Assembly (NCBI GenBank): GCA_004322085.1
Contig: SCRR01000397.1
Location: 1,344-65,343 of the forward strand
Direction: 5' to 3'
From: Burkholderiaceae bacterium
GTDB taxonomy: Bacteria > Pseudomonadota > Gammaproteobacteria > Burkholderiales > Burkholderiaceae_C
DNA length: 64,000 nucleotides
Positions within the stretch are counted from its first letter, which is position 1; each line of letters starts with the position of its first letter. Below, piece after piece: positions 1-64,000 of this stretch. The notes beneath the pieces are model-generated. The model saw only the letters and a list, made by a program, of their open reading frames with translations. It did no database searches and was not told the origin of the DNA. The translations under genes were made by a program, and so were the position numbers.

Positions 1-447
1 GGCATCATCATTCTGGACTTCATCGACATGGACGACACAGACCACCGCGAGTCTGTGCTGGTCGAATTGAAAAAGGCGCTGAGCAAAGATCGAACCCGCA
101 TGACGATCAGCGGATTCAGTCAGTTGGGGTTGGTTGAAATGACCCGCAAGCGCACCCGTGATTCACTGGCACACCAACTGTGCGAGCCCTGCCCCACGTG
201 CGACTCGCGCGGCAACGTAAAAACGGCGCGCACGCTGTGTTATGAAATATTGCGAGAGATCCTGCGCGAATCGCGGCAATTCAACCCCAAGGAATTCCGC
301 GTCCTGGCATCCCAGGCCATTGTCGACTTATTCCTGGAAGAAGAAAGTGCGCATCTGGCCATGCTGGGCGACTTCATCGGCAAGCCGGTTTCACTGGAAG
401 TGGAAAGCGGCTACCCGCACGAACAATACGACATCGTGCTTCTTTGA
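1..447 (+). CDS. rng: Ribonuclease G (RNase E/G family), C-terminal part; the 5' end lies outside the window
   Basis: Frame 1 is open from nt 1 (GIIILDFIDMDD...). CPTCDSRG zinc-link-like motif and a C-terminal small domain typical of RNase G/CafA. Stop at 445-447. Confidence 0.85.
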   Translation, partial: GIIILDFIDMDDTDHRESVLVELKKALSKDRTRMTISGFSQLGLVEMTRKRTRDSLAHQLCEPCPTCDSRGNVKTARTLCYEILREILRESRQFNPKEFRVLASQAIVDLFLEEESAHLAMLGDFIGKPVSLEVESGYPHEQYDIVLL

Positions 448-554
448 GCATCGTTCACTCACCGCGCGAGCGCGGGCAGGCGGCTCACCCTTGCTTCTGC
501 ACACGCAACCGCTCGTGCACCGCACCGCACGCGTGACAACAAAAGGCAGACAAC

Positions 555-1019
555 CTATGGCGCCCGCTTGGCCCGCTGCGCAACACCGGGGCACACTTCG
601 GGGTGAAGAACAATATCGTACATTTCCTGGATCTGGCGGCGGTCAGGCATGTAATAGCTATAGAGCGTCGCCTGCGCCGGCTTGGCCGTCATCAGCTGCA
701 CGCCCAGCACCATCGTGGTACTCCAGCCATCGTGGCCCGGCTTCTGGCCAGCATCCATGCTTTTCATGACACGCGCATAGTTGGGGTGCACCTGATCGAC
801 CGCGAACCTGACGTGAGTGCCACAAGCCGCGTCATGCTGCAGAACGGCCCTTTGCACTTGCACAAAATCCCGAGGCAACCAGCGCTGGTCGCGTTGATAG
901 TCCTGCGTTTCCAGAGCATTCAGCCCAATGCCGCCATTCTGAGTAAGCGCACAACCGCCCAGAACAGCAAAGCCGAACGACACCAACAACAGCCTGCTCA
1001 TTTTCGTTACTTGCCTCAT
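555..1019 (-). CDS. Hypothetical lipoprotein, family not recognised
   Basis: N-terminal signal peptide with lipobox (LLLVSFGFAVLGG/C). Alternative start M7 at 1001. No catalytic motif recognised. Confidence 0.6.
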   Translation of the reverse strand: MRQVTKMSRLLLVSFGFAVLGGCALTQNGGIGLNALETQDYQRDQRWLPRDFVQVQRAVLQHDAACGTHVRFAVDQVHPNYARVMKSMDAGQKPGHDGWSTTMVLGVQLMTAKPAQATLYSYYMPDRRQIQEMYDIVLHPEVCPGVAQRAKRAP

Positions 1020-1120
1020 TTGTCACCCCAGGAAACGCGCGAGAATGTTCTGTGCGCATGATTGAAGGACCGCCCTACGAGCCCACGCCCGGCCGCGGCC
1101 AGCGTCACACTACGCCCCCG

Positions 1121-2896
1121 CTAATCCTTGAACTGCATCCGATAAAGCGATGCGTACAGGCCATTGCTTGCCAGCAAGTCCTCGTGGCGGCCCTGCTCCA
1201 CGATCCTGCCCTTATCCAGCACAACAATTTTATCGGCCTTTTGCACCGTGGATAAGCGGTGCGCTATGACAAGAGTGGTACGGCCCACCATGAGACGATC
1301 GAGCGAAGCCTGCACCTGGGCCTCGGACTCATTGTCCAGCGCCGAAGTCGCCTCGTCCAGGATAAGTACGGGAGCGTTTTTGATGAGCGCGCGAGCAATG
1401 GCCAGGCGCTGGCGCTGCCCCCCCGACAGAGTGTTGGCGTTTTCGCCGACCTGCGTGTCGAGTCCGTCCGGCAGGCTGGCGACAAAATTACTCAGATCTG
1501 CCGCCTCCAGCGCCTTATGAATATCGTCGATGCTTGCTTCGTGCAGTGCGCCATAGCCGACGTTTTCTCCAATGGTCCCGTCGAACAACACGACATCCTG
1601 GCTGACCAGCGACAACTGCCCACGCAAGCTGCGCAGCGTGCAATCAATGACGGAGTGACCATCGACAAGAACCTCACCGTGGGTGGGCACGATAAACCGC
1701 GGCAACATGTTGACCAATGTGGTTTTTCCACTGCCCGAGCGCCCGACCAGTGCCACCGTCTGCCCGGGCTCGGCCGTAAACGACACGTCCGAAATGGTAT
1801 CGTCCTGGGCCCCGTGAAACCGATGGACGATATTTCTGAATTCGACCCTGCCAGCCACGGTTCCCCTGAACTGGAACGTCCCACGGTCGTCTTCGGGAGG
1901 ATGATCCACCAGCGCAAACACACTCTCGGCGGAAACCAGCATGCGCTGCATCGCCCCTGCAATATTGGTCAAGCGCTTGAGCGGATCGAAGATCTGCCCC
2001 AATGCGGCCATGAACGCGGCAAAACTGCCCACCGTCAGCCCGCCGTGATTGGCCTGGTACAGCGCCACAGCTATGACCGCAGCCACCGACAACGCAACGA
2101 AGAACTGAGTGAGCGGCGACATGGCCGCGTTGGCGGAAGCGGCACGCATGGCGAAACGCCGCAGACGCCCGTTGACATACTTGAACCTGCCGGACTCGCG
2201 CTCGTAACCGTCAAACAACTTGACAACGCGCTGGCCATCTATCGCTTCACCGACGACATGCGTCAATTCGGCATTCATCGTGATCGTATCGCGGTTGATG
2301 CGCCGCAACCGCTTTATGAAGATGCGTGACACAAACACCGATGCAGGCAGCATCAAAAATACAATCAACGTCAACTGCCACGACATATACAGCAGCACGC
2401 CCAACAACGCCACGACAATCAGCGTTTCACGCACGACGACCGTAATGACTTCCGTCGCCAGATTAGTGACATTATTCGCATCAATGGTAAACCGGTTCAA
2501 CAACCGCCCGGTGTCGCCCCGCCTGAACTCCTCGTCGGGCAAGCCCAGCAACCGTTCGAACATCTCACGCCGTATGCCCAGCAGCATGTTATTGGCGATC
2601 CACGCAAGCACATAACCGCTGCCAAAAGTGCAGATGCCACGCACCAGCACGAGGACGATAACCAACAGCGGAATCGACCAGATGTAGGACGGTTTGTTGC
2701 CCGTGAACCCATCATCAAGTAACGGCTTCATGATGACGGCAAGTGTAGGTTGAGTGGCCGCGCTAATGCTGACCAGAATCGCCGCAACAATGGCCGCCTT
2801 CCAGTACGGTCCGAGGCGGGAGTATATACGGCGCCATAGGTCAAACTTTACGGGCTCGGAGCCCAATACGCCGGACGACGGAGACACACGGTTCAA
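1121..2896 (-). CDS. msbA: Lipid A export ABC transporter, fused permease/ATPase (MsbA)
   Basis: 591 aa. N-terminal 6-TM ABC exporter domain, Walker A GRSGSGKTT, signature LSGGQRQR, Walker B ILILDEATSALD. Confidence 0.85.
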   Translation of the reverse strand: MNRVSPSSGVLGSEPVKFDLWRRIYSRLGPYWKAAIVAAILVSISAATQPTLAVIMKPLLDDGFTGNKPSYIWSIPLLVIVLVLVRGICTFGSGYVLAWIANNMLLGIRREMFERLLGLPDEEFRRGDTGRLLNRFTIDANNVTNLATEVITVVVRETLIVVALLGVLLYMSWQLTLIVFLMLPASVFVSRIFIKRLRRINRDTITMNAELTHVVGEAIDGQRVVKLFDGYERESGRFKYVNGRLRRFAMRAASANAAMSPLTQFFVALSVAAVIAVALYQANHGGLTVGSFAAFMAALGQIFDPLKRLTNIAGAMQRMLVSAESVFALVDHPPEDDRGTFQFRGTVAGRVEFRNIVHRFHGAQDDTISDVSFTAEPGQTVALVGRSGSGKTTLVNMLPRFIVPTHGEVLVDGHSVIDCTLRSLRGQLSLVSQDVVLFDGTIGENVGYGALHEASIDDIHKALEAADLSNFVASLPDGLDTQVGENANTLSGGQRQRLAIARALIKNAPVLILDEATSALDNESEAQVQASLDRLMVGRTTLVIAHRLSTVQKADKIVVLDKGRIVEQGRHEDLLASNGLYASLYRMQFKD

Positions 2897-2965
2897 GAAT
2901 CAGCTCGCTCTTATACAATTGGGTGCATCATTTTAACGTTCTTACAGAACACATCGAAATACAGC

Positions 2966-3967
2966 TTGTCTGAACCAGAACCAATTAGCGAACGCCACCC
3001 CTTGATACCCGATTTCTCAGCCATTTATGTACGTCTGCCAAACTGGATCGGCGACGTCTGCATGAGTTTACCCAGTTTGCTCGCGCTATTGGGAACTGAA
3101 GTGCCCCTGGTGGTATGCGCACGTCCGTGGGCGAAGGACTTGCTGGCGGGCTACACCACCGCGGGATTCATCGAGATGAAGGGGCACTGGCGTGAAGACC
3201 GGGCAGCTGTCAGCACCTACCGAAAGACATCCCGCCACCATGACGCCCGCGGGCTATTGCTCCCCGATTCGCTGTCCAGCGCCATGGTGTTTCGCTTTGC
3301 GGGCATCCACTGCTGCGGCTACCGGGACGACGGCCGCAGCCTGATGCTGCGCTGGCCCGTTGCCAAGCCCACCGCGTCGCTGCACGCCGTCGAATCATGG
3401 CTCCACCTTACTTCCGAGGCCCTGCAAAGATGGAAACTGCCCGCCCCCGACAAGGCAGCCGCCTCATTGAATCTGCAACTTGCCCCCAGACACATCGAGG
3501 AAGGCCGCCAGGCAATGACCCGCGCGGGAATCGCGCCCCGACACTTTATCCTTATTGCGCCAACCGCCACCGGGCTGCACCACGGGAAAATCAAAGTATG
3601 GCCACATTTCGACGCGCTGACCCGTGCCCTGCAGCAACAGGGCCACACGGTGGTCCTATGCCCGCCCGCGCGGGAAACCGAGCAGGCCCGGCAGAACGCA
3701 CCCAGTGCCATGTGCCTGCCGCCATTGAACCTGGGCGCATTCGCCATGCTGGCCCGCAGCGCATCATTGGTAATATGTAACGATTCAGGCGTGTCGCACG
3801 TCGCGGCTGCCGCCAACGCGGAGCAACTTACGCTTTTTGGCGTCACACGGCGCGAGCGTACCGGCCCATGGTCACAAAAGGCCGTAAGCCTGGGCTCCGA
3901 AGGACACTGGCCCACTCTGGACGAAGTGCTGCGTCAGGCCCTGGCGCTTGTACCACCCAACCACTAG
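2966..3967 (+). CDS. Glycosyltransferase family 9 (LPS heptosyltransferase-like)
   Basis: 333 aa with a TTG start. N-terminal NWIGDV motif and C-terminal ICNDSGVSHVAAA motif typical of ADP-heptose:LPS heptosyltransferases. Which heptosyltransferase it is cannot be assigned. Confidence 0.75.
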   Translation: MSEPEPISERHPLIPDFSAIYVRLPNWIGDVCMSLPSLLALLGTEVPLVVCARPWAKDLLAGYTTAGFIEMKGHWREDRAAVSTYRKTSRHHDARGLLLPDSLSSAMVFRFAGIHCCGYRDDGRSLMLRWPVAKPTASLHAVESWLHLTSEALQRWKLPAPDKAAASLNLQLAPRHIEEGRQAMTRAGIAPRHFILIAPTATGLHHGKIKVWPHFDALTRALQQQGHTVVLCPPARETEQARQNAPSAMCLPPLNLGAFAMLARSASLVICNDSGVSHVAAAANAEQLTLFGVTRRERTGPWSQKAVSLGSEGHWPTLDEVLRQALALVPPNH

Positions 3968-3973
3968 ACTCGA

Positions 3974-4738
3974 ATGAATGTTTCCAGTTTCTTCACTAAC
4001 CTGATCATCCCGCTGAACCTGTGCGTCACACTGCTCGTACTGGCAGTGCTGCTCGTCATTATTCGGCGCCGCAAGACAGCGCTTGCACTAGCCGTGCTGT
4101 CGTTGTGCTGGGGGTTGTTCTGGTCTTTGCCTGCGTCATCGCTATGGGCCGGTGGGCGGCTGGAACAGCTATACCCGTATACGCCACCCCAGGACCTGCC
4201 AGCGGCTCAGGCCATCGTCGTGCTCGGCGGCAACACGGCAGGCGGCAGAAGAAACTGGTTCGAACCCTACAACAAAAATACGGCCCTCACCCGTGTCGAT
4301 ACGGCCAGCCAGCTATACGAAGCACATCGCGCACCGGTGCTGGTCCTGTCCGGCGCCGCCCTGGAAGGCAAAATCAGCGAGGCGCAGTCCATGGCCAACG
4401 CACTCGAGAAAAAAGGGATCCCGGAACAGGCCCTTATTATGGAGACAAACAGCTACAACACCCATGAGAACGGGTTGTATACGGCCCGGAAGCTAAAATC
4501 GCTGGGGATATCACGCATTCTCCTGGTCACGTCGGCCCTGCACATGCCACGCGCCATGGCCGTGTTTCGAAAGGAGGGCGTTACTGCCATAGCCGCACCG
4601 TCCTTACCCCAGATCGTTGTCCCCGACGACCCTGACTTCTCGTTCTGGCTACCCAACGCGCGGGCATTCGATGCTGCGCGCTCGATCATCAAGGAATACG
4701 CGGCACTGCTAGCCTACTGGGTCCGCGGCTGGGTCTAA
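3974..4738 (+). CDS. DUF218 (ElyC/YdcF/SanA-type) envelope biogenesis membrane protein
   Basis: 254 aa. Two N-terminal TM helices followed by a DUF218 core (IVVLGGN..., LVTSALHMPRA). Starts 7 nt after the GT9 stop. Confidence 0.75.
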   Translation: MNVSSFFTNLIIPLNLCVTLLVLAVLLVIIRRRKTALALAVLSLCWGLFWSLPASSLWAGGRLEQLYPYTPPQDLPAAQAIVVLGGNTAGGRRNWFEPYNKNTALTRVDTASQLYEAHRAPVLVLSGAALEGKISEAQSMANALEKKGIPEQALIMETNSYNTHENGLYTARKLKSLGISRILLVTSALHMPRAMAVFRKEGVTAIAAPSLPQIVVPDDPDFSFWLPNARAFDAARSIIKEYAALLAYWVRGWV

Positions 4739-4768
4739 TGCACAATCCGGCAGGGCCCCCCTGAAAAG

Positions 4769-4809
4769 GGACGACTAAACCACACATCTGGTTTATGATG
4801 TGATCGTCC
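4769..4809 (+). other. Two-tier stem-loop between the DUF218 gene and the shc module
   Basis: GGACGA (4769-4774) pairs with TCGTCC (4804-4809). The inner stem CACATC (4783-4788) pairs with GATGTG (4797-4802). A competing pairing is AAACCA (4777-4782) with TGGTTT (4789-4794). Function unknown. Confidence 0.4.
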
Positions 4810-4916
4810 TGTTGCCGCTTCATATTTTGTCATTGCAATACCTTTCGTCTCTCGAACGGCGTTTCGTACCATCGCCAAGCGACAATCAGTAAAAACTTCG
4901 TGTACTTGGGGCCAAA

Positions 4917-5795
4917 ATGGGTGCTGTCGAACCTGTCAAAGCGCATACCACCGGTTTTACTCCACAAGCAGCCGGAAGCTCCGCATCTGGCAGTTCCTTC
5001 TATACGGCCATGCGCATATTGCCGCACGGGCAGCGCATCGCCATGTACGAAATCTACTCGTTCTGCAAACAAGTCGACACTATCGCCGACGGCGGCGGGT
5101 CACGAACACAACGCCTGGAAGCGCTCAGGCAATGGCGCAGCCACATCAACAGGCTCTACGAGCAAGGCACCCGCTCTGACACACCCCACCATTTGACCAA
5201 TCTGGCGTGGTCCATTGACCACTTTTCACTTGACCAGGACGATTTCATCGCGATAATCGACGGCATGAATATGGATGTCGAAACAACAATCGTCGCGCCA
5301 GATACCCAAACACTCGACTTATACTGCGACCGTGTGGCAAGCGCGGTTGGCCGCCTGTCGGTCAAAGTCTTCGGGATGCCCAAAGACGCAGGCCGCGAAC
5401 TGGCTCATCACCTGGGCCGCGCCCTACAGCTCACCAACATCCTGCGCGACATTGACGAGGACGCCATGGTCGGCCGCGTCTACCTGCCGCACGAACTACT
5501 GCTTGCCGCAGGCCTGGACCATGCCACGCCGGCAACCATCCAGGCAAATACCCTCGATGGAGCGTGCGCGCCGCTGGTCGCGCAAGCGCGCACGCACTTC
5601 GGCATATCCCGGGACATCATGCGGCGCAGCGCACGTCGCGTGGTAGTGGCCCCCGCTATCATGGCCGCTTCTTACGAAGCCTTGCTCGACAAACTGGTCA
5701 AACGTGGATTTTCCCCGCCGCGTGAGCGCGTGCGGGTATCCAAGCTCAGTAAGGCCTGGTTTGCGCTAACTCAGCTTTTGCAATCATCCTACTGA
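4917..5795 (+). CDS. Squalene/phytoene synthase family protein, HpnD-like paralogue adjacent to shc
   Basis: 292 aa. Asp-rich motifs DTIAD (nt 5076-5090) and NILRDIDED...GRVYLP. Alignable by eye with the HpnD at 46505-47368. Its stop TGA overlaps the shc ATG (ATGA). Confidence 0.8.
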   Translation: MGAVEPVKAHTTGFTPQAAGSSASGSSFYTAMRILPHGQRIAMYEIYSFCKQVDTIADGGGSRTQRLEALRQWRSHINRLYEQGTRSDTPHHLTNLAWSIDHFSLDQDDFIAIIDGMNMDVETTIVAPDTQTLDLYCDRVASAVGRLSVKVFGMPKDAGRELAHHLGRALQLTNILRDIDEDAMVGRVYLPHELLLAAGLDHATPATIQANTLDGACAPLVAQARTHFGISRDIMRRSARRVVVAPAIMAASYEALLDKLVKRGFSPPRERVRVSKLSKAWFALTQLLQSSY

Positions 5796-7789
5796 TGAAG
5801 CCAGGCTGTACACGCGAGATCCTTGCAGGCGACAATCCGCAGCCAACGCGCCGCGACGCACGCCCAACGCTTCCAGGAAGCATTGATGCGGCATGCGGCG
5901 CCTTGCTGGGCATGCAGGCCGACGACGGCCATTGGCTGTTCGAACTCGAGGCGGATGCCACCATACCGGCGGAGTACGTTTTACTGACGCACTACCTCGG
6001 CGAAAAACCGAATCAGGCACTTGAAGCAAAAATCGCAGCCTACCTGCGCCGCATCCAGGGAAGCCACGGCGGCTGGCCGCTATTTTACGATGGCGCGTTC
6101 AACATGAGCGCCAGCGTCAAAGCCTATTTCGCATTGAAGGCCATCGGCGAATCCGTTGACGCGCCTTATATGCAACGTGCGCGCGAAGCGATACTGGCGC
6201 ATGGCGGCGCGGTGCATGCAAACATGTTCACACGCATTCTGCTCGCATTCTTTGGCGTAATCGACTGGAAAGCAGTATGCATGATGCCGCCCGAAATCAT
6301 GCTGCTGCCGAAGTGGTTTCCATTTCACCTGTCCAAGGTCTCTTACTGGGCACGTACCGTCATCGTGCCGTTGCTGGTGCTTCAGGCCTTGCGCCCGCGC
6401 GCGGCCAATCGACTGGACATAACGATAGACGAGCTGTTCATCGAATCGCCCAGGGCCATCGGGCCGGTACGCAGGGCCGAGCACCAAAACCGACTGTGGT
6501 TCGCCATCTTTGCCGGCATTGATGTTCTTCTGCACCTCGCGGACCGCTGGTTCCCCAAGAAAAGGCGTAAGCGCGCCATCGAGGCTGCCGTGCGTTTCGT
6601 GGACGAGCGCCTCAACGGCGAGGACGGTCTCGGTGCCATTTTCCCCGCAATGGCCAATGCGGTAATGATGTATGACGCACTTGGCTATCCACCGGACCAC
6701 CCACAACGTGCCACGGCAAGGCGCGCCATCGACAAACTGCTCGTCATCGGCGAGACTGAAGCGTATTGCCAGCCATGTCTTTCGCCAGTCTGGGACACTG
6801 CGCTGGCGGCGCACGCACTGATCGAGACTGGCGATCCGCGCGCCATTAAACACGCGGAACGCGGGCTGGACTGGCTCACTCCCCTGCAAATCCTCGACGT
6901 GCGTGGCGACTGGGCCTCACGCAGGCCCGACGTGCGACCGGGGGGATGGGCATTCCAGTTCGCCAACCCCCATTATCCCGACGTGGACGATACGGCAGTT
7001 GTGGCAATGGCCATGGACCGCGCAGGCAGATCACTGGGACACGACAACTACCGGCAGGCCATTGATCGCGCCTGCGACTGGGTAATCGGCATGCAAAGTC
7101 ACAATGGTGGATGGGGGGCTTTCGAATCGGAAAACACATGCTTCTATTTAAACAACATTCCTTTCTCGGATCATGGTGCGCTGCTCGATTCGCCCACCGC
7201 CGACGTCTCGGCGCGCTGTCTGTCAATGCTGTCGCAATTACCGACAACCCCCGAACGTTCAGCCTCGATGGCGCGCGCTGTCAGCTATTTGATCGACGCG
7301 CAGGAGGGGGACGGCAGCTGGTATGGACGTTGGGGCATGAACTATATCTATGGCACATGGTCCGCGCTGTGCGCGCTGCGCGCTGCCGGCCATGGGCCGG
7401 ACGCGCCAGCCATGCAACGCGGCGCACAATGGCTGCGATCCATCCAGAACAAGGACGGCGGATGGGGAGAAAATGGCGATAGCTACAAGCTTGACTATTC
7501 CGGCCACGAAACCGCACCAAGCACGCCTTCACAAACTGCCTGGGCGTTGCTCGGACTGATGGCGGCCGGAGCCGTGCACGAAGCGACAGTCGAGCGCGGC
7601 ATTGATTATTTACTGAGCACGCAAAATAAAGCCGGCCTATGGGACGAAGCATCATTCACGGCCACTGGCTTCCCACGCGTCTTCTATCTGCGCTATCACG
7701 GCTATGGCAAGTTTTTCCCGCTTTGGGCGCTGGCGCGCTATCGTAATCTGACCGGACACGACGCCCGCACCGTGCCTGGTGGAATGTAG
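5795..7789 (+). CDS. shc: Squalene-hopene cyclase
   Basis: 664 aa. Catalytic DVDDTA motif (D396 at nt 6980). Repeated QW-type motifs (GGWG/GSWYGRWG). Confidence 0.95.
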   Translation: MKPGCTREILAGDNPQPTRRDARPTLPGSIDAACGALLGMQADDGHWLFELEADATIPAEYVLLTHYLGEKPNQALEAKIAAYLRRIQGSHGGWPLFYDGAFNMSASVKAYFALKAIGESVDAPYMQRAREAILAHGGAVHANMFTRILLAFFGVIDWKAVCMMPPEIMLLPKWFPFHLSKVSYWARTVIVPLLVLQALRPRAANRLDITIDELFIESPRAIGPVRRAEHQNRLWFAIFAGIDVLLHLADRWFPKKRRKRAIEAAVRFVDERLNGEDGLGAIFPAMANAVMMYDALGYPPDHPQRATARRAIDKLLVIGETEAYCQPCLSPVWDTALAAHALIETGDPRAIKHAERGLDWLTPLQILDVRGDWASRRPDVRPGGWAFQFANPHYPDVDDTAVVAMAMDRAGRSLGHDNYRQAIDRACDWVIGMQSHNGGWGAFESENTCFYLNNIPFSDHGALLDSPTADVSARCLSMLSQLPTTPERSASMARAVSYLIDAQEGDGSWYGRWGMNYIYGTWSALCALRAAGHGPDAPAMQRGAQWLRSIQNKDGGWGENGDSYKLDYSGHETAPSTPSQTAWALLGLMAAGAVHEATVERGIDYLLSTQNKAGLWDEASFTATGFPRVFYLRYHGYGKFFPLWALARYRNLTGHDARTVPGGM

Positions 7790-7791
7790 GA

Positions 7792-8460
7792 ATGACCGGG
7801 CTCGTGGTCGTCGTCACCGGCTTGCGGTTCGAAGCCAGAATCGCGGCAGGCGGGGGTGTGCAAGTGCTGTGCCACCAGAACGCGACACTGGCCGCTCACC
7901 TGGAGGCTGCGCTCACACAGGACTGTCGCGGGATCGTCAGTTTCGGCATTGCTGGCGGCCTCGTTGATACGTTGCGGCCAGGAGAATGGGTGGTCGCACG
8001 CACATTGACCGACGGCACACGGCAAATCGATTGCGATGCCTTGTGGTCTGAATCGCTGTTGCGGGCACTGCCCACGGCACATCATGTCAACATGGTAGGT
8101 ACACGGATGCCCGCCATCACACCCGATGCCAAGCGCGCACTGCATGCGGCCACCGGCGCTGCGGCGGTCGACATGGAATCCCAAATCGTCGCCCGGATCG
8201 CTCAGGCCCGATCCATCCCATTTGTCTGCTGCCGCGTCATAGCGGACCCGGTCGAGCGGACGCTGCCAGCGGCGGCACTCGCGGGAGTCCGTAGCAACGG
8301 CTCGACCGACGCATTGGCAGTACTGGGTTCGATTGTCGCCTCGCCGGGCCAGCTGCCCGCACTGATGCAAGTCGCGCGTGATGCATGGATCGCACGCCGT
8401 GCACTGACACGCGGACGACGCAACATTGGCGCGGGCTTCGGGTTAATGCCCGGTGCATGA
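7792..8460 (+). CDS. hpnG: Hopanoid-associated phosphorylase/nucleosidase HpnG
   Basis: 222 aa PNP/MTAN-fold protein (SFGIAGGL, VDMES). Starts 3 nt after the shc stop. Confidence 0.8.
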   Translation: MTGLVVVVTGLRFEARIAAGGGVQVLCHQNATLAAHLEAALTQDCRGIVSFGIAGGLVDTLRPGEWVVARTLTDGTRQIDCDALWSESLLRALPTAHHVNMVGTRMPAITPDAKRALHAATGAAAVDMESQIVARIAQARSIPFVCCRVIADPVERTLPAAALAGVRSNGSTDALAVLGSIVASPGQLPALMQVARDAWIARRALTRGRRNIGAGFGLMPGA

Positions 8461-8486
8461 ATACGCACTCTTGACCACAAGCTCCA

Positions 8487-9704
8487 CTAACGGCCAGCCT
8501 GGGCACGCCCCTTCCACATGCCGCCTCGCCCACGCCAATGCTGAAACGCAGAGTCGAGTACGAATGCCGTATAAAGTGCTGCGATGCCCGGAAGCAACGG
8601 CCCCCACCAGATAGAACGCCCATAAAATTTCAGCATGGGCTGATACATCACTGCCATGATCAGCCACGCCAGCACACCCGCCACACGTGCGGCCCCTTCT
8701 GCAAACAGGGCAAATAGCGGTGGCACAAAAAAGGCCAAAGACAGCGCCGCCACAGCCGCAATCAGCCGCAACGGCGAATACTTGAGTTGCGCGTAAGCAG
8801 TGCGAGCCACCATTGTGCGCAATTCACCCAAACCGCTGTAGGGGCGCGCACTGGTAACACGCCTGCTAAGGCCAAGCCAAATCGCGCCTTGGGTCTTCAT
8901 GCGCGCGCCCAATGCGCAATCATCGATAATTTCTGAACGGATTGACTCCAGCCCGCCCGCCGCATCAAGTGCGTCGCGCCGCACCAGCATGCAGCCGCCG
9001 GCTGCGGCCGCAACCCGCGAATCGCGCCGATTGACCCACGCGAAGGGGTAAAGCATCTGAAAGAAAAACACGAAAGCGGGAACAAGGGCGTATTCCCAAA
9101 ACGAATCAGTACGCAGTCTCGCCATGAGCGAAACAAGCACACGATCATCGGTACGGGCACGGACGACCAGCCGCCGCACATTGTCTGACGCATGAAGGAT
9201 GTCGGCATCGGTCAACAACAGAAATTCGGGAGACCCCTGGAAGCCCGGGCGTGCCGCTGCGTCATCACAAGCGTGTGCAATACCCTGGCGCAGCGCCCAA
9301 AGCTTGCCGGTCCACCCCCGGGGCAACGAAGAGCCGTTCAATACGTCCAGCCGCTCACTTGCACCAAGGGCTTCAGCGGCGGCGCGGGCCCTTGCCGCCG
9401 TCCCGTCATCGCTGCCATCGTCGACAACGACGACCCTCAACGGACCTGCATAGTCCTGTTCAAACAGGCTTGTCACCATTGCGGCAATCGAACCTGCTTC
9501 GTTGCGTGCAGGGACCACCGCAACCACGCTTGGCCAGGCATCCGGCGTTCCGGTATTGGCTACATGCTCGGAGGACTTGTTCAAGGTCTGCCGGTCGTCT
9601 TCGCCATCTTGCTCGCGTGCGCGCCAGAATGCGCCACGTGCAACCAGCATGTAGAACCAGACGGCCAGCGATACCATGGCAACCAGCGTCGACAGCGCAG
9701 TCAA
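8487..9704 (-). CDS. hpnB: Hopene-associated family 2 glycosyltransferase HpnB
   Basis: 405 aa. N-terminal TM helix, GT2 motifs VVVDDGSDDGT and LLTDAD, C-terminal TM helices. Its TTG start overlaps the hpnA stop (TTGA). Confidence 0.8.
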   Translation of the reverse strand: MTALSTLVAMVSLAVWFYMLVARGAFWRAREQDGEDDRQTLNKSSEHVANTGTPDAWPSVVAVVPARNEAGSIAAMVTSLFEQDYAGPLRVVVVDDGSDDGTAARARAAAEALGASERLDVLNGSSLPRGWTGKLWALRQGIAHACDDAAARPGFQGSPEFLLLTDADILHASDNVRRLVVRARTDDRVLVSLMARLRTDSFWEYALVPAFVFFFQMLYPFAWVNRRDSRVAAAAGGCMLVRRDALDAAGGLESIRSEIIDDCALGARMKTQGAIWLGLSRRVTSARPYSGLGELRTMVARTAYAQLKYSPLRLIAAVAALSLAFFVPPLFALFAEGAARVAGVLAWLIMAVMYQPMLKFYGRSIWWGPLLPGIAALYTAFVLDSAFQHWRGRGGMWKGRAQAGR

Positions 9705-10750
9705 TTCAGGTATCCTTTTTCACGAAACCAGTCCAACGCGTCGGACAAGCCGTCGACATGGGATCGTGCATGGTAGCCAAGTTCGCGCTGGGCCTTGTGC
9801 GAGCTGAAGAACATCATATGGCACGACATCTTCAACCCGTCCAGTGTCAGGAACGGATCCCTGCCACCAAGCCGGGCCACCGCCTGGGCCGCCAGTGCCA
9901 GAGGATAAAGTGGCCAGCGAGGCAACCGGATCGTCGCAGCGGGCCTGCCAGTCATCGTGGCAACGACGCGAAGGATGTCGCGCAACATCACGTTGTCACC
10001 CCCCAGAATGTAGCGCTCGCCGACGACTCCACGCTGCAGTGCCAGCAGATGCCCTACGGCAACGTCATCGACGTGCACCAGGTTCAGACCGGTATCGACA
10101 TACGCCGGAATCCTGCCCAGCGCCGCCTGCACGATAATGCGGCCCGTGGGCGTCGGTTTGATGTCGCGCGGCCCCACTGGGGTAGAAGGATTGACGATCA
10201 CCGCAGGCAGCCGCCGCGTGGCGACCAAATGTTCAACCAGCCGCTCGGCCGCGATCTTGCTGCGCTTGTAGGCGCCTATCGCTTCGTCCTCGGTAGAAGG
10301 CATTCCTTCGTCAACCAGAGCATAATCGCTGGCGGACGCGCCACGCACCGCATCTTGCGTACGCAGTGTCGCAACACTGCTCGTATAAACGATTTTCTCT
10401 ATCCCGGCACGCAGCGCCTCTTCCATCACCACCCGCGTGCCCTCGACATTAGTGCGCACAAGCTCGCGCGCATTGGGCGCCCAGAGCCGGTAGTCGGCAG
10501 CGACATGCAGCAAATAGCGCACTCCGGCCAGGGCGCGCTGCATCGATACTGAATCGCATATATCGCCCACGGCCACCTCGACCGCCAGCCCATCCAGATT
10601 GTCGCGTCGACTGGTAGGACGAACCAGGACCCGTACTTTCAGCCCCTGTGCAACCGCAGCGCGCGCAACGGCCGAACCCACGAAGCCGGAAGCTCCGGTC
10701 ACCAGCAAGAGGTCGGAAGTCCCGATATCAGGGAAGTTGGCGCTAGGCAC
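9701..10750 (-). CDS. hpnA: Hopanoid-associated NAD-dependent sugar epimerase/dehydratase HpnA
   Basis: 349 aa. Rossmann motif VTGASGFVGS and catalytic YKRSK. The GTG start directly abuts the hpnH stop. Confidence 0.85.
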   Translation of the reverse strand: MPSANFPDIGTSDLLLVTGASGFVGSAVARAAVAQGLKVRVLVRPTSRRDNLDGLAVEVAVGDICDSVSMQRALAGVRYLLHVAADYRLWAPNARELVRTNVEGTRVVMEEALRAGIEKIVYTSSVATLRTQDAVRGASASDYALVDEGMPSTEDEAIGAYKRSKIAAERLVEHLVATRRLPAVIVNPSTPVGPRDIKPTPTGRIIVQAALGRIPAYVDTGLNLVHVDDVAVGHLLALQRGVVGERYILGGDNVMLRDILRVVATMTGRPAATIRLPRWPLYPLALAAQAVARLGGRDPFLTLDGLKMSCHMMFFSSHKAQRELGYHARSHVDGLSDALDWFREKGYLN

Positions 10751-11887
10751 TCATGGATTCTGTTCGTGCAGCTCGGATACCCTGCCTTGGGAATGACGCG
10801 AATACACACGGGCAGCAGGACGCTGGTGTTCGAACGACACCTCGGGCGCCATGGCGCCTTGAGTCCGGATGCCCCTGAGCGTGACGCCAAGCGCACGCAG
10901 CGGGTGAGCCAGAGTGTCATTGACTGCCGTCGCTTCGTAGCCGCAATGCACCATGCAGTCAGCGCACTTTTCATAGTTTCCGGTGCCGTATTTATCCCAC
11001 TCAGTCGTTTCCATGAGCTCGGTAAATGTCTTGGCATACCCCTCGGCCAGCAAATAACATGGGCGCTGCCAGCCGAACACGGTAAGCGTGGGATTACCCC
11101 AGGGGGTGCAATGATACGTGCGATTGCCGGCCAGGAAATCAAGGAACATGCCTGACTGGCTGAAAGCCCAGTTCCGCCCACCACGGCCACGTCGAAAAAT
11201 GTCGCGGAACAGTTCCTTGGTTTTTTCACGCTTCAGGAAATGCTCTTGGTCAGGCGCATGCTCATAGGCAAAACCGGGCGAAACAGTAATACCGTCTACG
11301 CCAAGTCCCTTGACGCTGTCGAAGAAATTCGCGACTTTTTCGGGCTTGGCGTTGTTGAAAAGGGTGCAATTGATGTTGACGCGAAAACCGCGCTCCTTGG
11401 CAAGCTTGATGGCCGCAACGGCGCGATCATACACGCCTTCCCTGCGAACTGACTCATCGTGCATTTCGCGGTCACCGTCCAGATGTATGGACCAGACGAA
11501 GAACGGGCTGGGCTTATAGTCGTCGATTTTCTTTTCCAGCAACAAGGCATTGGTACATAAATAGACGAATTTATGGCGAGCGACAATGCCTTTGACAATT
11601 TCAGGGAGATCTTTGTGTATCAGGGGCTCGCCGCCGGCAATCGACACGACGGGCGCACCGCATTCGTCCACGGCCGCAAGTGCTTCGGCCACTGAAATCC
11701 GCTTATCGAGAATATCTTCGGAATAATCGATCTTGCCGCAGCCCGCGCATTCGAGATTACACCGATACAGCGGCTCCAGCATCATTACCAGCGGATAGCG
11801 CTTAGTGCGCGTAAGACGTTTTTTAATTAGATATGCGCCAACGTATACCGACTGCAAAAAAGGTATGGCCACATTCAACTCCTGCAT
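10751..11887 (-). CDS. hpnH: Adenosyl-hopene transferase HpnH (radical SAM)
   Basis: 378 aa. CNLECAGC (CxxxCxxC) cluster motif. Positioned between ispH and hpnA as in other hopanoid loci. Confidence 0.9.
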   Translation of the reverse strand: MQELNVAIPFLQSVYVGAYLIKKRLTRTKRYPLVMMLEPLYRCNLECAGCGKIDYSEDILDKRISVAEALAAVDECGAPVVSIAGGEPLIHKDLPEIVKGIVARHKFVYLCTNALLLEKKIDDYKPSPFFVWSIHLDGDREMHDESVRREGVYDRAVAAIKLAKERGFRVNINCTLFNNAKPEKVANFFDSVKGLGVDGITVSPGFAYEHAPDQEHFLKREKTKELFRDIFRRGRGGRNWAFSQSGMFLDFLAGNRTYHCTPWGNPTLTVFGWQRPCYLLAEGYAKTFTELMETTEWDKYGTGNYEKCADCMVHCGYEATAVNDTLAHPLRALGVTLRGIRTQGAMAPEVSFEHQRPAARVYSRHSQGRVSELHEQNP

Positions 11888-11911
11888 TTATTGACGGTTT
11901 ATAGCTTCATC

Positions 11912-12874
11912 CTAACGCGCGGTCACACGGGGCTGGCGTAATCGAGGTCCTTTTTCTGCAAGCCCACGGGGCAAGCGAAAATGAGTATGTTCTTCTACTC
12001 CTTCCATTACGCTGACATCAACCGGGCCGATCTGGCGCAACGCGTCGATTACATCTTCGACCGTGCTTTCGGGCGCAGAGGCACCAGCGGTAATGCCAAC
12101 GACCTTCGCTCCGCGGACCCAGTCAGGATTAAGACCATTGCCATCTGCCAGCAAGTAGCTGGGGACGCCGCTACTTTCGCCGATTTCACGCAGCCGGTTC
12201 GAATTTGAGCTGTTGGCCGCGCCAACCACCAGGACGACATCGGCACGTTTGCACAATTCGCGTACGGCAGTCTGGCGGTTTTGCGTGGCGTAGCAGATGT
12301 CCTTGACGTTGGGACCAACAATATCGGAGAAACGCCGATGCAGCGCATCGATGATGCCGCGCGTCTCGTCAACCGAGAGAGTTGTCTGCGTGACGTACGA
12401 TATGGGCGTGTCTGGCGCCAACCGCAACGCGGCCACATCGGCTTCGGTCTGGACCAGATGCACCGGCCCATCAATTTGACCCATCGTGCCAAGAACCTCG
12501 GGATGCCCGGCGTGACCCACAAGAATGACCTCGCGGCCCTGCCCAACGTATTTCTTGCCCTGCAGATGCACCTTCGTGACGAGCGGACACGTGGCATCCA
12601 CAACTTTGAGCCCACGCTGTTTGGCTTCGGCCTCGACGGCACGCGACACGCCATGCGCGCTGAATATGGTCACCGCACCGGGAGGGACCTCGTGAAGTTC
12701 GTCGACGAAACGCGCACCCTTTACCTTGAGCGACTCGACGACGTGCCGGTTATGGACAATTTCGTGCCTGACATACACGGGCTCGCCGTATTTTTCAAGC
12801 GCACGCTCGACAATCTCGATGGCTCGCACCACACCAGCACAAAACCCACGAGGCTGAGCAAGAATGACTTGCAT
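11912..12874 (-). CDS. ispH: 4-hydroxy-3-methylbut-2-enyl diphosphate reductase
   Basis: [16 protein letters not shown]-terminus. GGAG RBS 6 nt upstream of the ATG at 12874. The ORF-track start at 12928 is probably an over-extension. Confidence 0.93.
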
Positions 12875-13007
12875 AAATGGCTCCGATTGGATTGGCGTCG
12901 ACACGTTTTTCCTGCGACTACGCCACATGGCTCACGCTCGCCATTCTAGCATCAAAGAAACCATCAATGCATAAAGCGTATACACGTTGTGGGGTTGATT
13001 CGCACCA

Positions 13008-13040
13008 ATAAGAAATTTCTTATATTTCAAAGGTTTGAAA
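13008..13040. promoter_or_regulatory. AT-rich double inverted repeat in the hpnM-ispH intergenic region (candidate operator or protein-binding site)
   Basis: Perfect 16-bp palindrome ATAAGAAATTTCTTAT (13008-13023), followed directly by TTTCAAA-GG-TTTGAAA (13025-13040). Lies 134-166 nt upstream of the ispH ATG. Confidence 0.4.
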
Positions 13041-13079
13041 ACACTCAGCAGAGCAATCAGCTCTATCTGCCGAATACGC

Positions 13080-13697
13080 TTACCCTTCGACGCGCGCGTT
13101 ATGATCAGTAATATATTTGATCAGGCCATCAGCGCCACTTCTGGCGAACTGGGTGCTCAACTGGGGCTGATAAAGCTTGATCAGCCATATGCCCATCATG
13201 TCTATGTCATAGATGCGCCAACCGGCCGGGGTATTGACAAGCCGGTACGCGACCTGCACGTTGTCACCGTCGCCGCTCTTGATTTCAGTACGAACTACGG
13301 CGTCGTTGCCCGCAGCATTGACGCTGGCGGGTTCAAAGCTGAATTTCACCACTTCGTCGCGAACCTGCACGAGCTGCAGTGCGTAGGTACGCACAAGTAG
13401 TGTCGTGAACTGCTGAACGAGAGCCTTCCGTTGGACGGCAGTCATGGTTTGCCACGCCGCGCCTGCGGACAAGCGGGTAGTTTGTGCGAAATCCGCATAA
13501 GGCAGAAAGTCGCGACGCACCACCTTGGCTGTCGCATCAATGTCGCCGTCCTTCGCTGCGGGGTCGGCCTTTGCTGCCGCCATCACTGTCTGCACGGCGC
13601 TCTTCACCACATCGTTGGGGCTCATCGATACCCCCGGCGAAGCTGCCGCGCGCGCCACCCAGAACACCGCAACCACCAGCAAAAGCAGTTTTTTCAT
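13080..13697 (-). CDS. hpnM: MlaC/Ttg2D-family periplasmic lipid-binding protein, hopanoid-associated HpnM
   Basis: Signal peptide MKKLLLLVVAVFWVARAAA. The toluene-tolerance Ttg2D-like body is recognised by eye. Divergent from hpnN. Start chosen at M9 of the track ORF. Confidence 0.7.
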   Translation of the reverse strand: MKKLLLLVVAVFWVARAAASPGVSMSPNDVVKSAVQTVMAAAKADPAAKDGDIDATAKVVRRDFLPYADFAQTTRLSAGAAWQTMTAVQRKALVQQFTTLLVRTYALQLVQVRDEVVKFSFEPASVNAAGNDAVVRTEIKSGDGDNVQVAYRLVNTPAGWRIYDIDMMGIWLIKLYQPQLSTQFARSGADGLIKYITDHNARVEG

Positions 13698-13790
13698 TAG
13701 GCTGTTTCCATCAATCGTCAATTTATTCCGTTGCGTCTCGCTGCCACTCCAGTTACAGTAGCCGCTTACGTTGTCTGCGCGTCATAGCTC

Positions 13791-13804
13791 GTGGCCATGG
13801 CCAC
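13791..13804. promoter_or_regulatory. Perfect 14-bp palindrome upstream of hpnN
   Basis: GTGGCCATGGCCAC, 33 nt upstream of the hpnN ATG within the hpnM/hpnN divergent region. Confidence 0.3.
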
Positions 13805-13836
13805 ACATCCACCACATTCAAACACCCCACGTATCC

Positions 13837-16422
13837 ATGCTGACCTCGCTCATTGTGCGCATTGTCCAGTTTTCGATGCGGCATGCCTACGCGGTCACTA
13901 TTGTAGTGCTGTCGTTGTCGGTCGCAAGCGGCATCTATGTCTCGACGCATTTCACGCTCGACAGCAACACGTCGGATCTGATCGCGACAAACACGCCTTG
14001 GGTCGAGCGCGGTCTGGCGGTCGACAAGGCTTTCCCGCAACGTGCAGACATCACGCTTGCCGTCGTTCAGGCCCCAGCGGCAGAGTTCGCCGATAAGGCA
14101 GCCAGCGAGCTGGCCGCACGGCTTGCCACCGAAACCACATATTTCAGCGCGGTCAGCCAGCCTGGCGCAGGCCCCTTCTTCGATCAAAACGGACTATTGT
14201 TTCTATCGAAACCCGACCTGGATGAACTCGTCAAACAATTGACCGACGCAAGGCCGCTGCTGAACCGGCTCGCGCGCGATCCATCGCTAAGTGGCCTTGC
14301 CAACCTGCTGTCCCTGACTCTGCTCACGCCGCTCGTGTCCGGGCAGGTCAAACTCGCCGACATGTCATCACTGCTGGAGCAAAGCGCGCAGACCGTGGAT
14401 GCTGTCCTTGCTGGCAAACCGGCCGGACTATCATGGCGAGGGCTCGTTGCCCCCGACACCCAGCCACGCAGCTTCATTCAGATACAAGCCGTGCCCGATT
14501 ACCAGGAACTTCAGGCCGGGTCGGCTGCCTCCGATCAAATCCGCAACGCGGCATCCGAACTGCGCCTGCATCAGCGATTTGGCGCAAGCGTACATCTGAC
14601 AGGCCCACGCCCACTGGCCGACGAAGAGTTGGCTTCGGTTCGAGAAGGCGAAGTGCCCAACGCGATAGCCACGTTCCTGGCGGTAATCGCAATATTGTGG
14701 TTAGCTGTGCGTTCGGGCAAAATGATATTTGCCGTGTTCATGACGCTGATTGTCGGTCTGACCATCACCACCGCCCTCGGACTGCTTATGGTCGGCTCGC
14801 TGAATATGATTTCCATCGCCTTCGCCGTCCTGTTTGTCGGGATCGGCGTAGACTACAGCATCCAGTTTGCCGTGCGCTACCGCGAGGAACGCTACCTACA
14901 GCCCCAACTCGGAACAGCGCTTGTCGACGCGGCGAAAACGATTGCAATGCCACTATCGCTCGCGGCGGCGGCCACCGCTGCAAGCTTCTTCTCGTTCCTG
15001 CCTACCGAGTATCGCGGAATGGGGGAACTCGGGCTGATTGCTGGCGTAGGCATCCTGTTCGTCGCCTTCCCGACAAGTCTCATACTGCTGCCGGCCATGA
15101 TCACGATACTTAAGCCGAAAGGCGAACGTGCCGCACCAGGATTCAAATGGCTGGCCCCTGCCGATCGATTTACGGACCGACACCGTAAACCGCTGCTGTT
15201 CGGAACGCTGATCCTGGTCGTGGCCTGCCTGCCCCTGCTTGCCTACCTGCGTTTCGACTTCAACCCCCTGCATTTAAAAGACCCTCACACCGAGGCAATG
15301 GAAACGCTGACGCAACTGGCCGGTTCTCCCGAAGCCGGTATCAACGACGTACAGATCCTCGCACCGTCGCTAAGTGTTGCAAACACCCAGGCGAAAAGGT
15401 TGCGAGAATTGCCCGAAGTCGGCCGAGTGACAACACTGAGCAACTTCATCCCCGAAAACCAATCTGAAAAGCTGGCAACGATCCAGACACTTGCGACAAC
15501 GCTGGCGTCCACTCTGAGCCAAGCCCCCAGCCCGTCGACCAGCGACAAGACACGCATTACGGCATTGAAAAACGCGGCAGGCATGCTCGAAAATGCCGCT
15601 CTTGACCACCCGGGTGCGGGTGCCGCGCCGGCGCAGCACCTGGCCGCTTCGCTACGCGAACTTGCGACGGCCAGCAGAGCAAAGCGCGATGACGCGGAAC
15701 ACGCCTTTTCGGGAACACTGAAACTTGCATTGGATTCGCTGCACCGATTGCTCGAACCCGGGCCAATTACTCAGGCGTCGCTGCCCGCCGGCCTGAAAAG
15801 ACAATGGCTTACGCCCGACGGCCGTGCACTTGTCGACATCGCGCCAAAGGTTCCGGCAGGAGCAAAGACGGACAACAATGCAGCGCTACGTGCGTTCACT
15901 GCCGCGGTGCTGCGCGCTGCGCCTGACGCCATAGGCGGACCGATCTCCATTCAGCATTCCGCTCAGACCATAATCCATGCATTCCTGCAAGCCAGTCTGT
16001 GGGCGTTGATTTCGATAACCGTACTGCTGTGGCTCGCCCTGCGCAATTTTGGCGACGTACTGCGTACGCTGGTCCCCTTGCTGGTCTCGGCCGCCGTAAC
16101 CCTTGAGTTGGCTGTGGTGTTGAACTGGCCATTGAACTTTGCGAACATCATTGCATTACCGCTATTGCTGGGCATAGGTGTCGCGTTCAAGATCTACTAC
16201 GTTGTCGCATGGCGCGAGGGCAAGGCCAGCTTGCTGCAATCGGGCCTGACCCAGGCCATCATTCTGTCGGCAGCAACGACCGCCGTGGCCTTTGGCAGCC
16301 TGTGCCTGTCGCACCACCCGGGCACAGCCAGCATGGGAAAATTGTTGGCATTGTCGCTGGTATGCACGCTTATCGGCGCCGTTTTCTTCCAGCCGATCTT
16401 AATGGGGCACCCCAGGAAGTGA
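13837..16422 (+). CDS. hpnN: RND-superfamily hopanoid transporter HpnN
   Basis: About 861 aa. Two blocks of about 6 TM helices, each preceded by a large periplasmic loop (MMPL/SSD-like). Start chosen at [13 protein letters not shown]. Confidence 0.85.
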
Positions 16423-16543
16423 AAAAGTCCGGTGTTCAGATATGCGGCGCCCTCAAGCCGCGCGCCGACTTCGGCCCAACCAGCAACAAGAGCCGGTGCA
16501 GTCAGCACACCTCTGGCCCACACGCGAGGACGCTGCTGCAAAA

Positions 16544-17485
16544 CTAGCGCACGAAAAGCCGCGCGAAACGCGCCATGCGTGGCACAAATGTCGGGCGCAA
16601 TAGTCGGTGATCGTAGCCATCCATACGACGACGATCTTCAGTCAGACATAAATCCAGCATCTCTTTGAGCCCCAGATCCAAGCCAATCTGCTGGTCGCCC
16701 GTCAGGGCAAAATTGGCGTCCTGCATCACACCCCTGTCGTCCAGCCCCTTGGCAATGCCAATACGCTCCCAGATCAGGAACAGCCATACACGCAGGACTT
16801 TCAGCGCAAACAACGGCCGCTGCCACCAGCGCAATTGCCGCCGGTACCAGGCCACCCAATTAGCAAAAAACAATATATGGCGGGCTTCTTCCTGAACCAC
16901 CGGCTCGAATGTTTCCACGAGTTCGACCGGAAAATATCCCGTTCGCTTAGCCGATTCAAAGAGCCCGAAGGCAAAAAAACTATCGATGCACTCGCTATAT
17001 CCGGTGACCAGCCAGCCCCATTCAGGATCGGCTGACGCCTCATAAGACGGTTCAGGCGCGAGATCAATACCATAGGCCGCCACCAGCTTGCCCAGTACGA
17101 CCTTGTGACGAGCCTCCTCGCCGCCATCCATGACAAGCGCCTCGTTCAACAACGGATCGCGCACTGTGTCAGCATAGGCGTGGACCCGCCGCATGGCCCG
17201 CTCCTCGGTTTGCACCGCAATGTCCCAGATAGGCAGCGAGACAACACGCTGCAGGGTCTGGGCATCAAGTATAGGCCACGCCAACGCTGCCGGCTTGTAT
17301 GGGTTGTGAGTATCGAGCAGCATGTGGCAGAACAACTGCTTGTGCGCATCCGACCCGATTCGCACTGGTGCCTGGTCATCTCCCTGCCAGTTTCGCATGG
17401 CATGGTCGGCTGCCTCGACAGCCACTGCGTCACAATCATGGTGTGTCATTTCATCGTCACGCGCTTGCGTGGTGTTCGCCGTCAT
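16544..17485 (-). CDS. Uncharacterised ferritin-like di-iron-carboxylate protein (putative oxygenase/desaturase), last gene of the hpnIJKL operon
   Basis: 313 aa. EEARH at aa 123-127 (nt 17105-17119) and at aa 199-203 (nt 16877-16891), with upstream acidic residues E94/E95 and E165. This gives the E...ExxH...E...ExxH ligand pattern. Amphipathic W/R/L-rich segment at aa ~213-245. Starts 12 nt after the hpnL stop. Confidence 0.7.
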   Translation of the reverse strand: MTANTTQARDDEMTHHDCDAVAVEAADHAMRNWQGDDQAPVRIGSDAHKQLFCHMLLDTHNPYKPAALAWPILDAQTLQRVVSLPIWDIAVQTEERAMRRVHAYADTVRDPLLNEALVMDGGEEARHKVVLGKLVAAYGIDLAPEPSYEASADPEWGWLVTGYSECIDSFFAFGLFESAKRTGYFPVELVETFEPVVQEEARHILFFANWVAWYRRQLRWWQRPLFALKVLRVWLFLIWERIGIAKGLDDRGVMQDANFALTGDQQIGLDLGLKEMLDLCLTEDRRRMDGYDHRLLRPTFVPRMARFARLFVR

Positions 17486-17497
17486 GACCCCTCCCGG

Positions 17498-18520
17498 TCA
17501 AGAGTTGCGTGCCGTCTCACGAGCAAGCCAGGAAGCACGCAGCCGATTGGTCTCGGCCCAGTGCCAGGATATCAGTGCCGGAACGCCAAATACCAGTTCG
17601 CGCATGCGCTTTACCAGCGACAGCGCGATGCACGCATCGGGAGGCAGCCCGATAAGGCTGCCAAACAAGATCAGGCCGCCCTCCTGCACACCCAGCCCGC
17701 CAGGCACCACAAAAATAATATTGCGCAGCGCCTGGGTTGCCGCTTCGATGGCAATGGCCTCCACAATAGTGACTGGATAACCTAGCAACCACAGGCCGAG
17801 CCAACTCTCGAAGCTGCCAATCAGCAGTCCCACGAACTGCCAGATGCACGCAACCAGCAACCTCCGGCGTCTACTGTATAACGCGCGGATTTCCGTATCC
17901 AGCCCAGGGCCGTTCATCAATTCCGCCAGGCGCGAGTCATCACCTAGAACTTTCTTCGATAGCGCCGCGAGGCGCGTGAACACATTACCGTGCCGCAACA
18001 GCACGAACAATGCAATCGGCAGCAATATGCTGACCAGCACGGCAATAAGTACCGACCCCAGAGTGCCGGCGTGCACGGTCACCATGACCAAAAGCCCCAC
18101 ACCCAGGGCCACAAACAGGCACTGATTGACCATCGTTAACAGGACTTCGACGATGACGCTGGCCGCTGCGGCCACGCCACGGATGCCACGCCACCTTACC
18201 AGGCGAATTCCGATGAGATCGCCTCCGATACCCGCCAGCGGCAGCAGCCTGTTACTGGCCTCGCGTATCGCTGCAATCCAGAAGAGAACACCGATGGTGG
18301 CACGGCGCTGCGGGTCGCGCGGCGACAGCAAAACACGCCAGCCCGCGGCATCCAGCCATAAAGGCAGCACATGAAATGGCAACAGCCACAACAAGGCCCA
18401 GCCCGCGTTGTCGATGGCACTGTAAACCTCGGACCACCCCTGGTGTGCAATAAGCACAACAAACGCAATCAGGCCAAGCACGCCGGCAATGTAGCCAATC
18501 CGCCGCATAGTCATGAGCAC
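17498..18520 (-). CDS. hpnL: Hopanoid-associated integral membrane protein HpnL (UPF0104 / lysyl-PG-synthase TM-region-like)
   Basis: 340 aa, about 8 predicted TM helices. Overlaps the hpnK stop by 10 nt. Confidence 0.7.
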   Translation of the reverse strand: MLMTMRRIGYIAGVLGLIAFVVLIAHQGWSEVYSAIDNAGWALLWLLPFHVLPLWLDAAGWRVLLSPRDPQRRATIGVLFWIAAIREASNRLLPLAGIGGDLIGIRLVRWRGIRGVAAAASVIVEVLLTMVNQCLFVALGVGLLVMVTVHAGTLGSVLIAVLVSILLPIALFVLLRHGNVFTRLAALSKKVLGDDSRLAELMNGPGLDTEIRALYSRRRRLLVACIWQFVGLLIGSFESWLGLWLLGYPVTIVEAIAIEAATQALRNIIFVVPGGLGVQEGGLILFGSLIGLPPDACIALSLVKRMRELVFGVPALISWHWAETNRLRASWLARETARNS

Positions 18521-19383
18521 ACCGCCGCAGGATCAGAATAGCCACGGCACAAAAGGCAACACCCGGCGATAGCATCGCGCACCCGCGTCGAAAGCAGCGC
18601 CGCCAGCTCGTCGGTGTGCCGGTAACCGGCTGCGCTGCTCGCCACGCCATCGCGCACGGCGGGATGCAGATACACCTCGGAGAGGCCATCGGGCAAATCC
18701 CGCAAGATCCCAAGCAGCACCGTTTCATCCAGCCCACCACTTTCGCGAATGCCAAAAACGTGGTCGTTGTGGGCTATGCCTGCCTTGTCGAGACGCCTGC
18801 GCATCAGAGCCAGCCACGGTCGCAACCAAGGACCAGAACCCGGCTCGCTGGGTAGCCGGACGGCGCGCAGGCCAAATTCCCGGCCGATTGAAAGCACCAG
18901 GGACAGGACAGTGGGATGCAAATGGAAATGCTTGTGCCCGTTGACGTGATCCAGGAGCAAGCCTGTTGCGGCAAACGCTTCAAATTGAGCGCGTATTTCG
19001 GCCGCCAACTGCCGGCGCAAACGCGGCAGCAAAAAAAAGCGCGCGCCATTGCGTACCATAGCGCTGTTGAACACGCCGTGCGCATCGACCAGATCAGGGA
19101 TGCGCTCCGGCGGCAACACCGCCGCTCCGTCAGCCAGCACCAGATGCAGTCCAACTGCCAGACCCGGAAGACGGCGTGCACGCGCTATGGCATCCGCCGC
19201 AGCCGGCGCCGCGACCATGAGGCTTGCGGCACCCAGCACGCCATGCAGACAGGCAGTTTCGACCGCTTCATTGACAGCCTCGTGCAGGCCGTAATCATCG
19301 GCGGTTATGATCAGACGCGGGCGGGTCACGACGTCACATCTTTCTTGTGCCGCCCTGCGTGTAAAAAACAGCCAATCATGCAT
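18511..19383 (-). CDS. hpnK: YdjC-like carbohydrate deacetylase HpnK
   Basis: 290 aa with the IITADDYG metal-binding N-terminal motif of the YdjC family. Lies between hpnJ and hpnL. The start may be the internal GTG at 19329. Confidence 0.8.
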   Translation of the reverse strand: MHDWLFFTRRAAQERCDVVTRPRLIITADDYGLHEAVNEAVETACLHGVLGAASLMVAAPAAADAIARARRLPGLAVGLHLVLADGAAVLPPERIPDLVDAHGVFNSAMVRNGARFFLLPRLRRQLAAEIRAQFEAFAATGLLLDHVNGHKHFHLHPTVLSLVLSIGREFGLRAVRLPSEPGSGPWLRPWLALMRRRLDKAGIAHNDHVFGIRESGGLDETVLLGILRDLPDGLSEVYLHPAVRDGVASSAAGYRHTDELAALLSTRVRDAIAGCCLLCRGYSDPAAVCS

Positions 19384-19408
19384 TCGACAAACACTGGCAA
19401 GAACCCAA

Positions 19409-20830
19409 TCAGGCCCGATGCGCGCGCAGGAAGTGAAAGAATTCCACCCCCTCGCGCAAGCGGCGCTTCATCATGTCCCAACTCATCAGCATTTCGCGGA
19501 CGATTTCCCAGATCTTTGACGGGCGGAAATAAAATCTTTTGTAGAACACCTCGACACTGTGGTAGATGTCTTCCTTCGACAGGTGCGGGTAACTGATCAG
19601 CGCAAGCTGGACACCTGTGTCATTGACAAGATTGGTCGCTTCGTTTTCCTGGAGCCAGCCGTTTTCGACGGCCTGCCTGTACAGCTCCGTACCGGGGTAC
19701 GGAGCAGCCAGTGAGACTTGAATGGTGTGAGGATTGATCTCCTTGGCGAAACGTATGGTTTTCTCGATGGTCTCTTTGGTTTCACCAGGCAGGCCAAGGA
19801 TGAACGTGCCGTGGATGATGATGCCAAGCTTGCGGCAATCTTCGGTGAAGCGCCGCGCTATATCGGTGCGCAGGCCCTTTTTAATGTTGAGCAGGATCTG
19901 ATCGTCACCCGACTCATAGCCCACGAGCAGCAGCCGCAGGCCATTGTCCTTCATGATCTTCAGCGTCTTGTAGGGCACATTGGCCTTGGCGTTGCAGGAC
20001 CACGTGACGCCCAACTTGCCCAGCCCGACGGCAATTTCCTCGACACGCTGCTTGAAGTCGGTAAAGGTGTCATCATCGAACATGATCTCTTTAACCTCGG
20101 GCATGTTCTCTTTGATCCATTTCACCTCGGCCAGCACACTTTCGGTTGAGCGGACCCGATAGCGGTGACCACCTACCGTCTGCGGCCATAGGCAGAACGT
20201 GCATCGGGAACGGCAGCCACGCCCCGTGTAGAACGACACGTAGGGGTGCTTGAGATAGCCAATAAAATAATTGTTGATATTCAGATCGCGCCGATAGATG
20301 GGCGCGACAAATGGCAGTCCATCCATATCTTCAATGGTTGCGCGCGGTGGGTTGTGCTTGACACTGCCATCGGCCAGCTTGTAGCTCAGGCCACGAATAT
20401 CTTCCAGCGGCAGTCCTTCAGCCACCTCTTTGCAGGTGTAATCGAATTCTTCACGCGCCACGAAATCGATGGCGGCCGAAGCCTGTAACGACGGTGTCGG
20501 CTCGACGGCAACCTTGGCGCCAACCATGCCGATCAGAATGTCCGCGCGGCGCGCCTTGAGCAACTCGGCGAATTTTGCGTCAGTGGGAAAGGACGGTGTG
20601 CTGGTGTGAATAATGACCAGATCATAGCCCTGGGCAATATTCAACGTGTCTTCGACCGAAAGGTCGTCGGCAGGAGCATCCAGTACCCGGGATTCGGGCA
20701 CCAGCGCCGCAGGCTGGGCCAGCCACGTCGGGTACCAAAAACTTTTGATCTCGCGCTTGGCCTGATAGCGCGAGCCTGCGCCGCCATCAAAGCCGTCAAA
20801 CGAAGGAGCCTGCAAAAAAAGTGTTTTCAT
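19409..20830 (-). CDS. hpnJ: B12-binding radical SAM protein HpnJ
   Basis: Start chosen at MKTLFLQAPSFDG. CRSRCTFC (CxxxCxxC) motif. N-terminal cobalamin-binding-like domain. Confidence 0.85.
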   Translation of the reverse strand: MKTLFLQAPSFDGFDGGAGSRYQAKREIKSFWYPTWLAQPAALVPESRVLDAPADDLSVEDTLNIAQGYDLVIIHTSTPSFPTDAKFAELLKARRADILIGMVGAKVAVEPTPSLQASAAIDFVAREEFDYTCKEVAEGLPLEDIRGLSYKLADGSVKHNPPRATIEDMDGLPFVAPIYRRDLNINNYFIGYLKHPYVSFYTGRGCRSRCTFCLWPQTVGGHRYRVRSTESVLAEVKWIKENMPEVKEIMFDDDTFTDFKQRVEEIAVGLGKLGVTWSCNAKANVPYKTLKIMKDNGLRLLLVGYESGDDQILLNIKKGLRTDIARRFTEDCRKLGIIIHGTFILGLPGETKETIEKTIRFAKEINPHTIQVSLAAPYPGTELYRQAVENGWLQENEATNLVNDTGVQLALISYPHLSKEDIYHSVEVFYKRFYFRPSKIWEIVREMLMSWDMMKRRLREGVEFFHFLRAHRA

Positions 20831-20888
20831 GTAAATCGAGTTCCACTGGCTACGCGGGCTAGACGAACCACCCACACATTGACACGAC

Positions 20889-22055
20889 TCAATACCGTGA
20901 CGCGGTACCTTTTCCACGACTGTGAAGCACCGCACCGCGCCACTTCACCTGCCAGCCAGTCAAGGCAACCGCCCACTCGAGCAATAGTAGCGCATCGCGC
21001 AGCGGAATCAACAGGAGTTCGCGCCAGAGCGGTGTCGCATGCTTGAATTCTGGCCTGGAAAAGTATAGCAAAGCTCGCGATCCGAGACCCAACAGGGCCA
21101 GAATGCCGTTGGGCACGCCAGGCGCCAGGGCCAGCCCCAGCAGCACGACGGGCGTGGTGAAGCAAAGGCACGTCGGGATGAATCCCAGAGGGGCGATCGA
21201 CCGGATGATGCGCAGCCACCGCAATTCACGCGCCCATAATGTGGAAAACCCCACATCACTGACCTCGGTGGCAACCAACAAATCCGACAAAACCGTGCGC
21301 AAGGACTTCTGACGAGTCAGCTCGCCAAGCCAGAAGTCGTCCGCCAGCGTATCGCGCAGCGCCTCAAACCCACCAATTGACACCAGGACTTCGCGTCGCA
21401 TCGCAATCGTCGAACCGAACGAAAACCGCGTGGAGCCAAATGCGTGTGCGAGCCTGACCGACGGCACAAACCAGTCGTCAATAAACAGGCGCCCCATGCG
21501 CGACCAGAAGCCCCGCCCTGCAACCCCGTGGTACAGGCAAGTGACGATACCCACATCGGAATCGGCCAGCGGCGCCACCACGCGTGTCAGATAATCGGCG
21601 GGAACACTGATGTCGCTGTCGGCCAATACGAACCAGCCATACCTTGCTCGCGGGAGCATGTTGATGAGATTGCTGACCTTCGGATTGGAGCCATACAGAC
21701 GCGAGTTGATGACAAGCGCAATATCAAGCTGTGGAAATTCTGCACGCAGCCGTCGTACCACGTCAATGGCAGGGTCCTCGTTGTCCCGCACACCAAAAAT
21801 GAGCTCGTAGTCGGGATATGCCTGTACGCAGAAGCTACGCAGATTCTCGTACAGCCGCGGTTCCGCGCCACAAAGCGGCTTGAGCACGCTTACCGGCTGC
21901 GGATGGCCAGACACGCCAACGCGGGCAGATGGAACGTCCGGACCGCGCGGGCTTTTCAACACCACGTACAACACAACACACGCGTAGATCGCACCTGCAA
22001 CTACAAGGGCAGTGCCAAGCCAGTAGAGGCCCATATCAAAAGCGTTCATCGACAT
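20889..22055 (-). CDS. hpnI: Hopanoid-associated glycosyltransferase HpnI
   Basis: 388 aa. N-terminal TM helix, a GT2/GT21-like core (LADSD), C-terminal TM helices. First gene of the hpnI-J-K-L run. Confidence 0.8.
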   Translation of the reverse strand: MSMNAFDMGLYWLGTALVVAGAIYACVVLYVVLKSPRGPDVPSARVGVSGHPQPVSVLKPLCGAEPRLYENLRSFCVQAYPDYELIFGVRDNEDPAIDVVRRLRAEFPQLDIALVINSRLYGSNPKVSNLINMLPRARYGWFVLADSDISVPADYLTRVVAPLADSDVGIVTCLYHGVAGRGFWSRMGRLFIDDWFVPSVRLAHAFGSTRFSFGSTIAMRREVLVSIGGFEALRDTLADDFWLGELTRQKSLRTVLSDLLVATEVSDVGFSTLWARELRWLRIIRSIAPLGFIPTCLCFTTPVVLLGLALAPGVPNGILALLGLGSRALLYFSRPEFKHATPLWRELLLIPLRDALLLLEWAVALTGWQVKWRGAVLHSRGKGTASRY

Positions 22056-22160
22056 GATGCCTTACAACATAGCAAGACGGACGATACGGTGTAATGACGC
22101 ATTATTTTAACCCAATCCAACCGGCACGATCAGGGCTGCGGCCGCAATGAGCCGGACGAC

Positions 22161-22901
22161 CTACGACGGCGCCCTCGACACACCGTAAGTAGCCGACACC
22201 ACCAGCCAGCGGCCATGTATCGACTGCCGCGAACGGGCCTGATCCCAAAACCGGGCTTCTTCGGACGTCTTTGCCTTGCGACGCCGCATCCCATAATACA
22301 GCAGGCCCGGAAACGCCAGCAGGTGTTCGACCCATCGCTTGGGTTTGGTTTCATTCACCTCGTGCAGAGTGATGTTGCCGTAGCCACTATTGTTCAGCAC
22401 CTGATGCAGCAAGCCGAACGTAAAGGGAAAATACGTGATGTAGTCCTTTCCGGGCTTCTTGCCGATGCCGGGGCGGAAGCCGGAGTGAAACCCACGCAGG
22501 AAAAATTGCAGCCGCGAGCGCATGTACAAGGTGTTAGGGGTCGTAATGATGACTACACCGCCTGGCCGCAAATTAGCGGCAAAGCTGGCCACGGCACAGC
22601 CAGGGCTAAGCAGCAAATGAATGGCCTCACAGCAGACGACCGCATCGTACTGCTGCGTTCCGGGCATGGGTGTGTTCAGATCCTGCTCGATCACGTTGCG
22701 ATAGCCATTGTTTTCGCGGGGAAACTCCCACAGACATGCGCCGTCCAGCGCAACGCCAGAGCCCTTCAACGCCTCGCCGAGCCAGCCGTCCCCGCAGGGT
22801 GCATCCAGTACGGCTTTTACGTCGAGTTCCTGCAGGATTGAAAGCACGACTGGATAATAAGGATGGTTTGGATAACCTGGTACTTCCTGTATTGAAATCA
22901 C
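22161..22901 (-). CDS. Class I SAM-dependent methyltransferase, substrate unknown
   Basis: 246 aa with a GTG start. Motif I VLDAPCGDG and post-I acidic residue. Lies between the LPS-core-type cluster and hpnI. Confidence 0.75.
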   Translation of the reverse strand: MISIQEVPGYPNHPYYPVVLSILQELDVKAVLDAPCGDGWLGEALKGSGVALDGACLWEFPRENNGYRNVIEQDLNTPMPGTQQYDAVVCCEAIHLLLSPGCAVASFAANLRPGGVVIITTPNTLYMRSRLQFFLRGFHSGFRPGIGKKPGKDYITYFPFTFGLLHQVLNNSGYGNITLHEVNETKPKRWVEHLLAFPGLLYYGMRRRKAKTSEEARFWDQARSRQSIHGRWLVVSATYGVSRAPS

Positions 22902-23017
22902 GCCCGCCGCCCTTTTTCTTCATCGGTATTGGACGACAAGTCTACCAGAACGCTCGCGGCGAACATCAAGTGATCATACCTATTGAACTACCTGCGGCAC
23001 CACCGCACAAGTACCGC

Positions 23018-24175
23018 TCAGACGCCACCAGCCCCACGCTCAGCCAGCACCTCGTCATACAACGCGAGATACCGGCGCGCCGCCTCGACCCAGCTATGAC
23101 GTTTGACGACCTCAGTCCCCCCCTGCGCGAGCCGATCACGCAACCCAGGCTCAGTGTCGATGCGCTGCAGGAACTCGGCCAGTTGTGCGGCATTTTCAGG
23201 GTCGGACATGACGAGCGCCTCGGTGCCATGGCTGACATACTGCGCAAATCCACACCAGGGTTGAGGGCTCAGCACAACGGGCAAGCCAAATGACATGGCT
23301 TCCAGCGGCGCCATGCCAAAACTGTCGTTCAGGGTGGGATGCACATAGACATCCGCCATCTCGTAGTACTGGCCTACCGTAGAAGTCTCGTCGACAGCAT
23401 GCACGCGATCAATCAGCTCGCCATGATTGAATCGGGCCACGAATTCGCGCGTACCAGCGTTCCCACCGACCACCAGCAATTTCACCTGCGGCGGCAGCTG
23501 TGCCAAAGCCCGCAGCACTGTTGGAAGGCCCTTGCGCAATGGGTTGCGAGCCACCAGCAGGCAAACCCGATCCGTATCGGACCAGCCCAGGGCTTGCCGC
23601 GCGGCTACGCGCGCGATCGGATCGATCGCTGGCGGGCAGGCAACCCCAGGAGGAATTACCGGCGCCGACAGCGAATCACCATAGGCCTGCCGCAGCTGCT
23701 CGGCAATCAGACCGGACACAGCAACTGTGCGATGCGCTGGCCGCGATGCAACCCGCAGGCACTCCAGGCGAAGGTAGGTCTGCACCCTTGGGCTGATGTG
23801 CGAAAGAGCACGCTTCATGAAAGGCAATTTGCGCACACGCCAGTTGTAGCGCACCGGCGTCACATGCACGACCTCGACATCACCGCAAAATCCATTGGCA
23901 TGCGAATGCACGATGTCGAACCCGCGGCGCGTCATGCGGCGCACCTTGATCGCAAACAGCAGGACACGCACCCAGCTTGGCCAGCCCGACCACACACGCA
24001 CGTGAACATACGGTAGCTTCAGCCCACATGCATTGTCGTACTCGCGCGCGAACACAGTAATATCGTGATTGGCCGCCAGTTCGTGCATCAGGGCAACGCC
24101 ATAGGCCTCGGCACCCCCAAAGCGGGACCCAAACCTGTCGCCTACAAAAGCGATTTTCAATCGGGGCCTATCCAC
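23018..24175 (-). CDS. Glycosyltransferase family 4 (GT-B), LPS-core type
   Basis: 385 aa. N-terminal GGAE motif and C-terminal E-x7-E region FGMAPLEAMSFGLPVV. Confidence 0.8.
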   Translation of the reverse strand: MDRPRLKIAFVGDRFGSRFGGAEAYGVALMHELAANHDITVFAREYDNACGLKLPYVHVRVWSGWPSWVRVLLFAIKVRRMTRRGFDIVHSHANGFCGDVEVVHVTPVRYNWRVRKLPFMKRALSHISPRVQTYLRLECLRVASRPAHRTVAVSGLIAEQLRQAYGDSLSAPVIPPGVACPPAIDPIARVAARQALGWSDTDRVCLLVARNPLRKGLPTVLRALAQLPPQVKLLVVGGNAGTREFVARFNHGELIDRVHAVDETSTVGQYYEMADVYVHPTLNDSFGMAPLEAMSFGLPVVLSPQPWCGFAQYVSHGTEALVMSDPENAAQLAEFLQRIDTEPGLRDRLAQGGTEVVKRHSWVEAARRYLALYDEVLAERGAGGV

Positions 24176-24890
24176 GACGACGCCTGTCTTCCATCCGGGT
24201 CAGGCACTTTTGCAGAAAGCGCAAGATATTGGTCGATCGCGCCACCGTAACACGCGGCAGGCCGAACAGATCATCCGACGTTCTGGCCAAACCACGCAGT
24301 GTAGTGGTGGCGCTGGTGTACCCTGCGTCGCGCACCATGGCACGTATTTGCAGATTCTCATCACCGTATGGATAACAGAAGGCGGTAACCGGTGAGTCCA
24401 ACAACTGTTCAAGCTCCAGCCTGGACTGCGCAATCTGAAACGCGGAAATTTCCGGAGACAGCTGCGTAAGGCGCACGTGATCGAGCGCATGCGAGCCGAC
24501 CTCCTGACCTGCCGCCGCCCACTGCCGCACTTCGGCTGGCGACATCAGTTCGGCACGCGGGACACCCTTTTTGTCGTCCCAGGAATTATCACCGTCGAGC
24601 TTGCGTGCCACAAAATAATTCGTGGAAGTAAACCCCAGGCCCGCAAGCACCGGCAAGGCATTTTGAAAGGCGTTGCGGTAGCCATCGTCAAAGGTGATAC
24701 CAAACACTTTTCCAGTGCGCGCACCTGTTAGGTAAGGGGCCAGATCACGCACCGACAGGCCTCGATATCCCAGCCGATACATCCAGGACATTTGCCGCCT
24801 GAAGTCGGCCGGGTGGACCGTCAACCCGCGGTATGGTGACCCCTTGGCAGCCGGAATTCCCACCTGATGGTACATGAGGATAGGTATCAT
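24168..24890 (-). CDS. Polysaccharide deacetylase (CE4/NodB)
   Basis: 240 aa. TFDDG and GSHALDH metal/catalytic motifs. 8-nt overlap with the downstream GT4. Confidence 0.8.
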   Translation of the reverse strand: MIPILMYHQVGIPAAKGSPYRGLTVHPADFRRQMSWMYRLGYRGLSVRDLAPYLTGARTGKVFGITFDDGYRNAFQNALPVLAGLGFTSTNYFVARKLDGDNSWDDKKGVPRAELMSPAEVRQWAAAGQEVGSHALDHVRLTQLSPEISAFQIAQSRLELEQLLDSPVTAFCYPYGDENLQIRAMVRDAGYTSATTTLRGLARTSDDLFGLPRVTVARSTNILRFLQKCLTRMEDRRRRG

Positions 24891-24898
24891 GAGCCCAA

Positions 24899-25654
24899 TT
24901 ATATTTGTTTGTTTCTGGTTAAAAACAGCAGCTTACTATAGCGGAAAAAACTTCCCGCAGCGGCAGTCATGGCCAGGATGAACCCTTCCTTGCCGTCCAG
25001 AAACCCACGGCGAATGATATAGAGGCGCACGAACGTCCAGAAGGTATGCCCCAGCACCCCGAGCACCGACGTAGCCTTCCCGCGCGCGTGCATCATGCGT
25101 GCCGCATCCGAGGAATAGCGATTGATCTTGGCAATCATGGTGTCCATATCCGCGTAGGGATAATGCAGGAAATGCCCGTCGAGGATGGCAACGGCACCAT
25201 CGGCCCTGACACTTTCGTGTACTGGCGCATCGGTAAAGCGCGCTGTCCCGCGCTGAAACAACCTGAGTACATGATCGGGCCACCAGCCGCTATGCTTTAT
25301 CCAACGCCCGCAGAAGTTGGAAAGCCGCGCTATCTTATAGGCCCGAGCACCCGGATTTTGCAGCACACGCACGATGGCCTGCGCCAATTCAGGCGTGACA
25401 CGCTCATCGGCGTCGATCGACAACACCCAATCCTGCGTGGCCAGCGCAAGCGCGCGGTTCTTCTGTGGGCCAAAGCCAGGCCAATCATCAGCAACGCTGA
25501 CCTTGGCCCCCTTCGCCCGGGCAATATCGCGGGTGGCGTCGGTACTGCCCGAGTCCAGAACAATGATTTCATCGGCAAATGACACTGAGTCGAGGCAATC
25601 CCCAATGTTGCCGGCCTCGTTGCGGGTGATGATGATGACCGACAATGTCGTCAT
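24899..25654 (-). CDS. Glycosyltransferase family 2 (WaaE/KdtX-like LPS core glycosyltransferase)
   Basis: 251 aa. LSVIIITRNE, DSGSTD and DADE motifs. Confidence 0.8.
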   Translation of the reverse strand: MTTLSVIIITRNEAGNIGDCLDSVSFADEIIVLDSGSTDATRDIARAKGAKVSVADDWPGFGPQKNRALALATQDWVLSIDADERVTPELAQAIVRVLQNPGARAYKIARLSNFCGRWIKHSGWWPDHVLRLFQRGTARFTDAPVHESVRADGAVAILDGHFLHYPYADMDTMIAKINRYSSDAARMMHARGKATSVLGVLGHTFWTFVRLYIIRRGFLDGKEGFILAMTAAAGSFFRYSKLLFLTRNKQI

Positions 25655-26493
25655 GCGCCGCTCCTGCGTGACCGCTTCCAGAGCTTCCAGTGGTTGTATA
25701 GCGGCCCCACGAAGGGGTTGGCGGCGATCCTGATACGCCTGCCTACCGAAGCGCCTGAAGTATTGCGCACGGCAAAGCGATGAATGCAGGTGGGATCTGT
25801 GCCGGCACGATTCTGCCCAAAAGCCTGTGTCGTATATAAATAGCGGAACCCGGCCTGGAGGGCAAGATCGACATAATCAGAATCAAAATAGCCCTGCGGC
25901 CAGCAGAAGTGCTGTGAGACGGTCCCCAAATTCGCCACCAGTGCTTCCTTTGACTGAGCCAGTTCACGCGCCATCAGCTCATTCTTGCTTTCGGCGCGGC
26001 TGCCTTGATCCCAGCGCGTATGCGTATGGGTGTGACTGTGAAATTCGAACGTGCCATCGGCCTGCATGGCATGAATCTCGCTCCAGCGCAGCGCCACTTC
26101 ATCGCTTTGACCCTGCTGAATCAGGCGTTCACATTCTCGATGATCATGGACGCGCGGCAGCTCACCCCGCCCCTGGTACGGCCGCACCGAGCCACTGCCC
26201 ATCCAGGATGTCACCAGAAAAGCCACTGCGCAGAAGCCATATTTCTTTAACAGCGGATAGGCATACACCCAGTTATCCAGATAGCCGTCATCGAACGTAA
26301 TCATTAAGGATCTGGCGGGAACCGGCTCGCCGGCCAGATGTGCGGCAAATTCGTTAGTGGTCAGCGAGCGATAACCGTGCCGTGACAGCCACGCCAATTG
26401 ATCCTCGAAGTTTTGTGGCGACGTTGTAATGAAACCGCCCGACGGGGACACATGGTGATACATTAGTACCGGAACAGCCCGCGCGCTCGTCAT
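25651..26493 (-). CDS. Polysaccharide deacetylase (CE4/NodB), second paralogue
   Basis: 280 aa. TFDDG and HSHTHTH motifs. 4-nt overlaps with both neighbours. Confidence 0.8.
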   Translation of the reverse strand: MTSARAVPVLMYHHVSPSGGFITTSPQNFEDQLAWLSRHGYRSLTTNEFAAHLAGEPVPARSLMITFDDGYLDNWVYAYPLLKKYGFCAVAFLVTSWMGSGSVRPYQGRGELPRVHDHRECERLIQQGQSDEVALRWSEIHAMQADGTFEFHSHTHTHTRWDQGSRAESKNELMARELAQSKEALVANLGTVSQHFCWPQGYFDSDYVDLALQAGFRYLYTTQAFGQNRAGTDPTCIHRFAVRNTSGASVGRRIRIAANPFVGPLYNHWKLWKRSRRSGA

Positions 26494-27590
26494 TTTTTCA
26501 GTTCGCCCAACCAGCGGTAATAACAGGATTCTATGCTCCTGACCATGGCCGACTGACTGAATTTTCCTTCTGCCTGTATCATTTTGCGCCCCGCTTCGCC
26601 CATCCGGGCACGCAAACCCGGGTCATCAATAAGCTTTTCGAGTGCAGCCGTCAAAGCCGCCTTATCATGCATCGGCACCAGTAACGCCGTTACGTCATTT
26701 TGCACCATTTCGGGCACGCCATCGACATCTGTGGCAACCACGGCCAGACCCACACTGGCCGCCTCAACCAGTACCGTGCCTGAAGCTTCCTGCTCGGTAG
26801 CCAGGGCGAACAAGTCAAAACCAGCCAGCAAATTTGGCACATCCGTGCGGGTGCCAAGAAGGTGCACATGAGACTTAAGACCTTTGCTTTCGACATACGC
26901 CTGAATCTGCTCGAATATGGGCGAGCCGCCACCCACGAAAACCAGATGCAAATGCGGCCGTTCGCGAATCAACGGCTCCATGGCGTCGACCAGCGCACGA
27001 TGGCCTTTGCGGGCCCGCATTACCGCCACACACCCCACTATGACATCGTCCGGTGCCAGCAGCAACTCCTCGCGCAATGTTGAAGGCCCACCCCAAATTC
27101 TCGGCTCAATGACCGGATACACCGTCGCCACGTCACCCGGCCTGACCCCTCTCTCTATGAGCGCGTCGCGCACGAAGTTGCTGGCAGTCGTCACCCGATG
27201 CGGGATGACGGTGTACGAAAACAAGGAACCCGCCCGTTTGGCAAGATGGCGTGTGCGCACGATAAGCGGCACACCCGCAAGACGCCCGGCACATCCGGCC
27301 AACACCGTGTCGCGCCGGCTGTTGGTATTGAGCACGTCAAAATGACCCGAGCGCAGGATTCGTCGCAGACGGACCACCCCCTTGACGAAATTTACGGGGC
27401 CATCCATGAACAGCGTATGGACAGTGAAGCCGTCAGCACGCAGACGCTGCGCAAGCTCGGCCTGTGGCTGACAGATAGCTTCCATATGATGGCCGCGGTC
27501 CCGCATGGCGCGCATCTCGCGATAAATATATTGTTCCTGCCCACCGAAACTTGTGGCAGCTTCAGAGTGAACAATGCGCAGTGGCATCAT
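26490..27590 (-). CDS. Glycosyltransferase family 4 (GT-B)
   Basis: Start chosen at MMPLRIVHSE; this ATG overlaps the dnaE stop (TCATGATG). E-x7-E region EASGTVLVEAASVGLAVV. The track ORF start at 27671 lies inside dnaE. Confidence 0.8.
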   Translation of the reverse strand: MMPLRIVHSEAATSFGGQEQYIYREMRAMRDRGHHMEAICQPQAELAQRLRADGFTVHTLFMDGPVNFVKGVVRLRRILRSGHFDVLNTNSRRDTVLAGCAGRLAGVPLIVRTRHLAKRAGSLFSYTVIPHRVTTASNFVRDALIERGVRPGDVATVYPVIEPRIWGGPSTLREELLLAPDDVIVGCVAVMRARKGHRALVDAMEPLIRERPHLHLVFVGGGSPIFEQIQAYVESKGLKSHVHLLGTRTDVPNLLAGFDLFALATEQEASGTVLVEAASVGLAVVATDVDGVPEMVQNDVTALLVPMHDKAALTAALEKLIDDPGLRARMGEAGRKMIQAEGKFSQSAMVRSIESCYYRWLGELKK

Positions 27591-30500
27591 GAATACGAAA
27601 TCTCCACAGCCTCCGGCTCGACCCAGTCGCCCAACTGCCTGAGCATCGTATCGGCCATGCGCACACGCCACTCTTCACCGAGACGCATCGTACATAAAAA
27701 GCCCCCGCGCTTGAGTCGAATCTCGACAGGCACACCCGGTACACCGTTTTCAGGTTCGGCACGAAAAGGAACAAGCAACTGACGCAACCGCGAGGCGTCG
27801 TCGCGACCATCCAGCGTGATGCGCAAGGCTCTGGCCCGCGCCTCGCGCACGAGTTGAAGATCGAATACCTCGTCGGCCGACACCCTCAGGCCGCCGGAAT
27901 AGTCGTCGTTGCTGACCTTGCCGTGAATGATGATGAGCCGGTCTTCCTTGAGCCGGTTGCGATGCCGCTCGTACAGCTCGTTGAAAATGGCGACTTCCAC
28001 CTGCGCCGAGCCGTCGTCAAGCAAGGCATAAAGCATCCGGCCCCGGCGCGTCATTTTTACGCGCACCGACGAAAGCACGCCAGCAAACCACTGCAGACCA
28101 CGCGCTGGCTCCAGGCGGGCCAACGGTTTTGGCGCGAAACGGCGTACTTCGTCACGCCACGCGTCAAATAAATGACCACTGAAGAAAAAGCCCAGGGCTG
28201 CCTTTTCCTGCGTCAGCCGCATCTGCAAATCCCAGGGTGCCACGTTGTCCAGAGCTGCCTCGACAATGTCGCCACTGTCGTCGGCAAACAGGGAAGCCTG
28301 ATTGGCACTGCGCTCGGCCTGTTCCGCCGCCTCGACCGCTGTGCCGATGCTGGACAACATCGCCGCACGATTCGGGTCAATGGCGTCGAAGGCGCCAGCA
28401 CGGATCAGAGCCTCAATGGTGCGCCGATTGACGGTGCGCCGGTCAACGCGACGGCAGAAGTCGAACAGGCTTCGAAACGGGCCGCCCTGTTCACGCACAC
28501 GAACGATATCCTCGACAGCGCCCTGGCCTGTGCCCTTGACAGCGCCCAATCCATATCGCATCGTGCGCGGCGGCTCGCCCCTGGCCACGAACTCGTCGTT
28601 GACCGGCTCGAACCGGTAGTTCGATTTGTTGACATCGGGGGGCAGAACCGATACGCCGTTGGCTACGGCATCCTTCCAGAACGTCTGGACCTTGTCCGTA
28701 TCATCCATGTCGCAAGACATAGTGCCCGCCAGAAATTCGGCAGGATGGTATACCTTGAGCCAGGCCGTCTGATAAGCAATAAGCGCGTAGGCCGCCGAAT
28801 GGCTTTTATTGAAGCCATAGCCAGCGAACTTCTCCATCAAATCAAAAAGCTTTACTGCGAGAGCACTGTCGTAACCCTTCTTGAGTGCGCCCTTTTCAAA
28901 GATGGCCCGGTGCTTGGCCATCTCTTCCGCCTTTTTCTTGCCCATGGCCCGGCGCAGCATATCGGCGCCGCCCAGTGTGTATCCCCCTATGATCTGGGAG
29001 ATCAGCATGACCTGTTCCTGATACACAATGACGCCATAGGTGCTTTTCAGCACGGGCTCCAGGTCAGGGTGAAAGTAGTCGACCTCGGCGTGCCCATGCT
29101 TGCGATTGACAAAATCCAGCACCATGCCCGATTCAAGCGGACCCGGCCGGTACAGTGCGAGCACGGCAATAAGGTCTTCAAACGAATTGGGGCGAAGGTT
29201 CTTGAGAAGCTCTTTCATGCCGCGCGATTCGAGCTGAAACACGGCTGTGGTGTTTCCCTCGCAAAGCAGCTCGTAAGTACGTGCGTCATCCAGCGGCAAG
29301 GCCATGATGTCGAAATCGCGCTTGCTTTCGTTGAACCGGCGCACATAACGCACGGCCCAGTCAAGAATGGTCAGGTTGCGCAGCCCAAGAAAGTCGAACT
29401 TGACCAGACCCACCGCCTCGACATCGTCCTTGTCGTATTGCGAGACCGCATTGCTGTCCACGCCCGGCTGACAATACAGTGGGCAAAAATCAGTCAGCTT
29501 GCCCGGGGCGATGACCACGCCCCCGGCGTGCATGCCCACGTTTCGAGTCAGGCCCTCAAGCGGACGCGCAAGGTCGACAAGTGCCCGCACCTCTTCATCC
29601 TGATCGTAGCGTTCCTTGAACGCGGGCTCTTCGGCCAGAGTCTGTTCAAGGCTCCAGGGATGGACGGGATTGAACGGAATGAGCTTGGACAGGCCATCGC
29701 ACAGGGAATACGGCATTTCCAGCACCCGGCCGACATCACGTATGACCGCTTTCGCGCCAAGCGTACCAAACGTTGCGATCTGACTGACCGCATCGCGTCC
29801 GTATTTCTGCTTCACGTAATCAATGACGCGTTCACGATTGTCCTGGCAGAAGTCGACGTCGAAGTCGGGCATTGAAACCCGTTCCGGGTTAAGAAACCGC
29901 TCGAACAGCAAGTCGTATCGAATGGGATCCAGGTCGGTGATGCCCAATGAGAATGCCACCAGGGACCCGGCACCCGAGCCCCTACCCGGACCGACAGGCA
30001 CGCCATTGTTCTTACCCCAATTGATAAAGTCGGCAACGATGAGAAAGTAGCCCGGAAAACCCATGCCGATAATCGTCCCGCATTCGCGCTTCAGACGTTC
30101 ACGGTATTCCGGGTACTTGAGCTTTCGCACGTTTTCATCGGGAAAAAGCTGAACCATGCGCCGATCCAGCCCCTGCTCGGACAACTGCACCAGATAATCG
30201 TCAAGGGTTATGCCTTCAGGCGAAGGAAAATTGGGCAGGCAAGGCGTACCCAGCTGCAGGGTCAGATTGCACCGTTTTGCGATTTCAACGGTATTGGCCA
30301 ACGCCGCGGGCACATCGGCAAAGCGTTGTGCCATTTCCCGCGACGTCAGCAGATACTGATCTTTGGTAAAGCGCCTGGACCGCTTGGGGTTGGCCAATTG
30401 CTCGCCCTGGGCGATGCAGACACGCACTTCATGTGCGCGGAAGTCACTAGCCTGCAAAAATTGCACCGGGTGCGTGGCCACCACCGGAAGGTCAAGTTCC

Positions 30501-31078
30501 GCAGCAAGCCGCAGCGCAGCCTGAACGTAACCCTCGTCGCCTTCGGCACCCGAACGCTGCAACTCGATGTAGTAGGCACCCGGAAAGATTCGCGCCCACT
30601 TGCGCGCCATTACTCTGGCCTCGTCGAGCCGTCCGGCTTCGAGCGCCTGACCAACGTCGCCCGTGCGCGCGCCCGAAAGGGCGACCAGCCCTTCCTTGCC
30701 CGCGAGCCACTCCTGCCGCACCTGCGCCCGACCCATGGACTGATTATCCAGCCACGACCGCGTAAGGAGGTCACACAAATTTATATAACCCTGGTGGGTA
30801 CTAACTAAAAGCAGCAGGCGATGCGGCTTTTCGGGCTCCGCATCATTCTGAACCCACACATCGCAGCCCGCAACAGGCTTGACACCCGCCTTGCGTGCCG
30901 CCTTGTATAACTTGATCAGGCCAAAGACATTGGACAGATCGGTCAGCGCCACCGCGGGCTGCCCGTACTCGGCCACCTTTTCCACAAGTTCAGGAATGCG
31001 TACGGTGCCGTCAGCCACCGAAAATTCGGAATGGACGCGCAAGTGCACGAACGGCAAAGGGGTATTCATGTCAGTCAT
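27587..31078 (-). CDS. dnaE: DNA polymerase III alpha subunit
   Basis: About 1163 aa. PHP-domain start FVHLRVHSEFS, then polymerase core and OB fold. An alternative start at 31120 lies 1 nt after the hrpA stop. Confidence 0.95.
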   Translation of the reverse strand: MTDMNTPLPFVHLRVHSEFSVADGTVRIPELVEKVAEYGQPAVALTDLSNVFGLIKLYKAARKAGVKPVAGCDVWVQNDAEPEKPHRLLLLVSTHQGYINLCDLLTRSWLDNQSMGRAQVRQEWLAGKEGLVALSGARTGDVGQALEAGRLDEARVMARKWARIFPGAYYIELQRSGAEGDEGYVQAALRLAAELDLPVVATHPVQFLQASDFRAHEVRVCIAQGEQLANPKRSRRFTKDQYLLTSREMAQRFADVPAALANTVEIAKRCNLTLQLGTPCLPNFPSPEGITLDDYLVQLSEQGLDRRMVQLFPDENVRKLKYPEYRERLKRECGTIIGMGFPGYFLIVADFINWGKNNGVPVGPGRGSGAGSLVAFSLGITDLDPIRYDLLFERFLNPERVSMPDFDVDFCQDNRERVIDYVKQKYGRDAVSQIATFGTLGAKAVIRDVGRVLEMPYSLCDGLSKLIPFNPVHPWSLEQTLAEEPAFKERYDQDEEVRALVDLARPLEGLTRNVGMHAGGVVIAPGKLTDFCPLYCQPGVDSNAVSQYDKDDVEAVGLVKFDFLGLRNLTILDWAVRYVRRFNESKRDFDIMALPLDDARTYELLCEGNTTAVFQLESRGMKELLKNLRPNSFEDLIAVLALYRPGPLESGMVLDFVNRKHGHAEVDYFHPDLEPVLKSTYGVIVYQEQVMLISQIIGGYTLGGADMLRRAMGKKKAEEMAKHRAIFEKGALKKGYDSALAVKLFDLMEKFAGYGFNKSHSAAYALIAYQTAWLKVYHPAEFLAGTMSCDMDDTDKVQTFWKDAVANGVSVLPPDVNKSNYRFEPVNDEFVARGEPPRTMRYGLGAVKGTGQGAVEDIVRVREQGGPFRSLFDFCRRVDRRTVNRRTIEALIRAGAFDAIDPNRAAMLSSIGTAVEAAEQAERSANQASLFADDSGDIVEAALDNVAPWDLQMRLTQEKAALGFFFSGHLFDAWRDEVRRFAPKPLARLEPARGLQWFAGVLSSVRVKMTRRGRMLYALLDDGSAQVEVAIFNELYERHRNRLKEDRLIIIHGKVSNDDYSGGLRVSADEVFDLQLVREARARALRITLDGRDDASRLRQLLVPFRAEPENGVPGVPVEIRLKRGGFLCTMRLGEEWRVRMADTMLRQLGDWVEPEAVEISYS

Positions 31079-31121
31079 GAAGGGGATTGTACTCAAGGTA
31101 CCAGGAACGACACGCAGCATT

Positions 31122-34100
31122 TCAACGCTGCAGCGCCTGCCAGGCTTTCTGCAGACGCTTCACCGAAACGGGCATGGGTGTGCGCAGCTCCTGGGCGAAC
31201 AACGCAACCCGCAATTCTTCAAGCAACCAGCGGAACTCATCAAGGCGTGCATCGGGGGCACCCTTGAGCGCGGCGCGCGCGCGCTGGTACTGTACCAGCA
31301 GTGGAGCCATATCGGCCATCTGACGCACATCGCGCGCCGGATCAGCCCTCAGTTTGTCAATACGCGCCTGCGCGGCCTTCAGGTAGCGTGGATACTGAGC
31401 CAGCTGCCGGTAAGGCGTCTCGCGCACAAACCATTTGCCCATTAACGCCTCCAGCTGCTTTTGCACATCGGCATAGCACGCCTGATGCGCCTTGGCCTGA
31501 GGCAGCTTTTTCTGCAATGCCGACCACTCTGCAAGCACCAGTCCAACAAGACGCGCAACCTCCTGGGCCAGCAAACCAAGGCGCGCCTTGCCCTGAATGC
31601 GGCGCTCCTCGAAACTCTCCTGATCGACCGGCCACGGTTCGCCCAGACAGGCCTGATCGAGCGCACAATCAATAATCTGGTCACGCAACTCTTCCTGCGT
31701 CCCCAGGTTCAGGTACAACATGCTCATGCGAGTCAGGCCCTCGAGGTTTCTTTCCAGAAACCGGACCTGTTCTTTCAACCCAAGCTTGAACAGGCGCAGC
31801 AAGCCTGCACGATGCTGCAGGCGCGCCTCGGCCGGATCATCAAAGACGTCCAGATCGCAATGCGTCCCGCGGTCGGTCAACGCCGGGTAACCTACAACCG
31901 ACTGCCCTTTGCGCCGGATTTCCATAAGTTCGGGCAACGGGCCAAACGTCCATGCCACCAATTGCTCGTGCGCCAGCACCTGCGCTACATTTTCATCGCG
32001 CACTGCCAGCTTCTGAAAGGACGCCTGGGCCTGACGTCCATGCTCAGCCTTGAGCTGATCCAGGTTGCGTCCGCCGGAAAGCATGCGGCCGTGTTCATCG
32101 ACGACTTTGAAATTCATGAATAGATGAGCGGGCAGCGTTTCAAGCTTGAAATCGCTGTGTGTGGGCCGCACTTTGACCTGTTCCGCCATATCGGCGGCGA
32201 TGGCGTCCAGCAGGCCCTGCCCCGGATCGGCCGCGCGGTCAAACCAGCGTTCATAAAATCCTGCCGCGTAATCGGGCAAGGGTACGCAATGGCGTCGCAT
32301 CTTCTGGGGTAGCGATTTGAGCAGCAAATGGACCTTTTCCTTGAGCATGCCTGGCACCAGCCACTCGCAGCGCGCCGCGTCTATGGTGTTCAAGGCGAAC
32401 AGGGGCACGCTCAATGTCACACCGTCGCGCACGGAACCTGGCTCGAAATAATAGTCAAGTTCCATCTCCACGCCCTGCCAGCGTACCTTGCGGGGGAACA
32501 CGTCCGTTGTCACCCCAGCCGCCTCATGCCGCATCAAATCCTCACGCGTAAGCAGCAATGCGCGTGCCTGCTGCTCGTTCAGGCTCTTCGCCCATTTTTC
32601 CAGCGTGATCGTCTGGCAGATTTCTGCGGGAATCTGCCGATCATAAAACGCGTAAATAAGGGTGTCGTCCACCAGAATATCCGGGCGGCGTGTCTGATGC
32701 TCCAACTTTTCGATCTTGGTGATCAACCGGCGATTATGGTTGACGAATGGCAGCGGCGTGTCGATATCGCCAGGGACCAAAGCCTGGCGGATGAACAGCT
32801 CTCGGGCCTGAACCGGATCGACCTTGCCAAAGTGAACCCGGCGCCCGGAATAGACCGGCAGCCCGTACAGCGTGGCGCGCTCATTGGCGACGACCTGGCC
32901 CGCCTTCTTTTCCCAGCGCGGATCGGACCAGCTGCGACGTATCAGGTGCGCACCAGCCCTTTCCAGCCAGGCCGGGTCAATACGGGCCACGCAGCGCGCA
33001 TACAGACGCGTCGTTTCCACCAGCTCGGCGGCGACTATCCAGCGACCGGCCTTTTTGGCCAGTCGCGAACCGGGATGAATCTGGAAACGAATATCGCGCG
33101 CGCCCTGATAGCCCGACCCTTCGTCGCTTTTGAGTCCAATATTCCCGAGAAGGCCGGACAGCAACGCCATATGGGTCTGCTCATAGGTGGCGTCAAGCGT
33201 GTTCACGCGCCATCCCTGCTCTCCCACCAGCGCAGCCAGCTGACTGTGCACGTCGCGCCACTCGCGCAGCCGCAAAGGCGAGAGAAAGTTCTGGCGCAGC
33301 AGCGCCACCAGCTTGCGCTGCGATGCCTTGTGTGCCACCTCCCGTTCGTACCAGCGCCACAATTTCAGCCAGGAAAGGAATTCGGACCTGTCATCATCAA
33401 ATTTGGCGTGTGCCGCCTCGAAGGCGTCACGCTCGCTCAGCGGACGGTCACGCGGGTCCTGCACCGACAGGGCCGAAGCAATCACCAGTATTTCGGACAG
33501 GCACTGCTGATCACGCGCCTCCAGCACCATCCGCGCAAGACGCGGGTCCACTGGCAGCCTGGCCAGCGCCCGACCGACGTCCGTCAACCGATTCTCGTCA
33601 TCCAGTGCCCCAAGCTCCTGCAACAAATGATAGCCATCGGCAATAGCTCTGCCGGTGGGCGCGTCAACGAACGGAAAATCTTCGATGTTGCCCAGCTTGA
33701 GCGCCTGCATGCGCAAAATGACCGAGGCCAGCGATGACCGAAGGATTTCGGGGTCGGTAAACGCGGCGCGCTGTGTGTAATCATCCTCGGCGTAAAGACG
33801 TATGCATACACCTGGGCCTATTCGCCCGCAGCGCCCGGCACGCTGGTTGGCGGACGCGCGACTGATGGGTTCTATGTGCAGTTGCTCGACCTTGTTGCGC
33901 CAGGAATAGCGTTTCACGCGCGCCAGGCCGCTGTCGACCACGTAACGTATGCCAGGCACGGTCAGCGAGGTTTCCGCAACGTTGGTGGCCAGCACCACAC
34001 GACGTGCGTTGCCCTGGGGCCGAAATATGCGCTCCTGCTCGCTTTGCGACAGCCGTGCAAACAGCGGCAGGATTTCGACGCTGGACGGGTGGTTTTTCCT

Positions 34101-34994
34101 CAATGCCTCTGCGGCGTCGCGAATTTCGCGCTCCCCCGGCAAAAACACCAGGACATCGCCCGGGCCATGGCGGGCACACTCGGCCACGCCATCGACAATG
34201 GCATCCATCAGATCGCGCTCTTCGTCCGCGGTGGCCCTGCGGCTGCCCGCTTCCAAATCTCCCGTACGCGTTTCCTGCAAAATGGGGCGATAGCGCACCT
34301 CAACCGGATACAGGCGCCCCGAAACCTCGACGACGGGCGCAGGCACGCCTTCGCGCCCGAAATGCGCCGCGAAGCGGTCGGCATCGATGGTTGCGGACGT
34401 GATGATGACCTTCAGATCGCGCCGCCTGGGCAGCAACTGCTTGAGAAATCCCAGCAGAAAGTCGATATTCAGGCTGCGTTCGTGAGCCTCGTCAATAATT
34501 ATGGTGTCATAACGGCGCAACAGCGGGTCGCGCTGGGATTCGGCCAGCAGAATGCCGTCCGTCATGAGCTTGATCGCAGCGCGCGGCCCTGTCCTGTCGT
34601 TGAAGCGAATCTGATATCCCACCCAATCGCCCAGCTCGGTCTTGAGCTCCTCGGCGATACGCCTTGCTACCGAAGTCGCCGCCAGACGGCGCGGCTGAGT
34701 GTGGCCGATCATTTTCTTCAACCCACGACCCATTTCCAGGCAAATCTTGGGCAACTGAGTAGTCTTGCCAGATCCTGTCTCACCGCAGACAATGACGACT
34801 TGGTGCGTGCGAATAGCCGCAGCAATGTCATCGCGCCGAGCGCTTACGGGCAGGTCTTCGGGATACGTAATGACAGGTGGCACCCGCGCCGTATTTTCGA
34901 CGCCGGACGCCTCGGTGAACGCCCCAGTGTGTATGTTTCCCGACAAATCGGCGGCCTCTTGCATGAATTCTTCAATAAATGGGTAGCCGGTCAT
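31122..34994 (-). CDS. hrpA: ATP-dependent RNA helicase HrpA (DEAH box)
   Basis: 1290 aa. GETGSGKTT Walker A, IIIDEAHERS DEAH box, HA2/OB and a long C-terminal domain. Confidence 0.93.
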   Translation of the reverse strand: MTGYPFIEEFMQEAADLSGNIHTGAFTEASGVENTARVPPVITYPEDLPVSARRDDIAAAIRTHQVVIVCGETGSGKTTQLPKICLEMGRGLKKMIGHTQPRRLAATSVARRIAEELKTELGDWVGYQIRFNDRTGPRAAIKLMTDGILLAESQRDPLLRRYDTIIIDEAHERSLNIDFLLGFLKQLLPRRRDLKVIITSATIDADRFAAHFGREGVPAPVVEVSGRLYPVEVRYRPILQETRTGDLEAGSRRATADEERDLMDAIVDGVAECARHGPGDVLVFLPGEREIRDAAEALRKNHPSSVEILPLFARLSQSEQERIFRPQGNARRVVLATNVAETSLTVPGIRYVVDSGLARVKRYSWRNKVEQLHIEPISRASANQRAGRCGRIGPGVCIRLYAEDDYTQRAAFTDPEILRSSLASVILRMQALKLGNIEDFPFVDAPTGRAIADGYHLLQELGALDDENRLTDVGRALARLPVDPRLARMVLEARDQQCLSEILVIASALSVQDPRDRPLSERDAFEAAHAKFDDDRSEFLSWLKLWRWYEREVAHKASQRKLVALLRQNFLSPLRLREWRDVHSQLAALVGEQGWRVNTLDATYEQTHMALLSGLLGNIGLKSDEGSGYQGARDIRFQIHPGSRLAKKAGRWIVAAELVETTRLYARCVARIDPAWLERAGAHLIRRSWSDPRWEKKAGQVVANERATLYGLPVYSGRRVHFGKVDPVQARELFIRQALVPGDIDTPLPFVNHNRRLITKIEKLEHQTRRPDILVDDTLIYAFYDRQIPAEICQTITLEKWAKSLNEQQARALLLTREDLMRHEAAGVTTDVFPRKVRWQGVEMELDYYFEPGSVRDGVTLSVPLFALNTIDAARCEWLVPGMLKEKVHLLLKSLPQKMRRHCVPLPDYAAGFYERWFDRAADPGQGLLDAIAADMAEQVKVRPTHSDFKLETLPAHLFMNFKVVDEHGRMLSGGRNLDQLKAEHGRQAQASFQKLAVRDENVAQVLAHEQLVAWTFGPLPELMEIRRKGQSVVGYPALTDRGTHCDLDVFDDPAEARLQHRAGLLRLFKLGLKEQVRFLERNLEGLTRMSMLYLNLGTQEELRDQIIDCALDQACLGEPWPVDQESFEERRIQGKARLGLLAQEVARLVGLVLAEWSALQKKLPQAKAHQACYADVQKQLEALMGKWFVRETPYRQLAQYPRYLKAAQARIDKLRADPARDVRQMADMAPLLVQYQRARAALKGAPDARLDEFRWLLEELRVALFAQELRTPMPVSVKRLQKAWQALQR

Positions 34995-35040
34995 TATAAT
35001 TTTGAACTGACATCACTATTATGGATCGTTCAACACTGCC

Positions 35041-36396
35041 ATGGCCACCAATGAAGTCGACACGTTATCCGCCCAGGACGCTCCGGAGTTCGCACCGGCC
35101 CAGTTCGTGCGCTGGTTCCGAGACGTCGCGCCGTATGTACACGATTTCCGGGGCAAGACATTCGTCGTTGCGTTCGGCGGAGAACTCGTCTACGACGGTG
35201 TGCTGAACACCATTATCGAAGATCTGTCCCTGCTGTCGGCCCTGGGCATCAAGCTGGTGCTGGTTCATGGCTCGCGTCCCCAGGTCAACGAACAACTCAA
35301 GCTCAAGGGCTATACCACGCAATTCGGGCGGGGCACCGAGCCCACGAGCGCTGAAGCGCTGGAATGTGCCAAAGAGGCTGCCGGTGAAATCAGGCTCGAC
35401 ATCGAAGCGTCATTCAGCCAGGGGCTACCCAATACGCCCATGTCGCACGCACACATCCGGGTTATTTCCGGCAATTTTGTAACAGCGCGCCCGGTGGGCA
35501 TTATCGATGGCATCGACTACCAGCATACAGGCGCGGTGCGCAAGCTGGACATCAATGCACTGAATGCCGTCTTGAACCAGGGCGCAATCGTGCTGCTTTC
35601 ACCATTGGGCTTTTCCCCCACCGGAGAGGCGTTCAACCTGGCCATGGAAGATCTGGCGACCAGTGCGGCGGTCACACTGCGTGCCGAAAAATTGATCTTC
35701 CTGACACAGGATCGCACGGTGCGTGACGAAAACGGTGGAGTCGATACCGAGCTTGCACGCGAAGATGCCGATGCCCTGCTGGCTGGCAACACACTGGACG
35801 AAGATACCGCCGCATTCCTGAGTCACGCATCGCGCGCGGTCAAACGTGGCGTCGCCCGTGCCCACCTTGTTCCTTACACGCTCGACGGCAGCGTCCTGCT
35901 TGAAATCTTCACCCACGATGGGGTCGGTACCATGGTTGTCGAAGACACCCTGGACGATCTGCGCCGGGCCACTGTCGACGACGTCGGCGCCATCGTGCAA
36001 CTGATTGAGCCCCTGGAAGCCGACGGAACCCTGGTGCCGCGCGGACGAGCGGTCATCGAGCGCGACGTGGAGCAATTCACGGTGCTGGAACACGACGGCG
36101 TGATATATGGCTGCGTTGCACTCAATCCCTACGTCGACGAGGGCATGGCAGAAATGGCGTGCCTGATCGTACACCCCGAATGGCAGGGTGCGGGCGAAGG
36201 CGAAATACTGCTGCGTCATATCGAATCACGCGCCCGGGCCATCGGCGCGAGGCGGCTGTTCGTGCTGACGACGCGCACGTCCCACTGGTTCATAAAGCGC
36301 GGCTTTGTCCAGGGTGGAGTTTCCGACCTGCCCAAAACGCGCCAGGCGCACTACAACCGATCGCGCAACAGCCTGGTGTTCATCAAACGGCTCTAG
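35041..36396 (+). CDS. argA: Amino-acid N-acetyltransferase (N-acetylglutamate synthase)
   Basis: 451 aa. N-terminal amino-acid-kinase fold (KTFVVAFGGE) plus a C-terminal GNAT domain. Confidence 0.9.
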   Translation: MATNEVDTLSAQDAPEFAPAQFVRWFRDVAPYVHDFRGKTFVVAFGGELVYDGVLNTIIEDLSLLSALGIKLVLVHGSRPQVNEQLKLKGYTTQFGRGTEPTSAEALECAKEAAGEIRLDIEASFSQGLPNTPMSHAHIRVISGNFVTARPVGIIDGIDYQHTGAVRKLDINALNAVLNQGAIVLLSPLGFSPTGEAFNLAMEDLATSAAVTLRAEKLIFLTQDRTVRDENGGVDTELAREDADALLAGNTLDEDTAAFLSHASRAVKRGVARAHLVPYTLDGSVLLEIFTHDGVGTMVVEDTLDDLRRATVDDVGAIVQLIEPLEADGTLVPRGRAVIERDVEQFTVLEHDGVIYGCVALNPYVDEGMAEMACLIVHPEWQGAGEGEILLRHIESRARAIGARRLFVLTTRTSHWFIKRGFVQGGVSDLPKTRQAHYNRSRNSLVFIKRL

Positions 36397-36495
36397 CACC
36401 CTGCACTGCCTGGGCCCGGTGGGTTGCCCGGCGGCACCAAGTACAATGTGGCCAGTCATCAACCTGTCATCCGATCACTGCAAGGTCACGCTTTC

Positions 36496-36768
36496 ATGAC
36501 GCATATGGTCAACTGTGCAAAACTCAAGTGCGAAGCCGAAGGGCTGGAGTTCCCGCCCTATCCGGGCGAACTGGGCGTCCGAATCTGGAAAAACATTTCC
36601 AAGGAAGCCTGGGCGCAATGGATGGACATCCAGACCCGCCTGATCAACGAAAACCGTCTGAACCTGGCAGACGCGCGCGTTCGCAAGTATCTGGCGCGGC
36701 AAATGGAAAACTTCCTGTTTCAGGACATGGACGTCGAGGCGCAAGGCTACGCGCCGCCCTCGGAATAG
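36496..36768 (+). CDS. yggX: Fe(2+)-trafficking protein YggX
   Basis: About 90 aa from [27 protein letters not shown]. The track ORF start at 36424 is over-extended. Confidence 0.85.
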
Positions 36769-36867
36769 CCGGGCACCCTCGTCAAAAGCTCATGATCTGG
36801 TTGGCGCGCTATCGAATACGCGGCACCGCGGGAGATGCCTAAACAGCATTGCTGCCACGGACCACCA

Positions 36868-37599
36868 TCAGACGTCGTTCTCTTCCTCGTAGGGCTCGGG
36901 GTCACCACGCGCTGTGCGCTCTGTGGCCTTGACCCCTGTATGACGTACGTCGGCGCCGCGAACCATGTAAATGACGCGTTCGGCCATGTTCTTGGCATGG
37001 TCGCCTATGCGTTCGAGTGAACGGGCAATAAAGATGAGGTCGATGGCGCGCGTGATGATGCGCGGATCTTCAATCATATAGGTAATGATGTGGCGCAGTG
37101 ACGCCTTCCATTCCTTGTCCACTTCTTTATCGTTGCGTACGACCTGGGCCGCCAGCAGCGGATCTTCACGTGCGAAAGAGTCCAGCGAGTCATGTATCAT
37201 TCCGACGACATAATTGGACATGTGACGCAGTTCGACAATGGGCGTATAGCGCCCCTCACTTTCGTGCAGCCTGCGCGCTACCTTGGCGATTTTCTCGGCT
37301 TCATCACCGCAGCGCTCCATATCGGTAAGCATTTTCGAAACCGACAGCAAAAGGCGCAAATCGACGGCGGTGGGCTGATTGCGCGCAATCAGATAACCAA
37401 TGCGCTCGTCGATTTCGACTTCGAAACGATTGACCTCTTTTTCACGCTCACGGACCTGCTCGACCAATGACAGATTACCGTCTATCAGCGCCTCCATGCC
37501 GTCCCGAACCATGGATTCGACCAGCCCGCCCATTTGCAGGAACAAAGAGCGCGTAGTTTCAAGATCGGTGGAAAACTGTTTGTTGGTGTGCTCGGACAT
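36868..37599 (-). CDS. phoU: Phosphate signalling complex protein PhoU
   Basis: 243 aa with two PhoU repeats, each bearing conserved acidic E/DxxxD-type metal sites. Confidence 0.88.
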   Translation of the reverse strand: MSEHTNKQFSTDLETTRSLFLQMGGLVESMVRDGMEALIDGNLSLVEQVREREKEVNRFEVEIDERIGYLIARNQPTAVDLRLLLSVSKMLTDMERCGDEAEKIAKVARRLHESEGRYTPIVELRHMSNYVVGMIHDSLDSFAREDPLLAAQVVRNDKEVDKEWKASLRHIITYMIEDPRIITRAIDLIFIARSLERIGDHAKNMAERVIYMVRGADVRHTGVKATERTARGDPEPYEEENDV

Positions 37600-37796
37600 A
37601 TCCGCCTTCGGTCATCGCAAGTATGAATAAAATGGCACCGCGCGGGCCACTATGAAAATGATAGATCGAATCAATCAAAGCGTACACCGAAATCGGGCCC
37701 CCGATTCGATGACAACATGCAGTTTTTACCGTCGGCACAAGGTCAGCGGTAAACAAATAGGCATACAGTACACTCTAACGCCAGCACATGACGTGA

Positions 37797-38480
37797 TTAT
37801 GACGACGCGCGGCGCAACTGCTTGACACCATCCTGCGTGGACATCAATGCGATATCTGCACCCGAAATGGCAAACAGGCCGCAAGTTACCACGCCCGGCA
37901 TATTGTTGACACGGCTTTCAAATTGCACGGGATCAGCAATGGCCAGACCCGCCACATCCAGAACCGGGCATCCATTGTCCGTAATAAAACCTTCGCGCAA
38001 CACCGGCCTTGCACCCAGGCGGATGAACTCGCGGGCAACAGCATTGACAGCCATTGGAATGACTTCCACTGGCAGCGGAAACCGGCCCAATTGCTTCACG
38101 AGCTTGGACTCGTCGACAATACAGACAAACTGCTCCGCCACGGAAGCCACGATTTTTTCTCGTGTAAGCGCGCCGCCCCCGCCTTTGACCATGTGCAGGC
38201 CCGCGTCGATCTCATCAGCCCCATCAACATATACCGGCATGCTCTGAACGTCATTCAAATCGAACACGTGGATACCCAATGCGGTAAGGCGCGCTGAACT
38301 TCGGTCAGAACTGGACACGGCACCCCGGAAGCGTCCTTTGTGGGCCGCCAGGGCATCGATGAAAAAATTGGCTGTAGACCCAGTTCCCACCCCGATAATG
38401 GCATTCGGCTGCAACAACGGCAGCACATATTCGACAGCCGCACGGGCCACTTCCTGCTTCAGCTGCTGTTGACTCAGCAC
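37797..38480 (-). CDS. rpiA: Ribose-5-phosphate isomerase A
   Basis: 227 aa. GVGTGST and [11 protein letters not shown] motifs. Confidence 0.92.
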
Positions 38481-38481
38481 A

Positions 38482-38844
38482 TTACGCTCCCAACAGTTCG
38501 TCGTATTTTTTCTCGGAAAAGCCCAACGCCAGAACTTTGCCCGAGCGTACCATGACAGGCCGCTTTATCAGCGTCGGGAATTCACCCGCCAAATCCAGCC
38601 AGTCGGCGTCCGATGCAGGGGATTTGCGCGCGTCAGGCAAATTGCGCCAAGTCATGGACGCCCGATTTATCAGTTTCTCCCAACCACCCACCATCCCCGA
38701 CCACTGCAACAAGAGCCCGGAATCTACTTGCTCTTGACGATAGTCAATAAATTGGTATGCAACATTATGTCCATCAAGCCAGCGCCGAGCCTTCACACAC
38801 GCGCTGCACTGCTTCAGACCATAAATTTGCACGATCCCGACCAT
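38482..38844 (-). CDS. ArsC/Spx/YffB-family thioredoxin-fold protein
   Basis: Start at [16 protein letters not shown] with a GGGAGG RBS. YffB-like length of about 120 aa. Confidence 0.75.
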
Positions 38845-38905
38845 CTCGCCTCCCTGCGTCCACTGCACACCACCGGCACGCCTAGTAACCTACGAAAAGT
38901 AACGA

Positions 38906-39622
38906 TCATAATGCGTTTTCGGCCTTTGATCCGGCGGCCAGCACCCCGTAGGCACGATTTATTTCCTCCCAGGCCCTCTCACCCGCCGCACCCGCCGTCT
39001 TGATCAGCGAACGGCGCAGCCGCAACAAATTGGCCTCCCTGCGCCCCGGTCCCATCACACAACGCCGACCACGGTCAAAATCGACGAGCCAGACCTTGCC
39101 CTCCCCGTCAATCAGGATATTGAAGGCGTTGAGGTCTGCATGCCAGACGCCCGCCTCGTGCATCGTGTAAATGGCACCCGCCACCGGCCCAGCCGGGCAG
39201 CGCTCCAACGCACCCGCCAGCGTGCTGGCATTGGGAATCAGTTCGGTAATCAGGGCCGCGCGATAGATAAACCGTGCGCGCCAGTAGGATGCAGCCAGAG
39301 GCTCCGGCACGGGGAGTCCCTTTTCATGCATGAAATACAGAAGATCGAATTCAGCGAATGAACGCGTGCGAGCCGCGCCGGTCCAAAAATACCTGTCGCG
39401 ACTCAGGCGCGCCACCAAGCCACCGCGACGGTAATGCCGCAGAACGGCGGCGCCCAGGCCGGGGATGCACATATACCAGGCCGCCTGCCGGCCACCCGTG
39501 CCAACCGGCCGGGCAGACGGCTGGGCAGGATCGAACAATGCCTCGCCAGGCTCAAGAACGCGATCCGGCAAATACCGCAAGGCACCGCCAGCAAACACAA
39601 GATCCCGTGGCGGCGCGTTCAT
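38906..39622 (-). CDS. kdkA: 3-deoxy-D-manno-octulosonic acid (Kdo) kinase
   Basis: Start at MNAPPRDLVF overlaps the stop of the upstream permease (ATGA). Kinase catalytic loop HADLNAFNILID. Confidence 0.85.
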   Translation of the reverse strand: MNAPPRDLVFAGGALRYLPDRVLEPGEALFDPAQPSARPVGTGGRQAAWYMCIPGLGAAVLRHYRRGGLVARLSRDRYFWTGAARTRSFAEFDLLYFMHEKGLPVPEPLAASYWRARFIYRAALITELIPNASTLAGALERCPAGPVAGAIYTMHEAGVWHADLNAFNILIDGEGKVWLVDFDRGRRCVMGPGRREANLLRLRRSLIKTAGAAGERAWEEINRAYGVLAAGSKAENAL

Positions 39623-42123
39623 GCCACCCCGCGCAAGGAGACCAGAGGCGGCACCTTCAACACCCCTTTGAGCGCCATGCCGCCGCCCGCACAAGCCGCC
39701 ACCACACCCAAGGCAATACCGACAGGCCATGGCCACCATGGGGGTGAAAACGGAAAATCGAATACATGGATGGCCAATGCCATGGCCACGGCTATAGCCG
39801 CGCCCGCGGCCAGAATCCCTGACAACACGCCGATCAATACCATTTCCAAACGCAGGGAATTCGACAACAGGACCGAACTGGCCCCCAGCACGCGCAGTAT
39901 GGCCGCTTCGTGCGTGCGCTCGTCGCGCGTGGATAAAAAGGCAACACCCAGCACGATCAGGCTGGCCGCCACGGCAAACAGGAAGAGCAGTTGCAACGCC
40001 CGGACCGCCTGATCGAGAATGCCCTGCAACTGCGCCAGAATTGCCCCGACGTCAACCACAGTCAGGTTGGGAAAGTCATGCACCAGGCGCTGCCTTACCG
40101 CCATCTGGCCTGGCGCCAAATAGAATGACGTAATGTAGGTCGTCGGCGCATTGCGCAACACGCGCGGCGAGAGCAAGGCAAAAAAATTCACGTCGAAGGA
40201 GTCCCACTTGACCTCGCGCAGACTGGTCACCTTGACATCAACGGGTTGCCCCGCAATCACGAACGTCACGTCATCGCCCAACTTGATTCCCAGCGTGTCG
40301 GCCAGCCCCTGCTCCAGCGACACCTCGTTGTTCGCCGAATCGATCCAGCGGCCTGCGACGAGAGTGTTGCTCGCCGCAAGCGAATTCGCATAAGACAGAT
40401 TGAATTCGCGTTCCACAAGTCTTCTCGCACGATCATCACCGTAGTCACTGGCATTGACATGTTTGTGATTGATCGCCACAAGCCGTCCACGAATCATGGG
40501 CGACAAGGCCCGGGCGCCCAATCCTGCCTGTGCAAGCTGCCGACTGACCGCCCCACGCTGATCGGGCTGGATATTGATGACAAACGTATTTGGCGCAGCC
40601 GATGGCAGCGTATCGCGCCACCCCGCTAGCAGATCGGTGCGCACAAGGGCCAGCAGCAACAGCACCATCAAGCCCACGGACAACGCACTGATCTGGGTGA
40701 TCGTCAGCGCCCGTCGCCGCGCAAGACCGTCCAACGCAAACTTCAGGACTGGCCGTCCACCCACGCGCCGGCGGGTACCCGCCACCAGCCTGATCATGAC
40801 CCAGGCCAGCGCAACAAACACGCCAAGCGCTGCCAGAAAGCCCACGCACATCACCATGCTCAAGGCCGCATCGCCGAAAATCCACCAGGCAAGACCATAA
40901 AACGCGGCAGCACCCGCGACATGAGCAGGCCAGCGGCGCCGCCGCGGTACAGCATATTCTCGGCGCAAAACCTGCGATGGCGGCACATCACGCAATGCGA
41001 TCAGGGCCGGCAGGGCGAAACCCAGAAGCAGCAGCACACCAGTGGCCAGTCCCTGCCAAGCCGGCGTCCAGCCAGCTTGCGGCAAGACCATGCCGAACCA
41101 TGCGGCGACCGCCCCGGCCCAAACGAACTGCATCCCGTACCCGATCAAGGTACCGATCACTGCCGCGGCCAGCGCCAGCAATGAAAACTCTACCCAAAGC
41201 ATGGCAGCGAGTTGAAGGCGTGTGGCACCCACGCAGCGCATCACCGCGATCCCATCACGATGGCGCAGGACAAAGCGTCGTGACGCGAGCGCAACCGCCA
41301 CGGCGGCAACCATGACCGCCAACAGCGCGGCAAGAACCAGGAATTGGCGCGCACGCGTCAACGAGCTTTCAATCTCGGGGCGTGCGGAACCCAGCGTGCG
41401 CAATTCCTGACCGGCATGCAATTGCGGCGTCAGCCAGCTTTCGTAGCTATCGACGCCCTGGGAGGATCCAGCCACCAGCAGGGTATAACGCACACGGCTG
41501 CCTGGCCCCACCAGGCCGGTCGCCGGCAGATCCGCGAGATTCATCATGACCCGGGGAGCAAAGTTGACGAACCGTGCCCCACGGTCGGGTTCAAAAGCAA
41601 TAATGCGCACAACCTTCATGTGCGCATCGCCAACTTGCACGGTGTCTCCCAGGTGCAGTCCCAACAGCGCCAACACTTGCGCATCGACCCAAATCGTCCC
41701 TGGTTGGGGCACCCCGTGCGCGGGACGCCCAACCGCACCTGGAGCATCCGCCAGTTCCAGCGTACCCCGCAGTGGATAACCGGAACCGACGGCCTTCAGC
41801 GAAACCAGTTGTGAGTTGTCTGCCGTGCTCAACATCGATGGAAACTGAACTGTGCTTGCCGTTGACAGACCATGTCGCGTTGCCGCGCCAATGAAAGCGG
41901 CAGGCACTGGGTCGCTGGTCTGCAGGGCCAGGTCGCCGCCAAGCATTTGCGCCGAATTACGTTCCAGCCCGTGCACGACACGACTGGTCAGAAACCCCAC
42001 GCTGCTTACGGCCGCCACGGCAACGACAAGGGCCACGACGAGCAGCCGCAATTCGCCTGAACGGGCGTCGCGCAGCAACGCCCGCACACCCGACAAAAAG
42101 TACGAAAAAGCTGCAAGACTCAT
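39619..42123 (-). CDS. FtsX-family ABC transporter permease, YbbP-like double-FtsX type
   Basis: About 834 aa from MSLAAFSYFLSGVR. Two FtsX/MacB-like 4-TM modules, each with a large periplasmic loop. No ATPase gene is adjacent. Confidence 0.75.
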   Translation of the reverse strand: MSLAAFSYFLSGVRALLRDARSGELRLLVVALVVAVAAVSSVGFLTSRVVHGLERNSAQMLGGDLALQTSDPVPAAFIGAATRHGLSTASTVQFPSMLSTADNSQLVSLKAVGSGYPLRGTLELADAPGAVGRPAHGVPQPGTIWVDAQVLALLGLHLGDTVQVGDAHMKVVRIIAFEPDRGARFVNFAPRVMMNLADLPATGLVGPGSRVRYTLLVAGSSQGVDSYESWLTPQLHAGQELRTLGSARPEIESSLTRARQFLVLAALLAVMVAAVAVALASRRFVLRHRDGIAVMRCVGATRLQLAAMLWVEFSLLALAAAVIGTLIGYGMQFVWAGAVAAWFGMVLPQAGWTPAWQGLATGVLLLLGFALPALIALRDVPPSQVLRREYAVPRRRRWPAHVAGAAAFYGLAWWIFGDAALSMVMCVGFLAALGVFVALAWVMIRLVAGTRRRVGGRPVLKFALDGLARRRALTITQISALSVGLMVLLLLALVRTDLLAGWRDTLPSAAPNTFVINIQPDQRGAVSRQLAQAGLGARALSPMIRGRLVAINHKHVNASDYGDDRARRLVEREFNLSYANSLAASNTLVAGRWIDSANNEVSLEQGLADTLGIKLGDDVTFVIAGQPVDVKVTSLREVKWDSFDVNFFALLSPRVLRNAPTTYITSFYLAPGQMAVRQRLVHDFPNLTVVDVGAILAQLQGILDQAVRALQLLFLFAVAASLIVLGVAFLSTRDERTHEAAILRVLGASSVLLSNSLRLEMVLIGVLSGILAAGAAIAVAMALAIHVFDFPFSPPWWPWPVGIALGVVAACAGGGMALKGVLKVPPLVSLRGVA

Positions 42124-42157
42124 TGTCCTAACCGAGAGGGGCCAGAAGAAAACCACT

Positions 42158-43513
42158 TTAGCGCAAACGCCCGATAGCCGCGTCAACCCGGTCCACGGGC
42201 CAGATCTCCAGCCCGTCGATGGGCTGGCGCGGCGCGTTGGCCTTGGGAATAAGCGCAATATTAAAGCCCAGCTTGGCGGCCTCCTTCAGGCGCTCCTGGC
42301 CACGCGGAGCCGGACGAATTTCGCCAACGAGCCCGACCTCGCCAAAAACGACCAGCCCCCTGGGCAGCGGCTTATTGTGCAGCGAAGACATGACGGCCAA
42401 CAGGACCGCCAGGTCCGCTGCTGGCTCGGCAATCTTGACGCCACCCACTGCATTGACAAAGACATCCTGATCAAAAGTGGCGACCCCCGCATGACGATGC
42501 AGGACAGCCAGCAACATGGCCAGCCGCGTGCTTTCAAGCCCCACGGACAGCCGCCGCGGGTTAGGCGCGTGGGCAGTGTCAACCAGGGCCTGGATCTCGA
42601 CCAGCAGCGGCCGCGTGCCTTCCTGTGTCGCCATGATGCATGAGCCGGCAACGTTGCTGTCGTGCTGCGACAGAAACAACGCCGATGGATTCGCAACGCC
42701 GCGCAAGCCCCGATCTGTCATCGCAAAGACACCCAGCTCGTTAACTGCGCCAAAACGATTCTTGAAAGCCCGGATCAGACGAAACGAAGAATGCGTGTCA
42801 CCCTCGAAGTACAGGACGGTGTCGACAATGTGTTCCAGCACCCGTGGGCCGGCCAGGGCGCCATCTTTGGTTACGTGACCGATCAGCACAATGCTGATGC
42901 CTGTCTGTTTGGCGATGCGGGTGAGCTGTGCGGCACACTCCCGTACCTGCGACACCGACCCAGGAGCAGCGCTGAGCTCGCCAGAATACAGTGTCTGAAT
43001 GGAGTCGATGACCGCGACCGCCGGGCGCTGTGTGGTCAGGGCCGCCACAATCGCCTCGAGGCGGATCTCCGCGAGCACATTGACGTCTCCGGTAGACAAC
43101 TCGAGGCGCCGCGCACGTAGGGCCACCTGCTCGGCGGACTCTTCTCCCGTCACATACAGCACTGGCACGACCTTGGACAGCGAGGCCAGCGCCTGCAGCA
43201 AAAGCGTGGACTTGCCGATGCCCGGGTCGCCACCGATGAGCACCACCGCACCCGAAACCATCCCTCCACCAAGGACGCGATCGAACTCGGCAACGCCCGT
43301 AGGTTGCCGGGGCTGCTCGCGCGCTTCAATTTCGGACAGACTGCGTACCGGGCTGGCCTGCGCCAGCGGCGCGAAGCGATGGGCCGTGGCCGCTGGCGCG
43401 GCAGCAGATTCGGTCAGCGTGTTCCACGCGCCACAATGGGGACACTTGCCTTCCCATTTGGCGCAGGTCCCGCCGCATTCATTGCAAACATACAGGGTTT
43501 TGGATTTTGCCAT
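42158..43513 (-). CDS. radA: DNA repair protein RadA
   Basis: Start at MAKSKTLYVCNECGG (C4 zinc finger). Walker A GDPGIGKST, KNRFG motif, Lon-protease-like C-terminal domain. Confidence 0.93.
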   Translation of the reverse strand: MAKSKTLYVCNECGGTCAKWEGKCPHCGAWNTLTESAAAPAATAHRFAPLAQASPVRSLSEIEAREQPRQPTGVAEFDRVLGGGMVSGAVVLIGGDPGIGKSTLLLQALASLSKVVPVLYVTGEESAEQVALRARRLELSTGDVNVLAEIRLEAIVAALTTQRPAVAVIDSIQTLYSGELSAAPGSVSQVRECAAQLTRIAKQTGISIVLIGHVTKDGALAGPRVLEHIVDTVLYFEGDTHSSFRLIRAFKNRFGAVNELGVFAMTDRGLRGVANPSALFLSQHDSNVAGSCIMATQEGTRPLLVEIQALVDTAHAPNPRRLSVGLESTRLAMLLAVLHRHAGVATFDQDVFVNAVGGVKIAEPAADLAVLLAVMSSLHNKPLPRGLVVFGEVGLVGEIRPAPRGQERLKEAAKLGFNIALIPKANAPRQPIDGLEIWPVDRVDAAIGRLR

Positions 43514-43535
43514 GCCGCAAGTGTACCGGCTGAAG

Positions 43536-44252
43536 CTACCGGCCGGACAGGCTGCCGCCGCCATCGACCCCCAGAACCTGCCCAGTGATGTATGCCGCCT
43601 CGGGGGACAACAGGAAAATTACCGCGGCAGCCACATCGGACGGCTGCCCGAAACGACGCATGGGGATCGACCCCAGCGCCTTCTTTTCTGCCTCACTGCC
43701 AGCCGGATGACCGGCGCGGAACAATTCGGTTTCTATGGGACCAGGCGACACTGCGTTCACCGTGATGCCGTATTCGGCCAACTCCAGTGCCCAGGTTTTC
43801 GTGCAACCTATCAAGGCACTTTTCGCGGCGGAATAGCTGGTGCGATCTATCGAGCCAAGTGCTGCCCTGCTGCATATATTGACGATACGTCCATCCTGCC
43901 TGGCCTTCATGGACGGGACAAAGGCCTGGACCACCTGCACCGCCACCCGCACGTTCAGATCCAGAACGTTGTACAGGGAGGACAAATCCACCTCACCCAA
44001 CGGCTCGGGCTTGACCATGCCCACATTATTGACAACGGCATCGACGGGATATTTCTCGCGGATGACGCGCAGGATATCTTCCGTCTCGCCAGCATTCTGC
44101 AAGTCACATGAATAGAGATAACCCGGGAAATCAATGTCCTGGGTATGCCTCGCCAACCCAACGACGTGGCACCCCAAGTCGGCCAGGCCACGGCTGATGG
44201 CCCAGCCTATGCCTTTTGTCGCACCGGTAACCAGCACACACTTGTTCTTCAC
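43536..44252 (-). CDS. Short-chain dehydrogenase/reductase (SDR), substrate unknown
   Basis: 238 aa. TGATKGIG cofactor motif and catalytic YSAAK. Confidence 0.8.
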   Translation of the reverse strand: MKNKCVLVTGATKGIGWAISRGLADLGCHVVGLARHTQDIDFPGYLYSCDLQNAGETEDILRVIREKYPVDAVVNNVGMVKPEPLGEVDLSSLYNVLDLNVRVAVQVVQAFVPSMKARQDGRIVNICSRAALGSIDRTSYSAAKSALIGCTKTWALELAEYGITVNAVSPGPIETELFRAGHPAGSEAEKKALGSIPMRRFGQPSDVAAAVIFLLSPEAAYITGQVLGVDGGGSLSGR

Positions 44253-44356
44253 GATTCGTCCTTTCTTCTAATTGAAACACCGGGCATACGCGGCACGACT
44301 CACATACAACACCGCAGCACTGCCCGAAGAGACGTCAGCGAATCAGGCGTTCGCCA

Positions 44357-45493
44357 TTAAACAACAATCTTTGGCACCCTGGGTGCCACAGCGCACAGCA
44401 ATTCGTAGCCAATTGTGCCTGCCGACCTGGCGACTTCATCAACCGAAGGCCCACCCTCGCCCCACAAGACCACTGGGGAACCCACACGTGCCTGCGGCAC
44501 AGCATCCAGATCGACACTAAGCATATCCATTGACACGCGCCCCAGCAAACGCGTGCGGACTCCTGCCACCACGACCGGAGTGCCGGTTGGCGCGTGCCGC
44601 GGATACCCGTCGGCGTACCCGCAGGCCACCACACCTATGCGCATGGGCGTGGCTGCCGTAAAAACGTGCCCATATCCGACACCGGCGCCAGCAGGGATGT
44701 CGCGCACACAGATGAGCTCGGTACGCAGTGTCATCGCGGGCAACAGACCCATGCTTTGCGCTGAGCGCTCGGCAAAAGGCGAAGCGCCATACAGGCAGAT
44801 ACCCGGCCTGACCCACTGTGGCGACCCCGACGTTACGGACTGCCAGCGCCCCGGCGTAAACACGCCGGCGGAATTGCACACACTATCCGCTCCCGCGAAA
44901 CCCGATGTGACTTCATTAAAAATACGCACTTGTTCGTCCGTGACTTCGGTACTGTCGTCAGCGCGTGCGAAATGAGTCATTTTACCCGCCGAAGCGATTA
45001 CGCGGCTTTGCCGCAACTTCTCGATGCGCGCGTAAGCGCCGCGATAATCATCCGGAGCAAAGCCCAGACGATTCATGCCGGTATTCAATTTGACGAATAC
45101 ATTGTAGGGGCGCGCGGGCGCCGCCACATTTTCGAGCATGGCAATCTGCTCGAAATTATGGACAGTTACCGTCAAGCCATAATGTGCCACTTCTTTGAGG
45201 TCGGATGGGGTAAAAAACCCTTCGAGCAACAGTATGGGCTTGCTCCAGCCTGCTTCCCGACAAACAACGGCTTCGTTCAGGTCCAGCATGGCAAGTCCAT
45301 CGGCCTCACCAAACGCTTTCACCGTATTGCGTATACCATGCCCATAAGCGTCGGCCTTGACGACCGCCCAGATCCTGGGCGTCAAATCGCGGCTGGGTGT
45401 CCGTGTTGTATTAATATTGAGCTGAGCGGCGGTTGCCACCAGGTTGTGATGTAAAGACGGTAACGAAATTGTTGCCGAAATCGGACGTGGCAT
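44357..45493 (-). CDS. alr: Alanine racemase
   Basis: 378 aa. PLP-lysine motif VVKADAYGHG. Confidence 0.9.
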   Translation of the reverse strand: MPRPISATISLPSLHHNLVATAAQLNINTTRTPSRDLTPRIWAVVKADAYGHGIRNTVKAFGEADGLAMLDLNEAVVCREAGWSKPILLLEGFFTPSDLKEVAHYGLTVTVHNFEQIAMLENVAAPARPYNVFVKLNTGMNRLGFAPDDYRGAYARIEKLRQSRVIASAGKMTHFARADDSTEVTDEQVRIFNEVTSGFAGADSVCNSAGVFTPGRWQSVTSGSPQWVRPGICLYGASPFAERSAQSMGLLPAMTLRTELICVRDIPAGAGVGYGHVFTAATPMRIGVVACGYADGYPRHAPTGTPVVVAGVRTRLLGRVSMDMLSVDLDAVPQARVGSPVVLWGEGGPSVDEVARSAGTIGYELLCAVAPRVPKIVV

Positions 45494-45557
45494 AACTACC
45501 TCCTAACCGCCAAAGTCTAATCCAACTCGCCGGTATACGCGAAACCCGGGCCGGAAA

Positions 45558-45577
45558 TTTTGCCATGAATGGCAAAA
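45558..45577. promoter_or_regulatory. Inverted repeat (9+2+9) centred in the alr/hpnC divergent intergenic region, candidate operator
   Basis: TTTTGCCAT-GA-ATGGCAAAA. 62 nt upstream of the hpnC ATG and 65 nt upstream of the alr ATG. Confidence 0.35.
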
Positions 45578-45638
45578 GATGCCCGCGCGCAACCTCCCCC
45601 TCCAACAAGGCCCAAATCTGCATTTCACTGAACCAGCC

Positions 45639-46508
45639 ATGGCCATCGACCACTACGAAAACTTCCCGGTTGCCTCAATACTGCTGCCCAGGCGTCTGCG
45701 TGCACCCATCACGCACATTTACCGCTTTGCCCGCAGTGCCGACGACATCGCCGACGAAGGCACGGCACTACCCAGCCAACGGCTGGCTCTATTGGCCGGG
45801 TTCCGTGAAGCCCTGCGGCAAATACAGGATGGCCACCCGCTGCCCGACCCGTCGGACACACGACACGCCATTTTTGCGCCGCTGGAGCGCTCCATCCGGG
45901 AATTCAAGCTGCCGCTGCAACACTTTTTCGACTTGCTCTCGGCCTTCGAGCAGGACGTGGTCATGCATCGCTACCCCAATGAAGACGCGCTGCTGGATTA
46001 CTGCACCCGATCAGCCAACCCCGTGGGCCGCCTTGTCCTGCACCTGTACGACGCGGCAAACGACGAAAATACCCGCGACTCGGATGCCATATGCACTGGC
46101 CTGCAGCTCACCAATTTCTGGCAGGACGTCGCCATCGACTGGAACAATGGCCGGCTATATATTCCGCTTGATGCGCTGGCGCGCCACGGTGTCACGGAAG
46201 AAGACATCGCGGGCGGCTCAGGCTGCGCCGCCTGGGAAGATCTCATGCGCGGGCTGGTTCAACAGGCCCGCACCCTGCTGCTGTCCGGATTACCCCTGGC
46301 ATACCGTCTTCGAGGACGCGCAGGATTCGAACTGCGGCTGACCGTGCAGGGTGGGCTGCGTATCCTCGAGCGGCTGGAGCAGCTACACTACAACATCTTC
46401 GCCCATCGCCCAACACTCGGCAAGCCGGACTGGATCGTGCTGCTGGTGCGCGCATTGCGCAAAAATCCAGAAGTTTCATATAACTCACGTGACATCAACA
46501 AAGCATGA
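45639..46508 (+). CDS. hpnC: Hydroxysqualene synthase HpnC (squalene/phytoene synthase family)
   Basis: Start at MAIDHYENFPVAS. Asp-rich motif SADDIADEG. Its stop overlaps the hpnD ATG (ATGA). Confidence 0.85.
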   Translation: MAIDHYENFPVASILLPRRLRAPITHIYRFARSADDIADEGTALPSQRLALLAGFREALRQIQDGHPLPDPSDTRHAIFAPLERSIREFKLPLQHFFDLLSAFEQDVVMHRYPNEDALLDYCTRSANPVGRLVLHLYDAANDENTRDSDAICTGLQLTNFWQDVAIDWNNGRLYIPLDALARHGVTEEDIAGGSGCAAWEDLMRGLVQQARTLLLSGLPLAYRLRGRAGFELRLTVQGGLRILERLEQLHYNIFAHRPTLGKPDWIVLLVRALRKNPEVSYNSRDINKA

Positions 46509-47368
46509 GTCCCGACGAATACTGTCAGAATAAGGCCGTACAGAGCGGCTCAAGTTTTTATTACTCTTTTCTGTTTCTTGCCCCCGAAACTCGCAAGGCC
46601 ATCACGGCACTCTATGCATTCTGTCGCGAGGTCGACGATGTCGTTGACGAATGCTCCGACCCGTCTGTTGCGCGCGCCAAGCTCGACTGGTGGAGCAAGC
46701 AGATCAATGCCCTATTCACCGGACGCGCCGACCACCCCGTCATGCAGGCGCTGATGCCACATTTGAAGTCTTCCCGCATCACCGCAGAACGCCTCCAATC
46801 CGTCGTGCGAGGCATGCAAATGGATCTGGACCAAAGCCGCTACGCGGACTGGCCTTCGCTGCGTCAATACTGCTGGCACGCAGCGGGTGTGGTGGGTGTG
46901 CTTTCGGCCGGGGTGTTCGGATACACCGAGCCGTCCACGCTCAAGTACGCCGAGAATCTGGGGATTGCCTTTCAACTGACCAACATCATCCGCGATATCG
47001 GCGACGATGCACGCCGGGGACGCATCTACCTGCCGGCCGACGAGCTGGAGCGTTTTCACGTCACCGAGGCGGAAATTCTGGGCAGTGAGCACTCGGATCG
47101 TTTCGTCAATCTCATGAACTTCCAGGCGGACCGCGCCCGACAGTGCTACCGCGAAGCCATGCAGGCGCTGCCGGAAATAGACCGCCGCGCTCAGCGGTCG
47201 GGCCTGGCCATGGCCGCCATCTACCACACCCTACTCGACGAAATGGCACGCGACGGCTGGCAGGTTCTGGATCGACGCACTTCGCTGACGCCCATCCGCA
47301 AATTCTGGCTGGCCTGGAAAACATGGGTCAGCGGTGGGCGCAGCGTGATCAGGCAGCTGGGTAAATGA
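46505..47368 (+). CDS. hpnD: Presqualene diphosphate synthase HpnD
   Basis: 287 aa. FCREVDDVVDE and NIIRDIGDDARRGRIYLP motifs. Its stop overlaps the hpnE ATG. Confidence 0.85.
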   Translation: MSPDEYCQNKAVQSGSSFYYSFLFLAPETRKAITALYAFCREVDDVVDECSDPSVARAKLDWWSKQINALFTGRADHPVMQALMPHLKSSRITAERLQSVVRGMQMDLDQSRYADWPSLRQYCWHAAGVVGVLSAGVFGYTEPSTLKYAENLGIAFQLTNIIRDIGDDARRGRIYLPADELERFHVTEAEILGSEHSDRFVNLMNFQADRARQCYREAMQALPEIDRRAQRSGLAMAAIYHTLLDEMARDGWQVLDRRTSLTPIRKFWLAWKTWVSGGRSVIRQLGK

Positions 47369-48678
47369 AGGTTGGCGTTGTCGGCGCGGGCTGGGCCGGT
47401 TTAAGCGCCGCATTTCGCCTGGATCGCGCCGGTCACAAGGTTACGGTGTTCGACGCGACACGTACGCCTGGTGGCCGGGCACGGCGCCTGCACTCTACGC
47501 GCCTGGATGCTGATATCGACAACGGCCAGCATATTCTGTCCGGCGCCTATTCCGAAACACTGAGCCTCATCGACGAACTGGGCCTGGACAGAGCATCGGT
47601 GCTGTTCGATCAGCCGCTCACGCTGCTCAGTGCCGACGGCCGCTTCGGCCTGCAGGCGGCGGCATTGCCGGCGCCGCTGCATCTGGCCTCAGCGGTCATG
47701 ACCGCTCGCGGGCTGTCATGGCGTGACAAATGGCGGCTTGTCCGAACCATGCAGCGCCTGCACGCCCGGCAGTGGACTATCGACACGGGTCTCACCGTGC
47801 TCGAATGGCTGAAAGCGGAGCACCAGTCGGACCATATCATCCGTTATTTCTGGCGCCCCGTATGCCTGGCAGCACTGAATACCCCAATTGATCTTGCCGG
47901 CGCACAGTTGCTGGCCACGGTGTTGCGCGACAGCCTGGGCGCAACCACGCGCGCGTCACACCTGCTGATTCCGCGTGTAGACCTATCCCAACTCTGGCCA
48001 GAACACCTGCCCTCCTCCATCGCAATTCACCACGGGCTTGCCGTGCGCCACGTGGCAAGCACCGCAACGCACGTCGACATGTGTGACGAACGATTCGACG
48101 CTGTTGTCATCGCAGCCAGCGCACCATCCACGGCACGTCTGCTTCGCTGCCTGCCACAATCCGCGGCAGGCAGCCAGCTGCTTGCCCGCATCGCGGCATT
48201 TGAATACCGGCCCATTGCCACGCTTACGCTCAAGACCGAACATCCATGGGGCCTGCCCCATGCCATGCTGATGCTTGACGACACGCCCGAGCGGCTGCAT
48301 TTCGGGCAGTGGCTGTTCGACCGCAGCGTTTTCTCACTGGACAGCAGCCAGCCACCCATGCTTTGCGTCGTGGCCAGTGATGCGCGTGAACTCACGAAGC
48401 ATAAGCGCGAAGACGTGGCCGCCGCGATAATCGAACAGGTTACCGAGCAGACTGTCCGTTTCGCCCCAATGCCCACGATCACCGCGTACGAACTGGTCAT
48501 CGAAAAACATGCGACCTTTGCCGCGCTGCCAGACATGCAGCGCCCTGGCAACGCCACGCCCTGGTCCCGAATCTGGATCGCCGGAGACTGGACCGATACA
48601 GGTTATCCGGCCGTGCTGGAGGGCGCCGTACGCAGCGGAAGGTCGGCGGCAGAACTCATCATGCAAAAGCACCCGTAA
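47365..48678 (+). CDS. hpnE: Hydroxysqualene dehydroxylase HpnE (FAD-dependent amine-oxidase-like)
   Basis: 437 aa. N-terminal VGAGWAGLSAA dinucleotide-binding motif. Third gene of the hpnCDE operon. Confidence 0.85.
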   Translation: MKVGVVGAGWAGLSAAFRLDRAGHKVTVFDATRTPGGRARRLHSTRLDADIDNGQHILSGAYSETLSLIDELGLDRASVLFDQPLTLLSADGRFGLQAAALPAPLHLASAVMTARGLSWRDKWRLVRTMQRLHARQWTIDTGLTVLEWLKAEHQSDHIIRYFWRPVCLAALNTPIDLAGAQLLATVLRDSLGATTRASHLLIPRVDLSQLWPEHLPSSIAIHHGLAVRHVASTATHVDMCDERFDAVVIAASAPSTARLLRCLPQSAAGSQLLARIAAFEYRPIATLTLKTEHPWGLPHAMLMLDDTPERLHFGQWLFDRSVFSLDSSQPPMLCVVASDARELTKHKREDVAAAIIEQVTEQTVRFAPMPTITAYELVIEKHATFAALPDMQRPGNATPWSRIWIAGDWTDTGYPAVLEGAVRSGRSAAELIMQKHP

Positions 48679-48708
48679 CGCGCTTCACGCCCACTATCGT
48701 GCCAGTGG

Positions 48709-49092
48709 CTAGCGCAACGCGTGCACCGTGGCCAGACCAAGTGCGGTCAGCGCCAGCGTACCAAGGACGCTGACCCCGCCATAACCCAGCGCCGACGCAT
48801 ATTCGCCGCGTTCCAGCATGCCCACGACTTCAGCGGAAAATGTCGAAAACGTGGTCAGTCCACCCAGAAAACCGGTCGTCACAAACAACTTGATCCAGTC
48901 GGGCACTGTCGGATAAAGCAGGAACGCGCCCAGCGCTACGCCAATGACATAGCCGCCGATGAAATTGGCCGCAAGCGTGCCCCATGGCAAAAGTACGCCA
49001 CTGTGGTTCAGCCAGAACCCCAGTATCCAGCGGAAGATGGCACCGAGTGCGGCACCAAAACCCACAGCAAAGAAATGACCCACAGTGAACAT
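48709..49092 (-). CDS. crcB: Fluoride ion channel CrcB/FluC
   Basis: About 127 aa, 4 TM helices, GGLTTFSTFS motif. ATG at 49092 has an AAGG RBS 9 nt upstream. An alternative TTG start is at 49101. Confidence 0.88.
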   Translation of the reverse strand: MFTVGHFFAVGFGAALGAIFRWILGFWLNHSGVLLPWGTLAANFIGGYVIGVALGAFLLYPTVPDWIKLFVTTGFLGGLTTFSTFSAEVVGMLERGEYASALGYGGVSVLGTLALTALGLATVHALR

Positions 49093-49110
49093 AAAGTTCA
49101 ACCTTAGTTG

Positions 49111-50517
49111 TCAGGCGGCATGCTGCTCGATATAACGGCGCACCTGTTGCGCATCACAATCCATGACTTCAACACGCTGTGCCAGGCTGGCCAGACTGCG
49201 CAAGTGCGCAGGCGGCTCGGCTGGTACACCAATGGCTTCTTCGATAGTCTTGCTGAACTTCGCCGGCAAGGCTGTTTCCAGCACCAGCATGGGAATGCCC
49301 GATTCGACATAGTGTGCCGCAACCTTGACGCCATCGGCCGTATGCGGGTCAATCAACACACCCGTCGCTTCGTACGTCGAACGTATCGTCCGCAGGCGAT
49401 CGGCGTGCGTGCTCGACCCGCTGACGAAGCCATAACGCGATTCGAACTGTGGACGCATATGGCTCAGGTCGAATTCGCCACGGCGGCCAAGCTGCTCCCA
49501 TAACTCGCGCAATTTACCCGAATCCTGCCCCACAAGATCGAACACGAACCGCTCAAAATTCGAAGCGCGGGAGATATCCATAGAGGGGCTGGACGTGGCT
49601 TGCGTCTGTTCCGCAGAGCGCGGCCGATAGATCCCCGTTCGAAAAAATTCCTCAAGCACGTTGTTTTCGTTCGTGGCCAGCACCAGCCGCCGCACCGGCA
49701 GCCCCATGGAGCGGGCTATATGGCCGGAAAGAATATTGCCAAAATTGCCCGACGGTACCGCAAACGAAACCTGCTCGCCGGGGCCATGCGTCACGCGCAG
49801 CCACCCCCAGAAGTAATACACGATTTGCGCGGCGATGCGCGCCCAGTTGATGGAATTTACTGCACCAAGATGATGGCTGGCCTTGAAATCCAGGTCGCCG
49901 GAGAGCTTCTTGACGATATCCTGGCACTCGTCGAATACACCCCGCAACGCCAGGTTGTGAATATTGGCATCCTGCAGCGAATACATCTGGGCACGCTGGA
50001 AGTCGCTCATGCGACCGTACGGGGACAGCATGAAAACCGAAATCCCGCGCTTGCCACGCAGCGCATACTCGGCTGCCGAGCCGGTGTCGCCCGACGTGGC
50101 CCCCAGAATATTGAGTGTGGCGTTTCGCTGCGTCAGAACATATTCGAACACATGCCCCAGAAACTGCATGGCAATGTCCTTGAACGCCAGGGTCGGTCCC
50201 TGCGAAAGACCGAGCAAGGTCAACCCGTCATTCAACGGCTTGAGCGGTACGATCTCGGCCGCGCCAAACACATCGGGCCGATAGACCTGACGAACCAGAC
50301 GGCTTAATTCGGCTCGTGGAATATCATCAATATACAGGCCCAGAACTTCAGCAGCCAACCCTGGATAATCAAGTGCACGCCACGATTCCAGCTGTTGCGT
50401 ATCAACGTGCGGAAAGGATTCGGGCAGGGTCAGCCCGCCATCGGGCGCCAGGCCTTCCAGCAAAATGTCCGAAAAAGGCAGCGCGGCCATTCCGCCGCGT
50501 GTAGAACGATATTTCAT
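49111..50517 (-). CDS. thrC: Threonine synthase
   Basis: 468 aa. PLP-lysine region GPTLAFKDIAMQ. Overlaps the hom stop by 4 nt. Confidence 0.92.
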   Translation of the reverse strand: MKYRSTRGGMAALPFSDILLEGLAPDGGLTLPESFPHVDTQQLESWRALDYPGLAAEVLGLYIDDIPRAELSRLVRQVYRPDVFGAAEIVPLKPLNDGLTLLGLSQGPTLAFKDIAMQFLGHVFEYVLTQRNATLNILGATSGDTGSAAEYALRGKRGISVFMLSPYGRMSDFQRAQMYSLQDANIHNLALRGVFDECQDIVKKLSGDLDFKASHHLGAVNSINWARIAAQIVYYFWGWLRVTHGPGEQVSFAVPSGNFGNILSGHIARSMGLPVRRLVLATNENNVLEEFFRTGIYRPRSAEQTQATSSPSMDISRASNFERFVFDLVGQDSGKLRELWEQLGRRGEFDLSHMRPQFESRYGFVSGSSTHADRLRTIRSTYEATGVLIDPHTADGVKVAAHYVESGIPMLVLETALPAKFSKTIEEAIGVPAEPPAHLRSLASLAQRVEVMDCDAQQVRRYIEQHAA

Positions 50518-51824
50518 AGAAGGCTTTCCACCCGCAGACGGGTAACTTTGGACTTGACGAAGGGTAGTGTCTGAATTTTTTGAATGGCCCGATCGACGTC
50601 GCCTTCGCGTGCCTGATGCGATAAGAAAATAATGTCGGCATCGTTTACGCCATGCGGCTCCTGGAACATCGAGCCAATGGAAATATCGGAATCAGCCAGA
50701 ATACGTGCCAGATCTGCCAGCACGCCAGGACGGTCTTCGACCCGCAAACGCAGGTAATACGAAGAAATCACGTCGGACATCGGCAGAATGGGCGTATTGA
50801 CCATCGCGTCGGGCTGAAACGCCAGATAAGGCACCCGATGCTCGGGATCTGCCGCCTGCAGGCGCGTAACATCCACCAGATCGGCCACCACCGCCGAAGC
50901 CGTGGGCAATTCACCAGCACCTTGCCCGTAATAAAGCGTGCCGCCCACGGCATCGCCATAAACCTGCACGGCATTCATGGCGCCTTCGACGTTGGCCAGA
51001 ACACGCTCGACGGGAATCAGCGTCGGATGCACGCGCAACTCGATGCCTTCTTTGCGGTAGCGGGTAATACCCAGTAATTTGATGCGGTAGCCCAGGCGTT
51101 CAGCGTGAGCAATGTCTTCACTTGCCAAGTCCGAAATGCCTTCAACGTGAGCCTTGTCGAACTGCACGGGTATGCCAAAGGCCAGCGACGCAAGCAACGT
51201 AAGCTTGTGCGCAGCATCCACCCCCTCGACGTCGAACGTCGGGTCGGTTTCCGCATAACCCAGACGCTGGGCATCGGACAGTGCCTCGGCAAACGAGACG
51301 CCGCGCGAGCGCATCTCGGAGAGGATAAAGTTGGTCGTACCATTGATGATGCCGGCCAGCCACTGTATGCGATTGGCCGTAAGCCCCTCGCGAATTGCCT
51401 TGACGATGGGGATACCGCCCGCCACGGCGGCCTCGAACCCCACCATCAGCCCCCTGGACGACGCCAACGCAAAAATCTCGTTGCCGTGCATCGCCAGCAA
51501 CGCCTTATTCGCGGTGACCACGTGCTTGCCCTGGCGAAGCGCTTCCATGACCCACTCGCGCGCCAGGGTATCGCCACCGATCAGCTCTACGACGATGTCG
51601 ATGTCTGGCCGGCGCACAAGTTCCATGCCGTCGCGGGTAATGAAAACGTCCGGGCCTACAAGCTTTCTGGCTTTCTCGACGTCGCGTACCGCGATGGCCA
51701 CCACCTTGATGTGGTGGCCGGCACGGCGCGCAATTTCCTCGGCATTGCGGGCCAGCACTTTCCATGTGCCACCCCCCACGACCCCAAGGCCGAGCAGGCC
51801 AACACGCACAAGGCTGCCGCTCAT
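50514..51824 (-). CDS. hom: Homoserine dehydrogenase
   Basis: 436 aa. Rossmann motif [11 protein letters not shown], catalytic domain and C-terminal ACT domain. Confidence 0.92.
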
Positions 51825-53008
51825 TTGACCAATCCGTCCTTGCGAAACATCTCTTTGACGCCACGCACAGCCTGGCGTGTGCGCTGTTCATTTTCTATCA
51901 TGGCAAACCGCACATAGCCATCGCCCAAATCGCCAAAGCCGACGCCAGGCGAGACGGCAACCTTGGCATCATTGAGTAATTTCTTGGCAAATTCCAGTGA
52001 ACCCATCTCCTGATAGAAATCGGGAATTTTCGCCCAGATATACATGGAGGCCTTGGGTACATCAACCATCCACCCTGCTTCGTGCAGGCCTTTGACCAGA
52101 ACATCACGGCGGTTGCGGTACTGCTCGACCACGCGCGCCACGCATTCCTGAGGCCCCTCCAGTGCAGCGATGGCCGCTACCTGGATGGGAGTGAACATGC
52201 CATAGTCATGGTAGCTTTTGATGCGCGCCAACGCATTGACCAGCTCACGGTTACCCACCATGAAGCCAACGCGCCAGCCCGCCATGTTATAGCTCTTGCT
52301 CATGGTGAAGAATTCAACGGCCACATCGCGCGCGCCTTCGACCTGCATGATGGACGGCGCCACGTAGCCGTCGAACGTGATGTCGGCGTACGCCAGATCG
52401 TGGACAACCAGGATACCGTGCTCTTTGGCCAGCGCCACGATGCGCTCGAAGAACGACAGCTCCACACATTGTGCCGTCGGGTTGCTGGGAAAACCCAGAA
52501 TCATCATCTTGGGCTTAGGAATGCTTTCACGAACCGCGCGCTCGATTTCCGCGAAGAAATCCACACCCGGCGCCATGGGCACCGAGCGGATGTTTGCTCC
52601 GGCAATGACGGCACCATAAATATGGATGGGGTAGCTCGGGTTAGGCACCAGAACCGTATCGCCACGATCGAGCGTCGCCAGCATGAGGTGCGCCAGCCCT
52701 TCCTTTGAGCCTATAGTCACAATAGCTTCAGCGTCGGGATCAAAATGCACGCCATAACGTCGCTCATACCATCCCGTTATGGCCTTGCGCAACCGCGGGA
52801 TGCCCCTGGAAACCGAATAACCATGAGTATCGAGCCTACCTGCGACTTCGATGAGCTTGTCGACAATATGCTTGGGCGTGGGCCCGTCCGGGTTTCCCAT
52901 GGACATGTCGATGATATCTTCACCACGCCGTCGCGCCGCCATTTTCAATTCGCCAGTGATATTGAAAACGTAAGGCGGCAATCGCTCTATACGGGGAAAA
53001 CTCGTCAT
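51821..53008 (-). CDS. PLP-dependent aminotransferase class I/II (AlaC-like)
   Basis: Start at [15 protein letters not shown] with an AAGGA RBS. PLP-lysine motif [12 protein letters not shown]. Heads the aminotransferase-hom-thrC operon. Confidence 0.85.
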
Positions 53009-53343
53009 CGTGAATCCTTGGAATAGGAAAAAACAGGCCAGATACCACGGCCGCGGCGCGCCCGCTGGTAGCCGCCAGAACGCAGTCAAAACAAAAGCAG
53101 GCGACACTGCGGCTGAAAATAGTTGCAGCGCAGCAAAACTGTAATCTAGCCGAAGTCAGGTCGCTCAGCAAATAACCTAACAGTTTAAACGATAGAAAAA
53201 GGCCGGAAAAGCACGAAATAAAAAATGCCGGTGCACCCGGACGCGTTGAATGGCACGCGCCAAAACGCGCGGAAGCCACCAAGGGCACGCCCTGCCAGCC
53301 ACTCAGGATTGCGCTATGATCAAACAGACTAGAGGAGCCATCA

Positions 53344-53784
53344 GTGCAACTGCAAGCCGAATCCATCCCAGCCCTGAACACGGTAACCGCCTACGGCAAC
53401 GATTACATCGAAATCAACGCCATCGCGTATCGACACGCTGTGTATTTTAGACCCGAGGGCGACATCCGGCTCTGGGAAGCGCGCGCGGTGTCAGACATCA
53501 GCGCGACGCAGCTGAAGGAAATCGCTGGCGTCAAAGAGGTGGCCGCCGACCCCATGGCATTCCTGGACGACGCCCCTGCCCAAAAATCGCCCGACGCCCC
53601 GGAAGTCATCCTGATCGGAACCGGCACCCGGCAGCAGTTCCTGCCGCGCAGCATCACGCAAGCACTGATCGACCTGGGTATCGGCGTAGAAGCCATGAGC
53701 ACCCAGGCCGCAGCGCGAACCTACAACATTCTCATGTCCGAAGGACGTCGTGTCATCGCCGCCCTTCTGCCTCTGGAACCATAA
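53344..53784 (+). CDS. Mth938-like (DUF498) domain protein
   Basis: 146 aa with a GTG start. Overall Mth938/NDUFAF3-like pattern recognised by eye (ITAYG...IEIN...VILIGTG). Confidence 0.65.
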   Translation: MQLQAESIPALNTVTAYGNDYIEINAIAYRHAVYFRPEGDIRLWEARAVSDISATQLKEIAGVKEVAADPMAFLDDAPAQKSPDAPEVILIGTGTRQQFLPRSITQALIDLGIGVEAMSTQAAARTYNILMSEGRRVIAALLPLEP

Positions 53785-53787
53785 ACT

Positions 53788-54255
53788 ATGAGTCAAATTT
53801 CCGTTGGGCAGCCACTGCCGGACTTCACCGCCAAAAGCACGCAAGGCGAAGTAAGTCCCGCGGCACTCAAAGGACGGTGGTGGGTGCTGTATTTTTATCC
53901 CAAGGACAACACCCCAGGCTGCACCACCGAGGCGCAGGGGTTTCGCGACCATTACAAGGATTTTCTCCTGGCAGAATGCACCGTCATCGGCGTGTCGCGC
54001 GATTCACTGAGGTCGCATGCAGGCTTCACCGAAAAACAAGAGCTGCCGTTCGCGCTCATCAGCGATGACACCGAAGCGCTCTGCACCCTGTTCGACGTCA
54101 TCAAAATGAAGAACATGTATGGCAAGCAGGTCAGGGGTATTGAGCGCAGCACCTTTCTGGTGAACCCAAAGGGAATACTGGTGCAGGAGTGGCGCAAGGT
54201 CAAGGTACCGGGCCACGTCGAAGCCGTCCTGCAAGCCCTTCTCGACCAGCACTAG
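53788..54255 (+). CDS. bcp: Peroxiredoxin Bcp (thiol peroxidase)
   Basis: 155 aa. Peroxidatic cysteine motif PKDNTPGCT. Confidence 0.9.
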   Translation: MSQISVGQPLPDFTAKSTQGEVSPAALKGRWWVLYFYPKDNTPGCTTEAQGFRDHYKDFLLAECTVIGVSRDSLRSHAGFTEKQELPFALISDDTEALCTLFDVIKMKNMYGKQVRGIERSTFLVNPKGILVQEWRKVKVPGHVEAVLQALLDQH

Positions 54256-54302
54256 TCCGGTTTCCGATTCGCCACAACACAACGCACAGGAGCACACACC
54301 GT

Positions 54303-55922
54303 ATGCCGCTACCCAAGCTGCCCACCCTCATGGGAGCGCTCGTTCGCACCGCTGACGCACAGTTCGAAGCCGACACCGATGCAACACGTCCCGCTGCCCC
54401 AGCTCCGGCCGCAAGGCAGGTGGTTCCGCCCGCGATTCCGGCGAGGCCGGCGGTTGAATCTCCGCGCCTGTCGGTGGTAAGCAGCCCACACGCCAAAAAG
54501 AAAACACGACTGCCTGTTGCGCGGCGCAAACTGTTTGTTCTGGATACCAACGTACTGCTGCACGACCCCAATTCGCTGTTCAAGTTCGAGGAGCACGACA
54601 TCTTCCTGCCCATGATCGTGCTCGAAGAACTCGATCATCAAAAGAAAGGCATGTCCGAAGTTTCGCGCAACGCGCGCCAGGTCAGCCGCTTTCTCGACGG
54701 CCTGGTCGGAAATTCCGGCAAACTGCAAAATGGGCTGGCGCTGGACACGCTGGGCAACGTGGAAGCCCTGGGTTCCTTGCACTTCCAGACTACTGCACTG
54801 CATTCAAAACTGCCGGTCGAACTGCCGCTGAGCAAAGCCGACAATGTCATTCTGAACGTCGTTCATGCCCTGCGCGAGGCTCAGCCAAAACGTCAAATCG
54901 CTTTGGTATCCAAAGACATCAACATGAGGCTCAAGGCTCTGTCTTTGGGGCTGCAGGCCGAAGACTACTTCAACGATCATGTCCTGGATGATTCCGATTT
55001 ACTGTATGACGGAGTCATGCCGCTGCCCGAAAATTTCTGGACCAAGCACGGCAAGGATGTCGAATCCTGGCAACAAGGCGGAACGACCTATTACCGAGTC
55101 AAGGGTCCACTCTGCTCGGAATTCATTGTCAATGAATTCGTCTACTTCGAGGGTGAACTGCCGCTCTACGCCCAGGTAAAGGAAGTTACCGGAAAAAGTG
55201 CCATCCTGGCCACGCTACGGGACTACAGTCACGGCAAAAACAATGTCTGGGGCATTACCGCCCGCAACCGCGAACAGAACTTCGCCCTGAACCTGCTCAT
55301 GAATCCCGATTGCGATTTCGTTTCGTTGCTGGGCCAGGCAGGTACGGGCAAAACACTACTGGCACTGGCCTCGGCTTTGACACAAACGCTCGAAACCAAG
55401 CGCTACAACGAAATCATCATTACCCGGGCAACCGTACCGGTAGGGGACGACATTGGTTTCCTGCCCGGAACCGAAGAAGAAAAAATGCTGCCATGGATGG
55501 GAGCCCTGGAAGACAACCTGGAAGTACTGCACCTGGGAAGTGCCAATAACGAAATCGCTGCCTCCGCCGGTAGCCAGGAATGGAGCAAGAACCCAACCAT
55601 GGAGCTCATCCGTTCGCGCATCAAGGTCAAATCCCTGAACTTCATGCGAGGCCGAACCTTTCTGAGTAAATTCCTGATTATCGACGAGGCCCAGAACCTT
55701 ACCCCCAAACAAATGAAAACTCTGGTGACCCGTGCCGGCCCCGGTACCAAAATCGTATGCCTGGGCAATATCGCGCAAATCGACACGCCCTATCTTACCG
55801 AGGGCAGCTCTGGCCTTGCCTACGTCGTGGATCGCTTCAAAGGATGGCCGCACGCCGGCCACATTACCCTGCAACGCGGCGAACGCTCACGCCTGGCCGA
55901 CTACGCCAGCGAAGCCCTGTAG
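54303..55922 (+). CDS. PIN-domain plus PhoH-like ATPase (YlaK family)
   Basis: Start at MPLPKLPTLM. PIN start at FVLDTNVLLHD. PhoH Walker A GQAGTGKTLL. Pro/Ala-rich N-terminal extension of about 75 aa. Confidence 0.85.
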   Translation: MPLPKLPTLMGALVRTADAQFEADTDATRPAAPAPAARQVVPPAIPARPAVESPRLSVVSSPHAKKKTRLPVARRKLFVLDTNVLLHDPNSLFKFEEHDIFLPMIVLEELDHQKKGMSEVSRNARQVSRFLDGLVGNSGKLQNGLALDTLGNVEALGSLHFQTTALHSKLPVELPLSKADNVILNVVHALREAQPKRQIALVSKDINMRLKALSLGLQAEDYFNDHVLDDSDLLYDGVMPLPENFWTKHGKDVESWQQGGTTYYRVKGPLCSEFIVNEFVYFEGELPLYAQVKEVTGKSAILATLRDYSHGKNNVWGITARNREQNFALNLLMNPDCDFVSLLGQAGTGKTLLALASALTQTLETKRYNEIIITRATVPVGDDIGFLPGTEEEKMLPWMGALEDNLEVLHLGSANNEIAASAGSQEWSKNPTMELIRSRIKVKSLNFMRGRTFLSKFLIIDEAQNLTPKQMKTLVTRAGPGTKIVCLGNIAQIDTPYLTEGSSGLAYVVDRFKGWPHAGHITLQRGERSRLADYASEAL

Positions 55923-55960
55923 CGGATCAGCGCGCACCAGTATTCGCGACAGGATTGTCC

Positions 55961-56971
55961 ATGAGTCCCAGCAGCCACCGCGATCCGCCGCCCATGGGCA
56001 TCACCATGGGCGACGCCGCGGGCATCGGACCTGAAATCATTGTGCAACTGTTCAGGCACGGCCTGCCCCAGCGCACCGTCGTGTACGGTGATGCCGGAAT
56101 TCTCGAAGCCACCATCACACGTCTGGGCCTGGGTGGGCAACTGAGCGTCCGGCAAATCGCATCACCTGAAACGGCCGACGCGACACCAGGCCTACTGCAG
56201 GTGCTCAACCGCTGGAAGCCTCTGCCTGCGAACCTACCGCCCGGACGGGTCAGTCCCCTTGCCGGTCAGGGATCGTACGAATATCTTTGCCACGCCATTG
56301 ACGATGCCAAACAGTCGCTTTTGCGCGCCATCGTGACGGCGCCACTGAACAAGGAGGCCATGCAGGCGGGCGGCGCCAACTACCCCGGCCACACTGAGAT
56401 CCTGGCCGAGCGCACCGGCACCAGCCACTACGCCATGATGCTGGCCAACCTCGAACTGCGCGTCATCCTTGTCACCATACACATGGCGCTTGCCAACGTA
56501 AGTGCCCACATCACGCTCGAATCCGAGCTAAACACCATACGTCTGGCCCGACTGGCCTGCCGGCAAGCAGGTATCACGGCCCCAAGGGTTGCCGTGGCAG
56601 GCCTGAACCCACACGCCGGGGAAAACGGCCGTTTCGGCAAGGAAGAGGTCACCGTCATCGCCCCTGCCATCGCGCAGGCGCGCGCAGAAGGCATAGACGC
56701 CAGCGGACCATGGCCCGGCGACACCGTATTCATGCGCGCACGCCAGGGCGAATTCGACATAGTCGTTGCGCAATACCACGATCAGGGGCTGATTCCGGTG
56801 AAATACCTGGGGGTCGACCACGGCGTGAATGTCACCGTGGGCCTGCCGTTCGTGCGCACCAGCGTCGACCACGGCACGGCATTCGACATTGCGGGCAAAG
56901 GAATCGCCGACTTCACCTCGTTACGCGCGGCCTACGACATGGCGCTGGCCATGACCCCACAATATTCCTGA
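55961..56971 (+). CDS. pdxA: PdxA-family NAD-dependent dehydrogenase (4-hydroxythreonine-4-phosphate dehydrogenase family; N-terminus resembles the PdxA2 subgroup)
   Basis: Start at MSPSSH. GITMGDAAGIGPEI N-terminal motif. HTE and HDQG-type metal/substrate motifs. Confidence 0.8.
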   Translation: MSPSSHRDPPPMGITMGDAAGIGPEIIVQLFRHGLPQRTVVYGDAGILEATITRLGLGGQLSVRQIASPETADATPGLLQVLNRWKPLPANLPPGRVSPLAGQGSYEYLCHAIDDAKQSLLRAIVTAPLNKEAMQAGGANYPGHTEILAERTGTSHYAMMLANLELRVILVTIHMALANVSAHITLESELNTIRLARLACRQAGITAPRVAVAGLNPHAGENGRFGKEEVTVIAPAIAQARAEGIDASGPWPGDTVFMRARQGEFDIVVAQYHDQGLIPVKYLGVDHGVNVTVGLPFVRTSVDHGTAFDIAGKGIADFTSLRAAYDMALAMTPQYS

Positions 56972-57013
56972 GATTCGCCCTTGCCGGCTGCCAGGCCCAG
57001 TCTCTGAACCTGC

Positions 57014-58399
57014 CTACGCTGCACCCATGCCTGCTGAAAAATTCAGGAAGCGCGTGCTGGCGCCCTGGAACGTGAGGCGCACGCTGCCGATCGGGCCATT
57101 GCGCTGCTTGCCGATAATAATTTCAGCCGTGCCCTTGTCGGGCGAATCAGGATTGTAGACTTCGTCCCGATAGATGAACAGGATCAGGTCGGCGTCCTGT
57201 TCGATGGCACCGGATTCACGCAAATCGCTCATGACGGGACGTTTGTTGGGGCGCTGTTCAAGGCTGCGATTGAGTTGCGACAGGGCAACCAGAGGGCAAT
57301 TGAGCTCTTTGGCCAGACTCTTGAGCGAACGACTGATCTCGGAAATCTCGGTGGCGCGGTTCTCACCGGAAGAATTGGCCGACATAAGCTGCATGTAGTC
57401 GACGACGATCAGGCCAAGCTGGCCACATTGACGCGCCAGTCGGCGCGCCCGTGCCCTCAATTCTATGGAATTGAGGGCAGGCGTTTCGTCAATATAAATC
57501 TGGGCCTCCTGCACCTGCTGCACGGCGTGTGTCAGGCGCGGCCAATCGTCGGCAGTGAGCTTGCCCGTACGCATCCGTTGCTGGTCCAGCATCCCCACCG
57601 AACCCACCATGCGCATGGCCAGTTGCACTGCACCCATTTCCATGGAAAACACCGCCACCGGCAATCCCTGCTCAATGGCGACGTGCTCGCCAATATTCAT
57701 GGCAAGCGAGGTTTTCCCCATGGAGGGACGTCCGGCCACGATAACCAGGTCACCCGGCTGCAGGCCCGATGTCAGGCGATCCAGGTCGGTAAACCCGGTA
57801 GGCACGCCGGTGATGTCGGAGCCGCCCTCGCGGTGATAAAGCTCGTCGATGCGCTCGACCACCTGAGTCAGCAGGGGCTGGATTTCCTGGAAACCCGACG
57901 CACCGCGTGACCCTTCCTGTGCAATCTGGAACACACGCGACTCGGCTTCGTCGAGCAGTTGCCGTGCCTCTTTACCGTTTGGATTGAAGGCCGCGGCAGA
58001 AATTTCGTCGGCCACCGAGACCAGCTTGCGCAACATATACCGCTCACGCACGATCTCGGCGTAGCGCCGTATGTTTGCCGCCGAGGGCGTGTTGTGCGCC
58101 AGCGCGTTCAGGTAGGCCAGCCCGCCCACTTCATCTGCCTTGCCGGCCATCGCAAGGGACTCGTGCACGGTAACCACATCAGCGGGACGGGACAACCCGA
58201 TCAGACGAGTAATGTGCTGCCAGATGACGCGGTGGTCGTACCGGTAGAAGTCCTCGTCGCCGACGACATCAGAAACGCGGTCCCAGGCCGCGTTGTCGAG
58301 CAGCAAACCGCCCAGCACCGACTGTTCGGCTTCAATCGAGTGGGGCGGAACGCGCAGGTAATCCAGCTGAGAATCACCGGAAATCAACGTGCTTTCCAA
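57014..58399 (-). CDS. dnaB: Replicative DNA helicase DnaB
   Basis: 461 aa. PPHSIEAEQSVLG N-terminal motif and Walker A GRPSMGKTS. Confidence 0.95.
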   Translation of the reverse strand: MESTLISGDSQLDYLRVPPHSIEAEQSVLGGLLLDNAAWDRVSDVVGDEDFYRYDHRVIWQHITRLIGLSRPADVVTVHESLAMAGKADEVGGLAYLNALAHNTPSAANIRRYAEIVRERYMLRKLVSVADEISAAAFNPNGKEARQLLDEAESRVFQIAQEGSRGASGFQEIQPLLTQVVERIDELYHREGGSDITGVPTGFTDLDRLTSGLQPGDLVIVAGRPSMGKTSLAMNIGEHVAIEQGLPVAVFSMEMGAVQLAMRMVGSVGMLDQQRMRTGKLTADDWPRLTHAVQQVQEAQIYIDETPALNSIELRARARRLARQCGQLGLIVVDYMQLMSANSSGENRATEISEISRSLKSLAKELNCPLVALSQLNRSLEQRPNKRPVMSDLRESGAIEQDADLILFIYRDEVYNPDSPDKGTAEIIIGKQRNGPIGSVRLTFQGASTRFLNFSAGMGAA

Positions 58400-58433
58400 A
58401 ATAGTTACCCCCGATCTGGCACCGCAACATCAG

Positions 58434-58463
58434 GCCAATAAACGAGGCGGCCCGCAGGCCGCC
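58434..58463 (-). terminator. Putative rho-independent terminator after rplI
   Basis: On the minus strand, GGCGGCC-TGCG-GGCCGCC (plus-strand 58446-58463) is followed by TCGTTTATT. Located 5 nt after the rplI stop and upstream of dnaB. Confidence 0.55.
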
Positions 58464-58467
58464 CGCA

Positions 58468-58923
58468 TCAGGCCATTTCGCCTGCTACCACCAAAGTAAT
58501 ATCGACGACTACGTCGGCATGCAGGACGACCTGCACAGGGAACTCGCCGACCGACTTGATGGAGCCGCCCAGCAGACGCACGTGCGACTTGATGACCGAG
58601 GTAAAGCCTTCCTTGACCAGTGCGGCGGCAATATCCATGGACGTCACCGAACCAAACAGGCGGCCGTCAGCGCCGGCCTTCTGGGACAGTTTGAGGGTTA
58701 TACCGGCCAACCGTTCACCCTCGGCCTTGGCAGCGGCCAGCTTTTCAGCCTGGACCTTTTCGATTTCAGCGCGGCGGGCTTCAAATTCTTTAAGGGCCAG
58801 ATCGGTGGCGCGCCGGGCGATCTTCTGGGGAATGAGATAGTTGCGGGCATAGCCGTCGCGCACACGCACGACTTCGCCAAGGTTACCCAGATTGACAACT
58901 TTTTCGAGCAGAATGACTTGCAT
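58468..58923 (-). CDS. rplI: 50S ribosomal protein L9
   Basis: Start at [19 protein letters not shown], 151 aa. Confidence 0.95.
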
Positions 58924-58939
58924 GACAATGGACCTGGGA

Positions 58940-59212
58940 TTAGTGGTGGTTATCGGTGTAGGGCAACAGAGCCAGGAAGCGCGCACGCTTGATGGCCGTG
59001 TCCAGTTGACGCTGATAGTGAGCTTTGGTGCCAGTCAGGCGTGCGGGAATGATCTTGCCATTTTCCTGAATGAAGTCACGCAGGGTGTCCAGATCCTTGT
59101 AATCGATCTGATCAACGCCAGCCGCAGTGAAGCGGCAAAATTTGCGGCGTTTGAACAGCGGATTCTGCTGCGTGAATTTACGTTTTTCTTTACTCTTTTT
59201 GAAGAAAGCCAT
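58940..59212 (-). CDS. rpsR: 30S ribosomal protein S18
   Basis: Start at MAFFKK.... Contains [20 protein letters not shown] and LPYTDNHH. About 90 aa. Confidence 0.95.
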
Positions 59213-59301
59213 CATGTGCCTCTTTGATTTGGGGACGAGCCCCTGCTGTTTGTACCTGCGTCGGGTGAACCAACAGCCCGCGCAATCTGAATTCAACTTC
59301 G

Positions 59302-59619
59302 CTAAACGGTAACGGTTGCACTTCCTGCATAAACCCGCCCAGCCTGTTGCACGTGCAACACCAACTTGCTTGCCCCTTTTCGAACCGGGGCCAAAAACCC
59401 CTGGATCGACAGCGACGCACCCAAGGGGGTGTCCACCAGCAGCAAGGCAACGTCTCCGAGAGCCACCGCAAGAATGACGAATTCGATGCGCCGGGCCACT
59501 TTGGCCTCGACCACTTCGGACTCGTGGCTCAGCAACATTTCCAGTGCGGGCAACCCGGCTGGGGTATACCTCAGGGGTCTGACTTCGACTACCGCTGCTG
59601 TCAATGCAATCTGATTCAC
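59302..59619 (-). CDS. priB: Primosomal replication protein N (PriB)
   Basis: 105-aa OB-fold protein in the conserved rpsF-priB-rpsR-rplI position. Confidence 0.85.
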
Positions 59620-59642
59620 GCTAGCGCTCGGAACGCCGGCGC

Positions 59643-60077
59643 CTACGCGTGGTGTTCAGTAGTTGTTGCTGTGTGCGATGCCGCCGTATGTGACGTCGAA
59701 TGCGTCGCCGTGTGTGCTGCCGTGGAGTCAGTACTGGTCTTGCGCGCTTCTTCGCGCTCAACCGACTTCATCATGATGGAAGCACCCGTCTCGGCCTTCT
59801 TGGTCTTGATGGCGAGGTGACGCAATATGGCATCGTTATAGCGGAACGAATGTTCGAGCTCGTCCATGGTGGCCTGATTGCACTCGATGTTAAGGCAGAC
59901 GTAATGGGCTTTGACGAGTTTCTGGATGGGATAGGCCAATTGCCGGCGACCCCAGTCTTCAAGACGATGCACCTGGCCACCGTTGCTGGTAACCAGCGTC
60001 TGGTAGCGCTCGATCATTGCGGGCACCTGCTCGCTTTGATCGGGATGCACAATAAACACTATTTCATAGTGGCGCAT
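59643..60077 (-). CDS. rpsF: 30S ribosomal protein S6 with a Thr/His/Ala-rich C-terminal tail
   Basis: [18 protein letters not shown] start. Core of about 100 aa followed by the tail [31 protein letters not shown]. Confidence 0.93.
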
Positions 60078-60181
60078 GTAAACTACACTCCTTGAGGATG
60101 TCTTTGGGGCCGGGCCCGCACAAAACGTGCAAGCAAATCCCGGAAAAACCCAAAGGGTCAGCCCGCCCCCTACTTAGTAAG

Positions 60182-60208
60182 CCAGGCAAACCAGGCAAAC
60201 CACGCAAA
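60182..60208. repeat. Three tandem 9-bp units upstream of rpsF
   Basis: CCAGGCAAA (60182-60190), CCAGGCAAA (60191-60199), CCACGCAAA (60200-60208). 105-131 nt upstream of the rpsF ATG. Confidence 0.9.
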
Positions 60209-60279
60209 GAGTCGAGCAAGAAACCGCTTATTCTAGCATAGCCACGCGCAATCCAGCTGTGGCGCAGCTTTATGCCATA

Positions 60280-61083
60280 TTAGCCTTCGACGACCGCATA
60301 TGCCGAGTGATTGTGTATGGACTCGAAATTCTCGGCCTCGATGTGAAACCGCTGTACGCCAGCCATTGCCTTGACACGTACTGCCACGTCGCGCACGAGA
60401 TCCTCGACGAATTTCGGGTTTTCGTAGGCATGCTCGGTAACGTATTTTTCGTCGGGGCGCTTGAGCAGACCCCACAATTCGCAGGAGGCCTGCTTTTCAA
60501 CCATGCCGATGAGCGCATCGAGGTCGATGCCGGCACTGCTATCGAACACCACGTTGACCGAGACATGCGAACGCTGGTTGTGCGCGCCGTATTCCGAAAT
60601 GGCCTTGGAACACGGACACAGGCTGGTAACAGGCACCACCAGTCCCAGTTCGAACTCGGCAACGCCGTCCTGCTGCGCCCGCGCCGTCCACGTAACCTCG
60701 TAATCCATAAGGCTGGTCACACCCGAAACGGGCGCCGCCTTGTTGATGAAATACGGAAACGACGCCGAGATGTCGCCCCGGTCGGAATGCAACAACGAAA
60801 GCATGTCACGCGCCATGGCGCAAAATAGCGCAGGAGTCATGGGTGTGGCCCGATACTGCTCGAGCAAGGCCACGAACCGCGACATATGCGTGCCCTTTTC
60901 CTGCTCGGACAAGGCAACGGTAAGCTCCCACATGGCGATCGTAGACTGTGGCTGACCGGCCGCAGCCACAAGCATGGGGTGCCGTACACCACGCACGCCA
61001 ACGCGCTGAATGGGCATGTGGCGAGTGTCCACACTGCTTTGCACATCGGGCATGACCACCACGGAATCAATCAAGGAATTCAT
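60280..61083 (-). CDS. folE2: GTP cyclohydrolase I type 2 (FolE2)
   Basis: 267 aa. Signature [23 protein letters not shown]. Confidence 0.9.
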
Positions 61084-61191
61084 AACTCAACCTGAACACA
61101 CCCGCCAAATTGCGGGTTTAAACATGTATTGTCGACCATTATGACGCAAAAGTGCAACAGACTTCCCTATGCGGGCTAGGGAAACTTACCA

Positions 61192-63069
61192 TTACGCACG
61201 TTTGTTGCGGACTTTCGCGGGCGGAAAGCGTACGCGGATGCTGCTCTCGATATCGGCCGCGTCCAGGCCGAGTGACTTGAGCAGGACCGATTGTTCGCCA
61301 TGATCGATGAACCGATCGGGCAGACCCAGCTGCAAAAGGGCAATGGGGATACCCTGCGCATTAAAGTATTCGGACACCGCACTGCCGGCGCCGCCCATGA
61401 CAACCCCTTCTTCAAGGGTCACGAATGCCTCGTGCGACCGCGACAGCCGGTGCAGCAGCTCTTCATCCAGTGGCTTCACAAAGCGCATGTCAACCATCGT
61501 GGCATCCAGCGCCAGCGCCGCCTTGAGACCCTCGGGCACCAGCGTTCCAAACCCCAGAATGGCAATTCGGTGGCCTTCGTGCAACACACGTCCTTTGCCC
61601 ACCGGCACCGTTTCCAGTCCCGCCGTGACCTCGGCGCCGCAGCCGGCTCCGCGCGGATAACGTACCGATGCCGGGCCGGGATGCGCATAACAGGTGTTCA
61701 GCAACAATCGCGCCTCGTTTTCGTCGGAAGGCGTGGCCACCATCATATTGGGAATGCACCGCAAATAGACCATGTCATAGCTGCCTGCATGGGTGGCGCC
61801 ATCGGCACCCACCAGGCCAGCGCGGTCCAACGCAAACGTGACATCAAGGTTCTGAAGCGCCACGTCGTGAATAAGCTGGTCATATGCCCGCTGCAAAAAC
61901 GTGGAATAGATGGCCACGACCGGCTTCAGCCCCTCGCAGGCCAGACCAGCAGCGAACGTGACTGAATGCTGTTCGGCAATACCCACGTCGAAATAGCGGC
62001 GGGGAAAACGTTTCTGAAATTCGACCAGCCCGCTGCCCTCGCGCATGGCTGGAGTGATGCCGATCAGGCGTTCGTCGGCGGCCGCCATATCACACAGCCA
62101 ATGGCCAAACACATGTGTAAACGTCTGCCTGGGAGGCACGGACGGCTTCTGAATGCCCACCGTGGGATCGAACTTGCCCGGGCCATGGTACAGCACCGGA
62201 TCGGCCTCGGCCAACTTGTACCCACAGCCCTTTCGCGTGACGACATGCAGGAACTGCAGGCCACCCAGTGCGCGCAGGTTTTCAAGAGTCGGAATCAGGG
62301 CATCAAGGTTGTGCCCGTCGATAGGTCCGACATAATTGAAACCCAGTTCCTCGAACAGCGTGGCAGGCGACATCAGGCCCTTGGCGTGGTCTTCGAAGCG
62401 CCGGGCCAGTTCCAGCACGGGCGGCACATGCTGCAACACAGCGCGGCCCACATTCTTGGCGGTAGCGTAAAAACGCCCCGACATCAACCTGGCCAGGTAG
62501 TGATTCAGTGCTCCGACGGGTGGAGAAATGGACATGTCGTTGTCATTGAGCACGACCAGCAGATTCACGTCAGGCGTAACGCCCGCATTATTGAGTGCCT
62601 CGAACGCCATGCCCGCTGTCATGGCACCATCGCCAATGACTGCCACATGCTGGCGATCCAGCCCCAAATTGCGTGAAGCAACCGCCATACCCAGTGCGGC
62701 GGAAATGGACGTCGACGAGTGAGCCGTACCAAACGCGTCGTACGGCGACTCGGTGCGCCTGGGAAAACCGGAAATCCCCCCAAACTGGCGCAGATGTGCC
62801 ATGGCCTCGCGCCGGCCTGTCAGGATTTTGTGCGGATACGACTGATGCCCGACATCCCACACAATGCGGTCATCGGGTGTATTGAGTACGTAATGCAGCG
62901 CAATCGTCAGTTCCACCGTCCCCAGGTTGGACGACAGATGACCACCCGTTTTCGACACCGACTGCAACACGAATTCGCGTAACTGCCTTGCCAGCTCTTT
63001 GAGCTGGCGGCGGTCCAGCGCCCGGACGTCATCCGGAGAATTGATTTGGTCTAGAGAGACAATAGTCAT
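61192..63069 (-). CDS. dxs: 1-deoxy-D-xylulose-5-phosphate synthase
   Basis: Start at [15 protein letters not shown]. ThDP motif [19 protein letters not shown]. About 625 aa. Confidence 0.95.
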
Positions 63070-63222
63070 TTCATGCAGCTTATGGTATGCAACGCCTCGC
63101 CAGCGCCGCCCGACCGGTGTTCCGGCCCGAAGATTCCACAACGAGAATGCTGTTACTGTCCATTTTAGCGCCCACCGCGAATCCGCATGTGGCCAGCGAT
63201 AACAATACGCCAGTCACGCTTG

Positions 63223-64000
63223 CTAACGATCTCGTTGCACTATGAAATCAGCCACATCAAGCAGGCGCCCACCGGTGATCCCCAACGGCAACAAGGCGGC
63301 TTTGGCTTCATCGCGCAACGCGTGCAATAGTTCGCGTGAGCCATCCAGACCCAGCAGTGACACATACGTGGGCTTGTTGCCCGCAATGTCCTTACCAGCA
63401 GTCTTTCCCAGTGTCGCCGTATCGGATGTTACGTCAAGAATATCGTCGGCAACCTGAAATGCCAACCCTATGGCCCGCGCGTACGATTCAAGGCCCGTGC
63501 GTGTCGGTGAACTGGCACCGGCCACAATGCCTCCAAGCAGGATACTGGCCTGAAGCAAGGCACCCGTCTTCATGCTGTGCATGATCTGCAACTGGTCGCG
63601 CGTAAGTGCGACCCCAACGCTGATGCAATCGATGGCCTGGCCGCCGGCCATGCCCAGACTTCCCGCAGAACGTGCCAGCAATTCGGTCGCCTGCACGATG
63701 AGTGCTGGGGCAATGGGCATCTGGGCCAGCAATTCAAACGCGAGCGGCTGCAGTGCATCGCCCGCAAGCATGGCCATGGCCTCGCCGAATTGAATGTGTA
63801 CAGTGGGCCGGCCGCGCCGCAGCGCGTCGTCGTCCATACACGGCAAATCATCGTGTACCAGGGAATACGCGTGAATCATCTCGACGGCGGACGCCGCATG
63901 GTCCAGGGCCATACCCTGAGCAGAAGTGAGTGAATCTGCCGAGACTACAGACGCTTCGCCTGCAGCATAGACCAAGGCCGCCCGCACCCGCTTGCCGCCC
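63223..64000 (-). CDS. ispA: Farnesyl diphosphate synthase (polyprenyl synthetase), N-terminus outside the window
   Basis: FARM motif VHDDLPCMDDD and SARM motif DDILD. The ORF stays open to the window edge. Directly upstream of dxs, as in xseB-ispA-dxs operons. Confidence 0.9.
   Translation of the reverse strand, partial: GGKRVRAALVYAAGEASVVSADSLTSAQGMALDHAASAVEMIHAYSLVHDDLPCMDDDALRRGRPTVHIQFGEAMAMLAGDALQPLAFELLAQMPIAPALIVQATELLARSAGSLGMAGGQAIDCISVGVALTRDQLQIMHSMKTGALLQASILLGGIVAGASSPTRTGLESYARAIGLAFQVADDILDVTSDTATLGKTAGKDIAGNKPTYVSLLGLDGSRELLHALRDEAKAALLPLGITGGRLLDVADFIVQRDR

Follow-up and report, generated by a model that had tools for sequence, protein, structure and literature searches.

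The operon hpnI-hpnJ-hpnK-hpnL in the window (the whole 64,000-nucleotide stretch of DNA analysed here) continues into a fifth gene, and we asked what this gene encodes and whether its product acts on hopanoids. Bacteriohopanepolyols and fossil hopanes serve widely as biomarkers. No genes are known for the enzymes that introduce the fifth and sixth side-chain hydroxyls (BHpentol and BHhexol) or the ring double bonds (PMC12583986), in agreement with the original prediction, which held that hopanoid ring unsaturation and extra hydroxylation lack assigned enzymes. HpnL, HpnA and HpnB are likewise without known function (PMC12583986; bioRxiv 10.1101/2025.07.29.667474).

The ORF listing and translation give a protein of 313 amino acids with an ATG start, which we call FLP; its coordinates in Table 1 include the stop codon. 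FLP contains no signal peptide. The hpnL ORF ends at 17498 and the gap between the two genes is therefore the 12 nt of 17486-17497, so that ORF coordinates and sequence both place FLP 12 nt past the hpnL stop on the same strand, as had been proposed. The hpnI-J-K-L operon and the convergent hpnN were also identified correctly, with NCBIfam models scoring above their curated cut-offs. A pattern scan detects terminator-like hairpins at 7 sites, compared with 1.3 expected in shuffles, and finds no promoter-like site within 16300-17700.

Table 1. Positions of FLP, its predicted functional residues and the neighbouring genes in the window
Feature	Position	Strand	Basis
FLP, ferritin-like / R2-like di-metal carboxylate protein (predicted)	16544-17485	-	ORF, translation, AlphaFold, Foldseek
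E94, predicted helix-1 carboxylate ligand	17204-17206	-	in model helix 86-105; alignments A1, A2
EEARH motif 1, aa 123-127; predicted helix-2 ligands E124-x-x-H127	17105-17119	-	in model helix 111-137
E165-C-I-D168, predicted helix-3 carboxylate ligand and conserved Asp	16982-16993	-	in model helix 154-182
EEARH motif 2, aa 199-203; predicted helix-4 ligands E200-x-x-H203	16877-16891	-	in model helix 187-217
aa 206-245, Trp/Arg-rich amphipathic end of helix 4 and hydrophobic helix 222-245; predicted in-plane membrane anchor	16751-16870	-	hydropathy, model
Terminator-like GC hairpins across the FLP stop codon	16547-16573	-	pattern scan only
hpnL-FLP spacer, 12 nt, with GGAGG ribosome-binding site	17486-17497	-	direct sequence reading
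hpnL (LPG_synthase_TM / flippase-like membrane protein)	17498-18520	-	TIGR03476, 329.9 bits vs cut-off 195.65
hpnK	18511-19383	-	TIGR03473 above cut-off
hpnJ	19409-20935	-	TIGR03471 above cut-off
hpnI	20889-22055	-	TIGR03472 above cut-off
hpnI-hpnJ-hpnK, BHT cyclitol-ether genes, same operon, upstream of hpnL	18511-22055	-	NCBIfam models
hpnN (hopanoid RND transporter), convergent with FLP	13771-16422	+	NF052374, 1199 bits vs cut-off 1100

FLP has more than 7,300 homologues at 90% clustering, for which NCBI offers only the name 'ferritin-like domain-containing protein'. No Pfam or NCBIfam model matches FLP at E up to 0.01 and no PDB sequence does so at E up to 10; at curated thresholds the protein belongs to no named family, and it is, as first described, uncharacterised. 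Among 36 family members, the Pfam matches are sub-threshold for Rubrerythrin (15 members) and for AurF (PF11583; 12 members, best E = 0.0014, below the gathering score), and the COQ7 model gives a weak match in two (E = 0.0065). RNR R2 (PF00268) matches two members (E = 0.089) and MiaE (PF06175) a single one (E = 0.038), while the acyl-ACP desaturase Pfam model matches none of the 36 at E up to 10. A profile search of PDB sequences returns one match that aligns both ligand motifs of FLP, the MiaE-like 5ux1, at E = 0.24.

The AlphaFold model of FLP (pLDDT 88, pTM 0.87) contains long consecutive helices at residues 86-105, 111-137, 154-182 and 187-217, and each predicted ligand lies on one of these four. 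All of the best 50 Foldseek matches in the PDB are RNR R2/NrdF, R2lox or acyl-ACP desaturase structures, led by 1r2f (E = 1.8e-3, probability 1.00), and the four-helix bundle that structure prediction and fold search were expected to reveal is thus found within this superfamily. We examined whether FLP could be assigned to one of its known members. Membership of the acyl-ACP desaturases is rejected by the missing Pfam match and TM scores of 0.33-0.40 (1afr, 2uw1), and MiaE by the E values given above. RNR R2 is rejected by its few PF00268 matches and by residues 128-135 (KVVLGKLV), which contain no Tyr; the radical Tyr of R2 sits four residues after the His. Since FLP has no curated Pfam, NCBIfam or PDB-sequence match and its model resembles R2, R2lox and desaturases, it is, as judged from sequence and model, a new family within the ferritin-like di-metal carboxylate superfamily.

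The ligand pattern that led to the original prediction is present. Translation places two EEARH motifs at the described positions, together with E94/E95 and E165, and the resulting E...ExxH...E...ExxH set, typical of di-iron proteins, is conserved in 36 relatives with identities down to 29%. In this alignment (A1, 29-80% identity), E123, E199 and H203 do not vary, and conservation is at least 90% for E124, H127, E165, D168 and E200. The conserved acid of helix 1 is E94 rather than E95 and is kept in most of A1. In a second alignment of 62 orthologues and paralogues (A2), the predicted FLP ligands are invariant, E94 and E165 included, as is D168. In 20,000 shuffles of the FLP protein, any repeated 5-mer arises in 4%, the full ligand pattern with FLP spacing in 0.8%, and two EExxH motifs in 0.04%. 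Conservation and model together support FLP as a di-metal carboxylate four-helix-bundle protein of the ferritin-like superfamily, with predicted binding of Fe or Mn. The position four residues before E200 is occupied by V196; the absence of a His at position -4 of the second motif had been noted before and is confirmed, with aliphatic residues at this position across A1.

Known di-metal proteins provide several points of comparison. The best TM scores, 0.53-0.57, are obtained with R2lox (M. tuberculosis Rv0233, PDB 4ac8; Geobacillus R2loxI, PDB 6f6c), which resembles FLP in length, in the order E / ExxH / E / ExxH and in the spacing within each pair. In R2lox, which has an Mn/Fe cofactor and a Tyr-Val cross-link, a long-chain fatty acid occupies a channel that runs to the metal site; no physiological function has been assigned to this protein either. 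There is, however, no detectable sequence similarity between the two, and FLP differs in a much shorter link between the ligand pairs (41 residues from E124 to E165), in its Trp/Arg-rich amphipathic C-terminal helix pair and in having a conserved genomic partner, HpnL. Class I RNR R2/NrdF, which supplies the first Foldseek match, shares the di-metal carboxylate site and four-helix core, whereas FLP has no Tyr after the first His, no nrdA/nrdE context and a predicted membrane association. The acyl-ACP desaturases (stearoyl-ACP delta-9, PDB 1afr, 2uw1) are di-iron oxidisers of lipid C-H bonds found among the fold matches and carry twin (D/E)ExxH motifs of the EExRH type, but their structural match to FLP is weak and FLP shows neither their Pfam domain nor an ACP-related context. 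MiaE and AurF are connected with FLP by weak profile matches, the former through 5ux1 and the latter as the second most frequent sub-threshold Pfam match in the family; all these scores fall under thresholds, the third His of AurF is missing, and FLP has no tRNA or arylamine context. The interfacial di-iron proteins, namely Coq7/DMQ hydroxylase, alternative oxidase/PTOX and the AcsF cyclase, have the same six-ligand set as well as amphipathic helices, which dock the bundle on one leaflet where these proteins act on isoprenoid or lipid substrates. AcsF is also the aerobic counterpart of the B12-radical-SAM enzyme BchE, of which HpnJ is a relative. Against this likeness, the COQ7 model matches few FLP members and no interfacial protein is among the best 50 folds.

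The C-terminal part of FLP suggests contact with the membrane. The helical hydrophobic moment reaches its whole-protein maximum of 0.60 at residues 206-223, which bears out the amphipathic stretch proposed earlier; peripheral membrane association is a prediction that accompanies it. W210, W213, W221 and R223 are conserved among orthologues (A2). We also considered a true transmembrane helix at residues 226-244, the most hydrophobic 19-mer, and rejected it because its Kyte-Doolittle hydropathy of 1.36 is under the usual transmembrane threshold.

FLP is genuinely linked to hopanoid genes, across several independent gene orders. Among orthologues of 53-93% identity, placement within an hpn cluster takes at least five gene orders and spans three proteobacterial classes; at 23 of 80 genome loci, hpn genes are no more than 10 kb away. 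The order hpnI-J-K-L-FLP or hpnK-L-FLP occurs in Rhodanobacteraceae, Dyella, Azotobacter, Azomonas, Pseudomonas and Nevskia, and in the rare Pseudomonas species that bear a hopanoid cluster, FLP sits within it. Cupriavidus and Crenobacter have FLP-hpnB beside hpnA-ispH-hpnH; in C. metallidurans and Cupriavidus sp. D384 the hpn clusters containing FLP are without adjacent hpnIJKL. PLSDB records carry no annotation of the FLP copies of C. metallidurans and B. cenocepacia. Other arrangements are hpnA convergent with FLP (Pseudoduganella), FLP-hpnI-J-K (L048), hpnA...FLP-shc (Burkholderiales MAGs), hpnI-hpnL-FLP-hpnJ (a Caballeronia plasmid) and FLP-hpnK-hpnL (one relative of 53% identity). The most constant neighbour is hpnL, which adjoins FLP in gamma-, beta- and alphaproteobacterial loci. 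The alphaproteobacterial form is FLP(-FLP2)-hpnL, with hpnL at 283.7 bits against a cut-off of 195.65, and some of these genomes carry an FLP-FLP2-hpnL trio in which the paralogues FLP and FLP2 are sometimes fused; these natural fusions suggest a heterodimer of the two. The expected linkage to hpn genes holds in a variety of gene orders, with hpnL as the most constant neighbour, but not at every locus: about 45 of the 80, in Burkholderia, Paraburkholderia, Pandoraea, Trinickia and Caballeronia, are without an hpn gene within 10 kb.

The likeliest role of FLP, to which we assign a probability of about one half, is to work with HpnL at the membrane and to hydroxylate or desaturate extended hopanoids in an O2-dependent oxidation. 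We infer which metals it contains, that it needs O2 and docks to the membrane, and what it converts and how, as follows. FLP would be an oxidase of R2-like fold that lies in the cytoplasm, attached peripherally to the membrane, with a di-metal carboxylate site (Fe/Fe or Mn/Fe) in which a reduced metal pair held by E94, E124, H127, E165, E200 and H203 would activate O2 for oxidation of a C-H bond in a membrane lipid. The lipid would pass from the surface of the bilayer into this site, and HpnL would be the partner of FLP in the membrane. Electrons may come from a flavin reductase or ferredoxin, a candidate being the FMN reductase encoded directly upstream of FLP in Burkholderia and Paraburkholderia; such an FMN_red gene precedes FLP at 19 loci from Burkholderia, Paraburkholderia and Trinickia with differing outer flanks. 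Because FLP comes last in hpnI-J-K-L-FLP, an extended hopanoid, probably BHT or its glucosamine or cyclitol-ether derivative, is the likeliest substrate, and the likeliest product would be a side-chain hydroxylated (BHpentol type) or ring-desaturated (delta-6 type) hopanoid. Two carriers of FLP, B. cenocepacia and A. vinelandii, produce BHpentol derivatives, and Burkholderia also makes an unsaturated BHT cyclitol ether. A more specific and distinctly speculative version is that FLP and HpnL form the missing O2-dependent hydroxylase converting BHT-type hopanoids to bacteriohopanepentols, with alphaproteobacterial FLP2 adding the next hydroxyl to give hexols, or that this family instead represents the delta-6 hopanoid desaturase.

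Loci without hpn genes raise the question of whether the substrate is a hopanoid at all. FLP and HpnL could form a general membrane-lipid oxidation module acting on another polar lipid, a polyprenyl or a quinone, whose location in hpn clusters only reflects a shared role in envelope remodelling. Orthologues of 65-70% identity have no hpn neighbour in many Burkholderiaceae, and in Trinickia FLP is followed by a CDP-diacylglycerol pyrophosphatase gene, both of which speak for a general module; the Burkholderiaceae genera concerned, however, all make hopanoids or have hpn genes elsewhere. Alphaproteobacterial FLP-hpnL units adjoin copper genes (PCuAC, SCO1, DUF2946 and PepSY_TM, or DUF2946, CopC and CopD) rather than hpn genes, which again favours a broader role. 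The same is true of two carriers from genera listed in the literature as lacking shc, Aliidongia dinghuensis GCA_014643535.1, which has FLP alone, and Zavarzinia sp. CC-PAN008 GCA_051903925.1, which has the FLP-FLP2-hpnL trio; published tables report SHC in 0 of 4 Zavarziniales genomes but in 3 of 4 Stellaceae genomes, the latter count arguing for a hopanoid. A search seeded with the Zavarzinia protein finds no other Zavarzinia species among the closest FLP homologues, and the genus-level statement on shc may therefore not fit strain CC-PAN008. In distant relatives of 35-42% identity (Gloeobacter, P0137) the hpn context is absent, and the 333-aa and 360-aa genes upstream in Gloeobacter, examined as HpnL candidates, are not HpnL-like. 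Placement inside hpn clusters in so many gene orders and three classes, including the rare cluster-bearing Pseudomonas, weighs against a general module, and we regard it as rather unlikely.

Oxidation of a hopanoid also has to be weighed against roles in which FLP oxidises no substrate or oxidises an amine. As a metal-storage, redox-stress or radical-generating accessory protein, FLP might be an R2-like cofactor subunit or protect the O2-sensitive radical-SAM enzymes HpnH and HpnJ. R2 subunits, whose role is to generate a radical for a partner enzyme, give its best fold matches, the operon encodes a radical-SAM enzyme, and the mixed contexts of FLP outside hpn clusters (katG-ahpC, FUR, TonB, aroA-cmk-rpsA, Cu genes) partly concern oxidative stress and metals. 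Yet residues 128-135 contain no Tyr where R2 has its radical Tyr, FLP is devoid of a rubredoxin and ferritin-cage architecture, and its 313 residues with a membrane-anchor-like helix pair resemble interfacial di-iron oxidases rather than storage proteins; moreover, it is HpnL that constantly accompanies FLP, rather than HpnJ or HpnH. An accessory role thus appears improbable. Still less credible is an AurF/CmlI-type N-oxygenase acting on the free amino group carried by BHT glucosamine or BHT cyclitol ether, an alternative raised at the outset. FLP shares its operon with HpnI, HpnK and HpnJ, the producers of that amine, and weak AurF matches occur in a third of the members; these all stay under the gathering score, however, and FLP itself has no AurF match. 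The family has no counterpart of the third AurF His, which precedes the second ExxH by four residues (V196 in FLP), and FLP is retained in the C. metallidurans and Cupriavidus sp. D384 clusters that are without adjacent hpnIJKL, both of which weaken the head-group proposal. We know of no reported nitro, nitroso or hydroxylamino hopanoid, which also counts against it. As to whether FLP is needed for cyclitol-ether synthesis, replicons of Methylobacterium bullatum and Mycetohabitans have hpnJ and hpnL without FLP, a weak argument against such a need because only single replicons were searched.

If FLP does catalyse either the hydroxylation or the desaturation, one geochemically used class of hopanoid structures could be read directly as a marker of biosynthesis that depends on O2, and a function could be given to HpnL. 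Confirmation would also give the R2/R2lox-like proteins a membrane-associated branch with a dedicated membrane partner. As an O2-activating di-metal enzyme encoded in hpn clusters, FLP would be a concrete target for gene knockouts in tractable organisms, among them B. cenocepacia, A. vinelandii, Cupriavidus and Dyella. We found no description or name of this gene in the hopanoid literature searched, including recent hopanoid genomics papers. The family is without a Pfam or NCBIfam model, so that domain-based synteny surveys see a blank in its place; in one published Table S8, the position of FLP between hpnL and hpnA appears as '-' (bioRxiv 10.1101/2025.07.29.667474).

The gene for FLP, a 313-aa predicted ferritin-like di-metal carboxylate protein, closes an hpnI-J-K-L-FLP operon. 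Our ORF, translation and spacer readings agree with the original prediction on the extent of this ORF and its distance from hpnL, and NCBIfam assignments and strands place it as the fifth gene of the operon, ending convergent to hpnN at a distance of 121 nt. A pattern scan finds GC-rich terminator-like hairpins overlapping the FLP stop codon. With a squalene-hopene cyclase gene and hpnG beside the other hpn genes, the hpn island in the window is complete. The MlaC-family gene and hpnN make up a completed pair for proposed hopanoid transport, and the methyltransferase gene is preceded by a block encoding GT4 and GT2 glycosyltransferases and two polysaccharide deacetylases (L085 1-5325). A protein identical to FLP is recorded in assembly GCA_040959255.1 (73-kb contig), and among named relatives the Rhodanobacter and Dyella proteins come closest (~79% identity).

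Coordinates of the FLP gene, its neighbours and selected related loci (plain coordinates refer to the window; L numbers denote examined genome loci; FLP2 is a second FLP-type paralogue)
Feature	Coordinates	Strand	Remarks
FLP	16544-17485	-	ORF, 313 aa, ATG start
hpnL-FLP spacer		-	12 nt after hpnL stop; GGAGG inside
hpnL	17498-18520	-	NCBIfam, above curated cut-off
hpnK	18511-19383	-	NCBIfam, above curated cut-off
hpnJ	19409-20935	-	NCBIfam, above curated cut-off
hpnI	20889-22055	-	NCBIfam, above curated cut-off
hpnN	13771-16422	+	NCBIfam, above curated cut-off
ispH, hpnH, hpnA	9701-12928		NCBIfam, above curated cut-offs
hpnB	8487-9704
hpnG	7792-8460
Squalene-hopene cyclase gene	5795-7789
MlaC-family gene (hpnM-type, PF05494)	13080-13721	-	between hpnN and ispH
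Class-I SAM methyltransferase gene (Methyltransf_23, 246 aa)	22161-22901	-	directly upstream of hpnI, same strand
hpnI-hpnL-FLP-hpnJ, Caballeronia zhejiangensis plasmid p3	L093, NZ_CP084287.1 511158-519283		one strand; hpnL is hpnL-like
FLP-FLP2-hpnL or fusion	L081 10001-12817; L087 8970-11895; L014 9995-12748; L055 6590-8344; L077 9998-11731
FMN reductase examples	L016 8722-9441 and 9584-9871; L019 8441-9442

FLP carries EEARH motifs at aa 123-127 and aa 199-203, at exactly the nucleotide positions first reported. In a protein shuffling test, the six-ligand spacing pattern recurs in 0.8% of FLP shuffles and two EExxH motifs in 0.04%; conservation is the stronger argument for the ligand pattern. 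Across 36 relatives (29-80% identity), E123, E199 and H203 are invariant and E124, H127, E165, D168 and E200 are conserved in at least 90%, while all of these residues together with E94 are invariant in a 62-sequence alignment of orthologues and the alphaproteobacterial paralogue. The putative ligands are conserved in these alignments, with one refinement: of the pair E94/E95 pointed out ahead of the first motif, E94 is the conserved helix-1 acid and E95 is not. Ligand residues are lost in four distant paralogues of the 36-relative alignment (P0194, P0210, P0226 and P0255), which are probably non-catalytic by this measure. In these, Q or F stands in place of the His of the first motif, and the helix-1 and helix-3 acids are altered; one of them is annotated MiaE by its source.

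Pfam and NCBIfam scans of FLP matched no model, and a PDB sequence search with it gave no match. The proposed profile-HMM comparison with the ferritin-like clan, AurF and MiaE, run as a permissive Pfam scan of the 36 aligned members, yielded no match above threshold; the weaker ones all fell on ferritin-like-clan families: Rubrerythrin in 15 and AurF in 12 members, with one or two members each for COQ7, RNR small chain, DUF455 and MiaE. A PDB profile search returned a single marginal match, the MiaE-like 5ux1 (E = 0.24), with both motifs aligned. The AlphaFold2 model built on the 62-sequence alignment (pLDDT 88, pTM 0.87) places the ligands on four predicted helices: 86-105 (E94), 111-137 (E124/H127), 154-182 (E165) and 187-217 (E200/H203). 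The top 50 Foldseek matches in the PDB are exclusively di-metal carboxylate proteins, including RNR R2F 1r2f (E = 1.8e-3), the R2-like ligand-binding oxidases (R2lox) 4ac8 and 6f6c (TM 0.53-0.57) and chlamydial Mn/Fe R2; stearoyl-ACP desaturase scored lower. Model and fold matches bear out the four-helix-bundle di-metal reading and, with the lack of sequence matches, indicate that FLP is a new, unnamed family in the ferritin-like di-metal carboxylate superfamily, with R2/R2lox as the nearest predicted folds.

FLP has no signal peptide. Its Trp/Arg/Leu-rich stretch, predicted to be amphipathic, does contain the highest helical hydrophobic moment of the protein (0.60, aa 206-223), and is followed by its most hydrophobic 19-mer (Kyte-Doolittle 1.36, below the transmembrane range). 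A monotopic, in-plane membrane anchor is a reasonable inference, resembling those by which Coq7 and alternative oxidase are held.

The FLP family comprises >7,300 clusters at 90% identity and 909 at 50% identity (E <= 1e-3), and the FLP orthologue group, which is strongly conserved, spans Alpha-, Beta- and Gammaproteobacteria at 58-93% identity. The predicted linkage to hpnL and other hpn genes emerges in several distinct gene orders from 80 genome loci with 10-kb flanks, plus further contigs. Rhodanobacteraceae, Dyella, Azotobacter, Azomonas, three unusual Pseudomonas species and Nevskia have hpnI-J-K-L-FLP or hpnK-L-FLP, with a convergent hpnA and then shc usually coming next. Cupriavidus and Crenobacter have FLP-hpnB, convergent hpnA, then ispH-hpnH(-hpnIJKL)-hpnM-hpnN, and the clusters of C. 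metallidurans CH34 and Cupriavidus sp. D384 have no adjacent hpnIJKL. Other arrangements are FLP convergent with hpnA at the cluster edge (Pseudoduganella), FLP-hpnI-J-K-hpnN-hpnL (one gammaproteobacterial MAG), hpnA...FLP-shc (Burkholderiales MAGs) and FLP-hpnK-hpnL (a relative at 53% identity). The Caballeronia zhejiangensis plasmid copy may be a pseudogene, since tblastn matches it as two separate pieces and the record lists no CDS for it. The hpn set of that plasmid is rearranged, and its other strand carries a second hpnK-hpnL pair and a cytochrome b/b6-domain gene; in Cupriavidus (L082), cyoABCD is the immediate upstream neighbour of FLP. No partner is as constant as hpnL, which encodes a flippase-like membrane protein with no assigned function (bioRxiv 10.1101/2025.07.29.667474). 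This varied, repeated embedding in hpn clusters of three classes, and the co-transfer of FLP with hpn clusters into Pseudomonas, are strong guilt-by-association evidence. The FLP family adds a new, unnamed branch to a known superfamily and is set apart by its membrane partner.

Some alphaproteobacteria (Zavarzinia sp., Stellaceae-like and Rhodospirillaceae MAGs) have FLP-FLP2-hpnL or FLP-hpnL and otherwise no hpn genes in the vicinity. The hpnL partner passes the HpnL model (283.7 bits vs a cut-off of 195.65), and FLP2 is ~36% identical to FLP with all ligands kept. At L055 and L077, FLP and FLP2 are fused in one ORF of about 450-580 aa, as they are in metagenomic proteins P0118, P0272 and P0273; this natural fusion suggests an R2-like heterodimer. 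In Zavarzinia, the FLP start and a PepSY_TM gene overlap by 4 nt.

In line with the premise of the original prediction, published work explicitly calls the genes behind BHpentol/hexol formation and ring unsaturation unknown, and for desaturases it proposes only 'sterol desaturase family' proteins, which are unrelated (PMC12583986). In the most recent synteny survey based on domains, Dyella and Azotobacter have '-' between hpnL and hpnA (bioRxiv 10.1101/2025.07.29.667474); this blank is the site of FLP, which evidently escaped notice for want of a domain annotation. FLP carriers include B. cenocepacia, which makes BHT cyclitol ether, BHpentol cyclitol ether and the unsaturated form of each, and A. 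vinelandii, one of a small number of organisms whose BHpentol derivatives have been characterised. Within Alphaproteobacteria, reports of BHpentols and BHhexols come solely from Rhodospirillales and Sphingomonadales (PMC12583986), and the presence of the FLP-FLP2-hpnL trio in Rhodospirillales-type lineages is suggestive. As the best explanation, we give a probability of about one half to FLP and HpnL carrying out O2-dependent C-H oxidation (hydroxylation or desaturation) of extended hopanoids. The reduced di-metal centre would activate O2 for use on a C-H bond of an extended hopanoid presented, with HpnL help, at the cytoplasmic membrane surface, giving a hydroxylated, BHpentol-type, or desaturated, delta-6-type, product; a flavin reductase or ferredoxin would supply the electrons.

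Some findings speak against a strictly hopanoid role: FLP is present in Aliidongia dinghuensis, and Aliidongia is listed among genera without shc. The FLP-FLP2-hpnL trio of Zavarzinia sp. CC-PAN008 counts the same way, with SHC and HpnH in 0/4 Zavarziniales genomes (bioRxiv 10.1101/2025.07.29.667474); this strain may be atypical for its genus, since a homologue search seeded with its protein returned no other Zavarzinia species among the nearest homologues. Copper-handling genes beside alphaproteobacterial FLP-hpnL units are also entered against such a role. The main rival, a general lipid-oxidation module common to organisms with and without hopanoids, is doubtful in our estimate, and hopanoid tailoring by FLP stays plausible with a few possible counter-examples; the observations of the original prediction are confirmed and its structural reading is supported. 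A non-catalytic, radical-generating or stress-related FLP is improbable; FLP differs from R2 in lacking the radical Tyr. N-oxygenation of the head-group amine, raised originally as an alternative, is weakened and now unlikely, because the third His of AurF is absent, as had been noted before the second motif, FLP has no AurF membership, and it is kept in clusters without adjacent hpnIJKL.

The copper-handling genes adjoin the units in three unrelated contigs (L081 7074-10004; L087 12003-14692; L094 8600-11373), and encode PCuAC/LpqE-like, SCO1, DUF2946 and PepSY_TM proteins in one case and DUF2946, an unannotated ~305-aa protein, CopC and CopD in the others.

Hpn genes are missing from the 10-kb surroundings of about 45 of the 80 loci, which belong to Burkholderia, Paraburkholderia, Pandoraea, Trinickia and Caballeronia. 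At 19 Burkholderia/Paraburkholderia/Trinickia loci with differing outer flanks, FLP is immediately preceded, on its own strand, by the gene for an NADPH-dependent FMN reductase (PF03358), a plausible electron donor to FLP. A conserved 95-aa ORF without Pfam match often follows the reductase gene, and in Trinickia a CDP-diacylglycerol pyrophosphatase gene (PF02611) comes directly after FLP on the same strand (L020 6746-7501; L062, L066, L069). Relatives at 35-42% identity (Gloeobacter, P0137) have unrelated gene contexts, so the hopanoid link belongs to the orthologue group and not to the whole superfamily branch. The cyanobacterial Gloeobacter morelensis relative (35% identity; L086 7808-12122), with no hpn context, lies between unannotated 333- and 360-aa genes and a DUF2092 (LolA-like periplasmic) gene. 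Isolated FLP copies lie in varied surroundings: katG-ahpC, TonB-ExbB, aroA-cmk/rpsA and, in Aliidongia, near gcvT-gcvH-gcvP (L088 11691-16134). Orthologues P0052, P0488, P0492, P0504 and P0520 are labelled 'aminomethyltransferase' in public records, probably a propagated mis-annotation.
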